Positions 1-64,000 of a stretch of DNA of 64,000 nt are shown here, piece after piece. The notes below the pieces were generated by a model, which ran no database searches, had not been told where the DNA came from, and saw only the letters and a program-made list of their open reading frames with translations. A program made the position numbers and the translations under genes. Source of the DNA: an uncultured Syntrophomonadaceae bacterium. GTDB taxonomy: Bacteria > Bacillota > Dethiobacteria > DTU022. Position 1 is the first letter of the stretch. The number at the start of each line of letters is the position of its first letter. The DNA is taken from the NCBI GenBank assembly GCA_964492615.1, contig CAZBKZ010000008.1:13865-77864 (forward strand). The letters are read 5' to 3'.

Positions 1-812
1 ACCCGGGAGGGAGCGTCAAAGACAGAATTGGCCTGAACATGTTATATTCTGCAGAAAGAGAAGGCATAATAGGTCCCGGCTCGGTAATAATTGAGCCGAC
101 CAGTGGGAATACAGGGATAGCGCTGGCCATGGTTAGTGCAGTAAAGGGATACAAGTGTATTCTGGTTATGCCTGAAACTATGAGCGATGAACGTAAAATT
201 ATGCTCAGGGCCCTGGGAGCCGAGCTGATTCTCACTTCTGGCAGCCTGGGGATGAAGGGAGCGGTGGAACAAGCCGAAAAACTGGCTACAGAAAACAGTA
301 ATTACTTTATGCCGCTGCAGTTTGCGAACCCGGCCAACCCCGAAATACACTCAGTTACGACAGCTGAAGAAATATGGTCTGATACAGACGGCAGGATTGA
401 CATATTGGTTTCGGGAGTCGGAACAGGCGGTACTATAACGGGAGTAGCCCGCGAACTGAAAAAACGAAAACCTTCGCTTTTGGTTGTTGCGGTGGAACCA
501 GATGAATCTCCGGTTTTATCAGGCGGAACACCGGCTGCGCATAAAATACAGGGTTTAGGTGCAGGTTTCATCCCCGAAGTTCTGCAGGTTGACCTGATTG
601 ACGAAATAGTCAGGGTCAAAGGAGAAGAGGCTGTTGAGACAGCGCGTAAAATGATCAGGGAAGAAGGTTTGCTGGTCGGAATTTCTGCAGGTGCGGCTGT
701 TCATGCGTCTTTGAAAATTACTGAAAAAGATGAAAACAAAAATAAACTAATCGTTGTTATCTGCCCCGACCTGGCGGAAAGATACATCTCAACGGCCTTA
801 TTTGATAGTTGA
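1..812 (+). CDS. cysK: Cysteine synthase A (O-acetylserine sulfhydrylase), 5'-partial; continues upstream of the window
   Basis: The frame is open from base 1 and reads ...[10 protein letters not shown] upstream of the listed ORF. TSGNTG PLP-binding motif, [10 protein letters not shown] loop and overall CysK-like sequence. Confidence 0.85.
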
Positions 813-851
813 AACTGAAAGAGCACAGTTTCATACAAGGAGGTTACGGTT

Positions 852-1268
852 ATGCAGCTCTCCACGAAAGTGCGCTATGCGATAAGGGCTATGGTTGACA
901 TGGCCATGCAGCCCGGGGGTGAACCGGTTAAACTAAAAGATATAGCCTCAAGACAAGATATCTCTCTCAAATACCTGGAGCAGGTAATGCTTCCTCTTCG
1001 TGTTAATGCGTTTGTCGTAACAAGGAAAGGAAGCCGGGGTGGTTACACCTTAACCAGGCCTCCCCGCGAGATAACCCTGCTTGAAATAGTTAAAAGCGTG
1101 GAAGGCTCTGTAGCCCCGGTAGAATGTGCTGATGATCCGAACGTCTGTGAACGTTCGGAGCATTGTTCAACACACCTGGCCTGGATTGGTCTTAAAGAAG
1201 CGATAGAAGATCAGCTTGGCCGGATCAGCCTGGAAGATTTGGCAGAGAAGCAGCAGCTTTTATATTAA
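852..1268 (+). CDS. Rrf2-family transcriptional regulator (CymR/IscR-like)
   Basis: The N-terminal MQLSTKVRYAIRAMVDMA winged-helix segment is typical of the Rrf2 family. It lies immediately downstream of cysK. RBS GGAGG precedes the ATG. Confidence 0.75.
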   Translation: MQLSTKVRYAIRAMVDMAMQPGGEPVKLKDIASRQDISLKYLEQVMLPLRVNAFVVTRKGSRGGYTLTRPPREITLLEIVKSVEGSVAPVECADDPNVCERSEHCSTHLAWIGLKEAIEDQLGRISLEDLAEKQQLLY

Positions 1269-1311
1269 CTGCTCTCTTGCCATTATTGCTGAAACTAGAT
1301 GATGGACGAAG

Positions 1312-3801
1312 GTGAGTATAATGAAAAAAGTTTCATTATTAATAGAAGGTATGCATTGTGCCTCCTGTTCCAACAGCCTGGAAAAGGCTCTGAAGGATAC
1401 GGAAGGTGTGATTGAAGTAGCGGTTAACCTGGCAATGGCCAAGGCTTATTTGCAGTATGATCCTGAGCTGATTTCTATGGATCAATTATTACAAAAAGTG
1501 GAGGATGCCGGTTTTAAAGGAAAACCTGAAGATGATCCATCACTGAAAGAAAATGTTTTCCTGGTGGAAGGGATGAGTTGCGCCTCATGTGCAGTGGGCC
1601 TTGAATCAAAATTACAGAATGTGGATGGTGTTAACGGGGCTAGGGTAAATTTTGCTTCCGGAAAAGCATATGTCAGTTATGATCATTCCCTGGTCAGCAG
1701 GGAGAAACTGGTTTCTCTGATCAACGAATCAGGTTACATGGTTGTCAATGGCGCGGAAAATAGTGAAACAGCAAAACAGGATACTACTGCTGAAGATCGT
1801 GAAGAAACGCTAGTCAGGCAGGCAGCTGCCAGAATGTGGCTTGCCATTGTCTTTGCTTCCGTGATCATGGTCTTGATGATGATCAATATGTTTATTCAGC
1901 CTTTGCCAGGCTATTTTGCAATTTCGGTGGTTTTGGCTTTTCCGGCAGTATTCGTTGCCGGCTGGGAAACTCACCGGGGAACTGTAAAAGCCCTGAAACG
2001 TTTCAGCGCGAACATGGATACGCTGGTAACCCTTGGTTCTGCCCTGCCATACCTCTTAAGTTTATTAAACTTTTTTTATCCGCTGACTACATTTGTTGAA
2101 ATGGCTGCCAGTATTATGGCGCTGCACCTGGTTGGCCGTTACCTGGAAACCAGGGCCAGGGGCAGGGCTTCCCAGGCAATTAAAAAACTGCTGGCTCTGG
2201 GAGCGAAAACAGCCCGAATCATTGTTAATGGCCGGGAAATAGATGTTCCACTGGAGCAGTTGCAGGCAGGACATGAAATGCTGGTTAAACCAGGTGAAAA
2301 AATACCTACCGACGGGGTAGTTCTTGAAGGCAGCAGCAGCGTCGACGAATCGATGGCTACAGGTGAGTCAATACCTGTTGAGAAGATGATAGGCAGTGAA
2401 GTGATTGGGGCAACTATTAACGGGCAAGGTTTTCTCAGGGTCAGGGCAACCAGGGTTGGTAAAGATACTTTTTTGGCCCAGGTAATCAGGCTGGTTGAAG
2501 AGGCCCAGGGTTCCAAGGTGCCGATCCAGGAGTTTGCCGATCGGGTTACCGGTTATTTTGTTCCGACCGTGATTCTGATTGCCCTGGCATCATTTATATC
2601 CTGGCTTCTTTTCCCAGGTTTCCATTTGGCGGTAATCAGATTTTTCGACTTGCCCTGGACCAATATTGAAGCACCTGTGCTAACCCTGGCTTTTATGGCA
2701 GCGACTGCTGTTCTGGTAATTTCTTGCCCCTGTGCTCTGGGTCTTGCCACTCCGACAGCTTTGATGGTAGGCAGTGGAATGGGAGCGGAACAGGGGATAC
2801 TAATCCGCAGCGGCGAGGCAATTCAGACAATGAAAGATGTTAAAATAATAGCTTTTGATAAAACAGGCACCCTGACCAGGGGTCAGCCGGCAGTAACAGA
2901 TTTCAGCACTTTTAACGGTTTTGCTCACAAATCCGTACTTCTTCTGGCGGCAAGCCTGGAAGCTGTTTCAGAGCACCCGCTGGCTGGAGCCATAGTGGAC
3001 AGGTCCAGGAAGGAAGGGTTAGACAGCCTTCCTGTCAGCGAGTTTAAGGCAGCAACAGGACAGGGAATCAGCGGTTTCGTTGAAGGGAAAATGGTTCTTG
3101 CCGGCAGTCGACGTTTTATGAAATCCGCCGGGGTCTCTTTCGATAGTGTGGAAGACCAAATAACATTATATGAAGAAGAGGGAAAAAGTATTGTGTTAAT
3201 TGCTGTTGGCGGAGCGCTGGCCGGTATAGCTGCTGTCGCTGACACCCTGAAAGACGAGGCGGTCCAAACAGTGAAAGAGCTGAAAAATATGGGCCTTAAA
3301 ACTGCAATGATAACCGGGGATAATCATGTTACGGCAGAAGCGATAGGGTTGCGGATTGGAATAAATGAAGTTATCTCAGAAGTTCTTCCGGAAGGAAAGG
3401 TTGATGCAGTAAAAAAACTGCAGTCAGAACACGGGCTGATAGCCATGGTTGGAGATGGGATTAATGATGCTCCCGCTTTAAAACAGTCAAATGTGGGGAT
3501 AGCGATCGGGACCGGAACTGATGTGGCGATTGAAGCTGCAGACATTACCCTGGTGAGCGGTAACCTTGGGTCGGTAATATCAGCTATTAAATTATCGCGG
3601 GCTACATTTAATAAAATACGCCAGAATTATTTTTGGGCCTGGTTTTATAACAGTATTGCAATTCCTGTTGCTTTTCTGGGGCTGCTGCATCCGATTATCG
3701 GTGCCGGTGCGATGGCCCTGAGTTCCCTGAATGTGGTGCTGAACTCACTGCGTCTCAAAAAGACTAACCTGGCTCCCGACTATAGAGGAAACAAATCCTG
3801 A
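1312..3801 (+). CDS. copA: Copper-translocating P-type ATPase with two N-terminal heavy-metal-associated (HMA) domains
   Basis: Two HMA motifs ([12 protein letters not shown] and [12 protein letters not shown]), CPC transmembrane metal site, DKTGTLT phosphorylation motif, GDGINDAP hinge; 829 aa. Confidence 0.9.
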
Positions 3802-3841
3802 TTATCCGGTTGAATTAATGATGCGCCCGTATTATAAACCA

Positions 3842-3878
3842 AAAGACCTGCTTAAATAGAGCGGGTCTTTGTTTATTT
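3842..3878 (+). terminator. Rho-independent terminator after copA
   Basis: Hairpin aaaagacctgc...gcgggtctttt followed by a tttgtttattt run. Confidence 0.55.
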
Positions 3879-4030
3879 AATAACTCTTCACACTTTTTTG
3901 ATTGATTTAACTGAAGGTCACCGGCTTTTTTACCAGGGGATTATAAAAATTATTTATTTGGCAGGAATGATTATTAAAATATAGAATATAATTATAAACA
4001 AATATATAATTATACAGGAGGTTATCGGTT

Positions 4031-4627
4031 ATGAGTGTAAAAGTAGGCCAAAAAGCACCTGACTTTGAAGCAAACGTCTTTCATGAAGGGGCTTTTAAAA
4101 AAGTTAAACTTTCGGATTACCAGGGCAAATGGGTGATTATTTGTTTCTATCCCGGTGATTTCACCTTTGTCTGACCGACAGAATTGGCGTCAGTTGCCGC
4201 CAGGTATAAAGAAATCAAGGATCTTGATGCTGAAGTTTTATCCTGTAGTGTAGACAGCCAGTTTACTCATAAGATCTGGCAGGAAGTTGAACTTTCGAAG
4301 ATGGTTGAAGGAGGCGTTCCATACCCGATGATGGCAGATACCGGGGGGAAAATCGGTACCCTTTACGGTGTCTATGACGAAGAAGGCGGAGTTAATGTGC
4401 GCGGACGTTTCCTGATCGATCCCGACGGAGTTATCCAGGCTATGGAAGTTTTAACTCCCCCGGTTGGGCGCAATGTTGATGAGCTGATTCGTCAGCTTCA
4501 GGCATTCCAACATGTTCGTAAGACAAACGAGCCTACTCCTTCAGGCTGGAAACCGGGCAAGAAGTCGCTTAAGCCAGGGCCGGACCTTGTTGGCCGGGTT
4601 TGGGAAGCCTGGAAAATCGGAGACTAA
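4031..4627 (+). CDS. prxU: Selenocysteine-containing peroxiredoxin (AhpC/Tsa family, PrxU-like); UGA at 4172-4174 read as Sec at codon 48
   Basis: The ATG at 4031 has an AGGAGG RBS. Translation reads ...FYPGDFTFV-[TGA][13 protein letters not shown]..., so the UGA sits exactly where the peroxidatic Cys of the FTFVCPTE motif belongs. The listed ORF 4184..4627 is in the same frame and supplies the rest of the peroxiredoxin fold. A SECIS-like hairpin lies at 4184-4203. Confidence 0.7.
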
Positions 4628-4640
4628 AGGAGTATTGAAA

Positions 4641-4991
4641 GTGCTGTATTTTTATTGTGTTAAAACCTGAACAACCTGTCGTAAAGCGAAAGCGTGGCTT
4701 TCGGAAAGAAGGGTAACTTTTTCATATCGCGATATTATCAGGGAACCGCTGACGGAAGAAGAACTGATCAGGATGGCTTCCCTTAAGGATTTAACTGTTA
4801 AGGAGCTGTTAAACCCCGGGAGTACTGTTTTTAAAAAAATGGGCTTAAAGATCGAAGCGCTTGATGATAAACAGGCAGCAACTTTAATCAACGAAAATCC
4901 CAGGATCATGCGTAGACCTCTTTTAAGTAATGGTCGGGACCTGGTGATAGGTTTTGATGTGGAAGAGTATTCAACCCTGGCGGGTGTATAA
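4641..4991 (+). CDS. ArsC/Spx-family (YffB-like) thioredoxin-fold protein with selenocysteine; UGA at 4668-4670 as codon 10 gives a U-T-T-C redox motif
   Basis: GTG at 4641 has an AAAGGAG RBS. Translation reads VLYFYCVKT-[TGA]-TTCRKAKAWLSERRVTFSYRDI..., and continues in frame into the listed ORF 4773..4991. The Spx/ArsC family has CxxCRKAxxWL at this position. A perfect 7-bp hairpin CGAAAGC-gtg-GCTTTCG lies at 4687-4703, 17 nt after the UGA, consistent with a bacterial SECIS. Confidence 0.6.
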
Positions 4992-5015
4992 CCCTTAATA
5001 AATACTGTTCAAAAA

Positions 5016-5050
5016 GCGGCCCCGGTTTCTAAAAAACCGGGGCTGTTTTA
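5016..5050 (+). terminator. Rho-independent terminator after the selenoprotein pair
   Basis: GC-rich hairpin gcggccccggttt/aaaccggggctgt followed by ttta. Confidence 0.6.
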
Positions 5051-5119
5051 TTGACGTAACCTTCATAAACTAAACTTATTCGGTTAATATATTAGTATAA
5101 TGCTGGTGGAGGCGACACT

Positions 5120-5650
5120 ATGAAATTGGAATGCAGGGGTATAAGTGTTGAATGTGTAAAAGGGGATATAGCTTCCCAGGTTGACCTGGAAGCGGTTGTT
5201 AATGCTGCTAATGCTGAACTGCTACCTGGTGGCGGGGTGGCCGGAGCCCTCCACAGGGCAGCCGGGCCGGGATTAGAAAAGGAAGGAAGGCAACTGGCCC
5301 TGCTCAAGCCTGGCCAGGCAGTGATTACCGGGGGGCATAATCTTCCCAATCGCTTTGTCATTCACTGCCTTGGGCCGGTATATGGTATCGATAAACCGGA
5401 AAAAATTCTGCTGGCCGATTGCTATCGTAATGCCCTTAAACTTGCCGAACAACATCAAATTAGCAGTATAGCTTTTCCATCAATCTCAACCGGAATCTTT
5501 GGTTACCCGATGGCAGAGGCTGCTACAATAGCTTTTAAGACGGTTGGAGAAATGCTACCGTTTTTAAAACGGGTTAAACTGATTCGTTTTGTCCTATATG
5601 ATGCTGAAGCCCTGCAGCTACACGCTGAAATAATGAACGGTATTTTATAA
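5120..5650 (+). CDS. Macro-domain protein (O-acetyl-ADP-ribose deacetylase, MacroD/YmdB-like)
   Basis: VVNAANAELLPGGGVAGALHRAAG and SIAFPSISTGIFGYP motifs are typical of macro domains; 176 aa. Confidence 0.75.
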   Translation: MKLECRGISVECVKGDIASQVDLEAVVNAANAELLPGGGVAGALHRAAGPGLEKEGRQLALLKPGQAVITGGHNLPNRFVIHCLGPVYGIDKPEKILLADCYRNALKLAEQHQISSIAFPSISTGIFGYPMAEAATIAFKTVGEMLPFLKRVKLIRFVLYDAEALQLHAEIMNGIL

Positions 5651-5752
5651 AACAGGAATATAGCGGGCACTGATTGAGAAAGGTATTAGCATGTTTTACT
5701 CGAATAGAATAATTAACCATAGAGTAAATAAACAGGCAGGGCAGGTGAAAAT

Positions 5753-6037
5753 ATGGACCCAAAAGATGAAGCTTTTGAAAAAGCAATCAATACTATAAAA
5801 ATTGAACTAAGCGATCAGGAAAAGGTAGCGCTGCATGATCAGCTTGGTCGATTTCAGAAATGGCTTGAATTGATGGAGATGGCAGAAACAGAAGGTTCTG
5901 ATCTGCATTATTTCGGTTGCAGCGTGGAAAATAATATGAGAGAAGATCGACCGCTGGAAAGCGATCTGGAGGAAATCAGAAAAGAAGCTGTTGAGTTTGA
6001 AGATGGTTTCTACCTGGTTCCCAGAATAATTGATTAA
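5753..6037 (+). CDS. gatC: Asp-tRNA(Asn)/Glu-tRNA(Gln) amidotransferase subunit C
   Basis: 94 aa; NNMREDR and DGFYLVPRII match conserved GatC C-terminal motifs. It lies immediately upstream of the gatA-like and gatB genes. Confidence 0.7.
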   Translation: MDPKDEAFEKAINTIKIELSDQEKVALHDQLGRFQKWLELMEMAETEGSDLHYFGCSVENNMREDRPLESDLEEIRKEAVEFEDGFYLVPRIID

Positions 6038-6058
6038 ACCCCGGCAAGGAGGTTTGCT

Positions 6059-7465
6059 GTGAAGGCAACGGAGCTAAATGCGCTTAAAGCTGCGGAGGCG
6101 ATTAATAATCAGGAAGTGTCGGCTACCAGCTTTGTCGAAGAGATAATTGATTACTGTAAAGAACTAGATAACAAGAAAAAAATATTTTCCCACCTGGCTG
6201 ACGAAAAAGCGCTGGAGCAGGCAGCCGCGGTCGACCAAAAAGTTCAGGGTGGTTTCAATCTGCCCCTGGCAGGGGTGCCACTGGTCATTGCCGATAATTA
6301 TGCTTTCAAGGGTATGCCTGCTGCTATTGCTTCCAGGACCCTGCAAAATTACCATCCGCCATTCAGCGCAGCAGCTGTGGAAAAACTAACTGGTGCCGGA
6401 GCGGTTGTGATCGGGAAAACAATTGTTGGAGATATGGGGCTTGATACAGTTGCTGAAAAAGACAAAGAAGGTTCTTTATTTAAAGCTCCTCTTTATTTAG
6501 CAAAAGGGGGCGCTGCTGCCGCGGCAGCAGGTGGCTGTATTTTATCCCTGGAAAGTGACAGCAGTGGCATAACCAGGCAAACAGCTTCGCGAAACGGGGT
6601 TTTTGGCCTGCGCCCCACACCCGGAAGGGTTTCTAGGTTTGGTTTAAATCTGTGTTGTGGCTCATTTGATTATCCCGGTTTTGCTGCTGCCCACCTTGGT
6701 GATTTAGCTGTTTTATTACAGGCATCAACAGGATACGATGAGCGTGATGTTATGACTGCTGCCAACCGTATCCAGCGTGATAAATTTGTTTACGATAATA
6801 ACCCGTCAAGGTTAAAAATCGGTTTCTTTCCTTCGTATTTAGACTTTCTTGATGCAGAAGTGGCAGATACTTATGAAAAAATGCATCTGCTATGCAGAAA
6901 AATTGGTTTTAAAACTGTAGACTTGAAGTTGGGAATCCTGCAGGAATCTCTGCGGGCTTTTTATGTAATCTCATATGCCGAAACATCATCAACTTTGAGC
7001 CGGTTTGATGGTATCCGTTTTGGCTCTGCGGCAGAAAGCGATGACCTGGAGGAGTATTATTTCAAAACCCGGCGGCTTACTTTCGGGTCTGAAGCATGCC
7101 GCCGTTCAATAATTGGTACATACCTGTTAAGTGATGAAAACTATGGACGTTATTATAAAAAAGCGCTCAAAGTATTGAATAACACCCGGCGGCTTTTTGC
7201 AGAAATGCTGGATAAGTGCGATCTACTTCTTATGCCTCTTTATAAATCTGCTTCTCCGATAGCTGGTGCAGACTTTATTCAAACATACGAAGAGAATTGC
7301 TTGACTGCCCCGGTAAACATGGCAGGATTACCTTCCCTGGCTTTTCCCGGCGGTTTTCAGGTAATAGCAGAACCCTTTGGAGAAGAAAAATTGCTGGCGC
7401 TGGCGGAAAACCTTTCAATCGTTGAAGAAGTAACAGGCAGTAACAGCGAAAAGGGGGAGGTGTGA
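6059..7465 (+). CDS. gatA: GatA-like amidase-signature protein with substituted catalytic triad (candidate pseudo-glutaminase subunit)
   Basis: Position, length (468 aa) and flanking GatA-like sequence fit gatA. Where canonical GatA has IKDN...GGSSGGSAAAVAAG...GSDTGGSIRQPA, this protein reads IADN...GGAAAAAAGGCIL...ESDSSGITRQTA. The Lys-cisSer-Ser triad residues therefore appear as Ala, Ala and Ile. Confidence 0.65.
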   Translation: MKATELNALKAAEAINNQEVSATSFVEEIIDYCKELDNKKKIFSHLADEKALEQAAAVDQKVQGGFNLPLAGVPLVIADNYAFKGMPAAIASRTLQNYHPPFSAAAVEKLTGAGAVVIGKTIVGDMGLDTVAEKDKEGSLFKAPLYLAKGGAAAAAAGGCILSLESDSSGITRQTASRNGVFGLRPTPGRVSRFGLNLCCGSFDYPGFAAAHLGDLAVLLQASTGYDERDVMTAANRIQRDKFVYDNNPSRLKIGFFPSYLDFLDAEVADTYEKMHLLCRKIGFKTVDLKLGILQESLRAFYVISYAETSSTLSRFDGIRFGSAAESDDLEEYYFKTRRLTFGSEACRRSIIGTYLLSDENYGRYYKKALKVLNNTRRLFAEMLDKCDLLLMPLYKSASPIAGADFIQTYEENCLTAPVNMAGLPSLAFPGGFQVIAEPFGEEKLLALAENLSIVEEVTGSNSEKGEV

Positions 7466-7469
7466 TTAA

Positions 7470-8912
7470 ATGGCCTACGAAATAGTGATTGGCCTCGAAG
7501 TCCATGTTGAACTGCAAACAGCGAGTAAACTGTTTTGTTCCTGTCCAAATAGTTTTGTATCAGAGGCAAATAAACATACTTGCCCAGTGTGCCTGGGGTT
7601 CCCAGGAGCACTTCCCCGTTTAAATCGCGAGGCAGTAAAGCGGGCATTAACGGCTTCACTGGCTCTTAATTGTCAGATCGCCCTGACCAGTTATTTTGAT
7701 CGTAAAAATTATTTTTATCCCGATATGCCAAAAGGGTACCAGATCTCTCAGTTTTTTGAACCTATAGGAAGGTACGGTCATCTCGATATTGAAGACGATC
7801 GGGGAGATCTAAAAAGAATCCGTATCGGACGGGTTCACATGGAAGAAGATGCAGGAAAGCTCGTCCATTCACCTTCTGGTGACGGGGCGATGGTCGATTA
7901 TAACCGCGCCGGAGTCCCGCTGGTTGAGATCGTGACCGAACCGGATCTTTGTTCACCGGGCGAGGCAAGACGTTACTTGGAAAAGTTAAAGGCAGTTCTA
8001 CAGTACGCTAGGGTATCAGACTGTAAAATGGAAGAAGGCAGTCTCCGTTGCGACGCGAACATATCACTGCGCCCTGCCGGCAGTAAAGTGCTGGGCAATA
8101 AAACAGAATTAAAAAATATGAATTCATTTAAAGCTGTGGAACAGTCATTGGAGCACGAGATAAAAAGACAGAGGAAGATTCTCGACAATAACGAACAGGT
8201 ATTATCGCAAACGCTGCGCTGGAATGAGGAAAGCGGTACGACGATTGCCATGCGGGGTAAACTTCAGGCTCAGGATTACCGCTGTTTTACTGATCCCGAA
8301 CTGACCCCGGTTTGCCTTACAGATGAAGAAGTTGAAAGAGCTAAAACTGCCCTGCCGGAGATGGCGGAAGAAAGGGCCCTTCGTTTTGTGAAGGAGCTCG
8401 GGCTGCCGGTTTATGACGCAGGAGTTCTTACAGCAACCAGGGACCTGGCTGATTACTTCGAAAGCTGCCTGAAACACTTCAATAACCCTAAAACAGTCAG
8501 TAACTGGGTAATGGGTGAATTAACCGCTCTTTTAAACAGTGCCGGCCAGGAAATTAAAGGCTGTCGTTTTAGTCCCAAATTCATGGGAGAGCTGCTTGAA
8601 ATGATCGATGAGAAGGTTATCAGCGGGAAAATTGCCAAGGATGTTCTCGATAAATCATTCAAAAGCGGGAAAGCTCCGCACGAAGTTGTTAAAGATGAGG
8701 GATTATTGCAGATCAGCGATCAGTCAGAACTGGAAACGTTAGTTAAAAAGGTGATTGCAGGTAATCCGGATAGTGTGGAAAGTTACCGGGGTGGTAAAAA
8801 GAAAGTTATCGGTTTTCTTGTTGGCCAGGTTATGCAGGAAACTAAAGGTAAAGCAAATCCCCAGGTTGTTAATGAGCTGTTAGTGAAGATTATAGAAGAG
8901 AATGGTAAATGA
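7470..8912 (+). CDS. gatB: Asp-tRNA(Asn)/Glu-tRNA(Gln) amidotransferase subunit B
   Basis: N-terminus MAYEIVIGLEVHVELQT..KLFC.C, 480 aa, C-terminal YqeY-like domain. Confidence 0.9.
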   Translation: MAYEIVIGLEVHVELQTASKLFCSCPNSFVSEANKHTCPVCLGFPGALPRLNREAVKRALTASLALNCQIALTSYFDRKNYFYPDMPKGYQISQFFEPIGRYGHLDIEDDRGDLKRIRIGRVHMEEDAGKLVHSPSGDGAMVDYNRAGVPLVEIVTEPDLCSPGEARRYLEKLKAVLQYARVSDCKMEEGSLRCDANISLRPAGSKVLGNKTELKNMNSFKAVEQSLEHEIKRQRKILDNNEQVLSQTLRWNEESGTTIAMRGKLQAQDYRCFTDPELTPVCLTDEEVERAKTALPEMAEERALRFVKELGLPVYDAGVLTATRDLADYFESCLKHFNNPKTVSNWVMGELTALLNSAGQEIKGCRFSPKFMGELLEMIDEKVISGKIAKDVLDKSFKSGKAPHEVVKDEGLLQISDQSELETLVKKVIAGNPDSVESYRGGKKKVIGFLVGQVMQETKGKANPQVVNELLVKIIEENGK

Positions 8913-8958
8913 TACATACAGGCTGGTCTAGCAAGAGTTAATACAGGTAATAATAATT

Positions 8959-8984
8959 AAGGAAGGGCTAATGCCCTTCCTTTT
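8959..8984. terminator. Bidirectional hairpin terminator between gatB (+) and serC (-)
   Basis: aaggaagggc-taat-gcccttcc-tttt. Confidence 0.6.
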
Positions 8985-8993
8985 ATGTCACTT

Positions 8994-10118
8994 TTATGTG
9001 CCCGTTATTTCCTGATACGCCCACTCAAGCCATTGCATGGCCAGTTTCAGATCTTCTGCCTCCACCGTGGCGCCGCACCAGAAGCGCAACCCCGGAGGAG
9101 CGTCCCGGTAAGAGCCTATATCAAAAGCCGCTTTTTCGTCGGCCAGTAATTTAACCAGCTCTTTAATTCTGTCAGGTTCGAGTTCTACTGTAAGGCATAC
9201 ACTGGTGTTGGATCTGGTTTCAGGATTTGATGCTAAAAAAGAGATCCAGTTCCGGGTTGTTACAAAATCTTCAATTATCCGCAGATTATTCTCACTGCGC
9301 CGGACCAGGGCCGGCAGGCCGCCGATGCTTTCTGCCCAGCAGAGAGCATCAATATAGTCTTCATTACAAAGCATTGAAGGTGTGTTAATTGTAGATCCCT
9401 CAAAAATATCCTTAATTAAATTACCGTTTTTTGTCAGCCTGAATATTTTTGGTAAAGGTCTGGGAGGGTTAAAAGTTTCAAGCCGCTCTACTGCCCGCGG
9501 TGATAAGATTAATACGCCGTGCCCGGCTTCTCCCCCCAGTACTTTTTGCCAGGAAAAAGTGGCCACATCAAGCTTGTCCCAGGGGATATCCATGGCGAAT
9601 ACAGCTGATGTTGCATCGCAAATTGTTAACCCTCCACGGTTGATGGGGATAAAATCACCATTCGGCACTTTAACTCCGCTGGTAGTGCCGTTCCAGGTGA
9701 AAACAAGATCATGTTCAAAGTTTACCTGGCTTAAATCAGGCAGGTGGCCGTAATCAGCAGCATACAAGTTAACATTTTCAAGATTAAGCTGCCTGGTAAT
9801 GTCATCAGCCCAGGCTTTGCCAAACGATTCAAAGTAGACAACGTCCACAGGCCGGGCTCCAAGCAGGTTCCACATGGCCATCTCTAGAGCTCCTGTATCG
9901 GATGCCGGCACGATTCCAACCAGGTAGTCATCAGGCAGGTCAAGCAGCTGCCTGGTTTTTTCAATTGCTTTCTGCAGGCGGGCTTTCCCAATATTACTGC
10001 GATGTGAGCGTCCCAGTATGGAGATATCCAGCTTGTCCAGGCTGTAACCGGGACGTTTAGCGCATGGTCCGGAAGAAAAATTGGGACAGGCCGGTTTTTG
10101 CTCAGGTTTTACGTTCAT
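8994..10118 (-). CDS. serC: Phosphoserine aminotransferase (class V aminotransferase, Methanosarcina-type SerC)
   Basis: [15 protein letters not shown]-terminal motif and class V aminotransferase fold. I chose the start at 10118 (MNVKPEQ...), which follows a GGAGG RBS, rather than the longer listed ORF. Confidence 0.6.
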
Positions 10119-10422
10119 TATTTTGTCCTCCAGCTTCGTTAACATTGTGCAGATAATATATATCAACAATTGGCGCCTGTAAATAAATGCGAGTATCCAT
10201 GTTACAAAAAGCACAAGCGAATAATTTTTATTTTACCTTATTGTCATGCTGCTGTAAACGTGAAACCGGTTTTGCACTAAAAATTTTTGTTCTCTTAATG
10301 TGATCTGTTATAATAAGAATGTAGTAATGAAAAAAGATATCAATTAGAATAACAACTGCAGCTTATTATTTATAATGCGTTATCTAATAATGAATAATAT
10401 TTTCATTAAGGAGGGGTGTTCC

Positions 10423-11361
10423 GTGCGTCGTTTTGTTATATTTATTCTGGCCCTGCTCATGGTTACTGTTGTAAGTGCCTGTTACAGTAGTGATTTTAAG
10501 CATGCTGATCCGGGGAAAACAAGAGCTGTTACCACAATTTATCCTCTTCATAACATGATCAACGAGCTGGGTGGTGAGCTGATTAGCGCTGATTATCTGC
10601 TGCCTCCCGGTGCAAGTCCTCATACTTTTGAGCCGACGGCAGAACAGGCCAGATTAATCAGTGGCGCCGAGCTTTTTGTTTATATTGGTGCGGAGCTGGA
10701 TCAGTGGGCGGTTAAGATGGCCGATGGCTCAGATCCAGGACAGAAAGTTCTTGACCTGTCGCTTGAGGTACCTCTTATAACCCGCGAAACTAAGGAGAAT
10801 GACCAGGATTCCTGTGAAGAGCACGGCCATGACCACGGACCTGCCGATCCTCACTACTGGCTTGATCCGGTTTTGGTCAGGGATTATCTTGCCCCGGCTA
10901 TAACAGATGCTCTAGTCTCACTATCACCTGCTGATGAACAGTATTTTCTTGAACAACTTGAACGGTACCGGGAAGAGCTGAATAAACTTGACCGGGAAAT
11001 AAAAGCAGAGCTTGCAGCATATTCAGTAAAGAAATTCATAACATTCCATTCAGCCTGGCACTATTTTGCCCTTCGCTATAACCTGGAAGAAGTTGCTGTA
11101 ATTGCCAATTTCCCCGGTCAGGAACCCTCGGCCGGCTGGATGGCTGAGTTGGTTAAACTGGTTGATGAAAAGAAGATTAAGGTGATATTTGCCGAGCCCC
11201 AGTTTTCTTCTGCACTGGCTGAACAAATAGCAGCAGAAAGCGGTATTGAAGTATTGCTGCTCGATCCAATTGGGGGAGAAGGCCTTGGAGGCAGGGAAAC
11301 CTATCTTGATTTGATGCGTTACAATCTCGAGCTATTCAAGAAGGGATTTTCAGAAGAATAA
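10423..11361 (+). CDS. znuA: Zinc ABC transporter substrate-binding lipoprotein (ZnuA/TroA family) with a His/Asp-rich loop
   Basis: GTG start after an AAGGAGGGG RBS. Signal peptide with lipobox VSAC. His-rich insert EEHGHDHGPADPHYW typical of ZnuA. Cluster 9 SBP fold. Confidence 0.8.
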   Translation: MRRFVIFILALLMVTVVSACYSSDFKHADPGKTRAVTTIYPLHNMINELGGELISADYLLPPGASPHTFEPTAEQARLISGAELFVYIGAELDQWAVKMADGSDPGQKVLDLSLEVPLITRETKENDQDSCEEHGHDHGPADPHYWLDPVLVRDYLAPAITDALVSLSPADEQYFLEQLERYREELNKLDREIKAELAAYSVKKFITFHSAWHYFALRYNLEEVAVIANFPGQEPSAGWMAELVKLVDEKKIKVIFAEPQFSSALAEQIAAESGIEVLLLDPIGGEGLGGRETYLDLMRYNLELFKKGFSEE

Positions 11362-11394
11362 CGAGGCTGAGGTTTATCAGGGGAGGCTGCCGGT

Positions 11395-12162
11395 TTGAAA
11401 ACTGTAATCGATGCCCGAAATATTACTGTGATGCTTAGTGGTAAAGAAGTTCTTAAAAAAATCAGTTTTTCCGTGCGGCAGGGGGAACTTGTTGGTATTA
11501 TCGGGCCGAACGGGGCCGGTAAAACGACTCTGCTCAGGGCTCTGTTGGGCCTGGTTCCCCTGGCAAATGGCACCCTGAAAGTAATGGGCTGCTCATATCC
11601 AAATTTAAAAGCGGCAAGAGCAGGAATCGGTTATATGCCACAGAGACAATCGTTTGCAAGAAACATTCCCTTGTTGGTCAGTGATGTTGTGGCAACCGGA
11701 TTACTGTCGCATAAAACCCTGTTTAAAAGGCTTGATAAGGCCGAGAGTAAAATTATTGAGTCGCTTGATGCAGTAAGCATGAAGACTTACCTGAAAAGAT
11801 CTTTTCAGGATCTTTCAGGAGGAGAACAGCAGCGAGTTTTACTGGCCAGGGCCTTGGTTCGTCAGCCTGGTTTGCTGTTGCTTGATGAGCCGAACTCCGG
11901 ACTTGATTTTAATGCTCAAAGACAGTTTATAGAAATGCTTGATAAGCTAAAATCTAAAATGAATCTTGCAATAGCCTATGTCTCACATGATCTTGTTTCC
12001 ATTGCTGCTTCTTCTGACAGTCTGCTCTGTATAAACCGGACCATGCATATACATGGCGATCCGGCTGAAGTAATCCACAGCCCCCATTTTGAATGTGTTT
12101 ATCGCTGCCAGTTTGATTTGCTGAATAGTATTTTGCATGAAAGGGAGTGTTTGAATGAGTGA
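11395..12162 (+). CDS. znuC: Zinc ABC transporter ATP-binding protein
   Basis: Walker A GPNGAGKTT, signature LSGGEQQR, Walker B LLLDEP. TTG start with a GGGGAGG RBS. Confidence 0.8.
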   Translation: MKTVIDARNITVMLSGKEVLKKISFSVRQGELVGIIGPNGAGKTTLLRALLGLVPLANGTLKVMGCSYPNLKAARAGIGYMPQRQSFARNIPLLVSDVVATGLLSHKTLFKRLDKAESKIIESLDAVSMKTYLKRSFQDLSGGEQQRVLLARALVRQPGLLLLDEPNSGLDFNAQRQFIEMLDKLKSKMNLAIAYVSHDLVSIAASSDSLLCINRTMHIHGDPAEVIHSPHFECVYRCQFDLLNSILHERECLNE

Positions 12163-12985
12163 GATGATTTCCTATGCTTTTATGCAGAAAGCACTTCTGG
12201 CGGCAGTTCTTGTAGGTCTGCTCTGCTCTACCCTATCTTTTTTTGTCGTAATCAAAAAGCTTTCTTTTCTTGGTGCCGGTATTTCGCATACTGCTCTTGG
12301 AGGTATTGCTATCGGACTCGTCACCGGCGTTGACCCGGTTTTAACAGGATCAATATTTGCAGTCGGGACCTCAATGAGTATCGGTTATATCAGCAAAGCA
12401 GGAAAGGTAGGCGAAGATACGGTTATTGGTATTTTTTATGCAAGCGGGATGGCTCTGGGCATCACCTTGATCAGCTCGTTTAAAGGATATTATCCGGAGC
12501 TGTTTACCCTGTTGTTTGGAAATATTTTAGCGGTAACAGTCAAAGATATATTAATAATGGCGGCAGTATTGTTTACTGTCCTCCTGTTTGTAGGTATTTT
12601 TTTTAAAGAGCTGATTGCGATTTGTTTCGACGAAGAAATGGCTGAGGCTGGGGGAGTGCCTGTAAACCTGATATACATGGGACTTCTGGCGGCAATGGGT
12701 TTGACTGTGATGGTGTCTATTCAGCTGGTCGGTGTTGTTCTTGTGTCAGCGCTCATTGTTATTCCAGGTGCAATCGCCTCCCGCCTGAGCAGAAATTACC
12801 GCAGCATGCTTTTAGTATCACTGTTATTTGGTACGGGAGGAAGTTTATGCGGGCTTATTATATCCTATGTTTATCCTGTCCCTCCCGGTGCGGCTATTGT
12901 CCTAATCCTTGCACTTTTATTCGGCCTGATCATAGCTTTTAAACTTCTGTTTGATAGAAAACGCCCCATACTGATTAAGGAATAG
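12155..12985 (+). CDS. znuB: Zinc ABC transporter permease
   Basis: Multi-pass hydrophobic 276-aa protein, overlapping znuC by 8 nt; ZnuB/MntB-like. Confidence 0.8.
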   Translation: MSEMISYAFMQKALLAAVLVGLLCSTLSFFVVIKKLSFLGAGISHTALGGIAIGLVTGVDPVLTGSIFAVGTSMSIGYISKAGKVGEDTVIGIFYASGMALGITLISSFKGYYPELFTLLFGNILAVTVKDILIMAAVLFTVLLFVGIFFKELIAICFDEEMAEAGGVPVNLIYMGLLAAMGLTVMVSIQLVGVVLVSALIVIPGAIASRLSRNYRSMLLVSLLFGTGGSLCGLIISYVYPVPPGAAIVLILALLFGLIIAFKLLFDRKRPILIKE

Positions 12986-13022
12986 CACTGAATGCTCCGG
13001 ACCGATGAAAGCAGGTGTTTTA

Positions 13023-13478
13023 ATGAAAGAGAAACAACTGGCAGCGATTAAAAATATATTGAGGAAGAATGGTTATAAACTAACCTTGCCCCGTTTGGTA
13101 ATTATTCAATGTCTGCTAAGGAATAAAGACCATCTAAGCATTGCCGGTATTTATGAACGTATTTGTGACGAAAACCCCGGTATCGGTATGACAACTGTCT
13201 ACCGGACTGTTGACCTTTTGCTTGAGCTGGGTATAGTCAGAATTTTAATTTTAAAAAACAGCCAGCCACTCTTTGAGCTGAATTGGCCTAACGACCATCA
13301 CCATCACCTGGTTTGCAGACGCTGTGGAAAAGTTGTTGAGTTTGGCAGCTGTAATTTTAAACAGATTGCCGGTGAAATTGAAAAGGTTACCAACTTTACA
13401 ATTGAAGAGCATACCCTGGAGGCATACGGGTTATGCCCGAAATGCTCAGACGTCAATCATTCAACAGAAAAGATATAG
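13023..13478 (+). CDS. zur: Fur-family transcriptional regulator (Zur-like)
   Basis: Winged-helix N-terminus, HHHHLVCRRCGKV and C-terminal CPKC metal sites. It is the last gene of the znu operon. Confidence 0.75.
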   Translation: MKEKQLAAIKNILRKNGYKLTLPRLVIIQCLLRNKDHLSIAGIYERICDENPGIGMTTVYRTVDLLLELGIVRILILKNSQPLFELNWPNDHHHHLVCRRCGKVVEFGSCNFKQIAGEIEKVTNFTIEEHTLEAYGLCPKCSDVNHSTEKI

Positions 13479-15163
13479 TAATAAATTGGCTGCCCCCCAT
13501 ACTGGGGTTCTACTTCGATGTTAGGATATTCCTCAGCTATAGATTTAATCAGGGCAGCAGTTTCGCTATGTACGACATCCTGTCCACTGAAAATTGTAAC
13601 CAGGTCGTCACTTTCAGTGACAATCTGCCTGAGAAGTTCTGCAGCTACCTGTTTTAGGTCGTCGCCTGATGACATGATCTTATCGCTGTATAGACCTACA
13701 TACTGTCCTTCCCTTATCTCTTTGCCTCCGGAAAAAGTGTCTCTTGTGGCATAGGTTACCAGGCCGGTTTTGACCTCTTTGCTAGCTTTCTCCATCGCCT
13801 GAAGGTTTTCTCCGGTCGGAATGCGCGGATTGTAGGCAAGGAGGGCGGCCAGCCCTTCGGGCAGGGTTTTTGTTTTTAGTACCTCTATTTCCTTATTGGC
13901 CAGGTTTTTAACCTGTTCAGCGACCATGATGATGTTTTTATTGTTTGGCAGAATTATAGCGCCCTGCTGGGGCAGTTTTTCGACAGCTTTTAACATCTCT
14001 TCCACGTTGGGATTCATTGTTTGGCCGCCGTAAACTATTTCATCGGCCCCCAGGCTGAGAAAAATTTCCCTGAAACCCTCACCAAAAGAAACTGAAATGA
14101 TACCGACTTCACCTTTTTCATGGGGCAGAACCGATGGCAGAATAAAAACATTTTCATTGTTGGCATGGCTATTCTTTGCTCTATCTGCTTGCTGGTCGAT
14201 CATGTTTTCTATTTTTATGTCATGCAGCGAACCGTAATTCTGGCAGGTTTGCAGAACCAGGCCCGGTGCTTGGGCATGGATATGAACTTTAATGAAGCCC
14301 CGGTCTCCGACAACCAGCAGTGAATCGCCCAGCGGTTCAAGCAATCTCTTCAGGGTATCCAGATTATCCAGGTTATCACTCTCGGTTATTAAAATCAGTT
14401 CTGTGCAGTATGGGTTTTCAAGGTTAAACTTTTCACTGGTTGCAAATGCTGGAGTATCAATTGTCATGGCCCCGAAGGCCGGCTGATTATCATCTTCACC
14501 TTTGTTTGTAAGCAAATCGTTAATAGATTTTTTCAGGGCATAGAGACATCCTTCAAGGAATACAAGCAGACCAAGGCCACCGGCATCAACAACACCAGCC
14601 TCTTTAAGAGCCGGCAGCATTTCAGTAGTTTTTGCCAGGGCTGTTTTTCCGTTTTTTATAGCTTCTTCGATGCTGTCCTGCAGGTTGCTGCCTCTGCGTG
14701 AAGCTGATCTCAATCCGCGGGCCATCTCTCGCGAAACGGTCAGAATAGTTCCTTCGACCGGTTTGGATACGGCTTTATAGGCATAAACTACCCCGTATTG
14801 AAAAGCTTTGCTCAGTTCAGCTGAAGTTATTTTTTCTTTTCGCTGCAGACCGTGAGCGATTCCTTTTAAAATTTGCGAAAGAATAACTCCTGAATTGCCA
14901 CGGGCACCGAGTAGGGCCCGGGAGGCGACTATTTCAGAGAGTTCGCCTATCGATTGCCCTTCATAGGCCAGGGTACCTTCTACAGCGGCCTTAAGGGTCA
15001 TACTCATGTTCGTACCTGTGTCACCATCAGGAACCGGGAAGACGTTTAAAGAGTTTATTTTATCTTTTTGCTGTTCAAAGAATAAATTTGCGCCAAGGAT
15101 CATTTTTTTAAAATCCCCTGCACGCAAAAAAGTTCTTGCTTCTTTATCAACCGGATTATCCAA
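13457..15163 (-). CDS. yloV: DAK2-domain fusion protein YloV
   Basis: N-terminal DAK2 domain (FPVPDGDTGTNM), 568 aa, overall YloV architecture. Confidence 0.75.
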   Translation of the reverse strand: MDNPVDKEARTFLRAGDFKKMILGANLFFEQQKDKINSLNVFPVPDGDTGTNMSMTLKAAVEGTLAYEGQSIGELSEIVASRALLGARGNSGVILSQILKGIAHGLQRKEKITSAELSKAFQYGVVYAYKAVSKPVEGTILTVSREMARGLRSASRRGSNLQDSIEEAIKNGKTALAKTTEMLPALKEAGVVDAGGLGLLVFLEGCLYALKKSINDLLTNKGEDDNQPAFGAMTIDTPAFATSEKFNLENPYCTELILITESDNLDNLDTLKRLLEPLGDSLLVVGDRGFIKVHIHAQAPGLVLQTCQNYGSLHDIKIENMIDQQADRAKNSHANNENVFILPSVLPHEKGEVGIISVSFGEGFREIFLSLGADEIVYGGQTMNPNVEEMLKAVEKLPQQGAIILPNNKNIIMVAEQVKNLANKEIEVLKTKTLPEGLAALLAYNPRIPTGENLQAMEKASKEVKTGLVTYATRDTFSGGKEIREGQYVGLYSDKIMSSGDDLKQVAAELLRQIVTESDDLVTIFSGQDVVHSETAALIKSIAEEYPNIEVEPQYGGQPIYYYIFSVE

Positions 15164-15253
15164 AACTTGTCTCCTTGTTTTATGATATCAGTTTTTACTT
15201 AACTGAATAATAACACAGTTCTCATGGTAATGTCACCTTGCCGCTGCCGTTCT

Positions 15254-16204
15254 TTAAACATGATTTCTTAGCATTAATTCAGAGGGATGGGGTTCCAGGT
15301 AGGTTTGATTTTCAAGGTAATCGATACTGTACTTGCGAATATAGTGTTTCAGTATAGTTAAAGGGACAATCAGCGGAGTATAACCTGCAGCATAGCTATC
15401 GATCAATTCCAATAGCTCTGATTTTTCATCAGAAGAAATGACTTTTTTAAAATATCCCATTATATGCTGCAGCACATTTACATTCTTTTTAACCGTTGCT
15501 TTTAGTTTTAAGGCTTCAAGAAGATTGTCCTGGTAATTTTCATATAGCTCTAATGAAGCTATATTTTTACCATTTGCCACGAGTTTACCCATTACAGATA
15601 GATGTCGGGTGCTGTGAGCCATTAATTGCAGTTTATGCCGGGCATGAAAGTGAATCAAATTTTTATAGCTCGGTTCCTGCTGCATAAAAAGCTTCCAGCG
15701 GTAAAAGCAGAATATCCGTTCAATAAAATTTTCCCTTAATGGTATATCATGCAGACGTCCTTCTTCTTCGACCGGAACTGAGGGAAATGCTTTTACAAAA
15801 GCATCGGCGAATAAACCCCGGCCTGTATTCCCGGAGAAGCCCGATGAGTTGTATATTTTTATCCGATGCAAGCCTGAGCTGGGCGATTTGCTTTTAAAGA
15901 TGAAAGCAGACAGGTTTTCCTGCTCCAGTTCCCGGATTTTTCTTTTACAAAAACTATTCATTTGATCTGTATAATCTACCTTGCTTCTTATGGTTATCAG
16001 ACGTGGAGCTTCCGGATCTCCTTCGAGGTGCATCGCTTCACGGGGTACAGGCAGACCGCACTCTACCTCCGGGCAGACAGGGACAAAATCAAAATAATAA
16101 CCAAGAATATCAATTATATAACGATCCTGTTTGTGACCACCATCATAACGTACCTTGTTACCAAGCAGGCATGAGCTTACTCCAACTTTAATTTTACTGT
16201 TCAC
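15254..16204 (-). CDS. DUF523/DUF1722 fusion protein (TudS-like thiouracil desulfidase domain plus YbgA-like domain)
   Basis: N-terminal VSSCLLG..VRYDGG..VCPEVECGLPVPRE (DUF523 Cys cluster) and C-terminal DUF1722-like helical region. Confidence 0.55.
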   Translation of the reverse strand: MNSKIKVGVSSCLLGNKVRYDGGHKQDRYIIDILGYYFDFVPVCPEVECGLPVPREAMHLEGDPEAPRLITIRSKVDYTDQMNSFCKRKIRELEQENLSAFIFKSKSPSSGLHRIKIYNSSGFSGNTGRGLFADAFVKAFPSVPVEEEGRLHDIPLRENFIERIFCFYRWKLFMQQEPSYKNLIHFHARHKLQLMAHSTRHLSVMGKLVANGKNIASLELYENYQDNLLEALKLKATVKKNVNVLQHIMGYFKKVISSDEKSELLELIDSYAAGYTPLIVPLTILKHYIRKYSIDYLENQTYLEPHPSELMLRNHV

Positions 16205-16336
16205 TTATTAATTCCTCCTCCACAAGTTAGGTTCGATTAAAAGCATCTCTTTTCCTTTGCAAAATTTTCTTATCATTAAGAAGGGTTAAACTGGGGCTTT
16301 GTCGAAAAAACAGAGATACTTTGCATCCAGGGAAGG

Positions 16337-18268
16337 ATGGTGCCGGTATTCATGCTGGAGGGCAGGCGCAATTATTTTTGCAGTAGGACAATATTTTATT
16401 TCTTAATTCTCGGAATAGTATTCTTTTCACTGCCGGCAGGCTTGGTGGAAGCCCGTTCGCTTGAAATTGTGGAGGTTGATATAAGAGCAGAAATATTACC
16501 CAATGGTGATCTCAGGGTAGTTGAGAGCCGTACTGTTGATTTCAATGGCCAGTTTCAGGGTATGTATCAGGAGATTGATTTTTTTGAAATTGAACTTTAC
16601 AGTGAAATAAATGTTCGTGAAGGAGACAATTATTACACAATTGTAGACCAATTTCCCACGACAGAACCGGGGACCTATTCGATCCAGGTTTATGGTGAAG
16701 ATTATTTTACCGTAGACTGGAGTTTTTATGCCCTGGATGAAAAAAGAACTTTTACACTTGAATATATTGCCCGTGATGTTGTTGTGGTTCATAACGACGT
16801 GGCTGAGTTTAATTACAAGTTCATCGGGGATCGCTGGGGTTTCCCCAGCAGCAGCGCTTTTGTCCGCTTAACTCTTCCCAATGGAGCGGAATCAGAAGAT
16901 GTAAGAGCCTGGGGGCATGGTCCGCGTAATGGTGAAATAGACATTATCAGCCCTTCCGAGATAACCTGGTGGGTGGCGCCTCTTCCAGCCAACACTTTTT
17001 TGGAGGGGCGGGTTACTTTTCCTGTTTCACTTGTTCCGGAGTCAGGCAGGTTTAGCGGCAGGGAAGCCCTGCCTGATATTTTAAAAGAAGAACAGCGCTG
17101 GGCAGCTTCTACAAATGCTTTGCGTTATGCTCATAAGTTTCAGGGCTACATAACCATTTTGCTGTTAGCCCTGGGAGGCTGGCGGTTGCTGGTTCTCTGG
17201 CGAAAAGCGCTGAACCGCAAGAGCGCCTACCGGGGCGATTATTATCGTGAGTTGCCCGGTGATTACTCTCCGGCTGCAGCAGGGTATCTTTGGAACAAGA
17301 AAAAGATCATGCCTGATAACCTGTCAGCCCAGATTCTTAACCTTGCCCGGTTGCGGCATTTAAAAATTGAAGAGATACCGGGTGGCGATGATTTTCAGCT
17401 GGTAGAACAGCAATCAGAGCGCCCTCTTTCCTCCCTGGACACCTTGATTATGGAATTTATATTTAAAACGGTTTATAAGCATTTTGCAACTGACGAGGAT
17501 AAGGAAAACGATGAAAAGGCTGGTCAATTGAGTAAGATAGTTACTTTTAAGCAAATACAGGAATATGCTAAGAAAAGGGCAAACCAGTTTTACAGCTTTT
17601 ACAACTCCTGGTCTTCAGCAGCAAAAAAAGCCGGAGAAGAACAAAAATTTTTTGGGAAAAGTTCTGCCTTTAACTGGGGATGTCTGCCGCTTATCCTGAT
17701 GATCGTACTAGCCCTAGTTGCCATGATCTGGTGGGAGCTATATCTTCTCGGTGTTATTCTGATTATACTGCCTTTCATTTTGTTTTTTGCATCGCCAAAT
17801 ACTTACTATACTGAATACGGTGCTGATCAGCTTATGAAATGGAGGGCTTTTCGTAAATTCCTGCTCCATTTTTCATCTATGGACCGTTCAGCGGTTCCTT
17901 CACTGGTTATCTGGGAGCATTATTTGGTTTATGCCGTGGTGCTTGGAGTGGCCAAACAGGTTATTGACCAACTTGCCCTTGTTTTCCCAAAACCAGAAAT
18001 TGATCCCACATTTAACCAGACCAGCTGGTCTGGTTTTGGTGCTGCACACAGCCTGGCGGCCATACACAGTATGAGCAGGATGACCACTTCCCTGAACAGG
18101 ACAATCAGCGGGGCCAGGCGCACGGCAAGTTCAACAATAGCTGCTTCAAGGTCCAGTTCGAGTTCCAGGTCTTCAGGCGGCTTTTCATCAGGCAGCGGCT
18201 TTGGCGGCGGTGGTTTTTCAGGCGGTGGTGGTGGCGGTTTTGGCGGTGGTGGCGGCGGCTTTCGTTAA
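16337..18268 (+). CDS. DUF2207-family membrane protein with C-terminal Gly-rich tail
   Basis: Signal/TM segment, large extracytoplasmic domain, multiple TM helices, terminal SGSGFGGGGFSGGGGGGFGGGGGGFR tail typical of DUF2207. The start codon is uncertain. Confidence 0.55.
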   Translation: MVPVFMLEGRRNYFCSRTIFYFLILGIVFFSLPAGLVEARSLEIVEVDIRAEILPNGDLRVVESRTVDFNGQFQGMYQEIDFFEIELYSEINVREGDNYYTIVDQFPTTEPGTYSIQVYGEDYFTVDWSFYALDEKRTFTLEYIARDVVVVHNDVAEFNYKFIGDRWGFPSSSAFVRLTLPNGAESEDVRAWGHGPRNGEIDIISPSEITWWVAPLPANTFLEGRVTFPVSLVPESGRFSGREALPDILKEEQRWAASTNALRYAHKFQGYITILLLALGGWRLLVLWRKALNRKSAYRGDYYRELPGDYSPAAAGYLWNKKKIMPDNLSAQILNLARLRHLKIEEIPGGDDFQLVEQQSERPLSSLDTLIMEFIFKTVYKHFATDEDKENDEKAGQLSKIVTFKQIQEYAKKRANQFYSFYNSWSSAAKKAGEEQKFFGKSSAFNWGCLPLILMIVLALVAMIWWELYLLGVILIILPFILFFASPNTYYTEYGADQLMKWRAFRKFLLHFSSMDRSAVPSLVIWEHYLVYAVVLGVAKQVIDQLALVFPKPEIDPTFNQTSWSGFGAAHSLAAIHSMSRMTTSLNRTISGARRTASSTIAASRSSSSSRSSGGFSSGSGFGGGGFSGGGGGGFGGGGGGFR

Positions 18269-18333
18269 GGGGAACCAAAAATGTTGTATAATGGTCCTAG
18301 TACCTGAACTACTTAAGGGGGAGGACTTTACTG

Positions 18334-19248
18334 ATGAGAAAAACGATGAGGCTATTAATCCTTGTACTGCCGCTTATTATAGTATTAATGGTTCTACTTC
18401 CCGGGTGTCAGCCTGCCGATACTGCTATTGAACAGCAACCTGTGATCGAAGAAAGTGGTGTTCTGGCCGGAAGCGGGGAGAATGGTACGGTATTAATAAC
18501 TGTAAATGGCACTACCCTTTCATTCGGCTTGGATGAAAGTGCGATGCTGGCAGATATAAACGTGGGGGATGAAATTGTTTTTACCTACATTGAAGCTGAA
18601 GAAACGCTGCTAATACTAACAATTGAGAAGATTGTGAAGGAACCGGAACTGCTTACCTGTAGGGGTATTTATAACGGTCAGATTGACAGCCATTCAGTGG
18701 AAATTGAAATTGATGGCAAGCCGGTTGCATTTTCTATCAACGGCAACTTTAATCCTGATTTGATTGAAAGTGGTTCCATAATTGAATTTACTTATACAGA
18801 AAGTGAACACAGGCCCCTGATTATTTCTGTAGATAATGTTGAGCAGCCGGCTGAAGAAGATGATGACTTTGTGATTGGGGAAGGAATCTATGTTGGTCAG
18901 ATTGATCCCCAATCGGTTGAAATTCAAATTCAGCGGGCATTTACGCTTGCTGGAGATATTGATGTTGAAAGCATTGAAGATGGAGCCCTGGTTGCTTTTA
19001 CATATATGGAAAGTGGTCAGCAGGCGGTAATCGAATCAATCCAAAAGGTCGAGCAGCCTATCGAAGGTGATTATATGCATGGAACGCTGGTGGGCCGGAT
19101 TGATGCCAACTCGATTGAGGTTGAATATTACCAGGCTTTTACTGTTGGTGAAGTGGATCTGGATAATATCGATGATGGAGAAAGAATTGTATTCACCTAC
19201 AGAAGCGGTGAACACCGGCCTGAATTAATTTCAATTAGCATGCCTTGA
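18334..19248 (+). CDS. Secreted lipoprotein with four tandem ~55-60 aa repeats
   Basis: Signal peptide with lipobox LPGCQ. Four internal repeats sharing G(I/T)Y.GQID..SVEI.......F.......D...G..I.FTY....H.P..... Confidence 0.5.
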   Translation: MRKTMRLLILVLPLIIVLMVLLPGCQPADTAIEQQPVIEESGVLAGSGENGTVLITVNGTTLSFGLDESAMLADINVGDEIVFTYIEAEETLLILTIEKIVKEPELLTCRGIYNGQIDSHSVEIEIDGKPVAFSINGNFNPDLIESGSIIEFTYTESEHRPLIISVDNVEQPAEEDDDFVIGEGIYVGQIDPQSVEIQIQRAFTLAGDIDVESIEDGALVAFTYMESGQQAVIESIQKVEQPIEGDYMHGTLVGRIDANSIEVEYYQAFTVGEVDLDNIDDGERIVFTYRSGEHRPELISISMP

Positions 19249-19294
19249 TCTTGATTATTGCAAAAGCAAAAACATGCAGCTTTAATTGTAAGTA

Positions 19295-19340
19295 AAAGGC
19301 CATCACCTTAACCGGTTTGCCAGTGATGGCCTTTCAGTGG
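19295..19340 (+). terminator. Candidate terminator hairpin after the repeat lipoprotein gene
   Basis: aaaggccatcac...gtgatggccttt stem with a 16-nt loop, then a T-rich tail. Confidence 0.4.
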
Positions 19341-19510
19341 TTTCTTATATATTCTTGTCCCCTTGTTTTACAGGCTTTGAACATGTTAATATAGGTAAGT
19401 GTATCAGAATTATCATGTTTAATTACAGCTGAATCAGAGTAGCTGAACATGGTGATTCAGGCTGGAAGGAATATGATAAAAAAGGTTTAGTGTTTGAGAG
19501 GGGTATTTTA

Positions 19511-20884
19511 ATGGCAGATTGTAAAACATGTGGTATGTCATACGACCGGAATCAATATCAGGTATGCCCTTACTGCGGGGAAGAGTCCGGGGAGGATTCT
19601 GTTATTAATAAAGAGATGTCGGGCAGTGGAGCGGCAGTAAAAGAATCTGCCGGTGGCAGTAATGATCAAAAAGAAAAAAACAGGGGCTCGCTTGATTCAG
19701 ATAAAAGATCTGCCGCTAGCAGTTTAAAATATATTATAACCGGTGCAGTTGTTCTGGCAATAATAGCTGCTGTTATCTATGCTATATTTGCTTTCAGCAA
19801 TTCAGGTATTACTGTTCCTGATAAATATCCTACAATCCAGGAAGCCATTGATGCTGCTGAAGACGGAGACGTTATTGTTGTTCAGGTTGGCGTATACAGG
19901 GAAAATCTAGATTTCAGGGGAAAAAATATAACCCTGCAAAGTGTTGATCCCGATGACGAGGCTATTGTAGAGGAAACAATAATTGACGGTGGCGGAAGTG
20001 GAACCGTAGTATCTTTTCGCAGTGGTGAAGGCGAAGGGGCTGTTTTAAGCGGTTTAACCATTACCAGGGGTAGCGGTGTGTTAATTTCCGGTGGTAGCTC
20101 ACCGGTGATTGAAAAATGTGTTATTGAGGACAATAACGCAGAATTTGGAGCCGGTATTGCTATATTTGATTCCGCCCCGACAATCAGGAATAATACCATT
20201 AGAGGTAATTCGGGCTTTCTTGGAGGCGGATTATACATAGAAGAATCCTCGCCTTTAATTGAAAACAATCTGATCACCGGTAACCGGGCCGAAATGGGTA
20301 GCGGGCTCGTGATTATTTCAAACTCAGCTCCCGAACTGGTCGGTAACAGTATTGATAATAATACGGCTACCAGATTAGGCGGTGGTGTTGTTGTGGCAGT
20401 CTATTCCACCCCTGCTATCCGGGATAATTCTATTACCAATAACCGTGCTGAACTTAACGGGGGGGGGCTGCTAATCGAAGAGTCAGAGCCTTCGGTAGAA
20501 GATAATTTCATTTCTGCTAACAGGGCGGCCAACGGTGGAGGTATTTTTGTTGTTAATACATTAAGCAAAGCACTGGTGATCAGGAACAATAATATTTCTG
20601 ATAACCTTTCCTATATTGCAGGAGGAGGTCTTTACCTGGAAGGTTCCTCTCCCACTGTCGAAAACAACGAATTTAAAAATAATATATCCGAATACCTGGG
20701 AGGGGGAGCGGCAATTAATAACTCAGCCCCGTTTTTTGGTTCTAATATTTTCGAAAATAACCAGGCGCAGGATGTTGGCAGCGGGGGAGCAGTGTGGATA
20801 TCTGAAAACTCGGTATATGAAACAGCCGAGCCCGATACAAATAGGTATACCCGGAATGTACCGGATGATCTGTTTCAGCAATAA
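19511..20884 (+). CDS. Zinc-ribbon / single-TM / right-handed parallel beta-helix repeat protein (paralog 1)
   Basis: N-terminal C-x2-C...C-x2-C zinc ribbon (CKTCG...CPYCG), hydrophobic TM anchor, then repeated ..GGG(L/I).I..S.P.I..N.I..N.A beta-helix turns (PbH1/NosD-like). Confidence 0.6.
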   Translation: MADCKTCGMSYDRNQYQVCPYCGEESGEDSVINKEMSGSGAAVKESAGGSNDQKEKNRGSLDSDKRSAASSLKYIITGAVVLAIIAAVIYAIFAFSNSGITVPDKYPTIQEAIDAAEDGDVIVVQVGVYRENLDFRGKNITLQSVDPDDEAIVEETIIDGGGSGTVVSFRSGEGEGAVLSGLTITRGSGVLISGGSSPVIEKCVIEDNNAEFGAGIAIFDSAPTIRNNTIRGNSGFLGGGLYIEESSPLIENNLITGNRAEMGSGLVIISNSAPELVGNSIDNNTATRLGGGVVVAVYSTPAIRDNSITNNRAELNGGGLLIEESEPSVEDNFISANRAANGGGIFVVNTLSKALVIRNNNISDNLSYIAGGGLYLEGSSPTVENNEFKNNISEYLGGGAAINNSAPFFGSNIFENNQAQDVGSGGAVWISENSVYETAEPDTNRYTRNVPDDLFQQ

Positions 20885-20931
20885 AGAATCCCGAAGGGGA
20901 TGATTGTTGCCAGAAAGGAGCACTTGATAAC

Positions 20932-22611
20932 ATGTCAGAAAAAAACGGAGGAATCTCCGCGAAGTATAAAATAATTGTTGTGGGAGCAGTCGTACTCATT
21001 GCCGCAGTGATTGCCGCAGTAATGCTCTATAATCCCAACATTTCTGTTCCAGGCAAATACAGGACTATTCAGCAGGCAATTGAGGCGGCATCAGATGGTG
21101 ATATCATCGTTGTGGAGCCCGGAGTTTATTATGAGCAGATTAACTTTATGGGGAAAGAGATAATTATTCGCAGCACCGATCCTGATGATCCTGAAGTTGT
21201 TGCGGCTACAATTATAGACGGCCGTAAAAGGGGTTCGGTTGTTACCTTTAACAGCGGGGAAGGACAGGATGCAGTGTTGGAAGGCTTTACTGTAACAGGT
21301 GGGGTAGGAACCCTGCTGATGCTTGAGCACCAGTATGATGGCGAAGATATTGTAAATGAAGGTTACTACGGTGGTGGCATCCTGGTTAGCAACGGCAGTT
21401 CGCCCACAATAACAAAGAATGTAATCAGGGGGAATAGTGTTGATCTTGACGGTGGAGGGATAGCGGTTCAGGAAAACTCTAACCCTGCAATAACCGGTAA
21501 TGTTTTTGAGAATAACAATGCTTTTAACGGCGGGGCAATATCAATATGGCAGTCGAGCCCTGCCATTGAAGATAATCAGTTCGAAGATAATCAGGCCGGC
21601 TACCTTGGTGGAGCTATTCTTGTTGATTTTGACTCTTCACCCGTGATTGATAACAATGAGATATTTAATAACGGTTCTACCAGCGGCGGCGCTATAGCGG
21701 TATGGTATAGCAACCCGATCATATCAGCTAACAGTATCCATAATAACTCAGCAATATGGTACGGTGGAGGCATAGCAGTTTTTGATTCATCGCCCAGTAT
21801 TGATAGTAACACTATTTCTAGAAATTCGGCGACCAATAACGGTGGTGGCCTGGCAGTGGCTGAAAATTCTTCTCCCATTATCAGTAACAATATTATATCC
21901 CGTAACTATACCGAAGAAAACGGTGGAGGGATAGCTGTTATTGAAGGTTCTTCACCGTTGATTCTTGATAACGACATATCTGAAAATGCAGTTTTATATG
22001 GCGGGGGAGGAATCTACATTAATGATTCCAGCGCTGAAGTCAGCGGGACCAACCTTTCCGGCAACCTGGTTCAGCAGGATGGCGGTGGCCTTGCCGTGTT
22101 AGCCGGTTCAACGTTAGTAATTGGCAACAGTATAATTGATGACAATACTGCCGGCAGGGCCGGAGGTGGGCTGGTTATTGGCGACGGTTCTACAGTTACA
22201 ATAGAAGATTGTACTATATCGGGGAATAAGGCAATTACGGGTGGCGGCATTATTTCACAGGCATCTGAATCGAATGTGGTAAGAACAATTATTTCAGACA
22301 ACATTGCTCAGGCCGGTTCCGGCGGCGGGGTTTTTCTGATGGTTAATTCAAACGGCTCGTTTAGCAATTGTGATTTTATCGGCAACCAGGCCAACGAGTT
22401 TGGTGGAGGCATGGTGATTTTTGATGATTCCTCTGCAATGTTGCGCGGAAATGCTTTCACAGGTAATGAAGCCCAAATGGGCGGCGCCTATATAGGGTTT
22501 GGCGATGCCAGCATCGATATTACCGAACCGGATGACAACACCTATAACAATAATATCCCTGAGGATGTAGATCCTGTTGTTGAAGAGGGTGAAACGGTAG
22601 AGGATGAATAA
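20932..22611 (+). CDS. TM-anchored right-handed parallel beta-helix repeat protein (paralog 2) with acidic C-terminus
   Basis: The region after the TM helix aligns with paralog 1 (KYRTIQQAIEAASDGDIIVV / KYPTIQEAIDAAEDGDVIVV). About 14 PbH1-like repeats; 559 aa. Confidence 0.6.
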   Translation: MSEKNGGISAKYKIIVVGAVVLIAAVIAAVMLYNPNISVPGKYRTIQQAIEAASDGDIIVVEPGVYYEQINFMGKEIIIRSTDPDDPEVVAATIIDGRKRGSVVTFNSGEGQDAVLEGFTVTGGVGTLLMLEHQYDGEDIVNEGYYGGGILVSNGSSPTITKNVIRGNSVDLDGGGIAVQENSNPAITGNVFENNNAFNGGAISIWQSSPAIEDNQFEDNQAGYLGGAILVDFDSSPVIDNNEIFNNGSTSGGAIAVWYSNPIISANSIHNNSAIWYGGGIAVFDSSPSIDSNTISRNSATNNGGGLAVAENSSPIISNNIISRNYTEENGGGIAVIEGSSPLILDNDISENAVLYGGGGIYINDSSAEVSGTNLSGNLVQQDGGGLAVLAGSTLVIGNSIIDDNTAGRAGGGLVIGDGSTVTIEDCTISGNKAITGGGIISQASESNVVRTIISDNIAQAGSGGGVFLMVNSNGSFSNCDFIGNQANEFGGGMVIFDDSSAMLRGNAFTGNEAQMGGAYIGFGDASIDITEPDDNTYNNNIPEDVDPVVEEGETVEDE

Positions 22612-22639
22612 GTGGGTTTGATATTCTGGTAGCATTTAT

Positions 22640-22700
22640 AAACCGGGAGGCATTTACTCTTTATAATATAAGTAATGTCTCCCGGTTTATTTTACTAAGC
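22640..22700. terminator. Bidirectional terminator-like hairpin between beta-helix paralog 2 (+) and cdr (-)
   Basis: aaaccgggag...ctcccggttt stem with a large internal loop, then a tttatttt run. Confidence 0.4.
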
Positions 22701-22710
22701 GCAGTATTTT

Positions 22711-24375
22711 TTAAGACATCAGCTTGTTTTCACTTTCCAGCGCCTGGTAAGTTCGATATCCTCCGTTCAGATTCTTCACTTTTTTAAAATGTTTTTGTTT
22801 AAGAATTCTCTTGGCGAAATAAGAACGCAAACCTATACTGCAGTATGTTACTGTTTCTTTTTTCGGATCAAGCTCATTCACCCTCTCCCTGATTGCACCG
22901 AGGGGAATGTTGATGCTGCCGGCGATATTGCCTTCTTCATATTCTTCAACTTCCCGAACATCAATGATCTGCCGATCAGGGGTAAGATTATTTATAAGAT
23001 CTGCTGCTTCGGTTGTTTCATAGTCTGCATCAAGCAAATTAGAGGCAACAAAACCAACCATATTCACAGGGTCTTTTGCCGAAGAATAAGGAGGTGCATA
23101 GGATAGCTCGAGGTCGTGCAGGTCGTATACTGTAAGCCCGGCCCTGAGAGCGGTGGCAATTACGTCTATTCTTTTTTCAACACCACTGTAACCTACAGCC
23201 TGGGCCCCGAGGATGTTCCCTTCCGAGCTGAACAGTAGTTTCAGGGAGATGGGCTTGGCCCCGGGGTAATAACCGGCATGATCATTGGGATGAACAATTA
23301 TTTTATTATATTCAATATTTTCGGCCTGCAGTAATCTTTCATTGGCACCGGTTGTTGCTACTGTCATGTCAAATATTTTTAATACAGAGGTTCCCTGGGT
23401 TCCCTTGTAGCGATCTTTGCGTCCGGCAATATTGTTAGCGACGATCCGTCCCTGTTTGTTTGCCGGACCGGCCAGGGGGATAACTGCCGGTTTTCCTGTA
23501 ACAAGATGCTTAACTTCCACGGCATCACCAAGTGCAAAAATAGCCGGATCACTGGTTTGCATCCTGCTGTTTACAATAATGCCCCGGTTTACTTCTAGTC
23601 CAGACTCCGAAGCAAGCTTGATTTCCGGTTTTACACCGATTGAAAGAACTACCAGGTCAGTATTTAACATTTCACCATCGGACAGCTCAACGCTAAGGCT
23701 TTTATTATTACCCTCATGGAATTCTTTGACCCCATTCCCAAGGCGAAGATTCATGTTCATTTCACGCATGTATTGTTGCACCAGGGCAGCCATTTCGTGA
23801 TCGATGGGGGGTAAAACCTGGGGAGCAAGCTCAACCACGGTTATTTCAAGGCCCCTGTGCTGAAGGTTCTCGGCCATTTCCAGGCCTATATAGCCGGCCC
23901 CAACTACTACTGCTCTTCCGGGATTGGCAGTTCTGATAAAGTCAAAAAGCCTATCGGTGTCGCTCACGCTGCGCATACTGAAAATCTTTTTGTTATCAAT
24001 GCCTGGCAGGGGGGGGCGAATTGGCTCAGCTCCGGGAGATAAAACAAGATAATCATAATTTTCCCTGTAACTATCACCTGTCCGGAGATTGGAAATCTCA
24101 ACTTCCTTATTGTCTCGGTCAATTCTTACCGCTTCACTCTTTGTCCGTATATCGATATTAAACCAGCTTTTAAATTTTTCCGGGGTCATCACGAAAAGTT
24201 CTTCACGATCTTCGATGGTGCCGCCAATGTAATAAGGAAGGCCACAGTTGGCGTATGATATATATTCACCCTTTTCAATCAATATGATCTCTGCATTTTC
24301 ATTCAGCCGCCTCAGGCGAGCGGCGGTAGAAGCTCCTCCGGCTACGCCTCCGATTATTATAACTTTGTTTGCCAT
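22711..24375 (-). CDS. cdr: CoA-disulfide reductase / NADH oxidase family flavoprotein with C-terminal rhodanese domain (CoADR-RHD)
   Basis: FAD-binding GGVAGG, redox Cys in SYANCGLPY, C-terminal rhodanese with active-site CSIGLRS. The start at MANKVIIIGG follows an AGGGGGA RBS. Confidence 0.8.
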   Translation of the reverse strand: MANKVIIIGGVAGGASTAARLRRLNENAEIILIEKGEYISYANCGLPYYIGGTIEDREELFVMTPEKFKSWFNIDIRTKSEAVRIDRDNKEVEISNLRTGDSYRENYDYLVLSPGAEPIRPPLPGIDNKKIFSMRSVSDTDRLFDFIRTANPGRAVVVGAGYIGLEMAENLQHRGLEITVVELAPQVLPPIDHEMAALVQQYMREMNMNLRLGNGVKEFHEGNNKSLSVELSDGEMLNTDLVVLSIGVKPEIKLASESGLEVNRGIIVNSRMQTSDPAIFALGDAVEVKHLVTGKPAVIPLAGPANKQGRIVANNIAGRKDRYKGTQGTSVLKIFDMTVATTGANERLLQAENIEYNKIIVHPNDHAGYYPGAKPISLKLLFSSEGNILGAQAVGYSGVEKRIDVIATALRAGLTVYDLHDLELSYAPPYSSAKDPVNMVGFVASNLLDADYETTEAADLINNLTPDRQIIDVREVEEYEEGNIAGSINIPLGAIRERVNELDPKKETVTYCSIGLRSYFAKRILKQKHFKKVKNLNGGYRTYQALESENKLMS

Positions 24376-24538
24376 AACCTTATATCCCCCTTGAATTATC
24401 AATGTTAATTATTATAACATAATATTACAATATATCAATTTAATTTTAACCCTGGTTGACAAAATGATCAGCTTAAATTACGATTATCAGCAGCATTTGT
24501 TTCATTAAATTTTAATAAAGAATCGGGGAAGCGAAACA

Positions 24539-25294
24539 GTGTATATTGAAAATATAAGTCCGGTGCTTTTTACGATCGGTCCTTTTGTTGTTCGCCTTTA
24601 CGGGGTTATGTTTGCCCTTTCTGTTTTAATTGGGTTCTATTATATCCGCAAATACGGAGAGAAAAAAGGTTTTGATGATGATTTCATTTTTACTCTCTTT
24701 ATCTTCATGCTTCTGGCAATTGTTATCGGGGCGAGAGCGGTGTATGTATTTGCCAACTGGTCATATTTTATGGAACACCCTGAACTGATTATCCGTACTG
24801 ATCGAGGCGGACTGGCTTTTCACGGCGGTTTGCTGGGCGGTATTATCAGTAGCTGGGTTTACTGCCTCTATAAAAAAGCGAGTTGGCGTGAGCTGGCAGA
24901 CCTGGCTGTCCCCGGGATTTGTGTGGGGATCATGCTTGTACGGATAGCTAATATTTTTAACCAGGAAATACTGGGACGTCATGCCGAGCTGCTTTTTTTC
25001 GATCGTCATCCTGCTCAGATTTACGGTTCTTTGATTGGGTTAATCATGCTTATTATACACAACCGGTTGGCGAAGAATAGTAATCGTAAACCAGGGTATC
25101 TTTTTTGGAATTTTGTTCTCGGTTATACTATTCTCAGAGGGTTTTTTGAAGAAACTTTCAGGGAAATGCCTCTAATCATCTGGGGCTACATAAACGAAGG
25201 TTGGGGTTTTGGTTTCTTCACTGCGGTCCAGGTATTTACCCCTTTTATTTTACTCCTTGCTATTTTCATGCTGCACAAGATCAGGCAAAGCTGA
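24539..25294 (+). CDS. lgt: Prolipoprotein diacylglyceryl transferase
   Basis: Lgt-like hydrophobic profile and the conserved G..HGGLLGG signature (AFHGGLLGGI); 251 aa. Confidence 0.65.
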   Translation: MYIENISPVLFTIGPFVVRLYGVMFALSVLIGFYYIRKYGEKKGFDDDFIFTLFIFMLLAIVIGARAVYVFANWSYFMEHPELIIRTDRGGLAFHGGLLGGIISSWVYCLYKKASWRELADLAVPGICVGIMLVRIANIFNQEILGRHAELLFFDRHPAQIYGSLIGLIMLIIHNRLAKNSNRKPGYLFWNFVLGYTILRGFFEETFREMPLIIWGYINEGWGFGFFTAVQVFTPFILLLAIFMLHKIRQS

Positions 25295-25415
25295 AAACTT
25301 CAGGTCTGAATGTTGGCTTTATGCAATATAATTGCCTTGAAGACCCATTTATTTTAAACAGCTAAACCTTAAAAAGTTTGGCCAGCCTGTTCCTGCCCAT
25401 TTGATTCACCGTTTC

Positions 25416-25444
25416 TTGACAGTTGAAGGACTGAAATGTAAAAT
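25416..25444 (+). promoter_or_regulatory. Sigma-70-type promoter for msrB (TTGACA, 17-nt spacer, TAAAAT)
   Basis: Consensus -35 and near-consensus -10 about 70 nt upstream of the msrB start. Confidence 0.4.
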
Positions 25445-25514
25445 AATATTAGTATATTATAATATAAAGATGCATAGACAAATCAATTTATGCTTGTTTA
25501 CAGGGGTGAGGCAA

Positions 25515-26066
25515 ATGAGAGATTCAACAGTTAAAATAATTATTTTATTTTTGGTGGTTTTGGCAACCCTGTTAACTGCCGGTTGTGCAGGGAATAGAGT
25601 TAGTGATTATAGCCGTGAAGAGTTTTTAGCCGAGGAGGATGAGATTGTGAATGATTTACGTGAACGTTTGACCGACCTACAGTATGCTGTTACGCAGGAG
25701 GATGCAACTGAACCGGCTTTTAAGAATGAATACTGGGATTTAAAAGAAGAAGGAATCTATGTAGATATTGTATCTGGAGAACCGCTATTCAGTTCGCTGG
25801 ACAAGTTCGATTCTGGTTCAGGATGGCCAAGCTTTACCCGGCCTATAGACGATAGTAGTATTGTTGAAAAGCAAGACATGGGTTTCGGTATGGTGCGTAC
25901 AGAAGTGAGAAGCAGTATCGCCGATTCACATTTGGGGCACCTGTTTCCTGACGGCCCCCAACCAACTGGTTTGCGCTACTGCATTAATTCAGCCGCCCTA
26001 AGATTCATTCCACGGGAGAGGCTTGAGGAAGAAGGTTATGGCAGCTATCTCAAGCTATTTGAATAG
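25515..26066 (+). CDS. msrB: Peptide-methionine (R)-S-oxide reductase MsrB, exported lipoprotein form
   Basis: Lipobox LLTAGC. MsrB core [22 protein letters not shown] and catalytic RYCINSAAL (Cys, not Sec). Confidence 0.8.
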
Positions 26067-26095
26067 CAAAACAGTATAATAAGGATAAAAATTTT

Positions 26096-26124
26096 TAGCG
26101 GAGGGGCAGCCCTCCGCTTTTTAT
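26096..26124 (+). terminator. Rho-independent terminator after msrB
   Basis: agcggaggg-cagc-cctccgct-ttttatt. Confidence 0.65.
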
Positions 26125-26245
26125 TGCTGTTAGATAAAAGAGAAGTTATTGACTACTAGCATTTATAATGTTATATTACGTGTTAGGGTTTACTAACAAT
26201 GGTGCGTCACTAATAATCAGAAGCTGATTGAAGGGAGAGGAACCC

Positions 26246-26644
26246 ATGGAACTTCCAGTGCCGGTTACATCTTCACTTCAGGATTACCTGGAAACTATCT
26301 TAAACCTTATTGAAGAAAACAAGGTGGCAAGGGTTACAGATATTGCAGAGCGCCTTAATATTGCCAAGCCGAGTGTTATACAGGCTCTGACCCTTTTAAA
26401 AGAAAAGAATTTGATTGAACAGGAGCGTTACGGGCCTGTCAAGTTAACAGCCAAAGGACGAGGTTATGCGCAAAGTGTTCAGCACAGGCATACGATTATC
26501 TTTAAATTCTTAACACAGGTGCTTGGAGTATCACCGCAGGCTGCTGAAAAGGATGCTTGCCTGATGGAACATGATTTAAGCAGTGAATCTTTTCACTGTT
26601 TGCTTAAATATCTTGAAAACCATGATATTGATGCCGGTTTATAA
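26246..26644 (+). CDS. DtxR/MntR-family metal-dependent transcriptional repressor
   Basis: LQDYLETI...VARVTDIAERLNIAKPSV helix-turn-helix and metal-binding helix pattern of the DtxR family. It lies directly upstream of feoA-feoB. Confidence 0.7.
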   Translation: MELPVPVTSSLQDYLETILNLIEENKVARVTDIAERLNIAKPSVIQALTLLKEKNLIEQERYGPVKLTAKGRGYAQSVQHRHTIIFKFLTQVLGVSPQAAEKDACLMEHDLSSESFHCLLKYLENHDIDAGL

Positions 26645-26697
26645 AGAAGATACTAAACGTTACGACTAAATGCCAGAAATATTCGGAGGTGTTAAAC

Positions 26698-26955
26698 ATG
26701 GTAGTTAACCTGGTGGAAATGAAGTCCGGTCAGAGCGGTGTAATTGCAGCTTTACAGGGTGGACCGGGTTTTTCAGAAAAGCTTGGTCATATTGGAATTC
26801 GCAGAGGTAAGATGGTTAAAAAGATCAGCTCTGTTTTCAGGCGCGGTCCGGTTACCATATCAATTGACAATTTCCAGGTGGCGATCGGTTATGGGAAAGC
26901 AGTAAGAATAATGGTGGAGGTTAATAACGATGAGAAAAATAGTCCTGGTCGGTAA
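26698..26955 (+). CDS. feoA: Ferrous iron transport protein A
   Basis: Small SH3-like FeoA (MVVNLVEMKSGQSGVI...). RBS GGAGGTG precedes the start. Confidence 0.75.
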   Translation: MVVNLVEMKSGQSGVIAALQGGPGFSEKLGHIGIRRGKMVKKISSVFRRGPVTISIDNFQVAIGYGKAVRIMVEVNNDEKNSPGR

Positions 26956-28759
26956 TCCCAATGTGGGCAAGAGTGTAATTTTTTCCACCCTTACCGGTTC
27001 CAGGGTTATGATCTCAAATTATGCTGGAACCACTGTAGAATATACAAGAGGTGAATTGACAATCGGTGAAGAAACCTTCGAGGTTTTAGATGCTCCGGGA
27101 ACTTACAGCCTCGATCCTTCATCGAAAGTTGAAGAAGTAGCTGCATCGCTGGTTGATAAGGCCGATATTGTTGTAAATGTGGTTGATGCTACAAATCTGG
27201 AACGCAACCTGCTCTTAACTTCGGAAGTTCTTGAAAAAGATGTGCCTGTTATCGTTGCCCTCAATATGGTTGATGAAGCAGGTCACAAAGGGGTTAAGAT
27301 AGACGTGGCCATATTGTCCGGTTTACTTGGTGCCCCGGTTGTCCCTACGGTAGCGGTTAGCGGCGAAGGGCTCAGGAAACTTGTAGATTCCTTGCCCATG
27401 GCGGTTAATCAAAACCGAAAGGCACTTTCCACGGCTGACCGCTGGGTTTATGTGGGAGATATAGTCAAGCAGGTTCAAGAAATTACCCACCGTCATCACA
27501 GCTGGCTTGAATCTCTGCAGGATGCCAGCTTGAAGCCAATAACCGGTATCCCCATCGCTGCCGCAATAATGTACGTCGCCTTTCAGATTGTAATTGGCCT
27601 GGGGGAACTGATAGCTGTATTTATAGAAGAATATATTTTCGAAGGGCTTTATGAACCGCTGCTTGTTAATCTGAGCAGGGTGCTTGGTGGTGAAGGATTT
27701 ATACATAATATATTGATCGGCACTCTGATTGAAGGGGAGATAGAGTTTGAGGAATCACTTGGTGTCTTAACTACCGGCGTATTTGTTGAGTTTGGTGTGG
27801 TGCTGCCTTTTTTAACTGTTTTTTACCTCGTCCTCGGTTTTTTAGAAGACTCCGGTTACCTGCCACGCCTCGCAGTTATGGTTGACCGTGCTCTGCACAG
27901 GGTAGGTCTGCATGGCTATTCCATTATACCGATGGTTCTTGGATTCGGTTGTAATGTTCCTGCAGCCCTGGCTGCCAGAAACCTGGAAAGCCGCCGGGAG
28001 AAATTTATAGTTTGTACTCTAATGGCTATCGCTGTACCATGTATGGCCCAGCTGGCAATGATTGTTGGCCTGGTAGGTCGTTATGGAGGGGCATACCTGG
28101 CAGTGGTTTTCGCTACCCTGTTTTTTATCTGGATCATCCTTGGCCTGATAATCGACCGCTTTATGCCTGGTTATACACCTTCAATGGTTATTGAAATACC
28201 TCCCTATCGTATTCCCAGCATCAAGGCCCAGATGAAAAAGCTGGGAATGAGAGTAAAGGGTTTGGTGGTACATGCCACTCCCTATATTCTCGGGGGTATT
28301 CTTTTGGTTAATATTTTGTATACCAGCGGCATAGTGGAATATATAGGAGTTGTTTTCACCCCGGTTATTACCGGTGTCCTGGGGTTGCCTGGTGAGGCTG
28401 TGTCTACCTTGCTGGTAGGCTTTCTGAGAAAAGATGTGGCCGTAGCTATGCTGGTGCCCCTGGGACTCGATGCCAGGCAATTCGTAATCGGGGCAGTAGT
28501 ACTTGCTGCTTATTTCCCCTGTGTGGCCACTTTTTCTGTGCTTGTCAGGGAACTAGGTGCCAAAGACATGTTAAAGTCTGCCGTAATAATGATTATAACA
28601 GCCTTTTCAGCCGGATTCATGCTCAACATCTTACTCGACCGGATAGTACCGGCACCTTACCTGGCTGCGGGGCTGGTATTAACGGCAATTATACTGGCCA
28701 TATTACTGGGCAGCACTTCTGACCGCAGAGAAATGAAGGATCTGGACAGCGCTGCCTGA
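26930..28759 (+). CDS. feoB: Ferrous iron transport protein B (GTPase plus permease)
   Basis: N-terminal G-domain GNPNVGKS, DAPG, NMVD, followed by gate-motif membrane domains; 609 aa. Confidence 0.9.
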   Translation: MRKIVLVGNPNVGKSVIFSTLTGSRVMISNYAGTTVEYTRGELTIGEETFEVLDAPGTYSLDPSSKVEEVAASLVDKADIVVNVVDATNLERNLLLTSEVLEKDVPVIVALNMVDEAGHKGVKIDVAILSGLLGAPVVPTVAVSGEGLRKLVDSLPMAVNQNRKALSTADRWVYVGDIVKQVQEITHRHHSWLESLQDASLKPITGIPIAAAIMYVAFQIVIGLGELIAVFIEEYIFEGLYEPLLVNLSRVLGGEGFIHNILIGTLIEGEIEFEESLGVLTTGVFVEFGVVLPFLTVFYLVLGFLEDSGYLPRLAVMVDRALHRVGLHGYSIIPMVLGFGCNVPAALAARNLESRREKFIVCTLMAIAVPCMAQLAMIVGLVGRYGGAYLAVVFATLFFIWIILGLIIDRFMPGYTPSMVIEIPPYRIPSIKAQMKKLGMRVKGLVVHATPYILGGILLVNILYTSGIVEYIGVVFTPVITGVLGLPGEAVSTLLVGFLRKDVAVAMLVPLGLDARQFVIGAVVLAAYFPCVATFSVLVRELGAKDMLKSAVIMIITAFSAGFMLNILLDRIVPAPYLAAGLVLTAIILAILLGSTSDRREMKDLDSAA

Positions 28760-28792
28760 TTTAAAGGTGAGACAGCTTCCGGGAAATAAAAG

Positions 28793-28830
28793 AGAGACAT
28801 GCACCGTAGTAAATAGTATGTCTCTTTTCT
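28793..28830. terminator. Bidirectional terminator between feoB (+) and hisF (-)
   Basis: agagacat...atgtctct stem followed by ttttct. Confidence 0.5.
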
Positions 28831-28847
28831 TATCCTGAAAGAGCTGT

Positions 28848-29615
28848 TTATTTTACCTTAACACCGCGATCAGTCAGGTAATTTTTTAAATCGCTTATTT
28901 TAATATCTCCGAAGTGAAAGATTGATGCTGCAAGTAATATAGTTGCACCTGCCTGGGCGGCTTCATAAAAATGTTCCAGTTTTCCTGCCCCCCCTGAAGC
29001 GACGACCTCTGCTGAAACTGCTTTTTTTATTGCCCTTATAACAGGCAGATCATAGCCGGCACGGGAGCCGTCTCCTGCTTTGCTCGTAGGCAAAATAACG
29101 TTAACACCTGTATCGTCAATCTTTTTTGCCCACTCTACAGCATCGGTTCCTGTTGGCGTACGGCCTCCATCAATATAAACTTCATAACCGGAAGGCATGT
29201 TTTTGCTATGATCTACATCAATAGCTACTGTAACCCGCTCCTGCCCCAGATTTTTAACCAGTTCCGCTGCTAAATCCGGCTTGCGGAAAGCAGCGCTGCT
29301 GACTGAAATCCGATCAGCACCGGCCTTAAGTACTGCTTCGGCTGTTTTTATATCACTGATTCCCCCACCAACGGTAAAAGGTACTGTAGTAATTTCGGCT
29401 ACCTGCCTGACCACGTCGAGCATTGTTGCCCTGCCTTCAACGGTTGCAGTTATGTCAAGCAGTGCCAGTTCATCAGCGCCTGCTTTACAGTACTCTGCGG
29501 CACAGGCTACCGGATCGCCGGCATCCCTGATGTTAACGAAATGAACTCCTTTTACCACTCTGCCATTTTGCATATCAAGACAAGGCATAATCCGAACCAA
29601 TGAATCCATAAGCAA
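28848..29615 (-). CDS. hisF: Imidazole glycerol phosphate synthase cyclase subunit
   Basis: PCLDMQNGRVVKGV, TVGGGI, and a C-terminal ASGGAG...AASIFHF (beta/alpha)8 HisF signature. Confidence 0.8.
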   Translation of the reverse strand: MLMDSLVRIMPCLDMQNGRVVKGVHFVNIRDAGDPVACAAEYCKAGADELALLDITATVEGRATMLDVVRQVAEITTVPFTVGGGISDIKTAEAVLKAGADRISVSSAAFRKPDLAAELVKNLGQERVTVAIDVDHSKNMPSGYEVYIDGGRTPTGTDAVEWAKKIDDTGVNVILPTSKAGDGSRAGYDLPVIRAIKKAVSAEVVASGGAGKLEHFYEAAQAGATILLAASIFHFGDIKISDLKNYLTDRGVKVK

Positions 29616-29659
29616 TCCTCCTGTTTCATTAAACTTGTTCTTATTTTACCGACATGCTA

Positions 29660-30175
29660 TTAGCTTAAATCATCTAAAATATTAACTGCTTTTTCCTGCA
29701 TCGAAAGACTTTTACCGGTAATTTCAAGCTTTCGTTTACCGACTTCTCTGAAGCCTAACCGGGCATGAAAAGCCAAAGAACGTTCATTTGGCGGAGTAGA
29801 ATATATTTCACAGGTAATCCGGGGTATCCCGGAATATTGGGCAAAGGAGATGGCATCTTTATACAGTGTTGTACCTATACTTTGACCCTGGTAACCAGGC
29901 TTTATAACGATCCTGTCAATATAAAGGAATTTCTTGTATTGCTGTGAAAACCAATTGTAGTTATCGTTAATATATGGGGTATTATCACTCATTGCCAGCA
30001 GGAAGCCGACTACTTCCTGGTTAATGACTGCAACACGGTGATATGCAGCCAATGAATCGAGCAAGCTCAACCGGTCTAGATCCATAGCGCTGGTATAAAT
30101 AACTTCGGCCGCATTAATTTCGACAATTGCGGAAAAATCATTTACATTGGCATCGCGGATTATAATTTGGCTCAT
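29660..30175 (-). CDS. GNAT-family N-acetyltransferase
   Basis: Acetyl-CoA-binding motif region (Q/R-x-x-G-x-G/A-like: YQGQSIGTTLY); 171 aa. Confidence 0.65.
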   Translation of the reverse strand: MSQIIIRDANVNDFSAIVEINAAEVIYTSAMDLDRLSLLDSLAAYHRVAVINQEVVGFLLAMSDNTPYINDNYNWFSQQYKKFLYIDRIVIKPGYQGQSIGTTLYKDAISFAQYSGIPRITCEIYSTPPNERSLAFHARLGFREVGKRKLEITGKSLSMQEKAVNILDDLS

Positions 30176-30304
30176 TATGCTATCTCCTTTCCAGCATTTA
30201 TCCTGTCCCTATCCATAATAACACAGGTAGAGCCGGGCAGGCACTACTTAACCATGAAGTGGTGTTTTGACCAGCTGATTGACTTCTTATAATCAAGTTT
30301 GCAG

Positions 30305-31558
30305 CTATGAATTTGATAGTGGTGATTGTTTTTTAGAGGCAATGCGCCTTATAAGGCGTTTTCGCCTGTGTTCGAGTGCGTCGGTGTTTATAGCACCTGA
30401 AACCGGAAAGTTATAATACCGTCTAAAATCGAGGAGAGCTTTATCTGTTATCTCGAGAGCTTTTTCAAAGTTCTTTGCCTGGTGTTCGTAATACTTTGCC
30501 AGCTCAACCCGGGCTGGGAGAGCGGAGTTATGATTAAGAGTCAGGTTTTCCCAAATGGCTACAGCTTCAGGCCAGCATTGCTTTCTTTTATAAAAGAGAG
30601 CCAGTTCCAGGGCAGCTTCAGAAGCTAAAGGTCCCTTACCGGATGCTGCCATATTGAGAAAGTCCACTCCGGATCCGATGCGGCCTGCTTCCAGGCAGAG
30701 CTGCCCCAGGGCCAGTGCTTCGGCAGGGTGTTCAATATTCTCTCCGGCCCCGAGGCATGATATTTTGTCGAGCAGGGTAACCATGGAGAGAATGTCGAGC
30801 ACGTTGTGCTGGAAAACCTGTTTCAGGCGACCTGTCTCACCGCGTCTCAGGTAGTTAAAATAAACAGCCGGTATTTCCGCACCGGGGATATCGTCGTAAC
30901 GACGGATGCCGAGCAAGTTTTCTTCAATGGAGCGCAGGGACCGTGAAGCCAAACGGTTTTTCCAGAGAACCCTGGAGCATTGCAGCAGGTCAAGGTGCAG
31001 GGGGGGTGTAGTTTGCCTGATTCCTGCCAGCATCTGGCGGGTTTGGATCAGGGGCAGATCGAATAGTTTACCGTTAAAAGTAATTAAGGCTGAAAAGTTT
31101 TCAGCGGCAGAGGAGAAATGGCTGAGCACAGAACGTTCTTCTGCCGGCCGACGCAGAAAATACTGGCGCAGGAGGAAGTGATTGTTTTCCAGCCAGCCAA
31201 GACCGATTAAAAATGCCAGGGTGCCTGTACCACCGGATAGTCCTGTTGTTTCAACATCAAAAAAGAGGGATTGTGCCGGGGTAAAGGCAGTTAGTCTTTC
31301 ATCCCGTGCCGGCAAGGTCAGCCTTGAGCCACTACAGTTGAGCAGGGAGCCCAGTTCTTTTCCACCGTGCCGGTGATCTAAAGGAAAGATCAGCTCACGA
31401 ATGTAGCAGCACCCGAAAGGCGTTTCTTCTTCACGGCTTTCATTTGGAAATAGTCTGTCTTTGGTTTGGTTAAGAAAGGAGTTGGCCAGTTCCCTGCCGG
31501 TTTTTACTTCACCCGTACGGCGCAGCTCACCGAGTCTTGTCTTTAAATCACGTTTCAA
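30305..31558 (-). CDS. mrfB: RNase-H-like 3'-5' exonuclease with C-terminal TPR domain (YprB/MrfB-like)
   Basis: The exonuclease FFDVETTGLS motif is followed by TPR-like helices. Its start overlaps the stop of the upstream helicase gene (ATGA), implying translational coupling. Confidence 0.6.
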   Translation of the reverse strand: MKRDLKTRLGELRRTGEVKTGRELANSFLNQTKDRLFPNESREEETPFGCCYIRELIFPLDHRHGGKELGSLLNCSGSRLTLPARDERLTAFTPAQSLFFDVETTGLSGGTGTLAFLIGLGWLENNHFLLRQYFLRRPAEERSVLSHFSSAAENFSALITFNGKLFDLPLIQTRQMLAGIRQTTPPLHLDLLQCSRVLWKNRLASRSLRSIEENLLGIRRYDDIPGAEIPAVYFNYLRRGETGRLKQVFQHNVLDILSMVTLLDKISCLGAGENIEHPAEALALGQLCLEAGRIGSGVDFLNMAASGKGPLASEAALELALFYKRKQCWPEAVAIWENLTLNHNSALPARVELAKYYEHQAKNFEKALEITDKALLDFRRYYNFPVSGAINTDALEHRRKRLIRRIASKKQSPLSNS

Positions 31559-33819
31559 CTGAGAATCACCTCGATCAGTTTCAGGGCAGGCTGTTTGACC
31601 GGTTCACCGGCCTGGTAGGACGGTCCGATACAAGATGGGCAACCGTCAATGCACTGGCAGCTGTTTATAACTGAACGGGCTGCTTTAAAGACTTCACGGT
31701 ATTCTTCAAAGATTTTTTTGCTGTATCCAACCCCGCCGGGGAAATTATCATAAATGTAGATAGTTGGCAGTTCGGTAAAAGGTGCTTTAACCTGGCTGAC
31801 AGCTCGCAGATCGCGGGGGTCGCTCATTAAAAAGAGGGAGGCTACCTCGGGAATAAGGTGAGCAAGCCCGAGCAGACCGGATTGAATTTCAGCTTGAGAC
31901 AATAGCTGCGTCACCTCCGGCTTAAAGGTAACCCAGAAAGCAGTGGTATGCATCTCAGTTTCCGGCAGGTCTACCGGGCCGGCACCCAGGTTTTCATGGG
32001 TGTTAAAGCGTATTTTCTTAAACATGGAAACCAGGGCGTTGATGCGTACATCACCCCAGGCCCGATCTACCTGTTTCTCTCCATCGCTGTTAAAAATGTC
32101 GAGGACTTTGAGGTCAACGCTCAGGTTGGCATCAGTGTAGTAATTAACCTCAACCTGCCGTACAAAAGCTTTTTTTTCTGCAAAATCGAGTTTTTCAACC
32201 TGGAACTGGCGACCGCCATGGATATAAATAGCTTCTTCGTGAACCAGCATAGGTGCGCTGAAGCGATCGACCTCCCCGATAGTAACCGGCTTAGAACCGG
32301 TAATATCAGTAATGACTACATTTTCCATGGTAGCGCTGCGCAGGCTGATTTCTTCCGCCGGATATGCATCCTCCATCCAGTGGAAACGACCATCATTCTG
32401 GTAAAGAACATCTTCATCTTCTAAAAAATGCAGGACATCAAGGATTTCGGCAGTGCCGAAACGGTCATTTTTGTCAAAGGGCAGCTCAAATGCCGCACAA
32501 CGAACATGGTTGGTTAAAATGGTTGGGTTATCCGGATCAGCAAGGGCTCGTTCAGGGGTACGTCCAAAGAAGTAGTCCGGGTTTGAAACTATATACTGGT
32601 TAAGTGGTTCACTGTTGGCAATCAACAGAACCAGCGATTCGCCGCTGCGCCGCCCTGATCGGCCGGCCTGCTGCCAGGTGCTGGCTATACTGCCCGGGTA
32701 ACCGGTGATTATACAGGCATCCAGTGCTCCAATATCTATACCCAGTTCAAGAGCGTTGGTGCTGACCACAGCTTTAACAGCACCACTGCGTAAACCTTCT
32801 TCAATTGCTCTTCGTTCCCGGGGCAGGTAGCCCCCCCGGTAGCCACAGATTCCGCTGTCTCGGCCAGGGCGTTCCCTGAAAGCCTGGCGCAGGTAGGTCA
32901 GCAGTACTTCAACGCCAAGACGGCTGCGGGTGAAAACTATTGTCTGTATATCGTTTCTTATTAATTCAGCGGCAACCTTGCGTGTCTCAAGCAGTGAACT
33001 GCGCCGAATACCGAGTTCTGGATTAACCAGGGGTGGGTTGTAAAAAACAAAATGCTTTTCAGAGCGTGGTGCGCCGTTATCGGTAATTACCGTGAGCGGC
33101 TCTTCTATTAATAAGCCGGCCAGTTCGCCGGGATTCGCGATGGTGGCCGAGCAGAGGATGAAACGGGGGTTTGATCCGTAAAAAGCACAGATTCTTTTTA
33201 ACCTGCGGATCACATTGGCTACGTGACTGCCAAAAACGCCGCGATACTGGTGCATTTCATCAATTACAATATATTTTAAGTTTTGAAATAGCTGCACCCA
33301 CTTGGTATGATGGGGGAGAATGGCCGAGTGAAGCATATCAGGATTGGTTACCACTATATGGCCGCTACGGCGGATACCCTGACGTAATCCCGGTTCTGTG
33401 TCGCCGTCATAAGTGTAACAGTTAAGCTTTAAATCAATGTCGGCTGTCAGGTTACGCAGCTCGGCAACCTGATCCTGAGAAAGGGCTTTTGTAGGAAACA
33501 GGTAAAGGGCCCTGCTGCTGGAATCCTTTATCATCGAACTGACAACAGGCAGGTTATAACAAAGCGTTTTACCGGAAGCAGTTGGAGTTACTACAACCAC
33601 ATGGTCACCATGGTTTACAGCATCTACTGCTTCATACTGATGACTGTATAGTTTGGTTATACCGCGCTTTTTTAGAGAGTTAACCAGTTGTGGCTCAAGA
33701 AATTCCGGAAAAGTCCGGTAACGTCCTTCAGAGGCAGGGACCACTTCCCAGCGGGTAACACTGTTCATAAAAGCCGGATTATCATTCCACTGTTGCAAAA
33801 TATCTTTCAGTTTGCTCAT
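31555..33819 (-). CDS. mrfA: DEAD/DEAH-box helicase with C-terminal DUF1998 four-Cys domain (YprA/MrfA-like)
   Basis: Walker A TPTASGKT, DEMH box, helicase C domain, and C-terminal CQC...CPSC zinc cluster (DUF1998). I chose the start at MSKLKDIL because it follows an AAGGCGGA RBS. Confidence 0.75.
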   Translation of the reverse strand: MSKLKDILQQWNDNPAFMNSVTRWEVVPASEGRYRTFPEFLEPQLVNSLKKRGITKLYSHQYEAVDAVNHGDHVVVVTPTASGKTLCYNLPVVSSMIKDSSSRALYLFPTKALSQDQVAELRNLTADIDLKLNCYTYDGDTEPGLRQGIRRSGHIVVTNPDMLHSAILPHHTKWVQLFQNLKYIVIDEMHQYRGVFGSHVANVIRRLKRICAFYGSNPRFILCSATIANPGELAGLLIEEPLTVITDNGAPRSEKHFVFYNPPLVNPELGIRRSSLLETRKVAAELIRNDIQTIVFTRSRLGVEVLLTYLRQAFRERPGRDSGICGYRGGYLPRERRAIEEGLRSGAVKAVVSTNALELGIDIGALDACIITGYPGSIASTWQQAGRSGRRSGESLVLLIANSEPLNQYIVSNPDYFFGRTPERALADPDNPTILTNHVRCAAFELPFDKNDRFGTAEILDVLHFLEDEDVLYQNDGRFHWMEDAYPAEEISLRSATMENVVITDITGSKPVTIGEVDRFSAPMLVHEEAIYIHGGRQFQVEKLDFAEKKAFVRQVEVNYYTDANLSVDLKVLDIFNSDGEKQVDRAWGDVRINALVSMFKKIRFNTHENLGAGPVDLPETEMHTTAFWVTFKPEVTQLLSQAEIQSGLLGLAHLIPEVASLFLMSDPRDLRAVSQVKAPFTELPTIYIYDNFPGGVGYSKKIFEEYREVFKAARSVINSCQCIDGCPSCIGPSYQAGEPVKQPALKLIEVILS

Positions 33820-33996
33820 CAATTTTTCCGCCTTAAACATCAGTTTGTTATACATAAGGTATATTCGCCGCAAAAAAAGATTATCCTACCTGGCAGCCAA
33901 AAGATGCCCTAAAATCAGAGGATTTGCCGGTCTGCTGCCGAAATAAGTAAAGACAAAAACAGCATTTAATTCTATATATTATAGGAGGTAAGTATT

Positions 33997-35034
33997 ATGC
34001 GTAAAGGTAATCCGTTTGGCACACATCGGGTCATCGAGCCGAAAGGCCTGCTTCCCCAGCCGGCTGTAAAAATCGATAATGATATGGAAATATACGACAA
34101 TGAAGTACTGATCGATGTAGAAGTTTTAAACATTGATTCGGCCAGTTTTACCCAGATTGAAGAAGAGGCCGGTGGTGATGAAGCAAAAATAGCTGAAATT
34201 ATGACCGGTATAGTTGCTAAAAGAGGCAAACACCACAATCCTGTGACCGGTTCAGGGGGGATGCTGATCGGCAGGGCTGAGAAGATAGGCCCTAACTGGA
34301 ATGGGAAAACTCCCCTTAAAGAAGGGCAGCGTCTGGCCACCCTGGTTTCTCTCTCACTTACACCACTCAGAATTGATAAGATCAAGAGAATCCATAAAGA
34401 TATTGACCAGGTAGAAATTGAAGGTAAGGCAATTCTGTTTGAAAGTGGCATATTTGCAGTGTTGCCCGATGATTTGCCCCAGACTCTTTCCCTGGCAGTT
34501 TTGGATGTTGCCGGGGCTGCAGCTCAAACTGCAAAGCTGGTTAAGCCCGGCGACAAGGTAGCCATTATAGGGGCCGGCGGTAAATCGGGCCTGCTCTGCC
34601 TTTATGAAGCCAAGAAGAGAGCGGGTGTTACCGGCCAGGTAATTGGCATCGCTCCGCGGGAGGCCAGCATGAAAAGAGCGGAATCTACCGGTTACTGTGA
34701 TGCGGTACTAATGGCCGATGCTTCGGATGCTATTGATATTATGAATAAAGTTCAGGAAGTCACTGACGGTGCCATGGCTGATGTAACAATCAACTGTGTT
34801 AATATTCCCAACACCGAACTCTCCTCGATTCTGGCTACACGCGATGGTGGCATTGTTTATTATTTCAGCATGGCTACCTCTTTTACCGCGGCAGCACTGG
34901 GTGCTGAAGGTGTGGGTAAAGATGTTACAATGATTGTTGGTAACGGTTATACGAAAGATCATGCTGCTATATCACTGAATATTATGAGGGAAAGTCCGGT
35001 TCTGCGGAAAATATTTGAGGATTTATATACATAG
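33997..35034 (+). CDS. kdd: L-erythro-3,5-diaminohexanoate dehydrogenase-like protein
   Basis: 345 aa with a Rossmann GAGGKSG motif. Length and overall sequence fit the Kdd family as I recall it, and the co-location with kal and kce supports this. The call rests on resemblance from memory, not a database hit. Confidence 0.55.
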   Translation: MRKGNPFGTHRVIEPKGLLPQPAVKIDNDMEIYDNEVLIDVEVLNIDSASFTQIEEEAGGDEAKIAEIMTGIVAKRGKHHNPVTGSGGMLIGRAEKIGPNWNGKTPLKEGQRLATLVSLSLTPLRIDKIKRIHKDIDQVEIEGKAILFESGIFAVLPDDLPQTLSLAVLDVAGAAAQTAKLVKPGDKVAIIGAGGKSGLLCLYEAKKRAGVTGQVIGIAPREASMKRAESTGYCDAVLMADASDAIDIMNKVQEVTDGAMADVTINCVNIPNTELSSILATRDGGIVYYFSMATSFTAAALGAEGVGKDVTMIVGNGYTKDHAAISLNIMRESPVLRKIFEDLYT

Positions 35035-35227
35035 GGTTTAGGAAGGGGAAACGTTACTTTCTGAACTAAGCGAATATTTTGCCTGACTCCTTTTATCATG
35101 TTATTGGAAATATCCGCCATCCGGTTTCCGGGGGAGGTGCAATGGCATAAATTAAAGATTCATCTCTCGGCTTATACTTGCAGTTTAAAATGCTAAAACA
35201 AAATAACTCAAAAGGAGTGATTTTTTA

Positions 35228-36379
35228 ATGCGTGTAGCAGTAGTTGGCGGAAGTGGTGAGATGGGTTCTGCGGCATCTTACGACCTGATGAAGAGCGAGG
35301 GTGTCGAACAGGTTGTTTTGTTGAGCAGAAGAGCAAAAAAAGAGAATTTGCATCCCAAGCTGGCAGCCAGTGAAAAGGTATCGGTAAAGAATGTCGATGT
35401 AAACGATACTGAACAACTGGTAAAGTATCTAAAGGATTTTGATGCTGTTGTCAACTGTGTCGGACCTTTCTTTTCAACCGGGTATAAGGTTGTTAAAGCG
35501 GCTATCCAGGCCGGGGTTCATTACGTAGATATCGACGACGATTATGATTCAGTCAAGTTGATGTTAGACCCCGAACTGGATCGCCAGGCAAAAGAAGCAG
35601 GGATAACTGTTTTATATTCAATGGGTGCAGATCCTGGCACAGGTAACATTTTGGCCAGGAAAGCATGTGACGAAATGGACCAGGTTGATATTGTTGATTT
35701 TTACTGGGTCCTCGGTGCATATGACTGCACTGGTAAAGCAGTATGGGAACACGTATTACATATGAATACCGGTATGGTTCCGCAATTCATTGACGGCAGG
35801 CTGCAGGACGTTCCGGCTGGCTCCGAAGTTGAAGTGGTAGATTTTATTGAACCGTTTGGTGCCTGTGAAGTGCATTTTGTCGGCCACCCGGAGCCACTTA
35901 CCTTCCCCAAATATTTTCTCGATAAAGGGGTTAAGCGGGTAACGAACAAGGGCGGTATGTTGCCCAAGTGGGTTAATGACGATATAAGGGTTCAGAATAA
36001 CTGGGGTTTTACTGGAACTGAACCTATAGAGGTCAATGGACAGATGGTTTCTCCTCATGACATGGCACTGGAACTATGGCGTGAAAGGCCGCCTCAGGGC
36101 GATTTGGGCCAGTATACATCAGGTGTCAAGGTTATCATTAAAGGGGTTAAAGATGGTAATGCTATTACCACTACTTATGATATAGCAGGCAATACGGCCC
36201 CCGGAACCGGGATACCGCCTTCTATCGGAGCGCAGATGATTGTCAGGGGAGATATAACTGAGCGTGGGGTCTTGCCTCCAGAGGCATGCGTCGACCCCCA
36301 GATATACCTCGATGAGTTTGTCAAGAGAAAAGCAGTGATTTATGAAAATCGTCACGTTGAAAATATTATAAAAAAATAA
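35228..36379 (+). CDS. Saccharopine-dehydrogenase-like NAD(P)-binding protein (PF03435-like)
   Basis: N-terminal VAVVGGSGEMG Rossmann motif and Sdh-family architecture; 383 aa. Inserted between kdd and kal. Confidence 0.55.
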   Translation: MRVAVVGGSGEMGSAASYDLMKSEGVEQVVLLSRRAKKENLHPKLAASEKVSVKNVDVNDTEQLVKYLKDFDAVVNCVGPFFSTGYKVVKAAIQAGVHYVDIDDDYDSVKLMLDPELDRQAKEAGITVLYSMGADPGTGNILARKACDEMDQVDIVDFYWVLGAYDCTGKAVWEHVLHMNTGMVPQFIDGRLQDVPAGSEVEVVDFIEPFGACEVHFVGHPEPLTFPKYFLDKGVKRVTNKGGMLPKWVNDDIRVQNNWGFTGTEPIEVNGQMVSPHDMALELWRERPPQGDLGQYTSGVKVIIKGVKDGNAITTTYDIAGNTAPGTGIPPSIGAQMIVRGDITERGVLPPEACVDPQIYLDEFVKRKAVIYENRHVENIIKK

Positions 36380-36559
36380 AGAGTAAGTAGGTAGGATAAC
36401 CGGCCAAAGATGCATGGGGTTCAATTACTACAGCGCGATATCATGATTAATCGACCGATCAGCCATATCCCGGTAGCTGTCCCAGGGCACGGTTAATTAT
36501 CTGTAAAAGCGTCCTGCCTGAAGTATTATGGTTTTACTCCGAAGGAGGAAGCAGTAAAG

Positions 36560-37012
36560 ATGATTAATGAAAAAGTTATGCTGCGGATGCGTATCAGCAG
36601 CCAGGATGTTCATTACGGCGGCGGTTTGGTAGACGGCGCTCAGGTAGTAAAATTATTTGGCGATGTGGCAACCGAACTATTAATTCGTCATGATGGTGAT
36701 GAAGGGTTGTTCGTGGCCTACGATATGGTTGAATTTAAAATGCAGCTTTGCGCCGGTGATTTCCTCGAAGTCTGGGGCTGGATTGACAAGGTTGGCAACT
36801 CTTCGAGACACATGCAGTTTGAAGCTTATAAAGTAATTACCAATGCAGGAATAGTTGATAAACCTTCTGCGTGTGATATGCTGGAAGAACCGGTTCTCCT
36901 GGCCCGGGCCAGCGGCACCTGTGTTGTTCCGCTTGAACTGCAAAGAGGGCCTCAGATCAGCAAGTACCTAAAACCGGAAAGCCGCGATACAGGAGGTTGT
37001 AAAAATGGATAA
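36560..37012 (+). CDS. kal: 3-aminobutyryl-CoA ammonia-lyase-like hotdog-fold protein
   Basis: Small (~150 aa) hotdog-fold-like protein lying between kdd and kce, as in the lysine-fermentation cluster. The call is based on context and resemblance. Confidence 0.5.
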   Translation: MINEKVMLRMRISSQDVHYGGGLVDGAQVVKLFGDVATELLIRHDGDEGLFVAYDMVEFKMQLCAGDFLEVWGWIDKVGNSSRHMQFEAYKVITNAGIVDKPSACDMLEEPVLLARASGTCVVPLELQRGPQISKYLKPESRDTGGCKNG

Positions 37013-37817
37013 ACTGATTATTACCGCCGCCCTGACCGGCGCCGAAGTTACAAGGGAGCACAATCCCAACCTGCCAGTAACACCGGCTGAGATTGCCGAG
37101 GCTTCTTATGACTGTTTTAATGCAGGGGCTTCGATGGTTCATGTTCATGTACGTAATCAGGATGGAGCACCGACGCAGTCTGCTGATGTTTTCAAAGAAA
37201 CAATGGAGCTGATCAAGGAAAAATGCAATATCATTGTTCAAACATCAACTGGTGGTGCCGTGGGCATGCCCGCCGAGGAGAGACTGCAGCCAGTTTATCT
37301 TAAGCCTGAGATGGCCACTCTCTCAACCGGCTCGGTAAACTTTGGTGATGACGTTTTTTTGAACCCCCCGGCTTACCTTGAAGAATTTGCCAGGGTGATG
37401 AAGGAGCAGGGTGTAAAGCCCGAGATAGAGGCATTTGATGTAGGGATGATTAACAATGCTCTGTATTTATTAAAAAAAGAATTAATATCGTCTCCGATTC
37501 ATTTTGACTTTGTGATGGGTGTCCCAGGTGGAATACCGGGAACGGTTAAAAACCTGCTGCATATGGTGGAGAGTATACCGGCAGGCAGTACCTGGACAGT
37601 GGCAGGTATGGGAAGAACAGAATTGCCCCTTGGCACGGCAGCGATTATCATGGGGGGTAATGTAAGGGTCGGTTTTGAGGATAATATATATTATGAAAAA
37701 GGAGTTCTGGCCGAAAGCAACGCTCAATTAGTTGAGCGCATAGCGCGTATTTCCAAAATACATGGTCGGGAAGTGGCTTCTCCGGATGAAGCACGGCAGA
37801 TTCTTGGGCTGAAGTAA
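37005..37817 (+). CDS. kce: 3-keto-5-aminohexanoate cleavage enzyme (BKACE/DUF849 family)
   Basis: N-terminal M.KLIITAALTGAE... and overall TIM-barrel BKACE hallmarks; 270 aa; overlaps the kal stop codon. Confidence 0.7.
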   Translation: MDKLIITAALTGAEVTREHNPNLPVTPAEIAEASYDCFNAGASMVHVHVRNQDGAPTQSADVFKETMELIKEKCNIIVQTSTGGAVGMPAEERLQPVYLKPEMATLSTGSVNFGDDVFLNPPAYLEEFARVMKEQGVKPEIEAFDVGMINNALYLLKKELISSPIHFDFVMGVPGGIPGTVKNLLHMVESIPAGSTWTVAGMGRTELPLGTAAIIMGGNVRVGFEDNIYYEKGVLAESNAQLVERIARISKIHGREVASPDEARQILGLK

Positions 37818-37844
37818 TTTATAACTAAAGCAGGTATTTTTTAA

Positions 37845-37880
37845 AAGACCTTCCTTAAATGAGGGAGGTCTTACCTTTTT
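37845..37880 (+). terminator. Rho-independent terminator after kce
   Basis: aagaccttcc-ttaaatga-gggaggtctt, then accttttt. Confidence 0.6.
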
Positions 37881-38062
37881 ACAGGGAAACAAACGACACC
37901 GGGTATATTGTTTAAGTATCAGTTTTGGTAACAGGACAGGCTAAAGGTAATTCCTGTAACTGGAGCGTTTTTAATTTGACTGATTAAACTATCATTTGCC
38001 CGTCATAAAAAAAAATAGTAACATGAAAAAATAAAAAACTGTAGCATGGAAGGGTGACAAAC

Positions 38063-39313
38063 ATGGAATCAAAACCAAGATTAAAGCTGGAAAAGTCGCT
38101 GGCCTTGTTTGAGGAAGCAAAAAAATTGTCTCCGGGCGGGGTTATGGGAATCAGGAGACCTTATAATTTTGTTGAGGGTGAATACCCGATTTACCTCAGT
38201 CATGGACGTGAAGGCCATATTTTTGATGTAGACGGCAACGAATATATAGATATGTTGTGTGCCTATGGACCGATTATCTTAGGCTACAGCGAACCGGAAA
38301 TTAACAGGGCAGTAGTGGAGCAGATGGAAAAGGGCTTTTGCTTTTCCCTGGTTCAACCGATTCAAAATGATTTAATGAAACGTTTGATTAATCTAATCCC
38401 ATCGGCAGAAATGGGACTACTGCTGAAAACAGGCTCCGATGCAACGGGTGTTGCGGTGCGTATTGCAAGGGGTTATAGTGGCAAAGATCTGATTTTGCGC
38501 TGCGGTTACCACGGATGGATGGATTGGTGTGTTGAGGTACCTGGTGGTGTTTCGAAAAAGATTCGTGACCTGACCCTGGATTTTCCTTATGGCGATCTGG
38601 ATGCCCTGGAAGCATTAATCCTTTCAAATAAAGATGATGTTGCCTGTATTATTCTCACGCCGGTTGGTCATCCGCTTGCCGAGCCTGTTGTTGCTCCTCC
38701 CAGGGGTTACCTGGAAGGAGTGCGTGCTCTGGCTGATAAGTATAAAATCATTTTAATTTTTGATGAGATCCGCACCGGTTTCAGGGTTGCAATGGGGGGA
38801 GCTCAGGAGCGTTATGGTGTAGTCCCCGACATGACAACTGTTGGTAAAGCCCTGGCTAATGGCTACGCTATTAGTGCCTGTCTGGGTAAAGCGGAAATAA
38901 TGAAAGTAGCGGAAAAAGAAGTGTTTGTCAGCTCAACTTTTTTCCCCAACAGCCTGGCCATGGTTGCAGCTATGAAATGTCTTGATATCCTTGAACGGGA
39001 AAATGTAATTGAAACTGTCTGGCAGCGTGGTGAGAGATTTCTGAGTGAACTCGGCAAGGCAGTTTCTGCATCAAAAGTGCCGGCAACTGTATCTGGTATT
39101 CCGCCCATGCCATTTTTAACTTTTGACAAAGTAGATAATCTGTACAGTAAGCGGCGTATAGATTTTTACACCGAAACAATCAGGCGCGGTCTCTTTATCC
39201 AACCTTATCACCACTGGTATATTTCATACCGGCATACTGAAGATGATATGGATCAGGCCCTTTGCGCTATTAAAGAAGCCCTGCAAATTGTGGCACAGAG
39301 GTACCCATATTAA
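38063..39313 (+). CDS. Class-III aminotransferase-fold enzyme, glutamate-1-semialdehyde 2,1-aminomutase-like
   Basis: N-terminal KSLALFEEAKKLSPGGV resembles HemL. PLP-lysine region TVGKALANGY. Own promoter and terminator context; start at 38063 after a GGAAGGG RBS. Confidence 0.6.
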   Translation: MESKPRLKLEKSLALFEEAKKLSPGGVMGIRRPYNFVEGEYPIYLSHGREGHIFDVDGNEYIDMLCAYGPIILGYSEPEINRAVVEQMEKGFCFSLVQPIQNDLMKRLINLIPSAEMGLLLKTGSDATGVAVRIARGYSGKDLILRCGYHGWMDWCVEVPGGVSKKIRDLTLDFPYGDLDALEALILSNKDDVACIILTPVGHPLAEPVVAPPRGYLEGVRALADKYKIILIFDEIRTGFRVAMGGAQERYGVVPDMTTVGKALANGYAISACLGKAEIMKVAEKEVFVSSTFFPNSLAMVAAMKCLDILERENVIETVWQRGERFLSELGKAVSASKVPATVSGIPPMPFLTFDKVDNLYSKRRIDFYTETIRRGLFIQPYHHWYISYRHTEDDMDQALCAIKEALQIVAQRYPY

Positions 39314-39358
39314 GTAAAGGAAGGGTGATGAAGTAATAGCAGGAGGATATTACCATGC

Positions 39359-40294
39359 TCAACTGTTTTTGAATAGCGCTCCCTGGTAAGTTCCCCGCTT
39401 TTTAAGTTCACTTTCAACCATGGATGCCAGCTGTCCCGAACTAACAGGCCAGCGAGGAGCTGTCAGCAAAACTTTACTGCTGGCCTGGCTGGCCAGGCGA
39501 TGAATAACACAGGCAGGCGATAACCTTTCCAGACAATCACAGAGCAGATCAATGTAATGTTCGGGTTGATCGAATACTTCGATTGAACCCTCCTCGTAGT
39601 CGGAAGCAAGGGGGGTTCCCCTGATTATCTGGAGATGGTGAAATTTTATTCCGTCTATTTTGCATTTATTCAGGAAATCGATGGTGGCGAGTATCATCTC
39701 TTTTGTTTCGCCGGGAAGGCCTAAGATTATATGCGCACAAATAAAAATTCCCCTGGAGGTTGTCAGCTCCATTGCTTTGGTGAATGCAGCCGAGCCGTGT
39801 CCCCGGTTGATACGTTTTAAGGTTTGATCATGAGCAGACTGCAATCCGTATTCGATCCATGTATGGCAGCGGGCAGCGTACACTTCCAGCAGATCGATAA
39901 TTTCCGCTGAAATACAGTCAGGACGGGTTGCAATACTTAAACCGGCAACCTCATCATCTGACAGCGCTTGATCGTAAAGCACCTTTAACTCTCCCACCGG
40001 GGCATAGGTATTGGTGTAAGCCTGGAAGTAAGCCAGGTAGAGGGCATTCCTGCTCTTTTTCTTGCCTTTCAGTATCTGCTCTCTCACCGAAAGTGTTTTT
40101 TTGCCGCTAAAAGGTGAAAACGATGGGTTGTAGCAATAGCTGCAGCCGCCGGTTCCCACAGTGCCGTCCCTGTTGGGGCAGCTAAAGCCTGCATCAAGAG
40201 GAATTTTATAAACCGGTTTTCCGAATCTTTCTTTAAAAAATTGGCTGAGACGATAATACCAGCCCGGCTGAATTTTATCCCGGTCAGGATTCAT
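39359..40294 (-). CDS. TIGR01212-family radical SAM protein
   Basis: [16 protein letters not shown] radical-SAM cysteine motif near the N-terminus. The start at 40294 (MNPDRDK...) has an AAAGGAA RBS and abuts the mnmG stop. Confidence 0.7.
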
Positions 40295-42233
40295 TTTTAT
40301 TCCTTTCTTCCGGGGCAAAGTCTTCAACTTTTTCCCTTTGCATAATTTCCGGGCGGTCCAGGTATAGAAGCAGAACTGATATATCGGCCGGGCTGACACC
40401 TTCCATACGGGTTGCCTGTCCCACTGTTGCCGGTCTTATTTTTGCCAACTTCTGTCTCGCTTCGCGGGACAGGTTTACAGCCTGCTCATAGTCGAAGCCT
40501 TCAGGGATTTTTTTCTCATGCATCCGGGCTGTTTTCAGGATCATCTGCTCTTGTTTGGCGATATAGCCGGCATACTTAATCTGGTTTTCAATTTCTTCTA
40601 TGGTGCCGGCAGGCAGGTCAACGGGTAGTTCAATACCTTCCCAGGCCATGTAGTCGAGGTAATTTATTTCAGGCCGCCTGATCAGTTCGAGGGCGCTCAC
40701 CGGGTGCCGCAGGGCAGCAGAGTTATGCTGTTCAAGAAATGATTCTACTTTACTGCCCGGGTTGTGTTTGATTTTTCCAAGGCTTCTTATTTCGTTATCG
40801 ATGAATTCCTTTTTAGCCAGGTGCAGCCTGTAACGCTCTTTATCGAGCAGGCCGATATTAAAACCGATTTCACTTAAACGCAGGTCAGCGTTATCCTGCC
40901 TGAGCAGCAGACGGTGTTCCCCCCGGGAAGTAAAAATGCGGTAAGGTTCTTCAACACCTCTTGTAACAAGGTCATCTATTACAACCCCTATATAGGCTTC
41001 ACTTCTTTTCAGGATCAGCGGTTCTAAATCCTGCAGGTTCTGTGCCGCGTTGATTCCGGCTAGCAGACCCTGGGCGGCTGCTTCTTCGTAACCTGTCGTT
41101 CCGTTAATTTGACCGGCAAAGTATAATCTCTTTACAGCTTTAGTTTCCAATGTTGGTTTAAGTCCGGTCGGGGGTGAGTAATCGTATTCTATGGCATACG
41201 CGGGGCGCATGATTTCTACCTCATCAAGCCCTTCAATAGTACGTAAAAACTGTTGCTGCACATCCGGGGGGAGGCCGGTCGAAATACCCTGCAAATAGAG
41301 TTCATCTGTATCCGCACCTTCAGGTTCAATAAAGATTGGGTGGCGGTTGCGGTCGGCAAAACGGACAATCTTATCTTCGATTGATGGGCAGTAGCGGGGG
41401 CCACGACCCTTGATCAGGCCGCTGTAGATAGGGGCAACGGAAAAGTTGTCGCGAATAACTTTGTGTGTTTCGGCATTGGTATAGGTCATCCAGCAGGGAA
41501 TCTGTTCTTCGGGCAGCTCAGCCCTGGATATTGAAAAACCGGAAATGTTTTTTTCTCCTTCAACATGATTAAGTTTACTGAAGTCAATACTGCGCCGGTA
41601 TACTCTCGGCGGAGTACCTGTTTTGAAACGGTCAATTTCAATGCCCAGTTCCTGAAGGCTTTTAACCAGGTTAAAGGAGGGGGTTAGGTTGCCTGGCGCA
41701 GCAGTGTAGTGGAGATTACCCAGGAAGATTTCCGAGCGAAGGTAAACTCCGCTGCAAATAATTACTGCCCTGCAGTGGTAAATTGCGCCGCTTCGTCCGC
41801 GCACTGCTGTCACAGATCCGTTTTTAACCATGATTTTTTCTGCCATATCTTCCCGGATTACCAGGTTTGGTTCTTTTTCTAATGTCAGACGCATGGTGCG
41901 TTGGTAACCCCAGCGGTCAATCTGGGCTCTTATTGCCTGTACGGCCGGCCCTTTGCCTGTGTTAAGCATTCTTACCTGGAGAAGGTTTTTATCGGCAGCC
42001 CGGCTCATTTCGCCACCCAGGGCATCGATCTCTTTGACCAGGTGCCCTTTACCCGGACCGCCAAGTGAAGGGTTGCAGGCCATGTGAGCTATTGTGTCAA
42101 GGTTAATGGTTAACAGCAGGGTTTTGCAGCCGAGACGAGCTGCTGCCAAAGCTGCTTCGCAGCCGGCGTGTCCGGCTCCGATTACCAGTACATCCTTAAT
42201 GGGTTTTGTTTTGTTATTATTTGGCTGGGTCAT
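40284..42233 (-). CDS. mnmG: tRNA uridine 5-carboxymethylaminomethyl modification enzyme MnmG (GidA)
   Basis: FAD-binding [12 protein letters not shown] and the conserved MnmG core throughout; ~650 aa. Confidence 0.9.
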
Positions 42234-42248
42234 GTAATCCACCGCTTT

Positions 42249-43895
42249 TTAATATTCATAACTGCGGGCAATGGGCATTCGCCTGCCCATACCAAAAGAA
42301 CGTGTTGTAACGCGTAGTCCGGGAGCGGCCTGGCGCCTTTTAAATTCGGCCCGGTCAACCATATAAATTACCCTTGCCACTGTTTCCGGTTCATAGCCCT
42401 TTTCTATAATTGCTTGCGCTGACAGGTTCTCTTCAATATAACAGTGCAGAATTGGATCCAGTATATGATAAGGAGGCAGGGAATCTTCATCTTTTTGGTC
42501 AGGACGCAGCTCTGCAGAAGGCGGTTTATTGATTGTTCTAATCGGTATTTGTTCGCTCCGGCAAATGTTGTTAATGTGATTAGCCAGCTCGTAAACCATC
42601 ATTTTGGGCAGATCGGCAATTACAGCCAGTCCACCGGCCATGTCTCCATACATCGTGCAGTAACCGACTGCGAGTTCCGACTTGTTGCCGGTTGTCAGGG
42701 CCAGCAGTCCTTCCCGGTTTGAATAGTGCATGATCAAGTTACCCCTTATACGTGCCTGCAGGTTTTCTTCCGCCAGGTCGCCCAGAGGCCCCATGCCTTG
42801 GTTTAGCTGGTCAATATAAGTGCTGAAGGGGTTGTCGATAGGAACAATGCGGTAAGGCATCCCCAGGTTTTCGGCAAGTCTGACCGCATCTTCAACGCTG
42901 TGTTCGGAAGAGTAAGGAGAAGGAAGCATTATACCTAAAACATTATCGGGGCCGAGAGCATACACTGCCAGGGCAGCAACAACAGCTGAGTCAATGCCGC
43001 CGCTCAAACCCAAAACAACCTTGCTAAAACCGGTTTTATGAACATAATCTTTCAATCCCGTCAGCAGAGCCTGGTAAATGGTATTAATGTTATCATTTGC
43101 TGGTGGCACGGTTTTTCCCGCCGGACTGTTTAGATCATCACTGTCAACGAAAAAAAGTTCTTCTTCAAAAGCGGCAGCACGATAAAGCAGCTCTCCGTTA
43201 CTGTTGTATACCAGGCTGCAGCCGTCAAAAACGAGTTCGTCGTTGCCTCCAACCTGGTTAAGATATATAATGCCACTTTTATACTTGGCAGATAAAAAGG
43301 ATAGAAGGTTTTCTCTAAGCCTGTGTTTGCCTAGATTATATGGAGACGCGGAAAGGTTGATTAGCATGCGGGCATCCTGCTTGAAAAGAAGTTCGACTGG
43401 ATCCAGGTTATGAATCGGATTGGCGAAAAAATCCCGATCATTCCAGATATCTTCGCATATAGTAATTGCTGCCGGGATGCCGTTCAGCATTTCAACCTGA
43501 CGATTGGTGCAGCTTGTGAAATAGCGTTTTTCATCAAACACGTCGTAGTTGGGCAGAAGGGTTTTATGGTGAACTGATTTGACCAGGCCATTTTCAAGGA
43601 CAAAAGCGCTGTTATACAGCTTACTATTTTCATTCTGGAAACTGCCGATTATGATCCCGGGATTTCCCTGGGCGGTTAGCGGAGCGATTTCATTTGAAAC
43701 TATTCTGTTTTCTCTTTCGATGAAGTCGCGGTAAAGCAGTAAATCTTTGGGGGGATAGCCACTAACAGCCATTTCGGTGAAGATAACAAGGTTTGCTTTT
43801 TCTTTCTTAGCTTTCATGTAGACATCTTTGATCCGGGCACAGTTTTTATTTAAGGCACCGATGGTTGGGTTAAGCTGGGCCAGTGCAATGCGCAT
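42249..43895 (-). CDS. nadE: Glutamine-dependent NAD+ synthetase (N-terminal CN-hydrolase domain plus NAD synthetase domain)
   Basis: N-terminal MRIALAQLNP nitrilase-type domain and C-terminal SGGIDS P-loop of NAD synthetase; 548 aa. Confidence 0.85.
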   Translation of the reverse strand: MRIALAQLNPTIGALNKNCARIKDVYMKAKKEKANLVIFTEMAVSGYPPKDLLLYRDFIERENRIVSNEIAPLTAQGNPGIIIGSFQNENSKLYNSAFVLENGLVKSVHHKTLLPNYDVFDEKRYFTSCTNRQVEMLNGIPAAITICEDIWNDRDFFANPIHNLDPVELLFKQDARMLINLSASPYNLGKHRLRENLLSFLSAKYKSGIIYLNQVGGNDELVFDGCSLVYNSNGELLYRAAAFEEELFFVDSDDLNSPAGKTVPPANDNINTIYQALLTGLKDYVHKTGFSKVVLGLSGGIDSAVVAALAVYALGPDNVLGIMLPSPYSSEHSVEDAVRLAENLGMPYRIVPIDNPFSTYIDQLNQGMGPLGDLAEENLQARIRGNLIMHYSNREGLLALTTGNKSELAVGYCTMYGDMAGGLAVIADLPKMMVYELANHINNICRSEQIPIRTINKPPSAELRPDQKDEDSLPPYHILDPILHCYIEENLSAQAIIEKGYEPETVARVIYMVDRAEFKRRQAAPGLRVTTRSFGMGRRMPIARSYEY

Positions 43896-44204
43896 TATTA
43901 CACCCCTTTACAAACAAAGCCCACGGGAATACGACTTTCCCGTGAGCGTTTTTCCCGTTTAAACTCCGGCTTATTCTGGCTGAATTATAAACAAGGCCGG
44001 GTTTAAAGTCAATAGGACCGGAACAATGTGAATTTTTGTCCGTTGATGGTGTCATTTCGTGAGAGCGCTATAAGCCGATATAGTTTTCTTGCCATGGCTG
44101 AGGATTCTTTTTATAATAAAAGTATCCTCCAGGTCGGAGTTTAAAACGCTATATGATATTTTCCGGTTTGGTTAATAATAATTATCAGAAAGTGGGGATT
44201 TTTA

Positions 44205-44414
44205 ATGCTGGAAGTCTATATTAAAGATGGCTGTCCTTATTGTGACAAGCAGGTAGATGTATTGAAAAGAAAAGGAACTGACTTTAAGCTTTATAATGTC
44301 AGCAGAGATATCGATGCCTTGAAAAAAGCTCGTGAAGAATATAAAGCTGATAAAGTTCCGGTGGTTGTTGAAGACGGCGTTTTACAATATACCGGTTTTG
44401 GTGGTGGCGGCTGA
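44205..44414 (+). CDS. Glutaredoxin-like small redox protein (CPYC active site)
   Basis: 69 aa with a YIKDGCPYCDK thioredoxin-fold active site and a Gly-rich C-terminus. Confidence 0.55.
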   Translation: MLEVYIKDGCPYCDKQVDVLKRKGTDFKLYNVSRDIDALKKAREEYKADKVPVVVEDGVLQYTGFGGGG

Positions 44415-44451
44415 GGCATTTAATATCACCGCCGTGTGCGGATTTGGTTGA

Positions 44452-45369
44452 TTAACGGGGATCAAGATGAACCAGTGTATCGCAGAAAAAGCAGGAGCTG
44501 ATATGGTCTTCAACCTGGTGGGCAATTTTATGTGCCTGATCAAGGGAGATGCTGCCGTCTACTTCAATGTGCATTGTTACAACCTTCCACGAACCGTAAT
44601 CATGGATTTCAAGATCGTGAATGTCAATGACACCCCCGACTTCCCGGGCGCTGTTACATATTTTTTGTTTAAGTGTTTGATCAGGAGCTTTCCCCAGCAG
44701 ACGGCTGCATGACTGCCTGGCGATTTTATAACCGGCATAGGCAATAAAGGCGGCAATTGCAAAGCCAAAGTATGCATCAAGGGCAGGAATCCCCAGGTAG
44801 CTTCCGGTTAAAGCAATTAATACAAGTATTGATGAAAGTGAGTCGCTGCGGTGGTGCCATGCATCGGCAGCAAGAGCTTCAGAGTCGATCTTTCGTCCCA
44901 GCACTGCTGAAAAATGGAACATAAATTCTTTTAAAGCTATAGCAAAAAGAACCACTGCAATTGTGAAAAGTCCCGGGCTGGCATAAATATTATTTGTAAC
45001 CCGGTGGTAAGCATTGTAAGCGAAGGCAATACCGGCTGCCAGTAACATTAAGGCTATCAGCAGTCCAGCCAGGTATTCTATGCGCCCGTGGCCGTGAGGG
45101 TGTTCATGATCGGGCTTACGTTTAGCCAGGGAAAACCCGATAAGTACCACCAGTGAAGATAATATGTCGGAAGCGCTGTGTACCGCATCGGCCGTCAGGG
45201 ATACGCTGTTTGTGAGCAGACCGAACAGACCCTTGAGCAGGGTTAAGAAGATGTTACCTGCTATGCTAACCCAGCTTTCTATTAATCCCACGCGGTGTCT
45301 CTCACCGGGATGATGTAGATCCCTGCTGTCAGTAAGTTTGTTTGCCAGGAACGAAGCTAAGTGTTTCAT
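44452..45369 (-). CDS. Cation diffusion facilitator (CDF) family metal efflux transporter
   Basis: Six TM helices, conserved H/D pairs in TM2 and TM5, His-rich cytoplasmic segment DHEHPHGHGR, C-terminal cytoplasmic domain. Confidence 0.75.
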   Translation of the reverse strand: MKHLASFLANKLTDSRDLHHPGERHRVGLIESWVSIAGNIFLTLLKGLFGLLTNSVSLTADAVHSASDILSSLVVLIGFSLAKRKPDHEHPHGHGRIEYLAGLLIALMLLAAGIAFAYNAYHRVTNNIYASPGLFTIAVVLFAIALKEFMFHFSAVLGRKIDSEALAADAWHHRSDSLSSILVLIALTGSYLGIPALDAYFGFAIAAFIAYAGYKIARQSCSRLLGKAPDQTLKQKICNSAREVGGVIDIHDLEIHDYGSWKVVTMHIEVDGSISLDQAHKIAHQVEDHISSCFFCDTLVHLDPR

Positions 45370-45619
45370 TTCACCATTCCCCATATTGTATTCCTACTAT
45401 TATAGCATTATAAAGTTGAAAATCGCATTTTCACTTTTCCTAAAAAAGATAATATGTTTCTAACCAGTTGAGGCATTGCTTGAGCACCGCATTCGGCTGT
45501 AAACGTGATTGTCAATATATAGCTCTGGTAGAAGTTGATATCCTCCTGAATCGATGGGGCAACCTTCTTTGCATCATACAGAGAGATGTGAAATAATTAT
45601 TATTTAGAAATAGTATATC

Positions 45620-45740
45620 CAGCACCGATGGGAGGGTTCCTCCGGCAAGCGGGCCGGATCCATTATAATGATTGGTTTAAATACCCGTATGCTAATCACA
45701 GTCAGGCCCGACCTGCAAGATTAACTGCGGGTTTTTTAGA
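45620..45740 (+). promoter_or_regulatory. Candidate cobalamin riboswitch-like leader (B12-box-like AGTCAGG...GACCTGC at 45700-45716) upstream of the MttB-family gene
   Basis: A 400-nt leader containing AGTCAGGCCCGACCTGC, which fits the B12-box pattern rAGYCMGgAgaCCkGCc. Upstream GC-rich paired elements (GGGAGGG...CCGG...CGGGCCGGATCC) and a downstream T-run (45732-45737) are present. The rest of the Rfam RF00174 core is not clearly recognisable by eye. Confidence 0.3.
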
Positions 45741-45787
45741 TATAAAAGATAAGGAGGTGTGGAGCCTGAATTGAAACAGGCTAAAAG

Positions 45788-47329
45788 ATGAGTAGAACCG
45801 GTATACTGATTAACAAGCCATATAAAAAGCTCAGCAGGGAGCAGGTTGAACTTATTGATCAAACCTCTCTTGAGCTCTTACAAACCCCCGGGATATTATG
45901 CTATCACGAAGAAAGTACCACCCTTTTTGAAAAGGAAGGCGCAAAAATAAAAAAAACCAAAGAAGGTGAACATGATGCCTGGTGGATTAGTATTCCACCC
46001 GGAGTTGTAAAGAGTGCTCTTGAGTCTGCTCCGGCCAGGGTTACCCTGGGTGCCCGCAATCCCGAAAATAGGGTAGTTTTAGACGCAGAAGGAAACAGGG
46101 TCTACTTCGGCACTGGTTCTGAAACTAATTACTGGCTGGAAATCGAGCCGGAGGAATTTACTTCTGATAAAGATGGGGCCAGGAGAACATTTGCGGTTAT
46201 GAAAAAAAGCCGGGGCAGCCTTAACCTGCTCTGCCGATCAGCTCATCTGGCAGAACAGCTGGAAAATCTCGATTTTTTTATCCGCAATGTTAATATTCAG
46301 GATTCTGATATTACAACAGGCAATAAAGACGTCAACGTATTTTTTGCTTCACTTAACCATCTGACTAAACCTGTTATCGGTGGGGTTGCTGATTATGAGC
46401 AGCTGGAAAAAATTGTTAGAATAGCTGAAATAATTGCCGGAGGAAGAGAGCAATTGAGGGAAAATCCCCTGGTTGCATTCATAACCAGCGTTATAAAAAG
46501 CCCGCTGCAGGTTGTTGATGATACCGCAGAAAAGTTAATTGCCATTGCCAGGCTCGGATTGCCTGTTGTTATTTCTACTTCTCCTCAGGGAGGATCAACA
46601 GCGCCTATCGATATGCTGGGTATGGTTGCCCAGGTTAATGCCGAAGCCCTGGCCGGTATAACCATTAATCAGCTTGCCAGTCGCGGCGCACCGGTGATTT
46701 ACGGGGCTGTCCCAGTCAGAGCCAGGATGGATGACTTGCATGACATGTACGGGGTCCCTGAATTCTGTCAATACACTATGGCCTGTGCACAGATGGCCAG
46801 GTATTACGGGGTGCCCTGTTATTCCACGGCAGGGGTTGGCGATGCCAAGGTTCCTGGTATTCAGGCAACAATGGAAAAAATGTACACCCATAGCATGGTT
46901 CCGCTTGCTGCTCCTGACCTGGTGCATTATTCTTTTGGGCTTCTTGACAAGACTCAGACTTATAGTCCGGAACAGGCAGTGCTGGATAATCATCAGATTG
47001 GCATGGTAAAATTTTTGCAAAGAGAACAGGAAGTTAATAGCAATTCAGCAGCTAAAACTAAGAAAATGATAGCTGACGTTATGCACAGCCCATACAGGAT
47101 GTATGCCCGTTATGCCAGGGGGATGCTCAGGCGTGGGGAAATTTTCGCCGGATTTCCTTTTGAAGGGAAATTGGAAGATCAGGACCAGACTTTGCTTAAG
47201 GTGCATGAAAAATTTGCTGAATTGGAAGCGGCTAAACCTAAATACCTGCCGGAAGATACCTGTAAATTAATCTTTAATGAAATATCCGGGCTTCTTCCGC
47301 GGCTTAATCCTTATGGGGAGGTTAAATAA
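45788..47329 (+). CDS. MttB-superfamily methyltransferase lacking pyrrolysine (glycine betaine/quaternary-amine:corrinoid methyltransferase-like, MtgB-type)
   Basis: 513-aa uninterrupted ORF (no in-frame TAG) with MttB-family TIM-barrel sequence features. Directly followed by a corrinoid protein gene. Confidence 0.8.
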   Translation: MSRTGILINKPYKKLSREQVELIDQTSLELLQTPGILCYHEESTTLFEKEGAKIKKTKEGEHDAWWISIPPGVVKSALESAPARVTLGARNPENRVVLDAEGNRVYFGTGSETNYWLEIEPEEFTSDKDGARRTFAVMKKSRGSLNLLCRSAHLAEQLENLDFFIRNVNIQDSDITTGNKDVNVFFASLNHLTKPVIGGVADYEQLEKIVRIAEIIAGGREQLRENPLVAFITSVIKSPLQVVDDTAEKLIAIARLGLPVVISTSPQGGSTAPIDMLGMVAQVNAEALAGITINQLASRGAPVIYGAVPVRARMDDLHDMYGVPEFCQYTMACAQMARYYGVPCYSTAGVGDAKVPGIQATMEKMYTHSMVPLAAPDLVHYSFGLLDKTQTYSPEQAVLDNHQIGMVKFLQREQEVNSNSAAKTKKMIADVMHSPYRMYARYARGMLRRGEIFAGFPFEGKLEDQDQTLLKVHEKFAELEAAKPKYLPEDTCKLIFNEISGLLPRLNPYGEVK

Positions 47330-48028
47330 ATGAGCAGTGATCTGCTTGAATTAATTGTAGAGAATGTTTTACAGGGTCGTCGTAACAGTGATGATGAAGG
47401 CATTGAGGAAGGAGATTTTGGTCAACCAGGGGTTGCTGAGCTGGTTGCCAGGGCCCTTGAAGATGGCATTAATACGGAACAGGTTCTCATAGATGGGCTC
47501 AGCCGTGGGATGCAGATGGTCGGTGACAAGTACGAAAGCGGTGAATACTTTATTCCTGATATGCTCACTGCAGCCGAAGCAGTGGAAGCCGGAATGGCTG
47601 TTCTGGAACCGTACCTGGTCAGCGGAGGTGAAAAGGCCGGCCGGGGTAAAATAGTAATGGCAACGGTTGAAAAAGATCTGCATGATATTGGCAAGAACCT
47701 TGTAACCATAATGCTCAAGGGGGCAGGCTTTAACGTGATTGACCTGGGAATTGATGTGCCGGCTGCCCGAGTGGTTGAGGTAGCTGAGCAGGAAGGCGCT
47801 GCCGTAATCGGTCTTTCGGCTTTACTTAACACTACAATGTCCAACATGAGTGAAGTGGTTAAGCTGCTTGAGGAGAAAGGGCTTCATGACCGCATCAAGG
47901 TATTAATTGGCGGTGCACCCGTATCCGATGATTTTGCAAGGGAAATCGGTGCAGATAGTTATGGCAAAGATGCTTTTGCGGCGATAAAAGAAGCAGAAAA
48001 ACTAATTGTATCCGGAGGGAATGTATAA
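47330..48028 (+). CDS. Cobalamin-binding corrinoid protein (MtbC/MtgC-like)
   Basis: N-terminal B12-binding-2 helical cap plus a Rossmann-like B12-binding domain with DxHxxG (DLHDIGKNLV); 232 aa. Confidence 0.8.
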   Translation: MSSDLLELIVENVLQGRRNSDDEGIEEGDFGQPGVAELVARALEDGINTEQVLIDGLSRGMQMVGDKYESGEYFIPDMLTAAEAVEAGMAVLEPYLVSGGEKAGRGKIVMATVEKDLHDIGKNLVTIMLKGAGFNVIDLGIDVPAARVVEVAEQEGAAVIGLSALLNTTMSNMSEVVKLLEEKGLHDRIKVLIGGAPVSDDFAREIGADSYGKDAFAAIKEAEKLIVSGGNV

Positions 48029-48029
48029 A

Positions 48030-49280
48030 ATGGAAGCTGACCAGGCATACCTGGAAGCCATACAACATGGTCGCTACAGTGAAAAAGTAAAAGGGTTACG
48101 CTGTAAGTATGATCACGTGCGCATACAATTTGAAGATTTCATTACAGCGTATTACCTGAGACCTTACCTGGAAGAAATGATGGAGCAGAAGCTTAACGGA
48201 GAAGAAAATGAAGGATTGCGTTTTTTTGATCTTGGCTGTGGAACTGGAGATGGATATGAACTGCTCTGCAAAATGGCAGGAGATACAAAACTGGCCGAGT
48301 TTGATACAAGGTTAATTCAGGAAGATATGGTACAACAGTACAAGGGGATTGACTTAAATATAGCCCTGCTTAAAGAAGCCAGGGAGTTATTTGGGCACTA
48401 TGAAAATGTTGATTTCTGCAAGGGTAATTTTTCTGAAGGTTTACCCCTGGAAGAAGGGGAAGAACCATATGATCTATATTTTACTTCCTACGGCACGCTT
48501 TCACACTGTAATGACGAAGAACTGGAAAGATTGTTTATTGATATTGCGAAACATGGGCGAGACGGCAGCCTGATCCTGGGAGACTTTATTGGCCGTTATT
48601 CGTATGAGTGGCAGGATACCTGGACGGTTCAACCCGAAGAACAGCCCTTTATTGACTATAAAATAAATTACCTGTATGCAGAAGAACAAAGGGATGAAGT
48701 GGATGTATCATCATTCCCGCTCCGACTGATGTCTCCGGTGGAATTGGACCAGATAATAGACGATGCCTCCCGGAAGAGCGGGGTCAGGTTGGAAGTATTG
48801 AAATACTTTGACCGCTCTCTTTTTATCGGCCGGCATATAGAAACAGGTACATATAACGGCAACCCTCAGCCACTGCGGCTTATGGTTTCGTCACTCTTTG
48901 AAAGAGGTTTGCGTACATATTTCCCCGATCTGAAAGTAAGTTTTCAGCCAAAAGAGGGTTTTAAACACGTGAATGAAGCGCTCCAGGTGTTGGCAGACAG
49001 CTGGAACAGCCTGCTTGACTATACAATGCTGTTAATGGAGCATTATGATGATGGGGAAGAACTGCTTCCCTACCCACCACAAACAGATATTAAATCTTTG
49101 GAGAAAGCATACAGGGTGATGCGACAAACCCTGGAGGGAAGCAGGGGGCTTTACGGTGATATCCGGGCGGATCTTATCGAAGCCCAGCTCGGTTATGCCC
49201 TGCGCAGCCTGGAAATGGGTCTGCAGAATGGCACCGGGGTTGGTCATGGACTGGTTGCTGTGATCCGGGTTAATAAGTAA
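48030..49280 (+). CDS. Class I SAM-dependent methyltransferase with a long C-terminal extension, embedded in the corrinoid methyltransferase locus
   Basis: Motif I FDLGCGTGDG and motif post-I (DLYFTSYG); about 416 aa. The start at 48030 is 8 nt after a GGAGGGA RBS and 1 nt after the corrinoid-protein stop. Confidence 0.55.
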   Translation: MEADQAYLEAIQHGRYSEKVKGLRCKYDHVRIQFEDFITAYYLRPYLEEMMEQKLNGEENEGLRFFDLGCGTGDGYELLCKMAGDTKLAEFDTRLIQEDMVQQYKGIDLNIALLKEARELFGHYENVDFCKGNFSEGLPLEEGEEPYDLYFTSYGTLSHCNDEELERLFIDIAKHGRDGSLILGDFIGRYSYEWQDTWTVQPEEQPFIDYKINYLYAEEQRDEVDVSSFPLRLMSPVELDQIIDDASRKSGVRLEVLKYFDRSLFIGRHIETGTYNGNPQPLRLMVSSLFERGLRTYFPDLKVSFQPKEGFKHVNEALQVLADSWNSLLDYTMLLMEHYDDGEELLPYPPQTDIKSLEKAYRVMRQTLEGSRGLYGDIRADLIEAQLGYALRSLEMGLQNGTGVGHGLVAVIRVNK

Positions 49281-49658
49281 AAGGGTTCTATGTACTCAAT
49301 ATCTATGATAATAAGCGCTGGGCTATAATCAGGCATGATTATCTGTCTTTAATCTTTCTAAAAGCGCAATTGCTTTGAATAAAGCATTTTAATGACGTAT
49401 ATCTGTCATATACGGTATTTGAATAAGGAAGCTTAATATGAAATAATTAATATATATTAATATGCACCAGTTCGTATTCATAAAAATCAAATATTATTCA
49501 AATTAACTTCACAACATCGCTATGTCTTATTTTAATTAATTTGTCAGGTAATGTGATTATAATAATCACTTATTTTGGTTTGCACCTGGTATAAAGTAGT
49601 GTGCTACTATTTTTGTTTTGCGCATTATTACAGAGAAAGGAAGGGTGATTGATAATAA

Positions 49659-50396
49659 ATGAACCTGAATGATGGCTTATTATCTAGTTATTTGTTTTCG
49701 GAAACCGGTTTTTCTTCTGTCACCGGACAGTCAGGCGTTGCGTCCTTATTTTCACGAACTGTTACATATTTTATGCGACGCAGTGATTTAGTCTGGGATT
49801 TGCTTTTAGAGCACATCTGGCTGGTTCTGGTATCAATTTTAATTGCAGTGGCAATAGCTGTCACAATTGGGGTTATCATCAGTTACAAGAGCAGTATAGC
49901 TATTACAGTAATAACTGTCTGCCAGATCTTGATGACCATCCCCAGTATGGCGATGCTTGCTTTTATGGTTCCCATCTTCGGCATAGGTTTTACTACCGGA
50001 GTAATGGCCTTGATCCTTTACAGCTTACTGCCGATCGTTCGCAACACATACACCGGTATTAAGGAAATCAGTCCTGCTATTGTAGAATCGGCAGTGGCCA
50101 TGGGCATGACCGAGTGGAGAGTATTGACCAAAATTAAGATCCCCCTGGCCCGCCCGGTAATCATGGCAGGTATCCGTACGGCAACTGTTATGATCGTTGG
50201 TATCGGCGCTATTGCAGCTTATGTAGGTGCCGGAGGGCTGGGAGAGTTAATTTTTCAGGGGATTTCCCGCTCACATGAACCGATGATAATTGTCGGAGCC
50301 CTTGGAGTTTCAATCATAGCGCTTGCTTTTGATTTCATTCTTTCGTGGGGAGAAAAAAAACTCATGGCAATCAGTAGAACAGGGGAGGCCAAGTAA
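49659..50396 (+). CDS. Osmoprotectant/betaine ABC transporter permease (OpuCB/ProW-like)
   Basis: Multi-TM permease with the ABC importer EAA-like loop region; its stop overlaps the ATPase start. Confidence 0.75.
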   Translation: MNLNDGLLSSYLFSETGFSSVTGQSGVASLFSRTVTYFMRRSDLVWDLLLEHIWLVLVSILIAVAIAVTIGVIISYKSSIAITVITVCQILMTIPSMAMLAFMVPIFGIGFTTGVMALILYSLLPIVRNTYTGIKEISPAIVESAVAMGMTEWRVLTKIKIPLARPVIMAGIRTATVMIVGIGAIAAYVGAGGLGELIFQGISRSHEPMIIVGALGVSIIALAFDFILSWGEKKLMAISRTGEAK

Positions 50397-51508
50397 TGAT
50401 CAAACTAGAAGGAATATCTAAAATATTTCCGGGATCCAAGGTACCGGCTGTTGATAACCTGAACCTGGAAGTTAAAGAAGGCGATATATGTGTTCTGGTT
50501 GGTCCTTCTGGATGCGGAAAGACCACAACCATGAAGATGATTAACCGGATTCACGAACCCAGCAGTGGATCAATCTACATAAATGGTAAAGACGCTTTGA
50601 AAATGAATCCGATTAAACTGCGCCTGGATATCGGCTACGTTATTCAGGAAATCGGATTATTTCCCCATCATACAATTGAAGAGAATGTGGCTACCGTTCC
50701 CAATGAAAAAAAGTGGCCCAGGGAAAAAACAAGAAAAAGAGTGGCCGAAATGTTGACCCTGGTTGGTTTGGACCCGGAAATTTACGGTAACCGCTATCCA
50801 TCCGCATTGAGCGGTGGGCAGCGCCAGCGGGTCGGAGTGGCACGGGCCATGGTCTCCGATCCCCCGATCATGTTGATGGATGAACCTTTTGGCGCAGTTG
50901 ACCCGATTACCAGAGCACGCTTGCAGAATGAATTTTTAAGGATCCAGGAAAGAATCAGTAAAACCATCGTTTTTGTAACCCATGATATCGATGAAGCGAT
51001 TAAGATGGGTGATACAATCGCAGTAATGAGAGAGGGCAAACTGGTGCAGCATGCTACACCGAGTGATTTGCTCAGCGCTCCTGCTGATGAGTTTGTAGGC
51101 AACCTGGTCGGACGAAACCGTTCTATCAAGCGTCTTCACCTGATTCGTATCCGTGAAATACTGGAACATGTGGACAGGGCAAAACCAGCCACAGTGGACA
51201 TGTCATTGAATGATCTGAAGCAGAGGCTTGATGATAGCGAAATTCATTCGGTTATGGTTGTTGATCGCGACAACAAGCTTAAAGGCGTTATCGGGGTTGC
51301 TGATCTTAAGCGCAAAGCCGGTGAAGTGGCTGCCGATTACATTCAGGAGTTGGATCAATCCGTTACAAGCGATGCTACTCTTAACGATGCGCTTTCGGTG
51401 ATGCTTGAATGCGGCGAGGGGTTTGTTGCCGTCGTTAATGAAGACGATCAATACCAGGGGACAATTACCCTTGGTGATTTGCTAAATGTTGTGAAGGAGG
51501 ACGGATAA
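50396..51508 (+). CDS. Glycine betaine/carnitine/choline ABC transporter ATP-binding protein with tandem C-terminal CBS domains (OpuCA/ProV-like)
   Basis: Walker A GPSGCGKTT, signature LSGGQRQR, Walker B LMDEP, followed by two CBS domains. Confidence 0.85.
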   Translation: MIKLEGISKIFPGSKVPAVDNLNLEVKEGDICVLVGPSGCGKTTTMKMINRIHEPSSGSIYINGKDALKMNPIKLRLDIGYVIQEIGLFPHHTIEENVATVPNEKKWPREKTRKRVAEMLTLVGLDPEIYGNRYPSALSGGQRQRVGVARAMVSDPPIMLMDEPFGAVDPITRARLQNEFLRIQERISKTIVFVTHDIDEAIKMGDTIAVMREGKLVQHATPSDLLSAPADEFVGNLVGRNRSIKRLHLIRIREILEHVDRAKPATVDMSLNDLKQRLDDSEIHSVMVVDRDNKLKGVIGVADLKRKAGEVAADYIQELDQSVTSDATLNDALSVMLECGEGFVAVVNEDDQYQGTITLGDLLNVVKEDG

Positions 51509-51511
51509 TCG

Positions 51512-52234
51512 ATGCTGCGAGATATCTGGCGGTGGGGCATACTTCCTCTTTTGTTGATTGCTGTAGGAGTTGCAATTGTAGTTTATGGAGTTAATAATCC
51601 AACCGATTCGCTGGTAGCCCGGGCGCTTACTTACGAAAATGTACTTAGGGGTTTGCGTCAGCACCTGATGCTTATGGTCGTCTCAATGTTTGGCGCAATT
51701 GTTATTGGTGTGTTGGTTGGTATAATGCTTTCCCGCCCAAAACTGTATTACCTGGGGCGCGGTGTTGAAAATGTGGTTAACGTGGGACAGACAATCCCCA
51801 GCCTGGCTATACTGGCTTTGTTTTTTACCATCATGGGGCTCGGTTTTAACGTGGCAGTATTCGCCCTGTTTTTATATTCTATTCTTCCCATCCTCAGGAA
51901 TACGTTTGCCGGTATTGTTAACGTGCAGAAGAGTATTATTGAATCGGCCAGGGGAATGGGTATGAATCCGTTACGTATTTTAGTCAAGATTGAACTGCCC
52001 CTGGCATTTCCGATTATAGTGGCAGGGATTCGCACAGCGATAGTTATAAACGTTGGCGCAGCTACCCTGGCTACCTTTATTGGTGGTGGAGGATTTGGTG
52101 ATTTAATTGTTACCGGCCTTTCACTGCGCCGGGATATGATTGTTTTTACCGGGGCAGGTCTGGCTGCCCTGACGGCAATATTTCTTGACTACTATATTGC
52201 CAGAATTGAAGAAAGATTGGTCAGGTGGACCTGA
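51512..52234 (+). CDS. Osmoprotectant ABC transporter permease (second permease, OpuCD-like)
   Basis: Paralogous to the first permease (...ILPI.RNT..GI..V...). Confidence 0.8.
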   Translation: MLRDIWRWGILPLLLIAVGVAIVVYGVNNPTDSLVARALTYENVLRGLRQHLMLMVVSMFGAIVIGVLVGIMLSRPKLYYLGRGVENVVNVGQTIPSLAILALFFTIMGLGFNVAVFALFLYSILPILRNTFAGIVNVQKSIIESARGMGMNPLRILVKIELPLAFPIIVAGIRTAIVINVGAATLATFIGGGGFGDLIVTGLSLRRDMIVFTGAGLAALTAIFLDYYIARIEERLVRWT

Positions 52235-52297
52235 TCATTTTAAGGTTTGGCTATTTTCCCATATGAGCAAATACCTGAAGGGGGTAAATCTATTAAA

Positions 52298-53218
52298 ATG
52301 TTTAAACGAGTTTTAATTACATTGATCATCATTGCATTACTGGCGGGTTCTCTATTTATATCTGGTTGCCAGTCTGGTGAAGATGGAGTAGTAATTGGTT
52401 CAAAGGAGTTCACCGAGTCGTTGATTCTCAGCCAGATATCCATACTGGCGCTCGAGGCAAATGGGATCCCGACAGTTGATGAAACAGGGCTTGGAGGTAC
52501 TGTAGTTGCCCGCGAAGCTCTTGAAGCAGGAGAAATCGATCACTACTGGGAATATACAGGAACAGCTTTGGTCAATTACTTCGGATTTGATGTACTTACC
52601 GATCCTGAGGAATGCTATCAGCTGGTTAGGGATACTGATCTTGAAAGAAATAATCTGGTATGGCTCGATTACACACAGTATAACAATACTTATGTAATTA
52701 TGATGCGCCAGGCAGATGCAGATGCTCTCGGTATTTATTCGATCAGTGATCTTGCTGCAGCTATTAACGAAGAGGTGGAAGCTCCTGAGCCGGGCACCTG
52801 GAAATTTGGTACCAATCATGAATACTCAACCCGTGATGACGGTTTTCCCGGTTTGCTTGAGCACTACGATTTTGAATTTGACAGTGTTGAAGTAATGGAT
52901 TACGGAATTCTTTATACAGCCCTGAGAGACGGTGAATTAGCCTCGGCGATGGGTTTTGGAACAGATGGCCGTATCACTCCTTTCGAATTGGTTATTCTGG
53001 AAGATGACCAGTTCTTTCACCCTGTCTACAACAGTTCCCCTGTTTTCCGTCAGGAAGTGATTGATGAGTATCCACAAATTCCGGAAATCTTAGGCCCAAT
53101 TGCAACTGCTCTTGACAATGAGAATATGGCGAATTTAAATAGGTTGGTTGATGAAGAAGATCATCTGCCAAGAGAAGTTGCCGAAGAATGGTTAATCGAG
53201 CAGGGTTTTATTGAATAG
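52298..53218 (+). CDS. Osmoprotectant (glycine betaine/choline-type) ABC transporter substrate-binding lipoprotein (OpuCC-like)
   Basis: Lipobox FISGCQ, ~300-aa mature protein, OpuAC/OpuCC-family fold features. Start at MFKRV after an AAGGGGG RBS. Confidence 0.8.
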   Translation: MFKRVLITLIIIALLAGSLFISGCQSGEDGVVIGSKEFTESLILSQISILALEANGIPTVDETGLGGTVVAREALEAGEIDHYWEYTGTALVNYFGFDVLTDPEECYQLVRDTDLERNNLVWLDYTQYNNTYVIMMRQADADALGIYSISDLAAAINEEVEAPEPGTWKFGTNHEYSTRDDGFPGLLEHYDFEFDSVEVMDYGILYTALRDGELASAMGFGTDGRITPFELVILEDDQFFHPVYNSSPVFRQEVIDEYPQIPEILGPIATALDNENMANLNRLVDEEDHLPREVAEEWLIEQGFIE

Positions 53219-53285
53219 GCCAGCTTTATTGGTCTTAAATGATAAATAAAAGTAATATTGCATATTAAGGGAAAGTAGCCGTTAT

Positions 53286-53335
53286 ATGGGGGTGAGTAGG
53301 GTAACCTAATCTTACCCCCATCATTATATATTTTT
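53286..53335 (+). terminator. Terminator-like hairpin after the transporter operon
   Basis: atgggggt...acccccat stem followed by an atatattttt run. Confidence 0.4.
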
Positions 53336-53358
53336 ACAACCAAACAGGAGGGATAAGC

Positions 53359-53853
53359 ATGACGGTGCTGGCGAAACAAATTATGACCAAGCCGGTTATT
53401 ACAGTTAAAGCAGACACCCCGCTGAAAAGAGCCGCTGAAATTCTTGATGAGAACCGGTTTAGCGGGATGCCTGTTGTCGACGACCAGTATAAACTGATTG
53501 GCATATTGTCGGAAGCTGATATTCTGCATTATACACAGCAGATCATCGGGCAGCCTTTAAGAGATCCTCATCGGGTTTTTACAAAAAGCAAAGAAGTGCT
53601 GCATATTGATATTACCCACAGAGGCGTTGAAGTGATAGAATTGGTGGCGGCAACGACAGTAGAGACCCTGATGACTACCGAGGTCATTCATGTAAATGTG
53701 GATACTCCAGTTATGGAAGTTGTCCGCCTGATGAAAAAGCACAATATTAACCGTATTCCGGTAGTTGACAGTAACGATATTTTACAGGGAATTATTACCC
53801 GGGCTGATATTATCAGCATGCTGATCAAATACTGGCCTGCAGAAATGGAGTAA
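53359..53853 (+). CDS. CBS-domain pair protein
   Basis: Two CBS motifs (IMTKPVITV...GMPVVD and VIHVN...INRIPVVD); 164 aa. Confidence 0.75.
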   Translation: MTVLAKQIMTKPVITVKADTPLKRAAEILDENRFSGMPVVDDQYKLIGILSEADILHYTQQIIGQPLRDPHRVFTKSKEVLHIDITHRGVEVIELVAATTVETLMTTEVIHVNVDTPVMEVVRLMKKHNINRIPVVDSNDILQGIITRADIISMLIKYWPAEME

Positions 53854-53905
53854 ATAATATTATAATCACGATGCAGGGATAGATGGATAAACTGGAGGGT
53901 TCTAT

Positions 53906-55360
53906 ATGAAAAGTCCGATCTATGAAGGAGGCAGTTACCGTGTTCTTTCAGACAGGGAGATCGGCCAGATACACGAAACGTCGCTTCGGGTTTTGGAAAC
54001 AGTAGGGTTTGAAATTAATTTTCCACCGGCCCTTAATATGTTTGAAGAAAAAGGTGCTGAGGTTGACCGGACCCGAAGCAGGGTTTACCTGCCCAGGGAG
54101 CTGGTGACTCGCTCTATTAAACAGGCTCCGTCTGAATTCATGTTTTATGGTCGGGAAGAAGGTAAAAGTATTACAGTTGGAGGGAAAAGAGTTCACTTCG
54201 GAACCGGCGGTCTGGCTCTGTATGTTCTGGACCTGGAGCGTAATAAACGCCCGGGGACCCTTAAAGATGTTGCTGATCTGGCTCGTTTGGCTGATAATCT
54301 CGAAAACCTCGACTTTTTTATCATTCCTGTATATCCTCACGATATTAATATTGATACTGTTGATATCAACACTAAGTACCAGGCCCTGCTGCATACCGGC
54401 AAACCGGTTATGGGCGGGATATTTAACCTCCAGGGGCTGGAGGATATGGTTGCTATTGCCTCAATGATTGCCGGAGGGTTGGAGAACCTCAGAAAAAGGC
54501 CGTTCCTTGGGTTTATATCCTCAATCACCAGCCCTTTGAAAATAAGTGCGGATCATGCAGAATATATAATGAAAATTGCCGATTACGGTTTACCGCTGGC
54601 CACTTCAACGGCGCCTGCAGCCGGAGCAACTGCTCCCATTACCCTGGCCGGAACTCTGGTTCAGCAAAATGCTGAGGCATTGATGGGTGTGGTTATCTCT
54701 CAGCTGGTTAATCCGGGAACACCGGTTCTATACAGTGCTGTACCGGTTACCATGGATATGCGCACCATGTCATTTTTAATGGGCAGCATTGAATCAGGTT
54801 TAATGAATGCAGCAATTACCCAGATGGCCCATTTTTATCGTTTGCCCTGTTACCTAACTGTGGGGACAACCGATTCAAAACTTCCTGATGCCCAGGCTGC
54901 GCACGAAGGGGCTTCATCGGCCATGCTTGCAGCACTGGCCGGAGGCAATTTCATTCATGAAGCTTTTGGCATGCTTGATGGGGCTATGACAGTATCTTAT
55001 GCCCAGTATATCATTGATAATGATATTGTAGGCAGTTGTCTCAGAACCCTGAGAGGTATTGAGGTAGATGAAGATACCCTGGCTTATGAAATTATTAAAA
55101 AAGTCGGCCCTGGAGGGAACTACCTGGGAGAAGAACATACAGTTAAGTACGTGCGCACTGAAAGCTTTTCGCCCAGGGCCAGCGACCGGCAGCAATACCA
55201 GCACTGGTTTGATGCGGGCAGCAAGGATAGTTGGAAACGAGCGGAAGAGGTGGTTGAGCAGCTGCTTGGCGAGCCTTTCGTAACTAAAATTCCTGTTGAT
55301 CTGGATCAATTAATCAGGGAGCAATTTCCCGACCTTGTTGATATTAAAGAAAATGAATAG
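53906..55360 (+). CDS. Second MttB-superfamily methyltransferase lacking pyrrolysine (paralog of 45788..47329)
   Basis: 484-aa uninterrupted ORF that aligns with the first MttB-family protein (e.g. ...GTGG.A.YVLDLE... / LENLDFFI motifs shared). Confidence 0.8.
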   Translation: MKSPIYEGGSYRVLSDREIGQIHETSLRVLETVGFEINFPPALNMFEEKGAEVDRTRSRVYLPRELVTRSIKQAPSEFMFYGREEGKSITVGGKRVHFGTGGLALYVLDLERNKRPGTLKDVADLARLADNLENLDFFIIPVYPHDINIDTVDINTKYQALLHTGKPVMGGIFNLQGLEDMVAIASMIAGGLENLRKRPFLGFISSITSPLKISADHAEYIMKIADYGLPLATSTAPAAGATAPITLAGTLVQQNAEALMGVVISQLVNPGTPVLYSAVPVTMDMRTMSFLMGSIESGLMNAAITQMAHFYRLPCYLTVGTTDSKLPDAQAAHEGASSAMLAALAGGNFIHEAFGMLDGAMTVSYAQYIIDNDIVGSCLRTLRGIEVDEDTLAYEIIKKVGPGGNYLGEEHTVKYVRTESFSPRASDRQQYQHWFDAGSKDSWKRAEEVVEQLLGEPFVTKIPVDLDQLIREQFPDLVDIKENE

Positions 55361-55454
55361 TCAGGTGAGCAGGTGCAGAGGAAGGAAAGCAACCGTTTAT
55401 GTAGAAATATTTGCATGGATTATGAAAACTTAGTGATAGGTGTGATATTAAGTA

Positions 55455-56318
55455 ATGAAGATTAAGAAAGCGGTTATTCCGGCAGCCGGCATGGGGACAC
55501 GATTCCTCCCTTTTACCAAGGCTGTGCCCAAGGAAATGCTTCCCGTGGTTGACAAACCAACCCTGCAGTTGATAGTTGAGGAAGTGTTCCAGGCCGGGAT
55601 CGAAGATATCCTGATTATTACCGGCAGGGGTAAGACTGCAATAGAGGATCATTTTGATCGCAGTATTGAACTGGAGAACATGCTGCAGAGCAAAAAGAAA
55701 GCTGATGAATTGAAAGAGATAAAAGAGATTGCTTCCCTGGCAAATATATTTTATGTGCGCCAGAAAGAGCCACTCGGTCTGGGTCATGCTGTGCTTTGTG
55801 CCCGCCAATTCATTGGTAATGAACCCTTTGCTGTTTTATTGGGAGATGATCTGGTTCATGCAGAAGTTCCCGTTATCGGTCAGCTGGCGGCAGTATATGA
55901 AGAAAAAGGCAGCACTGTAGTTGGCTGTAAGCGTGTTGGTATGGAAAACGTTCATAAATACGGCGTTGTTGATTGTGAAGATCCCGATGCTGAAGTAGTC
56001 AGAGTCAGAAAGTTGACTGAAAAACCGCGTCGTGAGGAAGCCGTCTCAGATTTGGCCGTACTTGGCAGATATATTATAGACCCTGAAATCTTTGATATTA
56101 TTGAAAGGACCGGCCCCGGTGCCGGTGGTGAAATCCAGCTGACTGATGCGCTAAATAGTCTTGCTGCAGAAAAACCTGTTTGGGCTTATACTTTTCATGG
56201 CCGCCGGTATGATGTTGGCGACAAACTCGGTTTTCTCGAAGCAACGGTTGAATATGCCCTGCGCAGGGAAGGCCTGGCTGAAGATTTTAAACAATATCTG
56301 AAGTCTCTGCCGCTTTGA
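55455..56318 (+). CDS. galU: UTP--glucose-1-phosphate uridylyltransferase
   Basis: KAVIPAAGMGTRFLP.TKA.PKEMLP and the conserved GalU core; 287 aa. Confidence 0.85.
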   Translation: MKIKKAVIPAAGMGTRFLPFTKAVPKEMLPVVDKPTLQLIVEEVFQAGIEDILIITGRGKTAIEDHFDRSIELENMLQSKKKADELKEIKEIASLANIFYVRQKEPLGLGHAVLCARQFIGNEPFAVLLGDDLVHAEVPVIGQLAAVYEEKGSTVVGCKRVGMENVHKYGVVDCEDPDAEVVRVRKLTEKPRREEAVSDLAVLGRYIIDPEIFDIIERTGPGAGGEIQLTDALNSLAAEKPVWAYTFHGRRYDVGDKLGFLEATVEYALRREGLAEDFKQYLKSLPL

Positions 56319-56370
56319 TCAGTTTCCTTATATTTATTTAGGATAATACCTGGATTAAGGAGGGATTCAG

Positions 56371-57684
56371 TTGTACCTTCATTCGGCTCCCCTGGCGGAC
56401 ATTGCCGGTAACTTAAGGTTAGGCACTGTTAGTTTGAAAGATTACATCAACAATACCTGTGACATGATAGAAGAGATAGATCATAAGCTGGAGGCCTTTT
56501 TGCCTGAATCAGGACGCCGTGATCGTTTACTTGTAGAGGCTGAAAATCTTCTGGCAGCATATCCGGAACCGTCTCAACGCCCACCTTTGTTTGGTGTTTT
56601 AATCGGAGTGAAAGATATATATCATGCAGATGGTTTTGATACCCGGGCAGGCTCCAGGCTTGATCCCGGGGTGTTGAGCGGAAGCGAAGCAGATACAGTA
56701 AGGTTGCTGAAACAGGCCGGGGCATTAGTGCTGGGCAAAACAGTAACAACAGAATTTGCCTACTTTGAGCCCGGCCCAACCAGGAATCCACATAACCCCA
56801 ACCATACACCGGGTGGTTCAAGCAGTGGCTCAGCTGCTGCGGTTGCCGCCGGAATGACACCTCTTGCCCTCGGCACACAGACCATTGGTTCAATTAACAG
56901 GCCTGCCGCTTTCTGTGGAGTGGTAGGTTTCAAGCCGAGTTATGGGCGGATTCCAACCGGAGGGTTGCTCTATTTCTCGCGCTCGGCTGATCATGCCGGT
57001 TGCTTCACCCAGGATGTTGAGGGAATGCTCCTGGCCGCTTCAGTCTTATGTCATGACTGGCGTGAAATAAAAGTTAACTACCAGCCTGTTCTCGGTATAC
57101 CCAGGGGGAAATACCTTGAGCAGGCAACAGACGAAGCACTGGAAGCCTTTAAGACCCAGGTGATCAGGCTGCGATCAGAAGGTTATGAAGTTAATGAGGT
57201 TAACGCACTGGATGACATAGAAAATATTGCGTTATGGCACCGCAAGCTGGTTTCTGCCGAGCTGGCGATTGAACATGCCGAACTATACTCTCGTTTCAGT
57301 GAACTTTACAGGCCTAAAACTGCTGAATTAATTGAAGAAGGTCTGTTAGTGAACAAAAGTGAGCTAATTGAAGCTCGTAAAAAGCAAAAAAGTCTGAGAG
57401 AGAGGCTTGAGACAAAAATACGTCAGGCGGGTATTGATCTCTGGATTACACCCGCAGCTCCGGGTCCGGCACCTGCGGGCATTGAAGCTACAGGTGATCC
57501 TGCCATGAATATGCCATGGACTAATTCGGGATTACCATCGGTTAATCTCCCTGCGGGAAAAGCACAAAATGATTTACCGCTTGGCTTACAGTTGATCGCT
57601 CCTTATATGGGAGACGAACTGCTTTTGTCATGGGCTAAAGGGGTGGCTGCTGTTTTTCTTGATTACCAGGCTTACAGGGTTTAA
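56371..57684 (+). CDS. Amidase-signature family amidase (intact Ser-cisSer-Lys triad)
   Basis: IGVKDIY (Lys), GGSSSGSAAAVAAG and GTQTIGSINRPAA motifs are intact; 437 aa. TTG start with an AAGGAGGGA RBS. Confidence 0.75.
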   Translation: MYLHSAPLADIAGNLRLGTVSLKDYINNTCDMIEEIDHKLEAFLPESGRRDRLLVEAENLLAAYPEPSQRPPLFGVLIGVKDIYHADGFDTRAGSRLDPGVLSGSEADTVRLLKQAGALVLGKTVTTEFAYFEPGPTRNPHNPNHTPGGSSSGSAAAVAAGMTPLALGTQTIGSINRPAAFCGVVGFKPSYGRIPTGGLLYFSRSADHAGCFTQDVEGMLLAASVLCHDWREIKVNYQPVLGIPRGKYLEQATDEALEAFKTQVIRLRSEGYEVNEVNALDDIENIALWHRKLVSAELAIEHAELYSRFSELYRPKTAELIEEGLLVNKSELIEARKKQKSLRERLETKIRQAGIDLWITPAAPGPAPAGIEATGDPAMNMPWTNSGLPSVNLPAGKAQNDLPLGLQLIAPYMGDELLLSWAKGVAAVFLDYQAYRV

Positions 57685-58141
57685 CTTTTGTTTCAACCAG
57701 GATGAAACGATCGATAATCACCGCTGCTCCCCTGGTAATTATAATGGCCAGGATTGTCCTTGTCACAATCAAAACTAAAGGGTTAGCCCCGAAAATTGAA
57801 AATATAACGGTATCTTCAATTACAGAATGTGAAATACTTAGAAAAATGCCAATCAGTAACAGGTCACGTTTATTCAGGTATCCTTCTTTGGCATAATCAA
57901 TTATCAGGGCTGAACCCAGTACTATACCAAAAAACATTCCACCCAGCAGGGGGAATGCCGCTTCCTGGGGCAGGGTTAAAAAAGCCAGGGCTCCCTTGAC
58001 CTTACCGGTAATTTTTTCAATGATCTTGTAATGCCTTGCCAGTTCAATAAGTATGATCACCGGAACCAAAATCAGGGCTATCCGGCCGATACCGGTCAGG
58101 GTCGAAAAAGCGGTATTAATTATTAACAAAAGAATTTCCAT
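57635..58141 (-). CDS. spmB: Nucleoside-recognition (Gate) domain membrane protein, SpmB-like
   Basis: Gate-domain hydrophobic profile; it is the second gene of a two-gene spmA/spmB-like pair. Confidence 0.5.
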   Translation of the reverse strand: MEILLLIINTAFSTLTGIGRIALILVPVIILIELARHYKIIEKITGKVKGALAFLTLPQEAAFPLLGGMFFGIVLGSALIIDYAKEGYLNKRDLLLIGIFLSISHSVIEDTVIFSIFGANPLVLIVTRTILAIIITRGAAVIIDRFILVETKVKPCKPGNQEKQQPPL

Positions 58142-58145
58142 TTAT

Positions 58146-58646
58146 TTAACCTCCTACTACCAGGCTGTAGACCAGGTTCAGTAAGATTCCCGCAACAATT
58201 GCCGTTAAAACTCGCAGAGCGACTGAGACTGGTATTCGAAGCCCTGTATAACTGCAAATGACACTTTCGATCGGAAGTTCATGGCAGATACCAATCATAA
58301 CTGCCAAAATAGTGATTTGGTGCGGCTCAGGGGTAAAAGTGGCAATAACGCCAAAGGCAGCATAAAAATTAACAAAAAAGCCAAGCAGCAATGCAATTGA
58401 GGCTTCCCCGGGCAAACCGAAGAGTGACATTGCCGGTGTAAAGAAGTGAGCGATTGACTCAATTATTCCAAGGTAATCAAGAACTGCTACCAGGCAGGAA
58501 ACGGGAATAACAATTTTTATCAGGAGCAGCAAGATCTGCAGGCTTTTAACTAAACCTTTTTTCAACGGTTCTGCAAGGGTTGACATTTTTAATTCTCCTT
58601 GTTTTCTTCTATTGATTTGGTGGTTTTCTTCAAATAGTGCCAGCAA
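58146..58646 (-). CDS. spmA: Nucleoside-recognition (Gate) domain membrane protein, SpmA-like
   Basis: Gate-domain hydrophobic profile; first gene of the pair. Confidence 0.5.
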   Translation of the reverse strand: MLALFEENHQINRRKQGELKMSTLAEPLKKGLVKSLQILLLLIKIVIPVSCLVAVLDYLGIIESIAHFFTPAMSLFGLPGEASIALLLGFFVNFYAAFGVIATFTPEPHQITILAVMIGICHELPIESVICSYTGLRIPVSVALRVLTAIVAGILLNLVYSLVVGG

Positions 58647-58682
58647 AATTTAATTATTCAGCAATAATATAAAAAAGAGAAG

Positions 58683-58700
58683 TGTCCCGGTTTGTAAAAC
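58683..58700 (-). terminator. Terminator hairpin downstream of the site-2 protease gene (minus strand)
   Basis: Perfect CCGGTTT-gta-AAACCGG stem; on the minus strand it is followed by cttctcttttttat. Confidence 0.5.
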
Positions 58701-58762
58701 CGGAACGCTTAACTGGTTTAATGATATAAGGACCGGTAGTTGTTTAGGAGATTTAGGACTTT

Positions 58763-59917
58763 TTAGTCTGAGCCGAGTACAGTATGCATCTGCATAAAAC
58801 GCATCATATCGGTATGGCTTAACAGCCCCACCAGGTCTCCTTCATCCATTACCAGGGCCCGTCCCCTGTTTTGAGAAGCCATTCTTAACATTACTTCGGC
58901 AGCATCAGCGTCTGGTTGAATAACCATGGTGTTTTTAAGTGGTGTGAGGATACGAGATACCCTGGTTTCAGACCATTTGTCACGCGGCACCTCTTTCATA
59001 TTCTGGAGGGTGACCAATCCATGGGTGGTCGACCCGTAAACAACGGGGAAAGCACCGTATTTGTAATGCAGAAAGCATTCTGCAAGTTCTTCAAGGGTAT
59101 CGTCCGGTGAAACTGTCTGCAAATTTCTGCTCATCAAGGTAGAAACTTTAATGCCGGCAAAGGTTTCTTTAAAGACAAGCTGTGAATAGCTTGATTGCCC
59201 GGCCTGGGAAATCATCCATCCTAAAAATATTAACCACAACCCCCAGAGGTCACCCTGGAAAAGGATCATTAAAAACCCTAAAACGATAACCAAAAAGGAA
59301 AGCACACTGCCAAGGCTAACGGCTATTCTCGTTGCTTTTAACATATTTTTATTAAACAACCAAACAATTGCCCTGAAAATGCGTCCACCGTCAAGGGGAA
59401 AGGCTGGAACGAGGTTGAAGAGAGCCATGATCAGGTTTAGCTGGGCGATAAAGTATACGGCTTCGCTTAAAATAAAACCGGGGGCAAGCAGGTAAAAATA
59501 TATAAACCCTAATACAAGGGCGATCGCCAGGCTGGTCAGGGGTCCTGCCGCTGTTATTTTTAATTCGGTGGAAGGATTAGTCGGTTCTGCTTCCATCTGG
59601 GCTACCCCCCCGAAAATAAACAGGGTGATTTTTTTAATCGGGATACCGGCCTTGATTGCCACCAGCGAATGGCCCAGTTCATGGGTTAGTACTGATATGA
59701 AAAATACAAGAGCGGTCAATATACCTGCTGCCCAGTATCCTGGCGGTGTAAGCCCTGCAACTGCTGTGGGGAAATAGACCCGGGCCAGGGTCAGGCTGAA
59801 TAGAAAGAAGACCAACAGCCAGCTGATGTTTACCTCAACTGGGATGCCTTTAATTGTAATGACCCTGAATGAACTGTTCACTGTTAACTCACCCTTTTTT
59901 GCAATTCTGTTGAACAT
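58763..59917 (-). CDS. Site-2 protease family (M50) zinc metalloprotease with C-terminal CBS pair
   Basis: HELGHSL zinc-binding motif within TM helices, LDGG motif, then two CBS domains; 384 aa. Confidence 0.75.
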   Translation of the reverse strand: MFNRIAKKGELTVNSSFRVITIKGIPVEVNISWLLVFFLFSLTLARVYFPTAVAGLTPPGYWAAGILTALVFFISVLTHELGHSLVAIKAGIPIKKITLFIFGGVAQMEAEPTNPSTELKITAAGPLTSLAIALVLGFIYFYLLAPGFILSEAVYFIAQLNLIMALFNLVPAFPLDGGRIFRAIVWLFNKNMLKATRIAVSLGSVLSFLVIVLGFLMILFQGDLWGLWLIFLGWMISQAGQSSYSQLVFKETFAGIKVSTLMSRNLQTVSPDDTLEELAECFLHYKYGAFPVVYGSTTHGLVTLQNMKEVPRDKWSETRVSRILTPLKNTMVIQPDADAAEVMLRMASQNRGRALVMDEGDLVGLLSHTDMMRFMQMHTVLGSD

Positions 59918-60084
59918 AGACCGGGCTTTATACCAGGTCAGGCTTTGTCATGGCATATCTCTTATTATAGCAGAGTATTTTTCCGGCATGCAATTGTTAC
60001 CCTGCCCTGATTATGAACATTATGATAAAATGGTATTGATTTTGCTCAAAAAGGTATCCTATATTTTTGCAGGGAGGGGCTTAT

Positions 60085-60510
60085 GTGACACCACGAAAAG
60101 CAGCTTTAATCATTACCCTGGACCTGGTTTTGCTCCTGGTGCTTTTGCTTATATTGAGTTTTTACGGTATGAGCCACCTGATGATATTCTTTCTCGGGCT
60201 CGTGTTTCTGGTGATTACCATTTATGATTTGCGAACCTCCTGCTTTTCTTCTCTGTTTTCTTCTTTTTTAAATCTAGCTGATTCAGAGGAAACTGGTCGT
60301 TTCAAATGGCTCCCTGTTTCATTGTCTGTCCTGCTTCTAATCTTCAGTGTGCCCGTACTCCTGGAACATGGTTTGGTCAACAGCAGTCAGCGCTGGGCTA
60401 TGCAGGGCGGACAGCTGTTTCGTGTTGCCATCCCGGCGGCATCCGGCACAGCAATAGTAATTATGATTGCCCTCTGGACGCTATTTAAGGGAGCAAAGCG
60501 AAAAGAATAA
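60085..60510 (+). CDS. Hypothetical small membrane protein
   Basis: Three or four predicted TM helices. GTG start with an AGGGAGGGG RBS. No recognisable family. Confidence 0.35.
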   Translation: MTPRKAALIITLDLVLLLVLLLILSFYGMSHLMIFFLGLVFLVITIYDLRTSCFSSLFSSFLNLADSEETGRFKWLPVSLSVLLLIFSVPVLLEHGLVNSSQRWAMQGGQLFRVAIPAASGTAIVIMIALWTLFKGAKRKE

Positions 60511-60516
60511 ACGTGA

Positions 60517-61644
60517 TTAAATCAATTCTTCGAGAGAAATAGAAACTTCCTCTCTCACTTCGCGATCAGGTTCATTTATTAAAGATTTTTCAAGATAGAA
60601 CCTGGCCTTTTCCCCCCCGAGATGGCACAGAGCCCAGGCAGCATGAAGGCGGATTACCGGACGATGGTCATTTTCCAGGAGACGGGCCAGTGGTTTAATT
60701 GCTACTTCACTGCCGCTGTTGCCCAGGGCGATGACGGCATTCCTTTGGATGGTGGTTTTACCCCGCCAGCCTGCTGAAGTGAGGCCGATTGTGCAGTCAA
60801 AATCTTTGCGGGTTATAGAAATCAGGGGAATCAGTAGTGGTTCAGCCGGAAAAAGATTTGGGTATTCTGCAATGCCTGGTGCATTGTCTTTGCTTCTGTT
60901 GAAAGGACATATTTCCTGGCAGTAGTCACAGCCATAAATCTTGTTTTGTAAAAGGGTGCGAAATTGTCGGGGGAATATACCTGATGCCTGGGTTAAATAG
61001 GAGAGGCAGCGATAAGGGTCGATAGTATAAGGCTCAATCAGGGCGCCTGTCGGGCAGTTATCAATACACAGTCTGCAGTCACCGCACGATCGGTTATCAG
61101 GGTTGTCTGAAGGTTTGATGAAACGGCTTACCAGAATTGTCCCCAGTGCAACATAGGAGCCATGCTTACGACTGATTAAAGTGCAGTTTTTACCTATGAA
61201 GCCCAGTCCGCTTTTATATGCCAACTCTCTTTCCAGCAGGGGACTGCGATCAGTGAGGATACGAAAAACAAGCTTTTGCCTGGCCGACTGGTTCAACTTT
61301 TCCATAAATTCCTTCGCCTGGTTTTCCACTATTGCATGATAATCTAGAGTTCGCGCGCAGCGGGCTACCAGACCTTTTGGCTCAAAAGCAATTGTGGGAG
61401 CCGTGTTGCCGGGTAGGTTATAAGGTATGGCAACAGTAATGATTGAACGGCAGTTGTCAAACAGGGCAGCAGGTGAAAGACGTAGTTCTACATCTTTTGT
61501 TTCAAAGGGACTAAGCCGGTTTTCGGCAGCTCTTTTCTCCAGGCGTTCACGCATGTAGGTTAAAGGTTCGGCTGTAGTAACTCCGATATCGCTTATTCCG
61601 GTTGAAGCAGCTGCCCTTTTAATTGTTTCTTCACTGACAGGCAA
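60517..61644 (-). CDS. queG: tRNA epoxyqueuosine(34) reductase QueG
   Basis: C..C..C...CP (CGDCRLCIDNCP) ferredoxin motifs, a second Cys cluster, C-terminal HEAT-like repeats. TTG start with an AAAGGAGA RBS. Confidence 0.8.
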   Translation of the reverse strand: MPVSEETIKRAAASTGISDIGVTTAEPLTYMRERLEKRAAENRLSPFETKDVELRLSPAALFDNCRSIITVAIPYNLPGNTAPTIAFEPKGLVARCARTLDYHAIVENQAKEFMEKLNQSARQKLVFRILTDRSPLLERELAYKSGLGFIGKNCTLISRKHGSYVALGTILVSRFIKPSDNPDNRSCGDCRLCIDNCPTGALIEPYTIDPYRCLSYLTQASGIFPRQFRTLLQNKIYGCDYCQEICPFNRSKDNAPGIAEYPNLFPAEPLLIPLISITRKDFDCTIGLTSAGWRGKTTIQRNAVIALGNSGSEVAIKPLARLLENDHRPVIRLHAAWALCHLGGEKARFYLEKSLINEPDREVREEVSISLEELI

Positions 61645-61881
61645 GACATTTTCTCCTTTTCAAAAACTATAAAGCCGTTTGTTGGCAAGCAGGTAGAGTT
61701 GTTTATATTTAATACTGAACTTGTCATTATTACAAAACAGATGAAGAAATAATGGTGTTATTGATGATTACATATTACTAACCAGATAATTATTTGTAAA
61801 GATTGTTTACTGATGACTGTATTGCTAATCATTGCAACGATATTCCAGAAAAACTGCAGGAATCGGAATAGATGAAGAAGA

Positions 61882-62175
61882 ATGTACTTAAATGATGGAG
61901 GATTAATAATACAGGCTTTTCAGGAGGTTGACACAGAAGTGGGTTCTCCCTGGGTTGTTTTAACTGAAGCCTCTGATGATTTGGAAGCTGATATAATAAT
62001 CGGTTTCTTAAGAGATAGAGGTGTGCCTGCTGAAAAGGCTGACAGCAGTCCTTATACCGGAGCGATGAGAGTAATCAGCGGAATGGCTATCGAAGTCCAG
62101 GTTATTGTGCCTGAAAAATTTTATGATGAAGCCATTCAGTTAATTGATAACCTGGAAGGAGGTTCAGATCAGTAA
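61882..62175 (+). CDS. Small DUF2007-like protein (putative signal-transducing protein fold)
   Basis: 97 aa. The W/VVL.....D..EA.II.G.L...G pattern resembles DUF2007. Confidence 0.35.
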   Translation: MYLNDGGLIIQAFQEVDTEVGSPWVVLTEASDDLEADIIIGFLRDRGVPAEKADSSPYTGAMRVISGMAIEVQVIVPEKFYDEAIQLIDNLEGGSDQ

Positions 62176-62177
62176 AT

Positions 62178-63161
62178 ATGGAACCGGTAAAAAAACCATT
62201 TTTTTCAGATAAGCCGCAGGGCGAAAGAAATGCTTATTATTTACTATTCATTCTGACAGCAATTTCAGCTATATTTTTAATATTGTTCTGGCCGCAAACA
62301 AGAAGTATGGATTTGGCAGTTGCCTTGCATGGGTTGTCCAGCCGTTTTGTTGAAATGTTTTTCAGGGCGGTTACCTTTCTTGGCGATGACCAGTTCTTCA
62401 TGATTTTTTTTTCAATCATAATCTGGTGTGTTAACAAGATTCTCGGGTTCTGGAGTGCTTTTATGCTGCTCTCTTCGGCTACATACAGCAATTTTATCAA
62501 GGATTTAACTCTCCTCGAACGCCCTGCCCTGGAAGGAGTAAATCATCCTGAGGGTAGTTATGCTTTTCCCAGCGGACATACATTAACTGCGGTGACAGTT
62601 TGGCCTTACATGGCGGTCAGGTTAAAGAAGCGGGGATACTGGATCTGGGCTGCTGCTGCCATTGTGTTAATTGGTTTTTCCCGTTTAGTCTTAGGCTATC
62701 ACTTTTTAGGTGATATCCTGGGAGGGATAGCATTTGGAATACCCTTTTTGTGTTTCTTTTTATGGCTTAGTCATCTGTTTTATTCAAAAAGCTGGCATGA
62801 ACGATTTTCCATCTCCCTCTTAATAACCCTTGCTGTTGTTGTTCCGCTATTCCTGACTGCGCTTCTTCCGGGAGCTGACCCTCCTAAGATACTTGGCTAC
62901 CTTTGTGGCGCTTCTCTCGGTTACATAATAGAAAGAAATAAAATAGGGATGGTTGAAAAAGCACCTTTTTACAAGCAAATTATTAAGGTTATGATTGGTC
63001 TTGCCGTGCTGTTCGGAATAATAGTCGGATTGGGAGGCGTTTTGCCATCCTCTGTTGTTTGGCTCGGCTTTATTCGTTATGCCCTGGCTGGAGTTTGGGT
63101 TACCCTGTTTGCTCCAATGGTTTTCGTTGCCCTAAAACTTTCGGCAGGTAAGAGCAGGTAA
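62178..63161 (+). CDS. PAP2-family phosphatase fused to a multi-TM domain
   Basis: PAP2 motifs: FPSGHT and SRLVLGYHFLGDILGG within membrane helices; 327 aa. Confidence 0.65.
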   Translation: MEPVKKPFFSDKPQGERNAYYLLFILTAISAIFLILFWPQTRSMDLAVALHGLSSRFVEMFFRAVTFLGDDQFFMIFFSIIIWCVNKILGFWSAFMLLSSATYSNFIKDLTLLERPALEGVNHPEGSYAFPSGHTLTAVTVWPYMAVRLKKRGYWIWAAAAIVLIGFSRLVLGYHFLGDILGGIAFGIPFLCFFLWLSHLFYSKSWHERFSISLLITLAVVVPLFLTALLPGADPPKILGYLCGASLGYIIERNKIGMVEKAPFYKQIIKVMIGLAVLFGIIVGLGGVLPSSVVWLGFIRYALAGVWVTLFAPMVFVALKLSAGKSR

Positions 63162-63260
63162 TTATACTTATTTTTATCGTAATTTTATTTGTAATAAGCT
63201 ATAATGAAAAAAGTTAAAGGCATCAGTATTTTAATTGCATTTACCCTGGAGGTGAACTAG

Positions 63261-63464
63261 TTGATCGGCGGCAAAATTGGATTATGGGAAATATTGCTTA
63301 TACTTGCTGTTGCCCTGATCATATTCGGCCCGGCCAAGCTTCCTGAGTTGGGGCGCTCTATTGGTAACGGATTAAGGGAATTTAAAAAGGCGACCAGGGA
63401 ATTAAAAGAGAGTGTAAGCATAAACGAGTCTGATATTGATTTAGATGAGGACAAGAATCAGTAA
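63261..63464 (+). CDS. tatA: Twin-arginine translocase TatA/E-family protein (copy 1)
   Basis: G.WE....L.V.L.IFGP.KLPELGR..G...REFKKA consensus. Confidence 0.8.
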   Translation: MIGGKIGLWEILLILAVALIIFGPAKLPELGRSIGNGLREFKKATRELKESVSINESDIDLDEDKNQ

Positions 63465-63580
63465 TAGCCTGTTGAGCGCTGAAAAAGCTCAAACCTGAAG
63501 TTTTTGTTTGAAAAGGAGTTTGTGATACAATAATAACTAAGTAAACATGATTTACTTATTATTACCGGGGAGGATACAAT

Positions 63581-63769
63581 ATGTTCGGTAAGATTGGGCC
63601 ACTGGAAATAGGGCTGATTTTAGTAATAATCCTGCTAATATTTGGTGCAAAAAAACTGCCTGAACTGGCCAAGGCCATTGGTAAAAGTGTGGTTGAACTG
63701 AAAGATGGGCTTAAAGGCGGTTCTGATTCCGACGAATCAACACCTTCGAATTCTGAACCGAAAAAATAA
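63581..63769 (+). CDS. tatA: Twin-arginine translocase TatA/E-family protein (copy 2)
   Basis: MFGKIGPLEIGLILVIILLIFGAKKLPELAKAIGKSV; TatA consensus. Confidence 0.8.
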   Translation: MFGKIGPLEIGLILVIILLIFGAKKLPELAKAIGKSVVELKDGLKGGSDSDESTPSNSEPKK

Positions 63770-63846
63770 AGATGACCTTTTCCAACTGATGCTAAATTAT
63801 TATTCATTGAGGCAGTGGTTAGGATACCGGGAGGTATTCAGCAACT

Positions 63847-64000
63847 TTGAGTAAAAACAAAGACGGTACAATGACCGTTCTTGAACATCTTGCGGAGTTG
63901 CGGTTGCGCCTGCTCATATCAGCAGGCGTTTTGCTTGTGACTGCGATGATCTGCTTTGCATACATTGAAGTAATCCGTTCAGTTATCACAGTTCCCCTTG
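63847..64000 (+). CDS. tatC: Twin-arginine translocase subunit TatC, 3'-partial (continues beyond window)
   Basis: ..MTVLEHLAELRLRLLISAGVLLV..FAY matches the TatC N-terminus. TTG start after GGGAGGT. Confidence 0.65.
   Translation, partial: MSKNKDGTMTVLEHLAELRLRLLISAGVLLVTAMICFAYIEVIRSVITVPL

Follow-up and report, generated by a model that had tools for sequence, protein, structure and literature searches.

A predicted selenocysteine peroxiredoxin gene of the PrxU family and an adjoining Spx/ArsC-like gene with an in-frame UGA in an uncultured Syntrophomonadaceae bacterium

The locus and its predicted products

The window, i.e., the whole stretch of 64,000 nucleotides that was analyzed, contains two adjoining genes on the forward strand, each of which carries an in-frame UGA codon with a hairpin downstream of it. 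The features of this locus are as follows:

3958..3987, forward strand: promoter-like site ahead of prxU, TTGGCA-18 nt-TAGAAT (consensus scan, 10/12 matches; a pattern match only, which says nothing on function)
4017..4022, forward strand: ribosome-binding site AGGAGG of prxU, 8 nt before ATG 4031 (read directly)
4031..4627, forward strand: prxU coding sequence, AhpC/Prx1-type peroxiredoxin of 198 aa with predicted selenocysteine (Sec) at residue 48
4172..4174, forward strand: predicted Sec codon, in-frame UGA at the peroxidatic position (sequence; same codon in the homologous copies recovered, see below)
4185..4202, forward strand: putative bacterial SECIS hairpin of prxU, stem 4185-4191/4196-4202 (comparative evidence, bSECIS criteria of PMC13188914)
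4627..4632, forward strand: ribosome-binding site AAGGAG of the neighbor gene, 8 nt before GTG 4641 (read directly)
4641..4991, forward strand: predicted second selenoprotein gene, Spx/ArsC-related thioredoxin-fold protein of 116 aa, motif C6-x3-U10-x2-C13 (TIGR01617)
4668..4670, forward strand: in-frame UGA of the neighbor gene, at the position of Cys10 in the Spx CxxC motif
4687..4703, forward strand: putative SECIS hairpin of the neighbor gene, 7-bp stem CGAAAGC/GCUUUCG, loop GUG 4694-4696, 23 nt past the UGA
5019..5043, no strand assigned: GC-rich inverted repeat GCCCCGGTTT...AAACCGGGGC, then TGTTTTATT, a terminator-like end of the two-gene operon

The frame of prxU opens with the ATG at 4031, proceeds over 47 sense codons to the TGA at 4172-4174 and runs on past it to the TAA at 4625-4627, this TGA being the sole interruption of the ORF 4031-4627(+). 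The first-pass annotation had read the separately listed ORF 4184..4627 as the in-frame continuation of this frame and had placed the stop exactly at the position of the peroxidatic cysteine. Both statements were confirmed, as the UGA aligns with the Cys of FTFVCPTE in solved structures of 2-Cys peroxiredoxins (6j13, E=2.8e-51; Prx2 7kj1, E=1.2e-50). The active-site residues are P41, T45 and U48 (motif P41xxxT45xxU48) together with the activating R124. The ribosome-binding site of the neighbor gene overlaps the final base of the prxU stop codon, and both genes appear to be co-transcribed as a two-selenoprotein operon. Upstream of the promoter-like site, a terminator-like hairpin at 3842-3870 closes a copA-like gene. 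The gene pair lies amid genes for metal and redox homeostasis in the genome of an uncultured, anaerobic member of the Syntrophomonadaceae.

It was also considered that the upstream 47 codons might not be peroxiredoxin-like, which would make the gene a truncated fragment. This is not the case, since the N-terminal 47 aa match positions 1-40 of the Pfam family AhpC-TSA (E=1.5e-12). The C-terminal 147 aa match positions 47-123 of the same family (E=1.6e-16), and the joined halves match AhpC-TSA with E=2.1e-38 and contain the 1-cysPrx_C domain in addition, i.e., the AhpC/TSA domain is continuous across the UGA. That each half matches adjoining positions of the domain goes far beyond chance. Furthermore, the joined protein, scanned with U replaced by C, reached 362.4 bits against the NCBIfam equivalog NF040737 “peroxi_PrxU” (cutoff 270; E=1.1e-108), and with 190.8 bits it stayed under the cutoff of 272 of the AhpC equivalog TIGR03137.

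Conservation of the UGA codons and of the downstream hairpins

The peroxidatic codon is TGA in 84/84 gene copies that the fetched loci yielded. These copies derive from four contigs of the own lineage and from 78 of the 80 best related genome loci, two of them with two copies, the pattern search having missed L051 and L059. As the 80 loci are the best of 583 matches and not a random sample, the uniform TGA count describes a sub-clade. Among these best 80 of 583 matches, the TGA-carrying copies span at least seven phyla, their taxa being Bacillota/Syntrophomonadaceae, Chloroflexota, Ignavibacteria, Thermodesulfobacteriota, Actinomycetota, Armatimonadota, Calditrichota and others. Sec forms dominate the closest database relatives of the window PrxU, and Cys-form relatives occur at a slightly greater distance, making up 27 of the 120 best protein matches. 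In the alignment of the relatives, the codons flanking the UGA are under purifying selection with synonymous change being free.

The core stem of the prxU hairpin, UGGCG (4185-4189) and CGCCA (4198-4202), begins 10 nt past the UGA. The first-pass annotation had given this position correctly, but the 8-nt loop it had proposed (UCAGUUGC) is refined by the relatives to the 4-nt loop AGUU: an extra pair C4191-G4196 leaves a U4190.C4197 mismatch and the apical loop AGUU at 4192-4195. The mismatch is a trait of the own lineage, most relatives having 6-7 continuous pairs, and the loop nucleotides G4193 and U4194 are invariant in 79/79 distinct sequences. The third-position entropy at fourfold-degenerate codons generally amounts to 1.5-1.97 bits and drops to 0.14-0.68 bits over the exact extent of the hairpin, codons +4 to +10 past the UGA; in the TGA forms sampled, synonymous sites are frozen solely across this stretch. 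Moreover, 89% of the alignment cells in the hairpin register are paired, double-sided changes occur in four of the seven stem pairs (16 cells), and the observed covariation score was reached by 0/500 shuffles. In two relatives the stem is largely rewritten and still fully paired (L055, UUAACAGC-GGUC-GCUGUUAA; L092, UCUCUGC-GGUC-GCAGAGA).

For bacterial SECIS elements, the bSECIS model describes a 4-16-bp upper stem capped by an apical loop of 3-9 nt, a G within the first two loop positions that is usually followed by G or U, a distance of 16-37 nt between UGA and apical loop, and a minimum free energy of -7.5 kcal/mol or lower (PMC13188914, Fig. 2A). With its 4-nt loop, its seven stem positions including one mismatch and its distance of 17 nt (4175-4191), the prxU hairpin lies within these ranges. 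AGUU conforms to the rule for the loop G only if C4191-G4196 pairs, the 8-nt loop being at odds with it. The minimum free energy of -7.6 kcal/mol (4172-4216) passes the threshold marginally, with relatives reaching -17.8 and -18.5 kcal/mol. Taken alone, the hairpin of the window is thermodynamically unremarkable (z=-0.42; 66/200 shuffles fold at least as well), and the support for it, as far as sequences go, is comparative. It was tested by explicit pair counts and by synonymous-site entropy; RNAalifold did not recover the short hairpin from the 79 aligned sequences, and Rfam gave no match at the UGA of prxU or of the neighbor gene, neither at gathering thresholds nor at E up to 10. Together with the score against NF040737, the comparative data uphold the initial proposal of a Sec-peroxiredoxin of the PrxU type with a SECIS-like hairpin just downstream of the UGA.

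In the neighbor gene, the corresponding codon is TGA in every copy that a tblastn search of the fetched loci gave, i.e., in 17 loci from other genomes or metagenomes and in six contigs of the own lineage, with zero Cys variants among them. Its hairpin folds with -10.4 kcal/mol, and the stretch GCGAAAGCGTGGCT is identical in 15/15 distinct relatives, as is the full stem in 12/15, synonymous sites included. The neighbor gene, which starts 14 nt downstream of prxU and likewise combines an in-frame TGA with a conserved hairpin, provides independent evidence of Sec decoding in this organism, and the presence of two adjoining UGA-plus-SECIS genes makes this uncultured Syntrophomonadaceae lineage a probable selenium user.

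Reading of the UGA codon

The analysis establishes that the gene is continuous, that it belongs to the family, that its TGA is conserved and that the hairpin is constrained at the RNA level. Judged from these sequence data, 4031-4627 is very probably one selenocysteine peroxiredoxin gene of the PrxU family with the UGA being decoded as Sec, which would be inserted at residue 48 and would confer peroxidase chemistry on the protein. Three other explanations have to be weighed against this reading. Automatic gene calls on identical contigs give a 47-aa and a 147-aa ORF, as would be expected if the TGA were a true nonsense codon in a pseudogene or split gene, leaving either a dead peroxiredoxin or two separate polypeptides, and the lack of Sec machinery in the window is in line with it. 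However, a nonsense codon would hardly be kept at the catalytic codon in all copies recovered from many phyla, with purifying selection acting on both sides of it in one frame. Moreover, the supposed restart TTG 4184 is without a ribosome-binding site and reads CTG in 24/79 relatives, showing that a C-terminal fragment with a start of its own is not conserved. In the peroxiredoxin fold, no activity is expected for a fragment that lacks the N-terminal strands and the peroxidatic residue. A split gene is thus scarcely credible. An altered genetic code, with TGA as a sense codon for Trp (code 4) or Gly (code 25) at residue 48, is the explanation to which we assign a practically negligible probability. 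It would account for the Trp that is printed at the Sec position in 86 of the 120 best protein matches (“FTFVWPTE”), but these residues are TGA codons in the DNA, and the loci translated under table 11 do not yield the database protein, a mismatch that points to gene calling with TGA as Trp on short contigs. In addition, TGA ends 14 of 50 other Pfam-supported genes of the window, gatA and gatB among them, each at the full length that is expected of it, and Trp or Gly at the peroxidatic position would abolish peroxiredoxin catalysis. A window-wide scan found no in-frame TGA at conserved Trp/Gly positions apart from the two redox genes. Pyrrolysine use, considered because of a PYLIS_3 match, was rejected, since the ORF contains no interruption and ACA stands where the Pyl codon would be expected.

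The third explanation is selenium-free readthrough, e.g., by a near-cognate tRNA-Trp or tRNA-Cys, in which case the hairpin would be a by-product of encoding the peptide ELASVAA and the gene would give a Cys- or Trp-containing protein at low yield. Four Cys-form homologues retain 3-6 of the seven hairpin pairs in the same register, so that part of the pairing potential comes from encoding the peptide ELAAVAA; the fold of the window hairpin is energetically unexceptional, and the Sec machinery of the genome is presumed. On the other hand, synonymous sites are frozen solely across the hairpin in the TGA forms sampled, and codon +5 is GCG in 52/53 TGA forms with Ala, whereas the four Cys forms vary (GCA, ACG, GCG and GCC). 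The invariant G-U of the loop, the compensated changes in the stem, the UGA and hairpin of the adjoining gene, and the naming of the family by NCBI after the biochemically verified PrxU likewise speak against readthrough, which is considered very unlikely.

As for the Sec machinery, which the first-pass annotation had predicted to be encoded elsewhere in the genome (selA, selB, selC and selD), selA, selB, selD and tRNA-Sec were found neither in the 64-kb window nor within 10 kb past either end. About 50 ORFs of the window were scanned with Pfam or NCBIfam, and there was no sel gene among them. Three ORFs that had been considered as Sec machinery because of their size were rejected: 16337-18268 (643 aa) belongs to DUF2207, 19490-20884 (464 aa) encodes a NosD-like beta-helix protein and 33997-35034 (345 aa) a lysine-fermentation dehydrogenase.

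Proposed function and comparison with known systems

Under the preferred reading, i.e., a Sec-containing peroxiredoxin, UGA 4172-4174 would be read as selenocysteine during translation, the hairpin at 4185-4202, 13-30 nt downstream of the UGA, recruiting SelB with its bound Sec-tRNA(Sec). Sec48, which lies with Arg124 in the canonical PxxxTxxU pocket, would attack peroxides and would thereby be converted to the selenenic acid. Since Thr169 replaces the resolving Cys, PrxU is probably recycled in a 1-Cys manner by an external thiol or selenol reductant, which might be, e.g., a thioredoxin-type protein.

In view of its conserved pairing with PrxU, the Spx/ArsC-like Sec protein is a candidate partner for recycling or sensing. 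The oxidized Sec-peroxiredoxin, having no resolving Cys, might hand its oxidation over to the selenol/thiol pair of the neighbor, which would then serve either as its private reductant or as a peroxide-sensing switch that is built on a selenenylsulfide, analogous to relays from peroxiredoxins to transcription factors. That prxU and the UxxC gene form such a dedicated two-selenoprotein redox relay is a speculative and rather unlikely proposal. The related idea that the neighbor substitutes for the N-terminal Cys extension of long-form PrxU is not supported, as L021, L024 and L026 carry both the N-terminal Cys and the neighbor gene, and as the latter is absent from about half of the short-form loci.

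With 89 bits, the neighbor protein exceeds the cutoff of 75.05 of TIGR01617 (Spx/MgsR-ArsC-related), its redox dyad being U10-x-x-C13. It falls short of the cutoffs of the Spx equivalogs, and its 33.6 bits against NF041106 (ArsC_rel_Se_1; cutoff 85) place it outside the curated ArsC-family selenoprotein subfamily. It aligns gap-free to residues 2-110 of Bacillus subtilis Spx (PDB 1Z3E/3GFK; E about 1e-19), with which it shares the Spx/ArsC thioredoxin-like fold and the dyad at positions 10 and 13. However, it carries Sec at position 10 (UxxC) where Spx has Cys, Thr52 and Gly60 take the places of Gly52 and Arg60, the C-terminal ~15 residues are absent (116 aa compared to 131 aa in Spx), and there is an extra conserved Cys6. 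In Spx, Gly52 and Arg60 are required for binding of the RNA polymerase alpha-CTD and for activation, and the C-terminal tail is a further feature of a bona fide Spx regulator; the neighbor has none of these three. On the same speculative level as the relay, the Sec-containing Spx-like protein, lying outside the curated ArsC selenoprotein model, could be an undescribed selenoprotein subfamily that is confined to a Syntrophomonadaceae clade.

The main value of the locus lies in its annotation. Public gene calls either split prxU into the two ORFs or give the Sec residue as Trp, and as a consequence selenoproteins in such MAGs are systematically mis-recorded. PrxU is here an ordinary member of a well-known, widespread and already curated family, and nothing conceptually new is added on Sec-peroxiredoxins, which are catalogued and covered by a curated HMM. 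Only the pairing with the neighbor might repay further work, the neighbor gene being more noteworthy than prxU itself.

PrxU of Eubacterium acidaminophilum is a selenocysteine peroxiredoxin (Sohling et al., 2001, as cited in PMC13188914), and a review from 2026 lists Sec-Prx, with the motif PxxxTxxU, among the experimentally verified selenoprotein families (PMC13188914). The first-pass annotation had described the window gene as a second example next to E. acidaminophilum. This holds for the restriction of biochemical characterization to that species, but not for the occurrence of the gene, as by 2006 Sec-Prx genes had been listed for 12 bacterial genomes, among them that of Syntrophomonas wolfei (PMC1794560). 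The latter species belongs to the same family as the window organism. With PrxU, as represented by the profile NF040737, the window protein shares the AhpC/Prx1-type fold, the peroxidatic UGA within PxxxTxxU and the SECIS immediately downstream. It covers positions 35-231 of 233 of the profile and is therefore a short form, lacking the N-terminal extension of ~35-45 aa with the conserved Cys motif C-V-x-P-A-x-G-P that is present in many relatives from other phyla.

Cys-form members of the sub-clade, such as the “thioredoxin-dependent peroxiredoxin” of Aggregatilinea lenta (P0021) and a MAG protein (P0019), are 65-70% identical to the window PrxU and share its [C/U]PTE signature as well as the absence of the resolving Cys (EVTPSGW and EVLPAGW). 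They differ in that they use TGC or TGT instead of TGA, that the codons further downstream are free to deviate from the SECIS sequence and that the G-U of the loop is not always retained. With 2-Cys peroxiredoxins (human Prx2, PDB 1QMV/7KJ1; the cyanobacterial 6J13), the alignment is gap-free from end to end (E about 1e-50), and the same active-site Pro, Thr and Arg as well as the C-terminal 1-cysPrx_C region are found in both. In contrast to the Cys of typical 2-Cys peroxiredoxins, the peroxidatic residue is predicted to be Sec, and Thr169 (EPTPSGW) occupies the position of the resolving Cys of the motif EVCPxxW, which is present in its canonical form EVCPAQW in P0108. The intersubunit CP-CR disulfide cycle of 2-Cys peroxiredoxins can consequently not operate in PrxU.

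The prxU reading frame and its family

The gene prxU, encoding a predicted selenocysteine peroxiredoxin, continues in frame past a UGA and is followed by a second UGA-containing gene. The elements of the pair are as follows:

3958-3987, promoter-like site upstream of the pair
4017-4022 (+), AGGAGG ribosome-binding site of prxU, read from the sequence
4031-4627 (+), prxU coding sequence by translation: ATG 4031, 47 sense codons, TGA 4172-4174 (residue 48, Sec48), same frame to TAA 4625-4627
4627-4632 (+), AAGGAG ribosome-binding site of the neighbouring gene, read from the sequence
4641-4991 (+), neighbouring Spx/ArsC-like ORF: GTG 4641, 116 aa, MLYFYCVKT-UGA-TTCRKAKAWL..., UGA at 4668-4670
4687-4703 (+), SECIS-like 7-bp hairpin of the neighbouring gene, CGAAAGC-GUG-GCUUUCG, UGA-to-loop distance 23 nt, -10.4 kcal/mol
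5019-5043, GC-rich terminator-like hairpin followed by a T-run, downstream of the pair

For the prxU reading frame, this is the layout proposed in the first-pass annotation, including the listed ORF 4184-4627 as in-frame continuation. The doubt raised there, that the 47 upstream codons might not be peroxiredoxin-like, does not hold, because both halves and the joined protein match AhpC-TSA in Pfam: the N-terminal 47 residues alone cover positions 1-40 (E=1.5e-12), the C-terminal 147 residues alone positions 47-123 (E=1.6e-16), and the joined protein with U read as C reaches E=2.1e-38 and additionally contains a 1-cysPrx_C domain. The alignment to solved 2-Cys peroxiredoxins is gapless (6j13, E=2.8e-51; human Prx2, E=1.2e-50) and places the UGA on the peroxidatic Cys of FTFVCPTE.

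With 362.4 bits the protein exceeds the cutoff of the NCBIfam equivalog NF040737 peroxi_PrxU (270), and it stays under that of the AhpC equivalog (190.8 vs 272). It represents a short form, since only positions 35-231 of the 233 of NF040737 are matched. In an alignment of 45 relatives P41, T45, residue 48 and R124 are conserved, while the position of the resolving Cys of 2-Cys peroxiredoxins is occupied by Thr169 (EPTPSGW vs EVCPAQW in the related protein P0108). Cys38 is conserved in the sub-clade and Cys71 is confined to the Syntrophomonadaceae clade. Most PrxU relatives outside this clade, Sec and Cys forms alike, carry an N-terminal extension of 35-45 aa, in which a Cys motif resembling D/S-C-V-x-P-A-x-G-P-I is conserved (examples among loci L033-L087, e.g., L041, L052 and L085-L087, and proteins P0019, P0021 and P0043). 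This Cys may act as an internal resolving Cys; in contrast, the protein studied here lacks the extension.

Conservation of the UGA and of the hairpin behind it

A scan of species-representative genomes resulted in 583 matching stretches for prxU, of which the best 80, i.e., the nearest relatives and not a random sample, were compared. They originate from uncultured Syntrophomonadaceae and other Bacillota, Anaerolineae and other Chloroflexota, Ignavibacteria, Thermodesulfobacteriota, Actinomycetota, Armatimonadota, Calditrichota and others. At 98% identity, an uncultured Syntrophomonadaceae MAG is the closest, which assigns the window to the same family. The Sec codon is TGA in 84/84 copies recovered, which stem from 78 of the 80 loci, two of these with two copies, plus four contigs belonging to the window's lineage; L051 and L059 were missed by the pattern search and lie outside this count. 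The core reading of the first-pass annotation, a PrxU-type peroxiredoxin with UGA as peroxidatic codon, is upheld. L074 (2140, 3142; labelled Cytophagia) and L083 (166, 1165; labelled Calditrichota) each have a pair of peroxiredoxin paralogues with TGA, spaced by about 1 kb, and one member of each pair has LLFYP in place of LCFYP.

Among the best 120 protein-database hits, position 48 is given as 'W' in 86 and as Cys in 27, and five are truncated 147-aa fragments. At the DNA level, codon 48 is TGA in all four loci checked, which belong to two of these 'W' entries, suggesting that they arose when short contigs were gene-called under a TGA=Trp code. Public gene calls distort this selenoprotein in two ways, splitting it into 47-aa and 147-aa ORFs or presenting it at full length with Trp48 for the TGA codon (e.g., loci L001-L004 and L089-L094; proteins P0001-P0010 and P0012). 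Within the window TGA serves as an ordinary stop (TGA 14, TAA 29 and TAG 7 in 50 Pfam-supported genes), and among ORF pairs joined by one TGA, scanned for across the window, only two were credible, prxU and its neighbour.

The hairpin described in the first-pass annotation is present (stem 4185-4189/4198-4202, 10 nt after the UGA, 8-nt loop UCAGUUGC). The relatives refine it to a 7-position stem, 4185-4191/4196-4202, with an invariant C-G closing pair and a 4-nt loop NGUN, whose G and U are unchanged in 79/79 distinct homologous sequences; position 4190/4197 is a U.C mismatch in the window's lineage and G-C in most other lineages. In these 79 sequences the third-position entropy at fourfold-degenerate codons flanking the UGA is 1.5-1.97 bits with conserved amino acids, and at codons +4 to +10 past the UGA, a stretch that is exactly the hairpin, it is 0.14-0.68 bits. 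By explicit pair counting, 89% of cells are paired and double-sided changes occur in 4 of the 7 pairs (16 cells); the observed covariation score was reached in 0/500 column shuffles. Sliding the partner by 3 nt still gives 87.8% pairing because of a GCC repeat, but little covariation. Moreover, the stems of L055 (UUAACAGC-GGUC-GCUGUUAA) and of L092 from the U-A-T-E subgroup (UCUCUGC-GGUC-GCAGAGA) are largely rewritten and fully paired in the same register.

The hairpin fits the published bacterial SECIS model, which asks for a loop of 3-9 nt (here 4 nt), G as loop nucleotide 1 or 2 with G or U next (A-G-U-U), a UGA-to-loop distance of 16-37 nt (17 nt) and a minimum free energy not above -7.5 kcal/mol (-7.6 kcal/mol, marginally) (PMC13188914). 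By itself the window's hairpin is not unusual compared to shuffles (z=-0.42), and it was not predicted by RNAalifold. In four Cys-form homologues 3-6 of the 7 pairs persist, since ELAAVAA as a peptide favours self-complementary GCN codons; codon choice and loop are nevertheless variable among them, in contrast to the TGA forms. These data show a single peroxiredoxin gene whose catalytic codon is a UGA, a feature shared across phyla, and behind it an RNA element on which selection acts.

The neighbouring Spx/ArsC-like gene

The neighbouring gene starts 14 nt downstream of prxU and encodes the motif C6-x3-U10-x2-C13. It passes TIGR01617, the Spx/MgsR-ArsC-related subfamily (89 bits vs 75.05), and fails NF041106, the curated ArsC-family selenoprotein (33.6 vs 85). 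In a gapless alignment with Spx structures (E about 1e-19) its UGA falls on Cys10 of the Spx CxxC switch, whereas Gly52 and Arg60 of Spx are replaced by Thr and Gly and the C-terminal tail of Spx is lacking. Its hairpin core GCGAAAGCGTGGCT is identical in 15/15 distinct relatives, also at synonymous sites, and the full stem is kept in 12/15, the exceptions being a degenerate copy in L012 and two with G-to-C at the last stem base. The gene lies directly downstream of the Sec-peroxiredoxin, with TGA every time, in 15/29 genome loci of the Syntrophomonadaceae/Bacillota clade and likewise in L089 and L090. In two other loci, L012 (about 3643) and L016 (about 3396), the gene appears degenerate, a premature stop or frameshift following shortly past the SECIS region. 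A role as substitute for the N-terminal Cys extension of the long-form relatives is unsupported by the distribution of the two.

Probable selenium use, genomic setting and known systems

Following established bacterial Sec decoding, SelB carrying Sec-tRNA(Sec) would bind the prxU hairpin, resulting in insertion of Sec48. By established peroxiredoxin chemistry Sec48, activated by T45/R124, would reduce peroxide, yielding a selenenic acid, and would be recycled via an external thiol or selenol partner, needed because the resolving Cys is absent. The window contains no tRNA genes of any kind and no tRNA-Sec by Rfam; SelA, SelB and SelD were found neither among the about 50 window ORFs scanned nor, on longer public contigs, in the 10 kb past either window end. 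The selA, selB, selC and selD genes predicted elsewhere in the genome by the first-pass annotation have indirect support from the neighbouring putative selenoprotein gene and from Syntrophomonas wolfei, for which SelD and a Sec-peroxiredoxin are on record (PMC1794560).

The surroundings of prxU (39-29000) are dense in metal/redox-homeostasis genes: cysK, an Rrf2 regulator, a CopA-type P-type ATPase, ZnuABC with a Fur-family regulator, a DtxR-family repressor and FeoB, together with the first two genes of the list below. The other entries lie elsewhere in the window:

22711-24402, CoA-disulfide-reductase-like flavoprotein with rhodanese domain
25401-26066, MsrB with an about 89-aa N-terminal extension
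33997-39313, lysine-fermentation-type genes: 3,5-diaminohexanoate dehydrogenase (33997-35034), beta-keto acid cleavage enzyme (37005-37817), class-III aminotransferase (38054-39313)
45788-47329 (+), second MttB-family gene
47330-48028 (+), corrinoid B12-binding protein
49659-53218 (+), glycine-betaine-type ABC transporter (OpuAC)
53906-55360, MttB-family ORF, 484 aa

The domain content at 45788-53218 (+) suggests a quaternary-amine methyltransferase system. Inside ORF 53906-55360 Rfam reports PYLIS_3, the mttB pyrrolysine insertion sequence (54866-54965 (+), 52.8 bits, above the gathering score). Pyrrolysine use is rejected here, as the ORF runs uninterrupted with ACA in place of TAG at the Pyl position; the gene is an MttB homologue without Pyl, and coding-sequence homology accounts for the match.

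Peroxiredoxin (PF00578, TxxU) is among the experimentally verified prokaryotic selenoproteins, for which a 2026 review cites work on E. acidaminophilum (PMC13188914), and a survey from 2006 puts the number of Sec-peroxiredoxins in bacterial genomes at 12 and includes ArsC-like selenoproteins (PMC1794560). Operons that combine Prx and SelW-like selenoproteins have been recorded; a pairing with an Spx-like selenoprotein was not found in the literature searched, which is a weak negative. The prxU finding is real and correctly read, yet it falls within a known, curated family, and some potential for novelty lies only in the neighbouring Sec-Spx/ArsC-like gene.

What the first reader, a model, noticed from the sequence alone, without database searches (positions are those of the whole stretch)
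4641..4991. Second, adjacent selenoprotein: ArsC/Spx-family protein with a U-T-T-C redox motif and a near-perfect SECIS-like hairpin
From GTG 4641 (AAAGGAG RBS) the frame reads VLYFYCVKT, then TGA (4668-4670), then TTCRKAKAWLSERRVTFSYRDI..., and runs in frame into the listed ORF 4773..4991. In Spx/ArsC/YffB proteins this position carries CxxC directly before the RKAxxWL helix. Here the first Cys is a UGA, giving UxxC. Seventeen nt downstream lies a perfect 7-bp hairpin CGAAAGC-GUG-GCUUUCG (4687-4703) with a G/U apical loop, which is SECIS-like. Two neighbouring Sec genes suggest a dedicated redox couple: a Sec-peroxiredoxin and a Sec-thiol-disulfide partner. The peroxiredoxin has no obvious resolving Cys, so the neighbour could be its reductant. 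The protein could also be a Sec-dependent Spx-type regulator, which would be unusual.
Basis: partly seen in the sequence, partly recalled or inferred. Interest (0 to 1): 0.75.

Follow-up and report, generated by a model that had tools for sequence, protein, structure and literature searches.

The report
Mis-annotated Spx/ArsC-like selenoprotein beside PrxU
This is a real but routinely mis-annotated gene for a small selenocysteine-containing redox protein of the Spx/ArsC fold, sharing an operon with a selenocysteine peroxiredoxin; proteins of this kind were already predicted in 2008, so it is a new member, not a new class.

Summary
From GTG 4641 the frame reads VLYFYCVKT-UGA(4668-4670)-TTCRKAKAWL... 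to TAA 4991. A perfect 7-bp hairpin lies at 4687-4703. The full translation is an ArsC/Spx-fold protein, and the UGA aligns with Cys10 of Spx.

The UGA is present in 36 of 36 related genes whose N-terminus could be read. The hairpin codons are frozen at synonymous sites: 0.17 bit against 1.39 bit elsewhere in the gene. One orthologue carries a compensatory G-C to A-U change. Distant relatives keep a hairpin at the same place with different stems. TGA is otherwise a normal stop in this window. This is therefore a genuine Sec gene, called as a 72-aa fragment in public databases.

It is not a canonical Spx. Gly52 and most of the RNA-polymerase contact surface are changed, and the C-terminal tail is absent. 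It is also not an obligate PrxU partner. prxU has been deleted with at least five different breakpoints while spxU and the shared promoter were kept. Distant Sec forms stand alone, and PrxU in other lineages has no such neighbour.

Most likely it is a peroxide-stress-induced selenol/thiol redoxin that can serve PrxU among other targets. UxxC selenoproteins of the ArsC family matching cd03032 were listed in 2008, so this is a new member of a known kind.

The parts
3842..3870 (+). Terminator-like hairpin after copA. It marks the upstream boundary of the prxU-spxU unit.
   Evidence: 12-pair stem followed by a T-run.
3958..3987 (+). Predicted sigma-70-type promoter of the operon: -35 TTGGCA (3958-3963), 18-nt spacer, -10 TAGAAT (3982-3987).
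   Evidence: 10 of 12 matches. The -10 hexamer T(A/T)GAAT is conserved in 16 loci.
3961..3988 (+). Conserved upstream element GCAGGAAtgATTATTAAaAtATAGAATA overlapping -35 to -10. It is a candidate operator for an unknown regulator.
   Evidence: alignment of 16 loci; the motif is present in 23 loci and is retained in front of spxU where prxU is deleted.
4031..4627 (+). prxU, a selenocysteine peroxiredoxin of 198 aa with the Sec codon TGA at 4172-4174. The canonical resolving Cys is replaced by Thr.
   Evidence: NF040737, 362 bits against a cutoff of 270.
4185..4202 (+). Conserved hairpin downstream of the prxU UGA (UGGCG-UCAGUUGC-CGCCA). It is the putative PrxU SECIS.
   Evidence: The sequence is identical in the prxU loci compared. 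It fits the bSECIS loop rule only loosely.
4626..4632 (+). Ribosome-binding site AAAGGAG of spxU, overlapping the prxU stop codon.
   Evidence: It lies 8 nt before GTG 4641. A start codon (ATG in 23 of 30) is at the same position in orthologues.
4641..4991 (+). spxU, a full-length Spx/ArsC-fold selenoprotein gene of 116 codons with active site U10-T-T-C13 and invariant Cys6.
   Evidence: Public gene calls give only the 72-aa fragment 4773-4991.
4668..4670 (+). In-frame UGA, read as selenocysteine codon 10.
   Evidence: It aligns with Cys10 of Spx. TGA is conserved in 36 of 36 related genes read. The nearest Cys forms, P0009 and P0013, have Cys here. TGA is a normal stop for 14 of 42 long ORFs in the window.
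4677..4679 (+). Codon of Cys13, the resolving residue of the UxxC motif.
   Evidence: invariant in 31 of 31 clade sequences.
4687..4703 (+). SECIS hairpin: a 7-bp stem with apical loop GUG, 23 nt between the UGA and the loop.
   Evidence: The bSECIS criteria are quoted.
5019..5043 (.). GC-rich hairpin with T-runs on both sides, 28 nt after the spxU stop. The scan listed it only on the minus strand; I read it as bidirectional and as ending the bicistronic unit.
   Evidence: listed on the minus strand; perfect 7-bp hairpin on the plus strand starting at 5022, followed by TGTTTTATT.

Best explanation
Window 4641-4991 encodes a 116-residue selenoprotein, here called SpxU, with the ArsC/Spx thioredoxin-like fold.

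Shown:
- The UGA at codon 10 sits exactly where Spx and other family members have the first Cys of CxxC.
- It is followed by a small hairpin that is conserved at the RNA level and meets the bacterial SECIS geometry.
- The gene is co-transcribed with the Sec-peroxiredoxin gene prxU. One promoter (3958-3987) and a terminator-like hairpin (5019-5043) bracket the pair.

Inferred:
- During translation SelB with Sec-tRNA(Sec) binds the hairpin and inserts Sec at UGA 4668.
- The protein cycles between a selenol/thiol state (U10, C13) and an intramolecular selenenylsulfide. It acts as a peroxide-stress-induced redoxin.
- The exposed Sec10 attacks an oxidised partner, such as the selenenic acid of PrxU, which lacks the canonical resolving Cys. 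Cys13 then resolves the mixed bond. A general thiol system would re-reduce SpxU.
- PrxU is a likely client in this organism but not the only one and not an obligatory one.

Sub-confidences:
- Genuine Sec gene with a SECIS: about 0.93.
- Redoxin in peroxide defence rather than transcription factor: about 0.65.
- Direct electron exchange with PrxU in this organism: about 0.45.
For: Family and active site:
- Pfam ArsC E 9e-18 over residues 5-112.
- TIGR01617 scores 89 bits against a cutoff of 75.
- Spx structures match at E 1e-19 and align without gaps, with U10 on C10 and C13 on C13.
- The AF2 model of orthologue P0002 has pLDDT 94.8 and TM 0.90 to Spx 3gfk.

Sec decoding:
- TGA is conserved in 36 of 36 readable relatives.
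- Cys occupies this position in the nearest non-Sec relatives.
- The bSECIS criteria of PMC13188914 are met: loop GUG, 7-bp stem, 23-nt spacing, regional MFE -13.6 kcal/mol.
- Synonymous sites are frozen in the hairpin only.
- L016 has a compensatory pair.
- L042-L045 have different stems at the same place.
- TGA is a normal stop elsewhere in the window.
- A second Sec gene lies 14 nt upstream.

Operon:
- Promoter, terminators and the 13-nt intergenic gap.
- prxU is directly upstream in nearly all loci with enough flank.
- PrxU lacks the resolving Cys in every lineage examined.

Redoxin rather than Spx:
- G52 is T/S, L46 is A, L76 is D/E, L79 is A and Y80 is A.
- There is no C-terminal tail.

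Precedent:
- The small redoxin Cp9 is encoded between a reductase and a peroxiredoxin and reduces that peroxiredoxin (PMC3720550).
Against: - No sel genes or tRNA-Sec lie in the 64-kb window, so Sec capacity is inferred only from the two recoded genes.
- The hairpin's energy is not exceptional. Alone it is -6.7 kcal/mol, weaker than the -7.5 of the bSECIS rule.
- Column-wise covariation inside the clade rests on a single compensatory event.
- No Rfam model recognises the hairpin.
- No member of the ArsC/Spx family is known to reduce a peroxiredoxin.
- No reductase gene is nearby.
- prxU has been lost repeatedly while spxU was kept.
- Stand-alone spxU genes and spxU-less prxU genes are common.
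- The many prxU-spxU loci share the wider gene order (copA ... macro-domain gene, gatCAB), so they count as roughly one evolutionary event.
Confidence: 0.6

Rival explanations
1. SpxU is a Sec-dependent Spx-type transcription regulator. Oxidation of U10-C13, either directly by peroxide or relayed from PrxU-SeOH as in the Orp1-Yap1 type of relay, switches it into a form that binds RNA polymerase and turns on an oxidative-stress regulon.
For: - The best sequence and structure matches are Spx.
- TIGR01617 'Spx/MgsR family' is passed.
- The RRP motif (Spx RPI), T11, R14 and K15 are kept, and position 60 is K/R in most Sec forms.
- The gene is kept under the conserved stress-type promoter even where prxU is deleted, as would be expected of a regulator.
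- Stand-alone genes in variable contexts fit a global regulator.
Against: - The Spx-defining Gly52 is Thr/Ser/Asn in 28 of 30 clade genes.
- The hydrophobic alphaCTD contact centre is largely replaced: A46, D76, A79 and A80.
- Spx's last 28 residues contact sigma-A and are the YjbH/ClpXP target; SpxU ends at 116 aa, so that C-terminal tail is absent.
- Spx equivalog models are failed: 89 against a cutoff of 123, and 66 against 159.
- The structure is equally close to non-regulatory ArsC-family proteins: 3gkx TM 0.90 and YffB TM 0.85.
- No Sec-dependent transcription factor is known (my own knowledge; nothing was found).
Confidence: 0.15
2. SpxU is the dedicated, obligate reductant of PrxU, forming a two-selenoprotein peroxidase couple.
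For: - The bicistronic arrangement is conserved in more than 20 loci.
- PrxU has Thr in place of the resolving Cys.
- Both proteins use Sec.
- The Cp9/Cp20 system is a precedent.
Against: - At least five different prxU deletion breakpoints keep the promoter, spxU, its UGA and the hairpin: L013, L015, L018, L020/L022 and L025.
- L042-L045 have no PrxU-type gene next to spxU; L042 has only a distant (33% identity) Prx-like ORF about 2.7 kb downstream.
- PrxU at 71-78% identity over the full protein in three other lineages has no spxU within 3 kb and also lacks the resolving Cys. PrxU therefore works without an adjacent SpxU.
- PrxU has a universally conserved Cys38 that could serve in resolution.
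Confidence: 0.1
3. The TGA is a true stop. The locus is a decayed or split ArsC-family gene, and the hairpin follows from the conserved KAKAWLS peptide or from chance.
For: - Public annotations call only a 72-aa fragment.
- Hairpin energy is not above shuffles.
- No sel genes lie in the window.
- The L007 lineage does carry a frameshifted copy.
Against: - The nine codons upstream of the TGA are conserved as protein (MLxFYCxPT) with an RBS and start codon in all loci.
- A pseudogene would not keep TGA, and only TGA, in 36 of 36 genes that are 30-100% identical.
- Ala16, Ala18 and Leu20 use one codon each in 30 genes, while other Ala and Leu codons vary freely.
- The Cys homologue encodes KAKAWL as GCGAAGGCCTGGCTG, which forms no hairpin.
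- L042 changed the peptide to KAEAGLL while keeping a 7-bp stem.
Confidence: 0.03
4. The gene encodes a Sec-containing arsenate reductase (ArsC proper).
For: - Pfam ArsC family hit.
- Sec forms of ArsC (UxxS) are known.
- U10 corresponds to the catalytic Cys12 of ArsC. This rests on the structural match and on my own knowledge of ArsC.
Against: - TIGR00014 arsC scores 33 bits against a cutoff of 106.
- The motif is UxxC, not UxxS.
- Position 60 is Gly here, where ArsC needs Arg60 (my own knowledge).
- No ars genes are nearby.
Confidence: 0.03

Closest known systems
'Arsenate reductase 2' predicted selenoprotein family (CDD cd03032, UxxC) of the Global Ocean Sampling selenoproteome (Zhang & Gladyshev 2008, PMC2398784), and the earlier 'ArsC-like' selenoproteins of Desulfotalea and Desulfuromonas (PMC1794560)
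   Same: Both are ArsC-superfamily proteins in which Sec replaces the first Cys of CxxC. The 2008 family matches cd03032, which as I recall is the Spx-subfamily model. Both are known only from sequence, and function is unknown.
   Different: - I could not compare sequences directly, so identity of the subfamily is inferred from the CDD label.
- The published sets are marine and deltaproteobacterial. This clade is from anaerobic Firmicutes-like MAGs, many from soda-lake sediment samples.
- No link to PrxU was reported.
Spx of Bacillus subtilis (PDB 1Z3E, 3GFK, 7F75), the RNA-polymerase-binding redox-switch regulator
   Same: - The fold is the same: TM 0.90, rmsd 1.8 A for the orthologue model.
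- The alignment is gapless over residues 1-110 at 31% identity.
- The redox pair sits at positions 10 and 13.
- The R91-R92-P93 motif, T11, R14 and K15 are kept.
   Different: - Sec replaces Cys10.
- Gly52 is replaced by Thr/Ser.
- The alphaCTD contact residues L46, L76, L79 and Y80 are replaced.
- The C-terminal tail is absent: Spx's last 28 residues contact sigma-A and are the YjbH/ClpXP target, and SpxU stops at 116 aa against 131.
- There is an extra invariant Cys6.
- Spx equivalog models are failed.
NCBIfam NF041106 'ArsC family (seleno)protein', listed as 'arsenate reductase-like protein, UxxC' in the 2022 and 2026 reviews (PMC9312934, PMC13188914)
   Same: Both are small ArsC-family proteins with UxxC, of similar length (107-position model).
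   Different: The window protein and six other members of its subfamily score only 22-36 bits against the cutoff of 85. This is a different subfamily, with no Sec-aware curated model. That explains the truncated public annotations.
Cp34-Cp9-Cp20 system of Clostridium pasteurianum (Reynolds, Meyer & Poole 2002, as described in PMC3720550)
   Same: A small CxxC redoxin is encoded next to a peroxiredoxin and reduces it. This is the model for how SpxU could serve PrxU.
   Different: - Cp9 is an NrdH/Grx-like redoxin, not ArsC/Spx fold.
- It contains no Sec.
- Its operon includes its own reductase (Cp34), which is absent here.
PrxU of Eubacterium (Peptoclostridium) acidaminophilum (Sohling et al. 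2001, cited in PMC13188914) and NF040737
   Same: The upstream gene is a member of this family: 362 bits against a cutoff of 270, Sec at the peroxidatic position, TxxU motif.
   Different: This concerns the neighbour, not the finding itself. In three other PrxU lineages examined here there is no spxU neighbour.

Membership tests
Bacterial selenoprotein gene (Sec-UGA plus bSECIS) | In-frame UGA aligned with a conserved redox Cys of homologues (Cys/Sec pair) | tested here: met
   U10 aligns with Cys10 of Spx. The nearest Cys forms, P0009 and P0013, read FYCV..C-S-T-C.
Bacterial selenoprotein gene (Sec-UGA plus bSECIS) | UGA-containing orthologues in other organisms, with the coding sequence conserved on both sides of the UGA | tested here: met
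   36 of 36 related genes have TGA at this codon: 31 distinct clade genes plus L042-L045. About 50 of the 150 best 50%-identity clusters look Sec-type, being N-truncated or called with W.
Bacterial selenoprotein gene (Sec-UGA plus bSECIS) | bSECIS model: 3-9 nt apical loop, 4-16 bp upper stem, G in the first two loop positions, 16-37 nt from UGA to loop, MFE <= -7.5 kcal/mol (PMC13188914) | tested here: met
   Loop GUG, 7 bp, 23 nt. MFE is -13.6 kcal/mol for UGA+48 nt, but only -6.7 for the conserved hairpin alone. Outgroup loops GUC, GGG and CGGGU also comply.
Bacterial selenoprotein gene (Sec-UGA plus bSECIS) | RNA-level selection on the hairpin (synonymous constraint or covariation) | tested here: met
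   Codon entropy is 0.17 against 1.39 bit. One compensatory pair and two G-U changes occur, and 97.4% of cells are paired against 22-59% when slid. Distant members have different stems.
Bacterial selenoprotein gene (Sec-UGA plus bSECIS) | Sec machinery (selA, selB, selC, selD) in the same genome | not testable with these tools
The co-operonic PrxU Sec gene is indirect support.
Bacterial selenoprotein gene (Sec-UGA plus bSECIS) | TGA is not a sense codon through an alternative genetic code | tested here: met
   TGA ends 14 of 42 long ORFs in the window, including cysK, copA, gatA and gatB. The 'W' in some database proteins is an artefact of the gene caller.
ArsC superfamily (Pfam PF03960) | Profile match above the gathering score over the whole domain | tested here: met
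   64.8 bits against a cutoff of 24, residues 5-112. The AF2 model of the orthologue matches ArsC-family structures at TM 0.85-0.90.
Spx/MgsR family, broad sense (NCBIfam TIGR01617) | Score above the curated cutoff | tested here: met
   89 bits against 75.05. Other Sec forms score 63.5-94.6.
Spx sensu stricto (RNAP-binding regulator) | CXXC redox switch at positions 10 and 13 | tested here: met
   U10-T-T-C13, with Sec in place of Cys10.
Spx sensu stricto (RNAP-binding regulator) | Gly52 and the hydrophobic alphaCTD contact centre (L46, G52, V71, M74, L76, L79; PMC8501982) | tested here: not met
   T52 here; in the clade T 15, S 10, N 3, G 1. Also A46, D76, A79 and A80.
Spx sensu stricto (RNAP-binding regulator) | RPI motif (R92-P93-I94) | tested here: met
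   R91-R92-P93-L94 is invariant in 30 of 30. The motif is also common to other ArsC-family proteins, so it discriminates weakly.
Spx sensu stricto (RNAP-binding regulator) | C-terminal tail (Spx's last 28 residues) that contacts sigma-A and is recognised by YjbH/ClpXP | tested here: not met
   The protein ends at residue 116. Spx has 131 residues, and its last 28 form this region.
Spx sensu stricto (RNAP-binding regulator) | Equivalog model cutoffs (NF002459, NF009210, NF009885) | tested here: not met
   89 against 123, 65.8 against 159, and 64.3 against 152.
Spx sensu stricto (RNAP-binding regulator) | Binding to RNA polymerase alphaCTD | not testable with these tools
   This needs a binding assay. 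rpoA of this organism is not in the window.
NCBIfam NF041106 ArsC family (seleno)protein | Score above the curated cutoff of 85 bits | tested here: not met
   33.6 bits. Six other subfamily members score 22.7-35.7 bits.
Arsenate reductase ArsC (TIGR00014) | Equivalog cutoff | tested here: not met
   33.1 bits against a cutoff of 106. In addition, the position aligned with the arsenate-binding Arg60 of ArsC (my own knowledge) is Gly60 here, and no ars genes are nearby.
Peroxiredoxin-dedicated redoxin (Cp9-type arrangement) | Redoxin gene in one operon with the peroxiredoxin gene | tested here: met
   A 13-nt gap, one predicted promoter and flanking terminator-like hairpins. The arrangement is conserved in more than 20 loci.
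Peroxiredoxin-dedicated redoxin (Cp9-type arrangement) | Consistent co-occurrence of the two genes, with neither kept without the other | tested here: not met
   prxU is deleted while spxU is kept in L013, L015, L018, L020-22, L025 and L033. spxU occurs without a PrxU-type neighbour in L042-45, and prxU without spxU in L046-50.
Peroxiredoxin-dedicated redoxin (Cp9-type arrangement) | Cognate reductase gene in the operon | tested here: not met
   The neighbours are copA, rrf2, a macro-domain gene, gatCAB or a long ORF I read by eye as a THUMP-type methyltransferase (not scanned).
Peroxiredoxin-dedicated redoxin (Cp9-type arrangement) | Supports peroxiredoxin turnover in vitro | not testable with these tools
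   This needs an enzyme assay.

The most novel reading that the evidence does not exclude
PrxU and SpxU form a two-selenoprotein peroxide-sensing relay. PrxU-SeOH oxidises Sec10 of SpxU. The resulting selenenylsulfide form of this tail-less Spx-like protein then binds RNA polymerase, through an interface that has co-evolved away from the Bacillus one. It controls an oxidative-stress regulon that includes its own promoter element GCAGGAAtCATTATTAA. This would be the first transcription factor whose sensor residue is selenocysteine. It would also explain why spxU and the promoter survive repeated loss of prxU.
Probability: 0.1. Interest if true: 0.85.

Novelty: new member of a known kind. Interest (0 to 1): 0.45.

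Why it matters
1. Annotation. A whole subfamily, about 50 of the 150 nearest 50%-identity clusters, is stored in public databases as N-terminally truncated fragments or as proteins with a spurious Trp. No curated Sec-aware model covers it: NF041106 is failed, and TIGR01617 is not Sec-aware. A dedicated model would repair many records.

2. Biology. This is a compact natural example of a bacterial SECIS written inside a highly conserved peptide (KAKAWLS). Protein and RNA constraints visibly trade off: the A18T and L20F changes in L016 keep a base pair, and KAEAGLL in Desulfosporosinus-type genes keeps the stem.

3. Function. The operon with the resolving-Cys-less PrxU, and the repeated loss of prxU but not spxU, give a directly testable question. 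Is a Sec-bearing Spx-fold protein a peroxiredoxin reductant, a stand-alone peroxide scavenger, or a regulator? The ArsC/Spx/YffB family still has many members of unknown function, so an answer would be informative beyond this clade.

Tried and rejected
- **Folding energy as evidence.** The z-score is only -0.5, so I did not use it.
- **Rfam.** The gathering search gave no match at this locus; its single hit in the window is PYLIS_3 at 54866-54965. At E <= 10 on 3900-5100 there is no SECIS family, and most weak hits fall on the terminator.
- **A longer lower stem of the SECIS.** It appears in single-sequence folds but is not conserved column-wise in 30 genes. I rejected it as part of the element.
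- **Search for sel genes, tRNA-Sec or further TGA-interrupted ORFs in the window.** I found none apart from prxU and spxU.
- **Organism name through cluster look-up.** No names were returned. The only label is a 67%-identical orthologue in an 'uncultured Syntrophomonadaceae' MAG.
- **Spx -44 'AGCA' element.** The conserved AGCA of the promoter motif lies at about -34 to -31, not -44. I rejected it as an Spx box.
- **PerR box.** There is only a partial resemblance, so this is left open.
- **AF2 and Foldseek.** They confirm the fold but cannot separate Spx from other ArsC-family proteins.
- **Arsenate reductase and alternative genetic code.** I rejected both.
Full report
**1. Observation**

AAAGGAG lies at 4626-4632 and overlaps the prxU stop codon. 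GTG is at 4641. The reading is VLYFYCVKT, then TGA at 4668-4670, then TTCRKAKAWLSERRVTFSYRDI..., in frame into the listed ORF 4773-4991 and ending at TAA 4989-4991. The hairpin CGAAAGC-GUG-GCUUUCG occupies 4687-4703.

The upstream gene 4031-4627 reads through a TGA at 4172-4174. It is PrxU by the NCBIfam equivalog model (362 bits, cutoff 270).

**2. Family**

With Cys substituted for the UGA, the 116-residue product matches several profiles:
- Pfam ArsC PF03960 at E 9e-18 over residues 5-112, so across the UGA.
- The broad NCBIfam model TIGR01617 'Spx/MgsR family' at 89 bits, cutoff 75.

The best solved structures by sequence are Spx proteins (E about 1e-19). They align without a single gap over residues 2-110, so the UGA falls on Cys10 and Cys13 on Cys13. 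An AlphaFold model of a 55%-identical orthologue is confident (pLDDT 94.8). It superposes on Spx at TM 0.90 and rmsd 1.8 A. It superposes almost equally well on other ArsC-family proteins (3gkx, YffB, ArsC), so the fold does not discriminate within the family.

**3. Is the UGA decoded as selenocysteine?**

Public gene calls give only the 72-residue C-terminal fragment. Some callers read the TGA as Trp; the DNA shows TGA in those cases.

I collected DNA for relatives from three sources:
- One genome locus.
- 31 metagenome loci found through the motif P[KR]IMRRPLL, which lies 80 codons away from the UGA and is therefore unbiased with respect to it.
- Four more distant genes.

Every gene whose N-terminus could be read has TGA at the same codon. 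That is 31 distinct clade genes plus L042-L045. The nine preceding codons (MLxFYCxPT), the start codon and the RBS are conserved.

Two anomalous loci are not counted here. L007 carries the TGA but is frameshifted. L041 lacks the N-terminal part altogether.

The nearest non-Sec relatives have Cys at this position (P0009 and P0013). TGA terminates 14 of 42 long ORFs in the window, so this is not an alternative genetic code.

**4. The hairpin**

Folding energy alone is unremarkable. The z-score is -0.5, and the hairpin alone is -6.7 kcal/mol. A perfect 7-bp hairpin in a given 20-nt slot has roughly a 1% chance expectation.

The comparative evidence is strong:
- In 30 distinct clade genes that are 50-67% identical as proteins, codons Ala16, Ala18 and Leu20 are invariably GCG, GCG and CTT. 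Other Ala and Leu codons of the same genes vary freely.
- Mean codon entropy is 0.17 bit for the hairpin codons against 1.39 bit for 47 other conserved degenerate codons.
- A Cys-type homologue encodes the same KAKAWL peptide as GCGAAGGCCTGGCTG, which forms no hairpin.
- L016 has a compensatory G-C to A-U change, bought with two amino-acid changes, A18T and L20F.
- L017 and L024 each have a G-U pair.
- 97.4% of cells pair, against 22-59% when the partner is slid.

More distant Sec forms keep a hairpin at the same distance with unrelated stems:
- GCAGAAG-CGGGU-CUUCUGC in a Desulfosporosinus MAG, where the peptide has become KAEAGLL.
- AGCCAA-GUC-UUGGCU.
- AGCCAA-GGG-UUGGCU.

[quoted passage not shown] Rfam has no model that recognises the hairpin.

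I conclude with about 0.93 confidence that this is a genuine selenoprotein gene. The one untested link is the Sec machinery. No sel gene or tRNA-Sec lies in the window.

**5. How widespread is it?**

I ran an exhaustive profile search of 1.84 billion cluster representatives. Of the 150 best hits, about 50 are N-truncated or carry W at the Sec position, and so are 30 of the best 50. All sampled cases proved to have TGA. This is a large, systematically mis-annotated Sec subfamily.

Its members score 22-36 bits on the only curated Sec-aware ArsC-type model, NF041106, whose cutoff is 85.

**6. Operon and context**

A predicted promoter (TTGGCA, 18-nt spacer, TAGAAT; 3958-3987) and two terminator-like hairpins (3842-3870 and 5019-5043) bracket prxU-spxU. 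The scan listed the downstream hairpin on the minus strand only. I read it as acting on the plus strand too, because T-runs follow it on both sides.

A motif GCAGGAAtCATTATTAAnAnATAGAATA overlaps the promoter and is conserved in 16 aligned loci. A looser form of it is present in 23 loci.

The flanking genes are cysK, an Rrf2-family regulator and copA upstream, and a macro-domain gene and gatCAB downstream. This wider order is also conserved. The many prxU-spxU loci are therefore largely one inherited arrangement, not independent evidence.

**7. Relation to PrxU**

PrxU has Thr where typical 2-Cys peroxiredoxins have the resolving Cys (EPTPSGW against EVCPAGW). This holds in every lineage examined. 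Cys38 is universally conserved, and Cys72 is conserved in most.

Three results argue against an obligate couple:
- Within the clade, prxU has been internally deleted at least five times with different breakpoints: L013, L015, L018, L020/L022 and L025. Each deletion leaves the promoter motif, a remnant of the prxU 3' end, and an intact spxU with its UGA and hairpin.
- The distant Sec forms L042-L045 sit in unrelated contexts without a PrxU-type neighbour. L042 has only a distant (33% identity) Prx-like ORF about 2.7 kb downstream.
- PrxU genes of other lineages, 71-78% identical over the full protein, have no spxU within 3 kb. Their neighbours are a Fur-family gene or rubrerythrins.

**8. Regulator or redoxin?**

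The features that define Spx as an RNA-polymerase-binding regulator are the CXXC motif, Gly52, the RPI motif, an alphaCTD contact surface, and a C-terminal region (Spx's last 28 residues) that contacts sigma-A and is the YjbH/ClpXP target (PMC8501982).

What SpxU keeps:
- UxxC.
- R91-R92-P93-L94.
- T11, R14 and K15.

What SpxU lacks or changes:
- Position 52 is T/S/N rather than Gly.
- Position 46 is Ala, 76 is Asp/Glu, 79 is Ala and 80 is Ala.
- The protein ends at residue 116.
- It fails the Spx equivalog models.

As far as I know, selenocysteine is used in catalytic redox centres. The literature search found no Sec-dependent transcription factor. A small redoxin encoded beside a peroxiredoxin and reducing it has a precedent in Cp9/Cp20 of Clostridium pasteurianum (PMC3720550).

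I therefore favour a selenol/thiol redoxin expressed from a stress-type promoter. Sec10 attacks an oxidised partner, and PrxU-SeOH is the obvious one in this organism. Cys13 then resolves the mixed bond to an intramolecular selenenylsulfide, which a general thiol system re-reduces.

The same first chemical step would also underlie a PrxU-to-SpxU signalling relay. I keep that as the most novel reading not excluded, at a probability of about 0.1 (0.15 for the broader regulator rival).

**9. Comparison with the literature**

ArsC-type selenoproteins have been predicted since 2005-2008:
- 'ArsC-like' in Desulfotalea and Desulfuromonas (PMC1794560).
- 'Arsenate reductase 1' (pfam03960, UxxS) in ocean metagenomes.
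- 'Arsenate reductase 2' (cd03032, UxxC; 42 Sec and 238 Cys sequences) in ocean metagenomes (PMC2398784).

As I recall, cd03032 is the Spx-subfamily model of CDD. The 2022 and 2026 reviews list only the TIGR00014 (UxxS) and NF041106 (UxxC) types. No searchable paper links Spx with a bacterial selenoprotein or PrxU with such a neighbour.

**10. Verdict**

The kind is known. This gene is a new, well-supported member of it. Its subfamily lacks a curated model, and its operon link to PrxU is previously unremarked, clade-specific and non-obligate.

The family assignment and the SECIS call are right. The 'dedicated couple' and 'Spx regulator' readings are not supported as stated. Interest is moderate (0.45).

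Noticed in passing
window 54866-54965, inside ORF 53906-55360: The only Rfam gathering-level hit in the window is PYLIS_3, the pyrrolysine insertion sequence of mttB (52.8 bits). The MttB-family ORF that contains it has no in-frame TAG and scores 445 bits on TIGR02369, below the cutoff of 525. It is a non-pyrrolysine MttB homologue, and the PYLIS hit probably reflects coding-sequence similarity. A second MttB-like ORF (45788-47329) and an MtgC-like corrinoid protein (47330-48028) lie nearby.
   Followed up: partly
window 3961-3988; the same motif is in 23 loci (for example L001 3323-3338, L022 2367-2382): A conserved element GCAGGAAtCATTATTAAnAnATAGAATA overlaps a poor -35 and the -10 of the prxU-spxU promoter. 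It is probably an operator for an unknown regulator. PrxU loci of another lineage (L047, L048) have a Fur-family (PerR-like) gene directly upstream.
   Followed up: partly
L013 1230-1500, L015 105-282, L018 2001-2530, L020/L022 2355-2530, L025 1180-1290: There are independent internal deletions of prxU with different breakpoints, leaving the last 10 to 87 codons. L018 keeps codons 1-11 fused out of frame to codons 112-198. All retain the promoter motif and an intact spxU.
   Followed up: yes
L007 4012-4080 (GCA_003554725.1, PWHC01000497): In this lineage the spxU 5' region reads TGA-ACA-ATT-TGA, followed by an A8 run with one extra base. This gives a second TGA at the Cys13 codon plus a frameshift. 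The same 121-aa mis-framed ORF occurs in three assemblies. It is either a pseudogene or something odder, such as UxxU with frameshifting.
   Followed up: partly
window 4665-4667 (codon 9) and orthologues: The codon immediately before the Sec-UGA is ACC in 24 of 25 Thr-bearing orthologues (entropy 0.24 bit). This is the strongest synonymous constraint outside the hairpin, and it may reflect a codon-context effect on UGA recoding.
   Followed up: no
window 4656-4658 (Cys6 of SpxU); window 4142-4144 and 4244-4246 (Cys38 and Cys72 of PrxU): There are extra conserved cysteines. Cys6 is invariant in all Sec forms and in the nearest Cys forms, and is Thr in Spx. PrxU Cys38 is invariant in all lineages, and Cys72 in most. 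Their roles are unknown; they could be alternative resolving residues.
   Followed up: partly
window 39-1268 and 1312-3801; L007 1742-3196; L032 1209-1631: cysK and an Rrf2-family regulator (IscR/CymR-like, below the equivalog cutoffs) lie upstream of copA-prxU-spxU. In L007 and L032 the Rrf2 gene lies directly upstream of prxU. The copA N-terminal HMA domains pass the 'UxxU metal-binding (seleno)protein' model NF041115 but are ordinary CxxC.
   Followed up: partly
window 5120-5650 and most related loci: A macro-domain (O-acetyl-ADP-ribose deacetylase-like) gene follows spxU in the majority of loci, behind its own terminator and intergenic region. This is conserved synteny of unknown significance.
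   Followed up: no
L041 900-1120: This is a spxU relative lacking the whole N-terminal part. It has no UxxC, and the match starts at residue 21. It is probably a truncated pseudogene.
   Followed up: no

What the first reader, a model, noticed from the sequence alone, without database searches (positions are those of the whole stretch)
6059..7465. gatCAB operon encodes a GatA-like subunit with all three amidase catalytic-triad residues substituted (candidate pseudo-glutaminase)
The gene lies between gatC and gatB and is GatA-like in length and flanking sequence. At the amidase-signature positions it reads IADN (canonical IKDN, catalytic Lys), KGGAAAAAAGGCIL (canonical GGSSGGSAAAVAAG, cis-Ser) and ESDSSGITRQTA (canonical GSDTGGSIRQPA, nucleophile Ser replaced by Ile). 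If this reflects the true sequence, the GatCAB complex cannot hydrolyse glutamine and would rely on free ammonia or on another amidase. That would be an interesting pseudoenzyme case in an essential translation pathway. A second amidase with an intact signature sits at 56371-57684 in the same window.
Basis: partly seen in the sequence, partly recalled or inferred. Interest (0 to 1): 0.65.

Follow-up and report, generated by a model that had tools for sequence, protein, structure and literature searches.

The report
GatCAB operon with dead GatA glutaminase
In an uncultured anaerobic Firmicutes lineage (class Dethiobacteria), the tRNA amidotransferase operon gatCAB encodes a conserved, selected GatA subunit that has lost the residues it needs to split glutamine, so the enzyme that makes Asn/Gln-tRNA probably gets its nitrogen another way, most likely from free ammonia.

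Summary
ORF 6059-7465 (468 aa) lies between gatC and a fully canonical gatB. It has the GatA fold, but Lys79 is Ala, the GGSSGG loop carrying cis-Ser154 has a 3-residue deletion and no Ser, and nucleophile Ser178 is Ile (S. aureus numbering).

It is not a sequencing error, because the three genes are base-identical in six independent assemblies. It is not a decaying pseudogene either. The window versus its 69%-identical relative gives dN/dS 0.16, and 86 related clusters, in the gatC-gatA*-gatB order wherever context was read (six lineages), all carry the loop deletion; none has the full triad.

In this clade GatA* evolves much faster than GatB, the reverse of canonical lineages. It keeps only 56 of 110 canonical-invariant positions, whereas GatB keeps 60 of 63.

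Best reading: GatA* is a structural pseudo-glutaminase inside a working GatCAB that uses ammonia not made by GatA. Free NH3 is the likely source, and one identical locus comes from an anaerobic digester.

The main open rival is a second, canonical gatCAB elsewhere in the genome. One unrelated lineage does carry dead and live operons in tandem. Triad-less GatAs in gatCAB operons also recur in other Firmicutes lineages. I found no published description.

The parts
5753..6037 (+). gatC (94 aa), first gene of the operon
   Evidence: Pfam GatC 30 bits (cutoff 23). TIGR00135 gives 45.8 bits, just under its cutoff of 47.1. dN/dS against L001 is 0.37.
6046..6052 (+). Shine-Dalgarno AAGGAGG, 6 nt before the GTG start of gatA*
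   Evidence: Read directly from the sequence.
6059..7465 (+). gatA* (468 aa): GatA-fold subunit without the Ser-cisSer-Lys triad
   Evidence: Pfam Amidase 223 bits. TIGR00132 gatA 286.5 bits, below the 481.1 cutoff. Best PDB sequence and fold matches are GatA chains. dN/dS 0.16. Identical in 6 assemblies.
6290..6292 (+). Ala78 codon at the position of catalytic Lys79 (VIADN)
   Evidence: K is kept in 73 of 86 clade members and lost in the window's subclade.
6497..6535 (+). Shortened loop LAKGGAAAAAAGG replacing PGGSSGGSAAAVAAG. G153-S154-S155 are deleted and there is no Ser.
   Evidence: The deletion is present in 86 of 86 clade members.
6551..6586 (+). ESDSSGITRQTA motif, with Ile171 (codon 6569-6571) at the position of nucleophile Ser178
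   Evidence: In the clade this position is A 57, S 19, V 3, I 2, T 2, M 1, G 1, E 1.
6986..7024 (+). Retained GatA-specific motif SSTLSRFDGIRFG (S. aureus 318-330). R323, D325 and G326 are invariant in both the clade and canonical GatA.
   Evidence: That these residues line the ammonia tunnel or the GatB interface is my recollection of Nakamura et al. 2006 and was not verified here.
7470..8912 (+). gatB (480 aa), canonical kinase/transamidase subunit
   Evidence: NF004012 GatB 653 bits (cutoff 338). Pfam GatB_N plus GatB_Yqey. PDB GatB matches at E about 1e-153. dN/dS 0.07. 60 of 63 canonical-invariant positions are kept.
8259..8303 (+). GatB motif KLQAQDYRCFTDPEL. These are the only three canonical-invariant GatB positions changed in the clade (E265L, Y272C, D277E).
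   Evidence: The changes are also present in L081, L082, L084 and L092. Their functional meaning is inferred only.

Best explanation
gatA* encodes a catalytically dead GatA (a pseudo-glutaminase). It is kept by selection as the structural partner of GatC and GatB in a still-functional tRNA-dependent amidotransferase.

GatB carries out the ATP-dependent activation of Asp-tRNA(Asn) and/or Glu-tRNA(Gln) and then the amidation. GatA* cannot supply the ammonia by hydrolysing glutamine, so the ammonia most likely comes from the free NH3/NH4+ pool of the cell. It possibly still enters through the vestigial GatA pocket and the conserved inter-subunit tunnel.

The loss appears to have been stepwise:
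1. A 3-residue deletion removed the cis-Ser loop in the ancestor of the clade.
2. The nucleophile Ser then drifted, becoming Ala in most members.
3. In the window's subclade the Lys was lost as well.

Shown: absence of the triad, clade-wide conservation of the deletion, operon context, purifying selection, accelerated GatA* evolution alongside a strongly constrained GatB. Inferred: that the complex assembles, that it is active, and that free ammonia is the donor.
For: 1. The triad is absent on HMMER, MAFFT and pairwise alignments anchored to S. aureus numbering.
2. The GatA fold is retained: AlphaFold2 pLDDT 88.4, and the top Foldseek hits are GatA chains at TM 0.84-0.89.
3. This is not an artefact. 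The locus is identical in 6 assemblies. All 86 clade clusters carry the loop deletion and none has the full K/S/S triad.
4. The gatC-gatA*-gatB order, with a Macro-domain gene upstream, is conserved in relatives down to 37% GatA* identity.
5. Selection persists but is relaxed. dN/dS is 0.16 for gatA* and 0.07 for gatB.
6. The relative rates are reversed. In the clade GatA* identity is a median 25 points below GatB identity (253 pairs). In canonical genomes GatA is 5 points above GatB (990 pairs).
7. Of 110 positions at least 95% conserved in canonical GatA, 31 are lost, 23 partly kept and 56 kept. The losses centre on the amidase signature (125-129, 153-157, 172, 175, 178, 182, 192, 195). GatA-specific motifs are kept (S199, R200, S209, E316, S318, R323, D325).
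8. GatB keeps 60 of 63 invariant positions.
9. The nucleophile position is variable and no new clade-specific nucleophile appears.
10. Ammonium chloride can bypass the glutaminase step of tRNA-dependent amidotransferases in vitro (PMC4027206).
11. An identical locus (L088) comes from JGI sample 3300033170, which PMC10159854 lists as an anaerobic digester. Papers found on Dethiobacteria concern soda lakes, serpentinite systems and high-ammonia biogas reactors (paper titles and abstracts).
Against: - No biochemical data exist. Use of free ammonia is inferred.
- The rest of the genome could not be searched. A second canonical gatA or gatCAB, or AsnRS plus GlnRS, may exist.
- An unrelated lineage (L095) carries a dead operon and a canonical gatCAB operon in tandem.
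- The same window encodes a glutamine-dependent NadE whose CN-hydrolase Glu/Lys/Cys triad is intact. The organism has therefore not abandoned glutaminase domains in general.
- R358 is kept in the window protein, and R358 and D425 are kept in most of the clade. Some ligand binding may persist.
- dS between the window and L001 is about 1.1-1.2, near saturation, so the dN/dS values are approximate.
Confidence: 0.55

Rival explanations
1. The genome also holds a canonical gatA or a complete second gatCAB elsewhere, and that copy does the housekeeping glutamine-dependent work. This operon would then be a specialised paralogue, for example an ammonia-dependent or otherwise diverged isozyme. This is partly compatible with the best explanation for how the GatA* complex itself works.
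For: L095 shows exactly this arrangement in another Firmicutes lineage: gatC-gatA(D/A/A)-gatB is followed directly by gatC-gatA(K/S/S)-gatB. Only 64 kb of the genome could be examined.
Against: - No second gatA, gatB or gatC among the ORFs scanned in the window, or in about 20 kb around four relatives.
- GatB here is very strongly constrained (dN/dS 0.07; 60 of 63 invariant positions kept).
- In two other dead-GatA lineages the operon lies beside core housekeeping genes: after ligA in L093, and before yicC, remA, gmk, rpoZ and coaBC in L094.
- In the truncated proteome tables of the class-level relative D. alkaliphilus, 'GatA' occurs once, in the strain Z-1002 table, next to a copper ATPase as in this window.
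Confidence: 0.25
2. A different glutaminase or amidase works in trans with GatB/GatC or with GatA* to supply ammonia. One candidate is the intact-triad amidase at 56371-57684.
For: An amidase with K81/S150/S174 lies in the same window. In P. aeruginosa, Tse8 is an amidase-family protein proposed to act on the transamidosome (bioRxiv 10.1101/733030; only its abstract was seen here).
Against: - The second amidase is 29% identical to a canonical GatA.
- It lacks the SSNLxRFDGxRxG segment, R358 and D425.
- It scores lower on TIGR00132 than GatA* does (186 against 286 bits).
- It lies 49 kb away, behind MttB-family and nucleotidyltransferase genes.
- No glutaminase gene is conserved next to the operon in relatives.
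Confidence: 0.07
3. GatA* still hydrolyses glutamine, or another amide, with a non-canonical set of catalytic residues.
For: R358 (the Gln carboxylate binder) is kept in the window protein, and R358 and D425 are kept in most clade members. A sister sub-lineage (P0252-like) keeps K79 and S178 and has a conserved Asp in the shortened loop.
Against: - In the window protein all three triad positions are non-nucleophilic (Ala, no Ser in the loop, Ile).
- Position 178 is A/S/V/I/T/M/G/E across the clade.
- The clade-specific conserved residues are A, V, P, M, G, R, F, T, L and one Ser (S. aureus position 359). None forms an obvious new triad.
- The oxyanion and signature residues T175, G176, P182, K192 and Y195 are also lost or variable.
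Confidence: 0.05
4. GatCAB is dispensable in this lineage because GlnRS and AsnRS are present, and gatA* is simply on its way to becoming a pseudogene.
For: The cultured class-level relative Dethiobacter alkaliphilus expresses a GlnRS/YqeY fusion protein and an AsnB (supplement of PMC10376724). GatA* evolves faster than GatB.
Against: - The ORF is intact in 86 clusters that have diverged to 37% identity.
- dN/dS is 0.16, with a strong RBS and tight operon spacing.
- GatB and GatC are retained, and GatB is highly constrained.
- 33 columns are invariant across the clade.
Confidence: 0.05
5. Sequencing or assembly error produced the Ala-rich run and the substitutions.
For: None found.
Against: There are no differences in gatC, gatA* or gatB across six independent assemblies. 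Homologous substitutions and the same deletion occur in all relatives.
Confidence: 0.01

Closest known systems
Canonical bacterial GatCAB (e.g. S. aureus 2DF4/2F2A, A. aeolicus 3H0L)
   Same: Same operon order gatC-gatA-gatB, same GatA fold (TM 0.84-0.89) and a fully canonical GatB. GatA-specific motifs are retained (R200, S209, E316, R323, D325, R358).
   Different: There is no Ser-cisSer-Lys triad, the GGSSGG loop has a 3-residue deletion, and 31 of 110 GatA-invariant positions are lost. The protein scores below the TIGR00132 cutoff. GatA* evolves faster than GatB, the reverse of canonical lineages.
Glutaminase-bypassed AdT in vitro (NH4Cl as donor; S. cerevisiae GatFAB, PMC4027206)
   Same: Transamidation without glutamine hydrolysis is chemically possible for this enzyme class. 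This is the proposed natural mode of operation here.
   Different: Those are laboratory conditions or mutants of enzymes with an active GatA. Here the loss is natural, fixed and clade-wide.
AtzE-AtzG (PDB 6C62, 'vestigial' GatA/GatC-derived complex)
   Same: It is a GatA-like amidase with a GatC-like partner that has left the standard GatCAB role. It is among the fold matches (rank 10).
   Different: By its PDB description AtzE is a catabolic enzyme of the s-triazine pathway; from my own knowledge it is an active hydrolase that works without GatB. Here the triad is lost while GatB and the operon are kept.
Ammonia-dependent versus glutamine-dependent isozymes of other amidotransferases (NadE, AsnA/AsnB)
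   Same: The concept is the same: the same synthetase chemistry runs with or without a glutaminase. The dead and live tandem operons in L095 look like such a pair.
   Different: In those systems the glutaminase domain is absent. Here it is retained as an inactive subunit.
Tse8, an amidase-signature T6SS effector targeting the transamidosome (bioRxiv 10.1101/733030; PDB 6TE4)
   Same: It is an amidase-family protein reported in connection with bacterial protein synthesis and GatCAB. 6TE4 is a weak sequence match (E 2.5e-7).
   Different: Tse8 is a secreted toxin encoded outside gatCAB. GatA* is the resident operon-encoded subunit.

Membership tests
GatA (NCBIfam TIGR00132 equivalog) | Whole-protein score at or above the curated cutoff (481.1 bits) | tested here: not met
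   286.5 bits for the window protein. Clade members score 251-417 bits. gatA is still the best-scoring family.
GatA (NCBIfam TIGR00132 equivalog) | Ser-cisSer-Lys catalytic triad (S178, S154, K79 in S. aureus numbering) | tested here: not met
   Ile171, a deleted loop without Ser, and Ala78. None of the 86 clade members has the full triad.
GatA (NCBIfam TIGR00132 equivalog) | Encoded with gatC and gatB, as a subunit of the heterotrimer | tested here: met
   gatC-gatA*-gatB with 21-nt and 4-nt gaps. The order is conserved in L001, L081-L084 and L092. Physical assembly was not tested.
GatA (NCBIfam TIGR00132 equivalog) | GatA fold and GatA-specific motifs outside the triad (SSNLxRFDGxRxG; Gln-binding R358 and D425) | tested here: inconclusive
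   The fold is met (TM 0.84-0.89 to GatA chains). R323, D325 and R358 are kept, but D425 is Asn and N320 is Thr in the window protein.
GatA (NCBIfam TIGR00132 equivalog) | Glutaminase activity coupled to transamidation | not testable with these tools
   This requires an enzyme assay.
Amidase signature superfamily (Pfam PF01425) | Profile match above the gathering score | tested here: met
   223.2 bits against a cutoff of 27, covering profile positions 3-445 of 445.
Amidase signature superfamily (Pfam PF01425) | Gly/Ser-rich signature GGSS(G/A/S)G ... (G/A)(S/T)D(T/S)GGS(I/V)R.P | tested here: not met
   The sequence reads KGGAAAAAAGG ... ESDSSGITRQT. G153, S154 and S155 are deleted, and S178 and P182 are replaced.
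GatB (NCBIfam NF004012 / TIGR00133), partner subunit | Score above the cutoff and conservation of invariant residues | tested here: met
   653 bits (cutoff 338) and 571 bits (cutoff 315). 60 of 63 canonical-invariant positions are kept in the clade.
Pseudoenzyme (catalytically dead homologue under selection) | Loss of the catalytic residues together with evidence of purifying selection | tested here: met
   Triad lost. dN/dS 0.16. The ORF is intact in 86 clusters down to 37% identity. Actual lack of activity was not tested.

The most novel reading that the evidence does not exclude
This GatC-GatA*-GatB complex is the only tRNA-dependent amidotransferase of the cell and is obligately ammonia-dependent. 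Free NH3 enters through the gutted GatA pocket and the conserved tunnel to GatB. The same solution has evolved repeatedly in anaerobic Firmicutes: a large Dethiobacteria clade plus at least four other lineages whose gatCAB operons carry a triad-less GatA. That would define an unrecognised natural class of glutaminase-less GatCAB enzymes in an essential translation pathway.
Probability: 0.4. Interest if true: 0.78.

Novelty: new variant of a known kind. Interest (0 to 1): 0.68.

Why it matters
GatCAB is the textbook case of a glutaminase coupled through an ammonia tunnel to a tRNA-dependent kinase/transamidase, and it is essential in most bacteria. A natural, clade-wide and selected loss of the glutaminase triad, with GatB kept intact, would have four consequences.

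1. It would show that the pathway can run in vivo without GatA catalysis.
2. It would provide a natural system for separating the structural and tunnel roles of GatA from its catalytic role.
3. It would link translation fidelity and nitrogen supply to ammonia-rich or alkaline anaerobic habitats.
4. It exposes an annotation problem. The main clade falls below the GatA model cutoff and is named 'amidase' or 'amidase family protein' in the two NCBI-named members seen. A recently inactivated GatA (P0286, A/A/A) still passes the cutoff and would presumably be named as an active GatA.

Metabolic reconstructions of these uncultured Dethiobacteria that score 'GatCAB present' or 'GatA absent' may therefore both be misleading.

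Tried and rejected
- **Sequencing error.** Rejected: six identical assemblies.
- **Misalignment hiding a shifted triad.** Rejected. HMMER, MAFFT in three different sequence sets, and global pairwise alignment all agree, and the window loop contains no Ser at all.
- **Second amidase as a surrogate GatA.** Judged unlikely: it lacks the GatA-specific segments.
- **General loss of glutaminase domains in this organism.** Rejected: the CN-hydrolase triad of NadE is intact.
- **Genome scan for relatives.** It could not be used to look for a second gatA in the same MAG.
- **Cluster look-ups.** These gave no names or accessions for clade proteins.
- **Tunnel-residue literature.** PMC3604897 and PMC2830067 are not held. 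Statements about the tunnel therefore rest on my memory and on conservation only.
- **Matching D. alkaliphilus proteins.** I tried to match D. alkaliphilus GatA and GatB to my protein sets by molecular weight. No GatA match was found.
- **Position of D. alkaliphilus.** A profile search built from basal clade members did not recover a Dethiobacter-named protein. Its GatA carries the name GatA in the paper's proteome table, and the main clade scores below the cutoff for that name. The cultured genus therefore probably lies outside the dead clade. This is an inference.
- **Supplements of two other Dethiobacteria papers.** Neither held gatA, glnS or asnS data.
- **Literature on a natural triad-less GatA.** Searches found nothing.
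Full report
**1. What is in the sequence**

The ORF at 6059-7465(+) is real. It has a GTG start and an AAGGAGG ribosome-binding site at 6046-6052, and it encodes 468 aa. It lies 21 nt after gatC (5753-6037; Pfam GatC) and 4 nt before gatB (7470-8912).

GatB is fully canonical:
- NCBIfam GatB scores 653 bits against a cutoff of 338.
- Pfam finds GatB_N plus GatB_Yqey.
- PDB GatB chains match at E about 1e-153.

The middle protein matches Pfam Amidase over its whole length (223 bits). Its best NCBIfam family is gatA, but at 286.5 bits it falls far below the 481.1-bit cutoff. Its best solved relatives by sequence are all GatA chains (E 2e-58 to 1e-53). An AlphaFold2 model (pLDDT 88.4, pTM 0.89) superposes best on GatA chains, with TM 0.84-0.89.

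**2. The triad is gone**

A canonical Clostridium GatA (P0053) aligns without gaps to S. aureus GatA residues 11-481. This gives S. aureus numbering for my alignments, and K79, S154 and S178 check out in that reference. Against this reference the window protein shows the following:
- Ala78 at the Lys79 position (VIADN).
- A 3-residue deletion in the GGSSGGS loop. The loop reads LAKGGAAAAAAGG and contains no Ser.
- Ile171 at the Ser178 position (ESDSSGITRQTA).
- Further signature positions changed: G172E, T175S, G176S, P182T, K192R, Y195P.

The only correction is that the cis-Ser region is a deletion and not a simple substitution.

**3. Not an error and not a one-off**

gatC, gatA* and gatB have zero differences in six independently assembled contigs from different samples (L085-L090).

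Searches of 5.8 billion proteins returned 86 clusters, at 90% identity, that group with the window protein (37-70% identity to it). Ordinary GatAs are about 30-36% identical. Within those 86:

| Feature | Count |
|---|---|
| 3-residue loop deletion | 86 of 86 |
| Full K/S/S triad | 0 of 86 |
| Residue at position 178 | A 57, S 19, V 3, I 2, T 2, M 1, G 1, E 1 |
| K79 kept | 73 of 86 |

K79 is lost in the window's own subclade, where it is A, D, S, G or N. The simplest history is therefore deletion of the cis-Ser loop first, then drift of the nucleophile, then loss of the Lys. This order is an inference.

In contrast, all 80 canonical hits and all 79 GatAs from 79 GTDB species loci keep K/S/S.

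**4. Context and taxonomy**

The order Macro-domain gene, gatC, gatA*, gatB is conserved in relatives with 45%, 41% and 37% GatA* identity (L081, L084, L082/L083). The gatC-gatA*-gatB order also holds in the extended-clade member L092.

The closest genome locus (L001, 69% identity) is titled an uncultured Syntrophomonadaceae MAG. GatB relatives carry the names 'Dethiobacteria bacterium', 'Firmicutes bacterium ML8_F2' and 'Bacillota bacterium'. I therefore place the clade in uncultured Dethiobacteria.

One sample holding the identical locus (JGI 3300033170, locus L088) is listed as an anaerobic digester in Wageningen (PMC10159854). Papers found on the class concern soda lakes, serpentinite systems and high-ammonia biogas reactors (titles and abstracts).

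NCBI names two clade members 'amidase' or 'amidase family protein', as expected from the sub-threshold gatA scores of 251-417 bits.

**5. Selection**

Window against L001 gives these dN/dS values (dS about 1.1-1.2, close to saturation, so approximate):

| Gene | dN/dS |
|---|---|
| gatA* | 0.16 |
| gatB | 0.07 |
| gatC | 0.37 |
| Macro-domain gene | 0.10 |

I paired GatA* and GatB proteins by matching contig length, which gave 23 clade pairs. For the baseline I extracted both genes from 45 canonical loci. In canonical genomes GatA is a median 5 identity points more conserved than GatB (990 comparisons). In the clade GatA* is a median 25 points less conserved (253 comparisons). At 70-80% GatB identity, canonical GatA averages 72% and GatA* averages 49%.

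Conservation of canonical-invariant positions differs sharply between the two subunits:

| Subunit | Positions at least 95% conserved in canonical sequences | Kept in clade | Partly kept | Lost |
|---|---|---|---|---|
| GatA* | 110 | 56 | 23 | 31 |
| GatB | 63 | 60 | 0 | 3 |

The GatA* losses cluster in the amidase signature. The retained positions include D80, S93, G120, K121, R180, Q181, S199, R200, S209, E316, S318, R323, D325 and G326.

The three GatB changes sit together in one motif: canonical KE..DYRYFP.PDL becomes KL..DYRCF.DPEL (8259-8303). They are shared by the whole clade.

GatA* is therefore constrained, but only about half as tightly as a working GatA. Its partner GatB looks fully functional.

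**6. How it most likely works**

GatB catalyses phosphorylation and amidation of the mischarged tRNA. GatC and GatA are needed for folding and assembly, and GatA forms the first half of the ammonia tunnel (review PMC2330236; PMC4027206).

Without a nucleophile, a cis-Ser or (in this protein) a Lys, glutamine hydrolysis by the amidase-signature mechanism is not possible. No replacement nucleophile is conserved. Ammonium chloride can replace glutamine for these enzymes in vitro (PMC4027206).

I conclude that this is a GatCAB whose GatA is a structural pseudoenzyme, and whose amide nitrogen comes from ammonia not produced by GatA. Free NH3 in an ammonia-rich and/or alkaline anaerobic habitat is the most likely source.

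The step 'no canonical glutaminase chemistry' follows directly from the sequence. 'The complex assembles and is active' is inferred from selection and operon conservation. 'Free ammonia is the donor' is inferred only.

One counter-indication: the glutamine-dependent NadE in the same window (42249-43895, minus strand) keeps its CN-hydrolase Glu/Lys/Cys triad. There is thus no genome-wide abandonment of glutaminase domains.

**7. The main open rival**

I could not search the rest of the genome. Among the roughly 37 ORFs scanned against Pfam, the window holds no second gatA, gatB or gatC and no AsnRS or GlnRS, and ARAGORN finds no tRNA. About 18 ORFs of 150 aa or more were not scanned.

The amidase at 56371-57684 has an intact triad. 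It is nevertheless a generic amidase: 29% identical to GatA, without the SSNLxRFDGxRxG segment, R358 or D425, and 49 kb away behind MttB-family and nucleotidyltransferase genes.

In one unrelated Firmicutes lineage (L095), a dead-GatA operon (D/A/A) sits directly upstream of a canonical gatCAB (K/S/S). Co-existence of dead and live operons is therefore possible in principle.

Several points argue against this for the window clade:
- GatB is under strong constraint.
- The locus is conserved across the clade.
- Two other dead-GatA operons sit beside core housekeeping genes, after ligA in L093 and before yicC, remA, gmk, rpoZ and coaBC in L094.

In the cultured class-level relative Dethiobacter alkaliphilus, the published proteome tables (truncated as stored) show the following (PMC10376724 supplement):
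- GatC, GatA and GatB are expressed, next to a copper ATPase as in this window.
- A GlnRS/YqeY fusion protein and an AsnB are present.
- No AsnRS entry appears.

If the window clade is similar, its GatCAB would mainly serve Asn-tRNA(Asn) synthesis. That GatA carries the name GatA in the proteome table and did not appear among clade hits. Dethiobacter itself is therefore probably outside the dead clade. This is an inference.

**8. Wider occurrence**

A profile search of 1.84 billion cluster representatives returned 150 top hits. I checked 149 of them, and 23 lack at least one triad residue. A rough NJ tree places these 23 in the main clade (9 representatives) plus about 10 separate branches.

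All five that I looked up are encoded in gatC-gatA-gatB operons:
- P0286 (A/A/A, with a full-length loop, 536 bits on the gatA model), locus L091.
- P0253 (K/-/A, extended clade), locus L092.
- P0397 (Q/A/A), locus L093.
- P0303 (Q/A/C), locus L094.
- P0321 (D/A/A), locus L095.

The closest named GatB relatives of these operons are Clostridia. The sample is biased towards the query profile, so prevalence cannot be estimated from it. It does show that the loss is recurrent.

**9. Comparison with known systems and novelty**

The system works like a GatCAB running in the 'NH4Cl bypass' mode known from in vitro work. Conceptually it parallels ammonia-dependent and glutamine-dependent isozyme pairs such as NadE. 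It is a GatA homologue by fold, operon position and best family match. It fails two defining tests of the GatA equivalog: the score cutoff and the catalytic triad.

Other GatA-derived oddities differ from it. AtzE-AtzG is an s-triazine catabolic enzyme and, from my own knowledge, active without GatB. Tse8 is a secreted toxin.

Literature searches found no description of a natural triad-less GatA inside gatCAB. I rate it a new variant of a known kind. The interest is fairly high for the tRNA amidotransferase and pseudoenzyme fields, tempered by the lack of biochemistry and by the unresolved question of a second gatA.

Noticed in passing
window 4031-4627 (+); TGA at 4172-4174: A 2-Cys peroxiredoxin (AhpC-TSA) has an in-frame TGA exactly at the peroxidatic Cys position (FYPGDFTFV[TGA]PTELA). 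It is also called as two pieces (47 + 147 aa) in a 45%-identity relative's contig (L081) and in all six identical assemblies. It is likely a selenocysteine peroxiredoxin. No SECIS element was searched for.
   Followed up: partly
window 56371-57684 (+): A second amidase-signature protein (437 aa) has an intact K81/S150/S174 triad but lacks the GatA-specific segments. Its best NCBIfam matches are generic amidase families. It sits after an MttB-family gene and a nucleotidyltransferase gene, and its substrate is unknown.
   Followed up: partly
window 45788-55360 (+): A gene cluster holds two MttB-superfamily methyltransferases (45788-47329, 53906-55360), a B12-binding corrinoid protein (47330-48028) and an OpuA-type glycine-betaine ABC transporter (49659-53218). 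This suggests methylated-amine or glycine-betaine demethylation, which releases nitrogen compounds.
   Followed up: no
window 42249-43895 (-): A glutamine-dependent NAD synthetase (NadE) has a CN-hydrolase domain whose Glu/Lys/Cys triad appears intact. Loss of glutaminase function is therefore specific to GatA, not genome-wide.
   Followed up: yes
window 8259-8303 (+), GatB residues 264-278: The only three canonical-invariant GatB positions changed in the clade lie within 13 residues of each other (E265L, Y272C, D277E; KL..DYRCF.DPEL). This may be co-evolution with the dead GatA. The structural location was not verified.
   Followed up: partly
L095 5450-12016: A Lachnospiraceae-like contig carries two gatCAB operons in tandem. 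The first has a dead GatA (D/A/A) and the second a canonical GatA (K/S/S). The two GatBs are 64% identical and the two GatAs 47% identical.
   Followed up: partly
L091 1879-5119; L093 7714-10927; L094 838-4075: Other Clostridia-like lineages have independent triad-less GatAs (A/A/A, Q/A/A, Q/A/C) with a full-length signature loop, all inside gatC-gatA-gatB operons. The A/A/A protein P0286 still scores 536 bits on the gatA model, above its cutoff, so a pipeline that relies on that model would presumably name it an active GatA.
   Followed up: partly
proteins P0252, P0412, P0415, P0417, P0426-P0436 (sister sub-lineage of the clade): A sub-lineage has the same 3-residue loop deletion but keeps K79 and S178, and has a conserved Asp in the shortened loop (AG-DGAAAAVA ... 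SSDTGGSLR). Whether this is an altered but active catalytic site or an early stage of decay is unknown.
   Followed up: no
window 5120-5650 (+): A Macro-domain protein lies immediately upstream of gatC. It is found there in all clade contexts examined (with bacA in between in L082/L083). There is no evident functional link to the amidotransferase.
   Followed up: no
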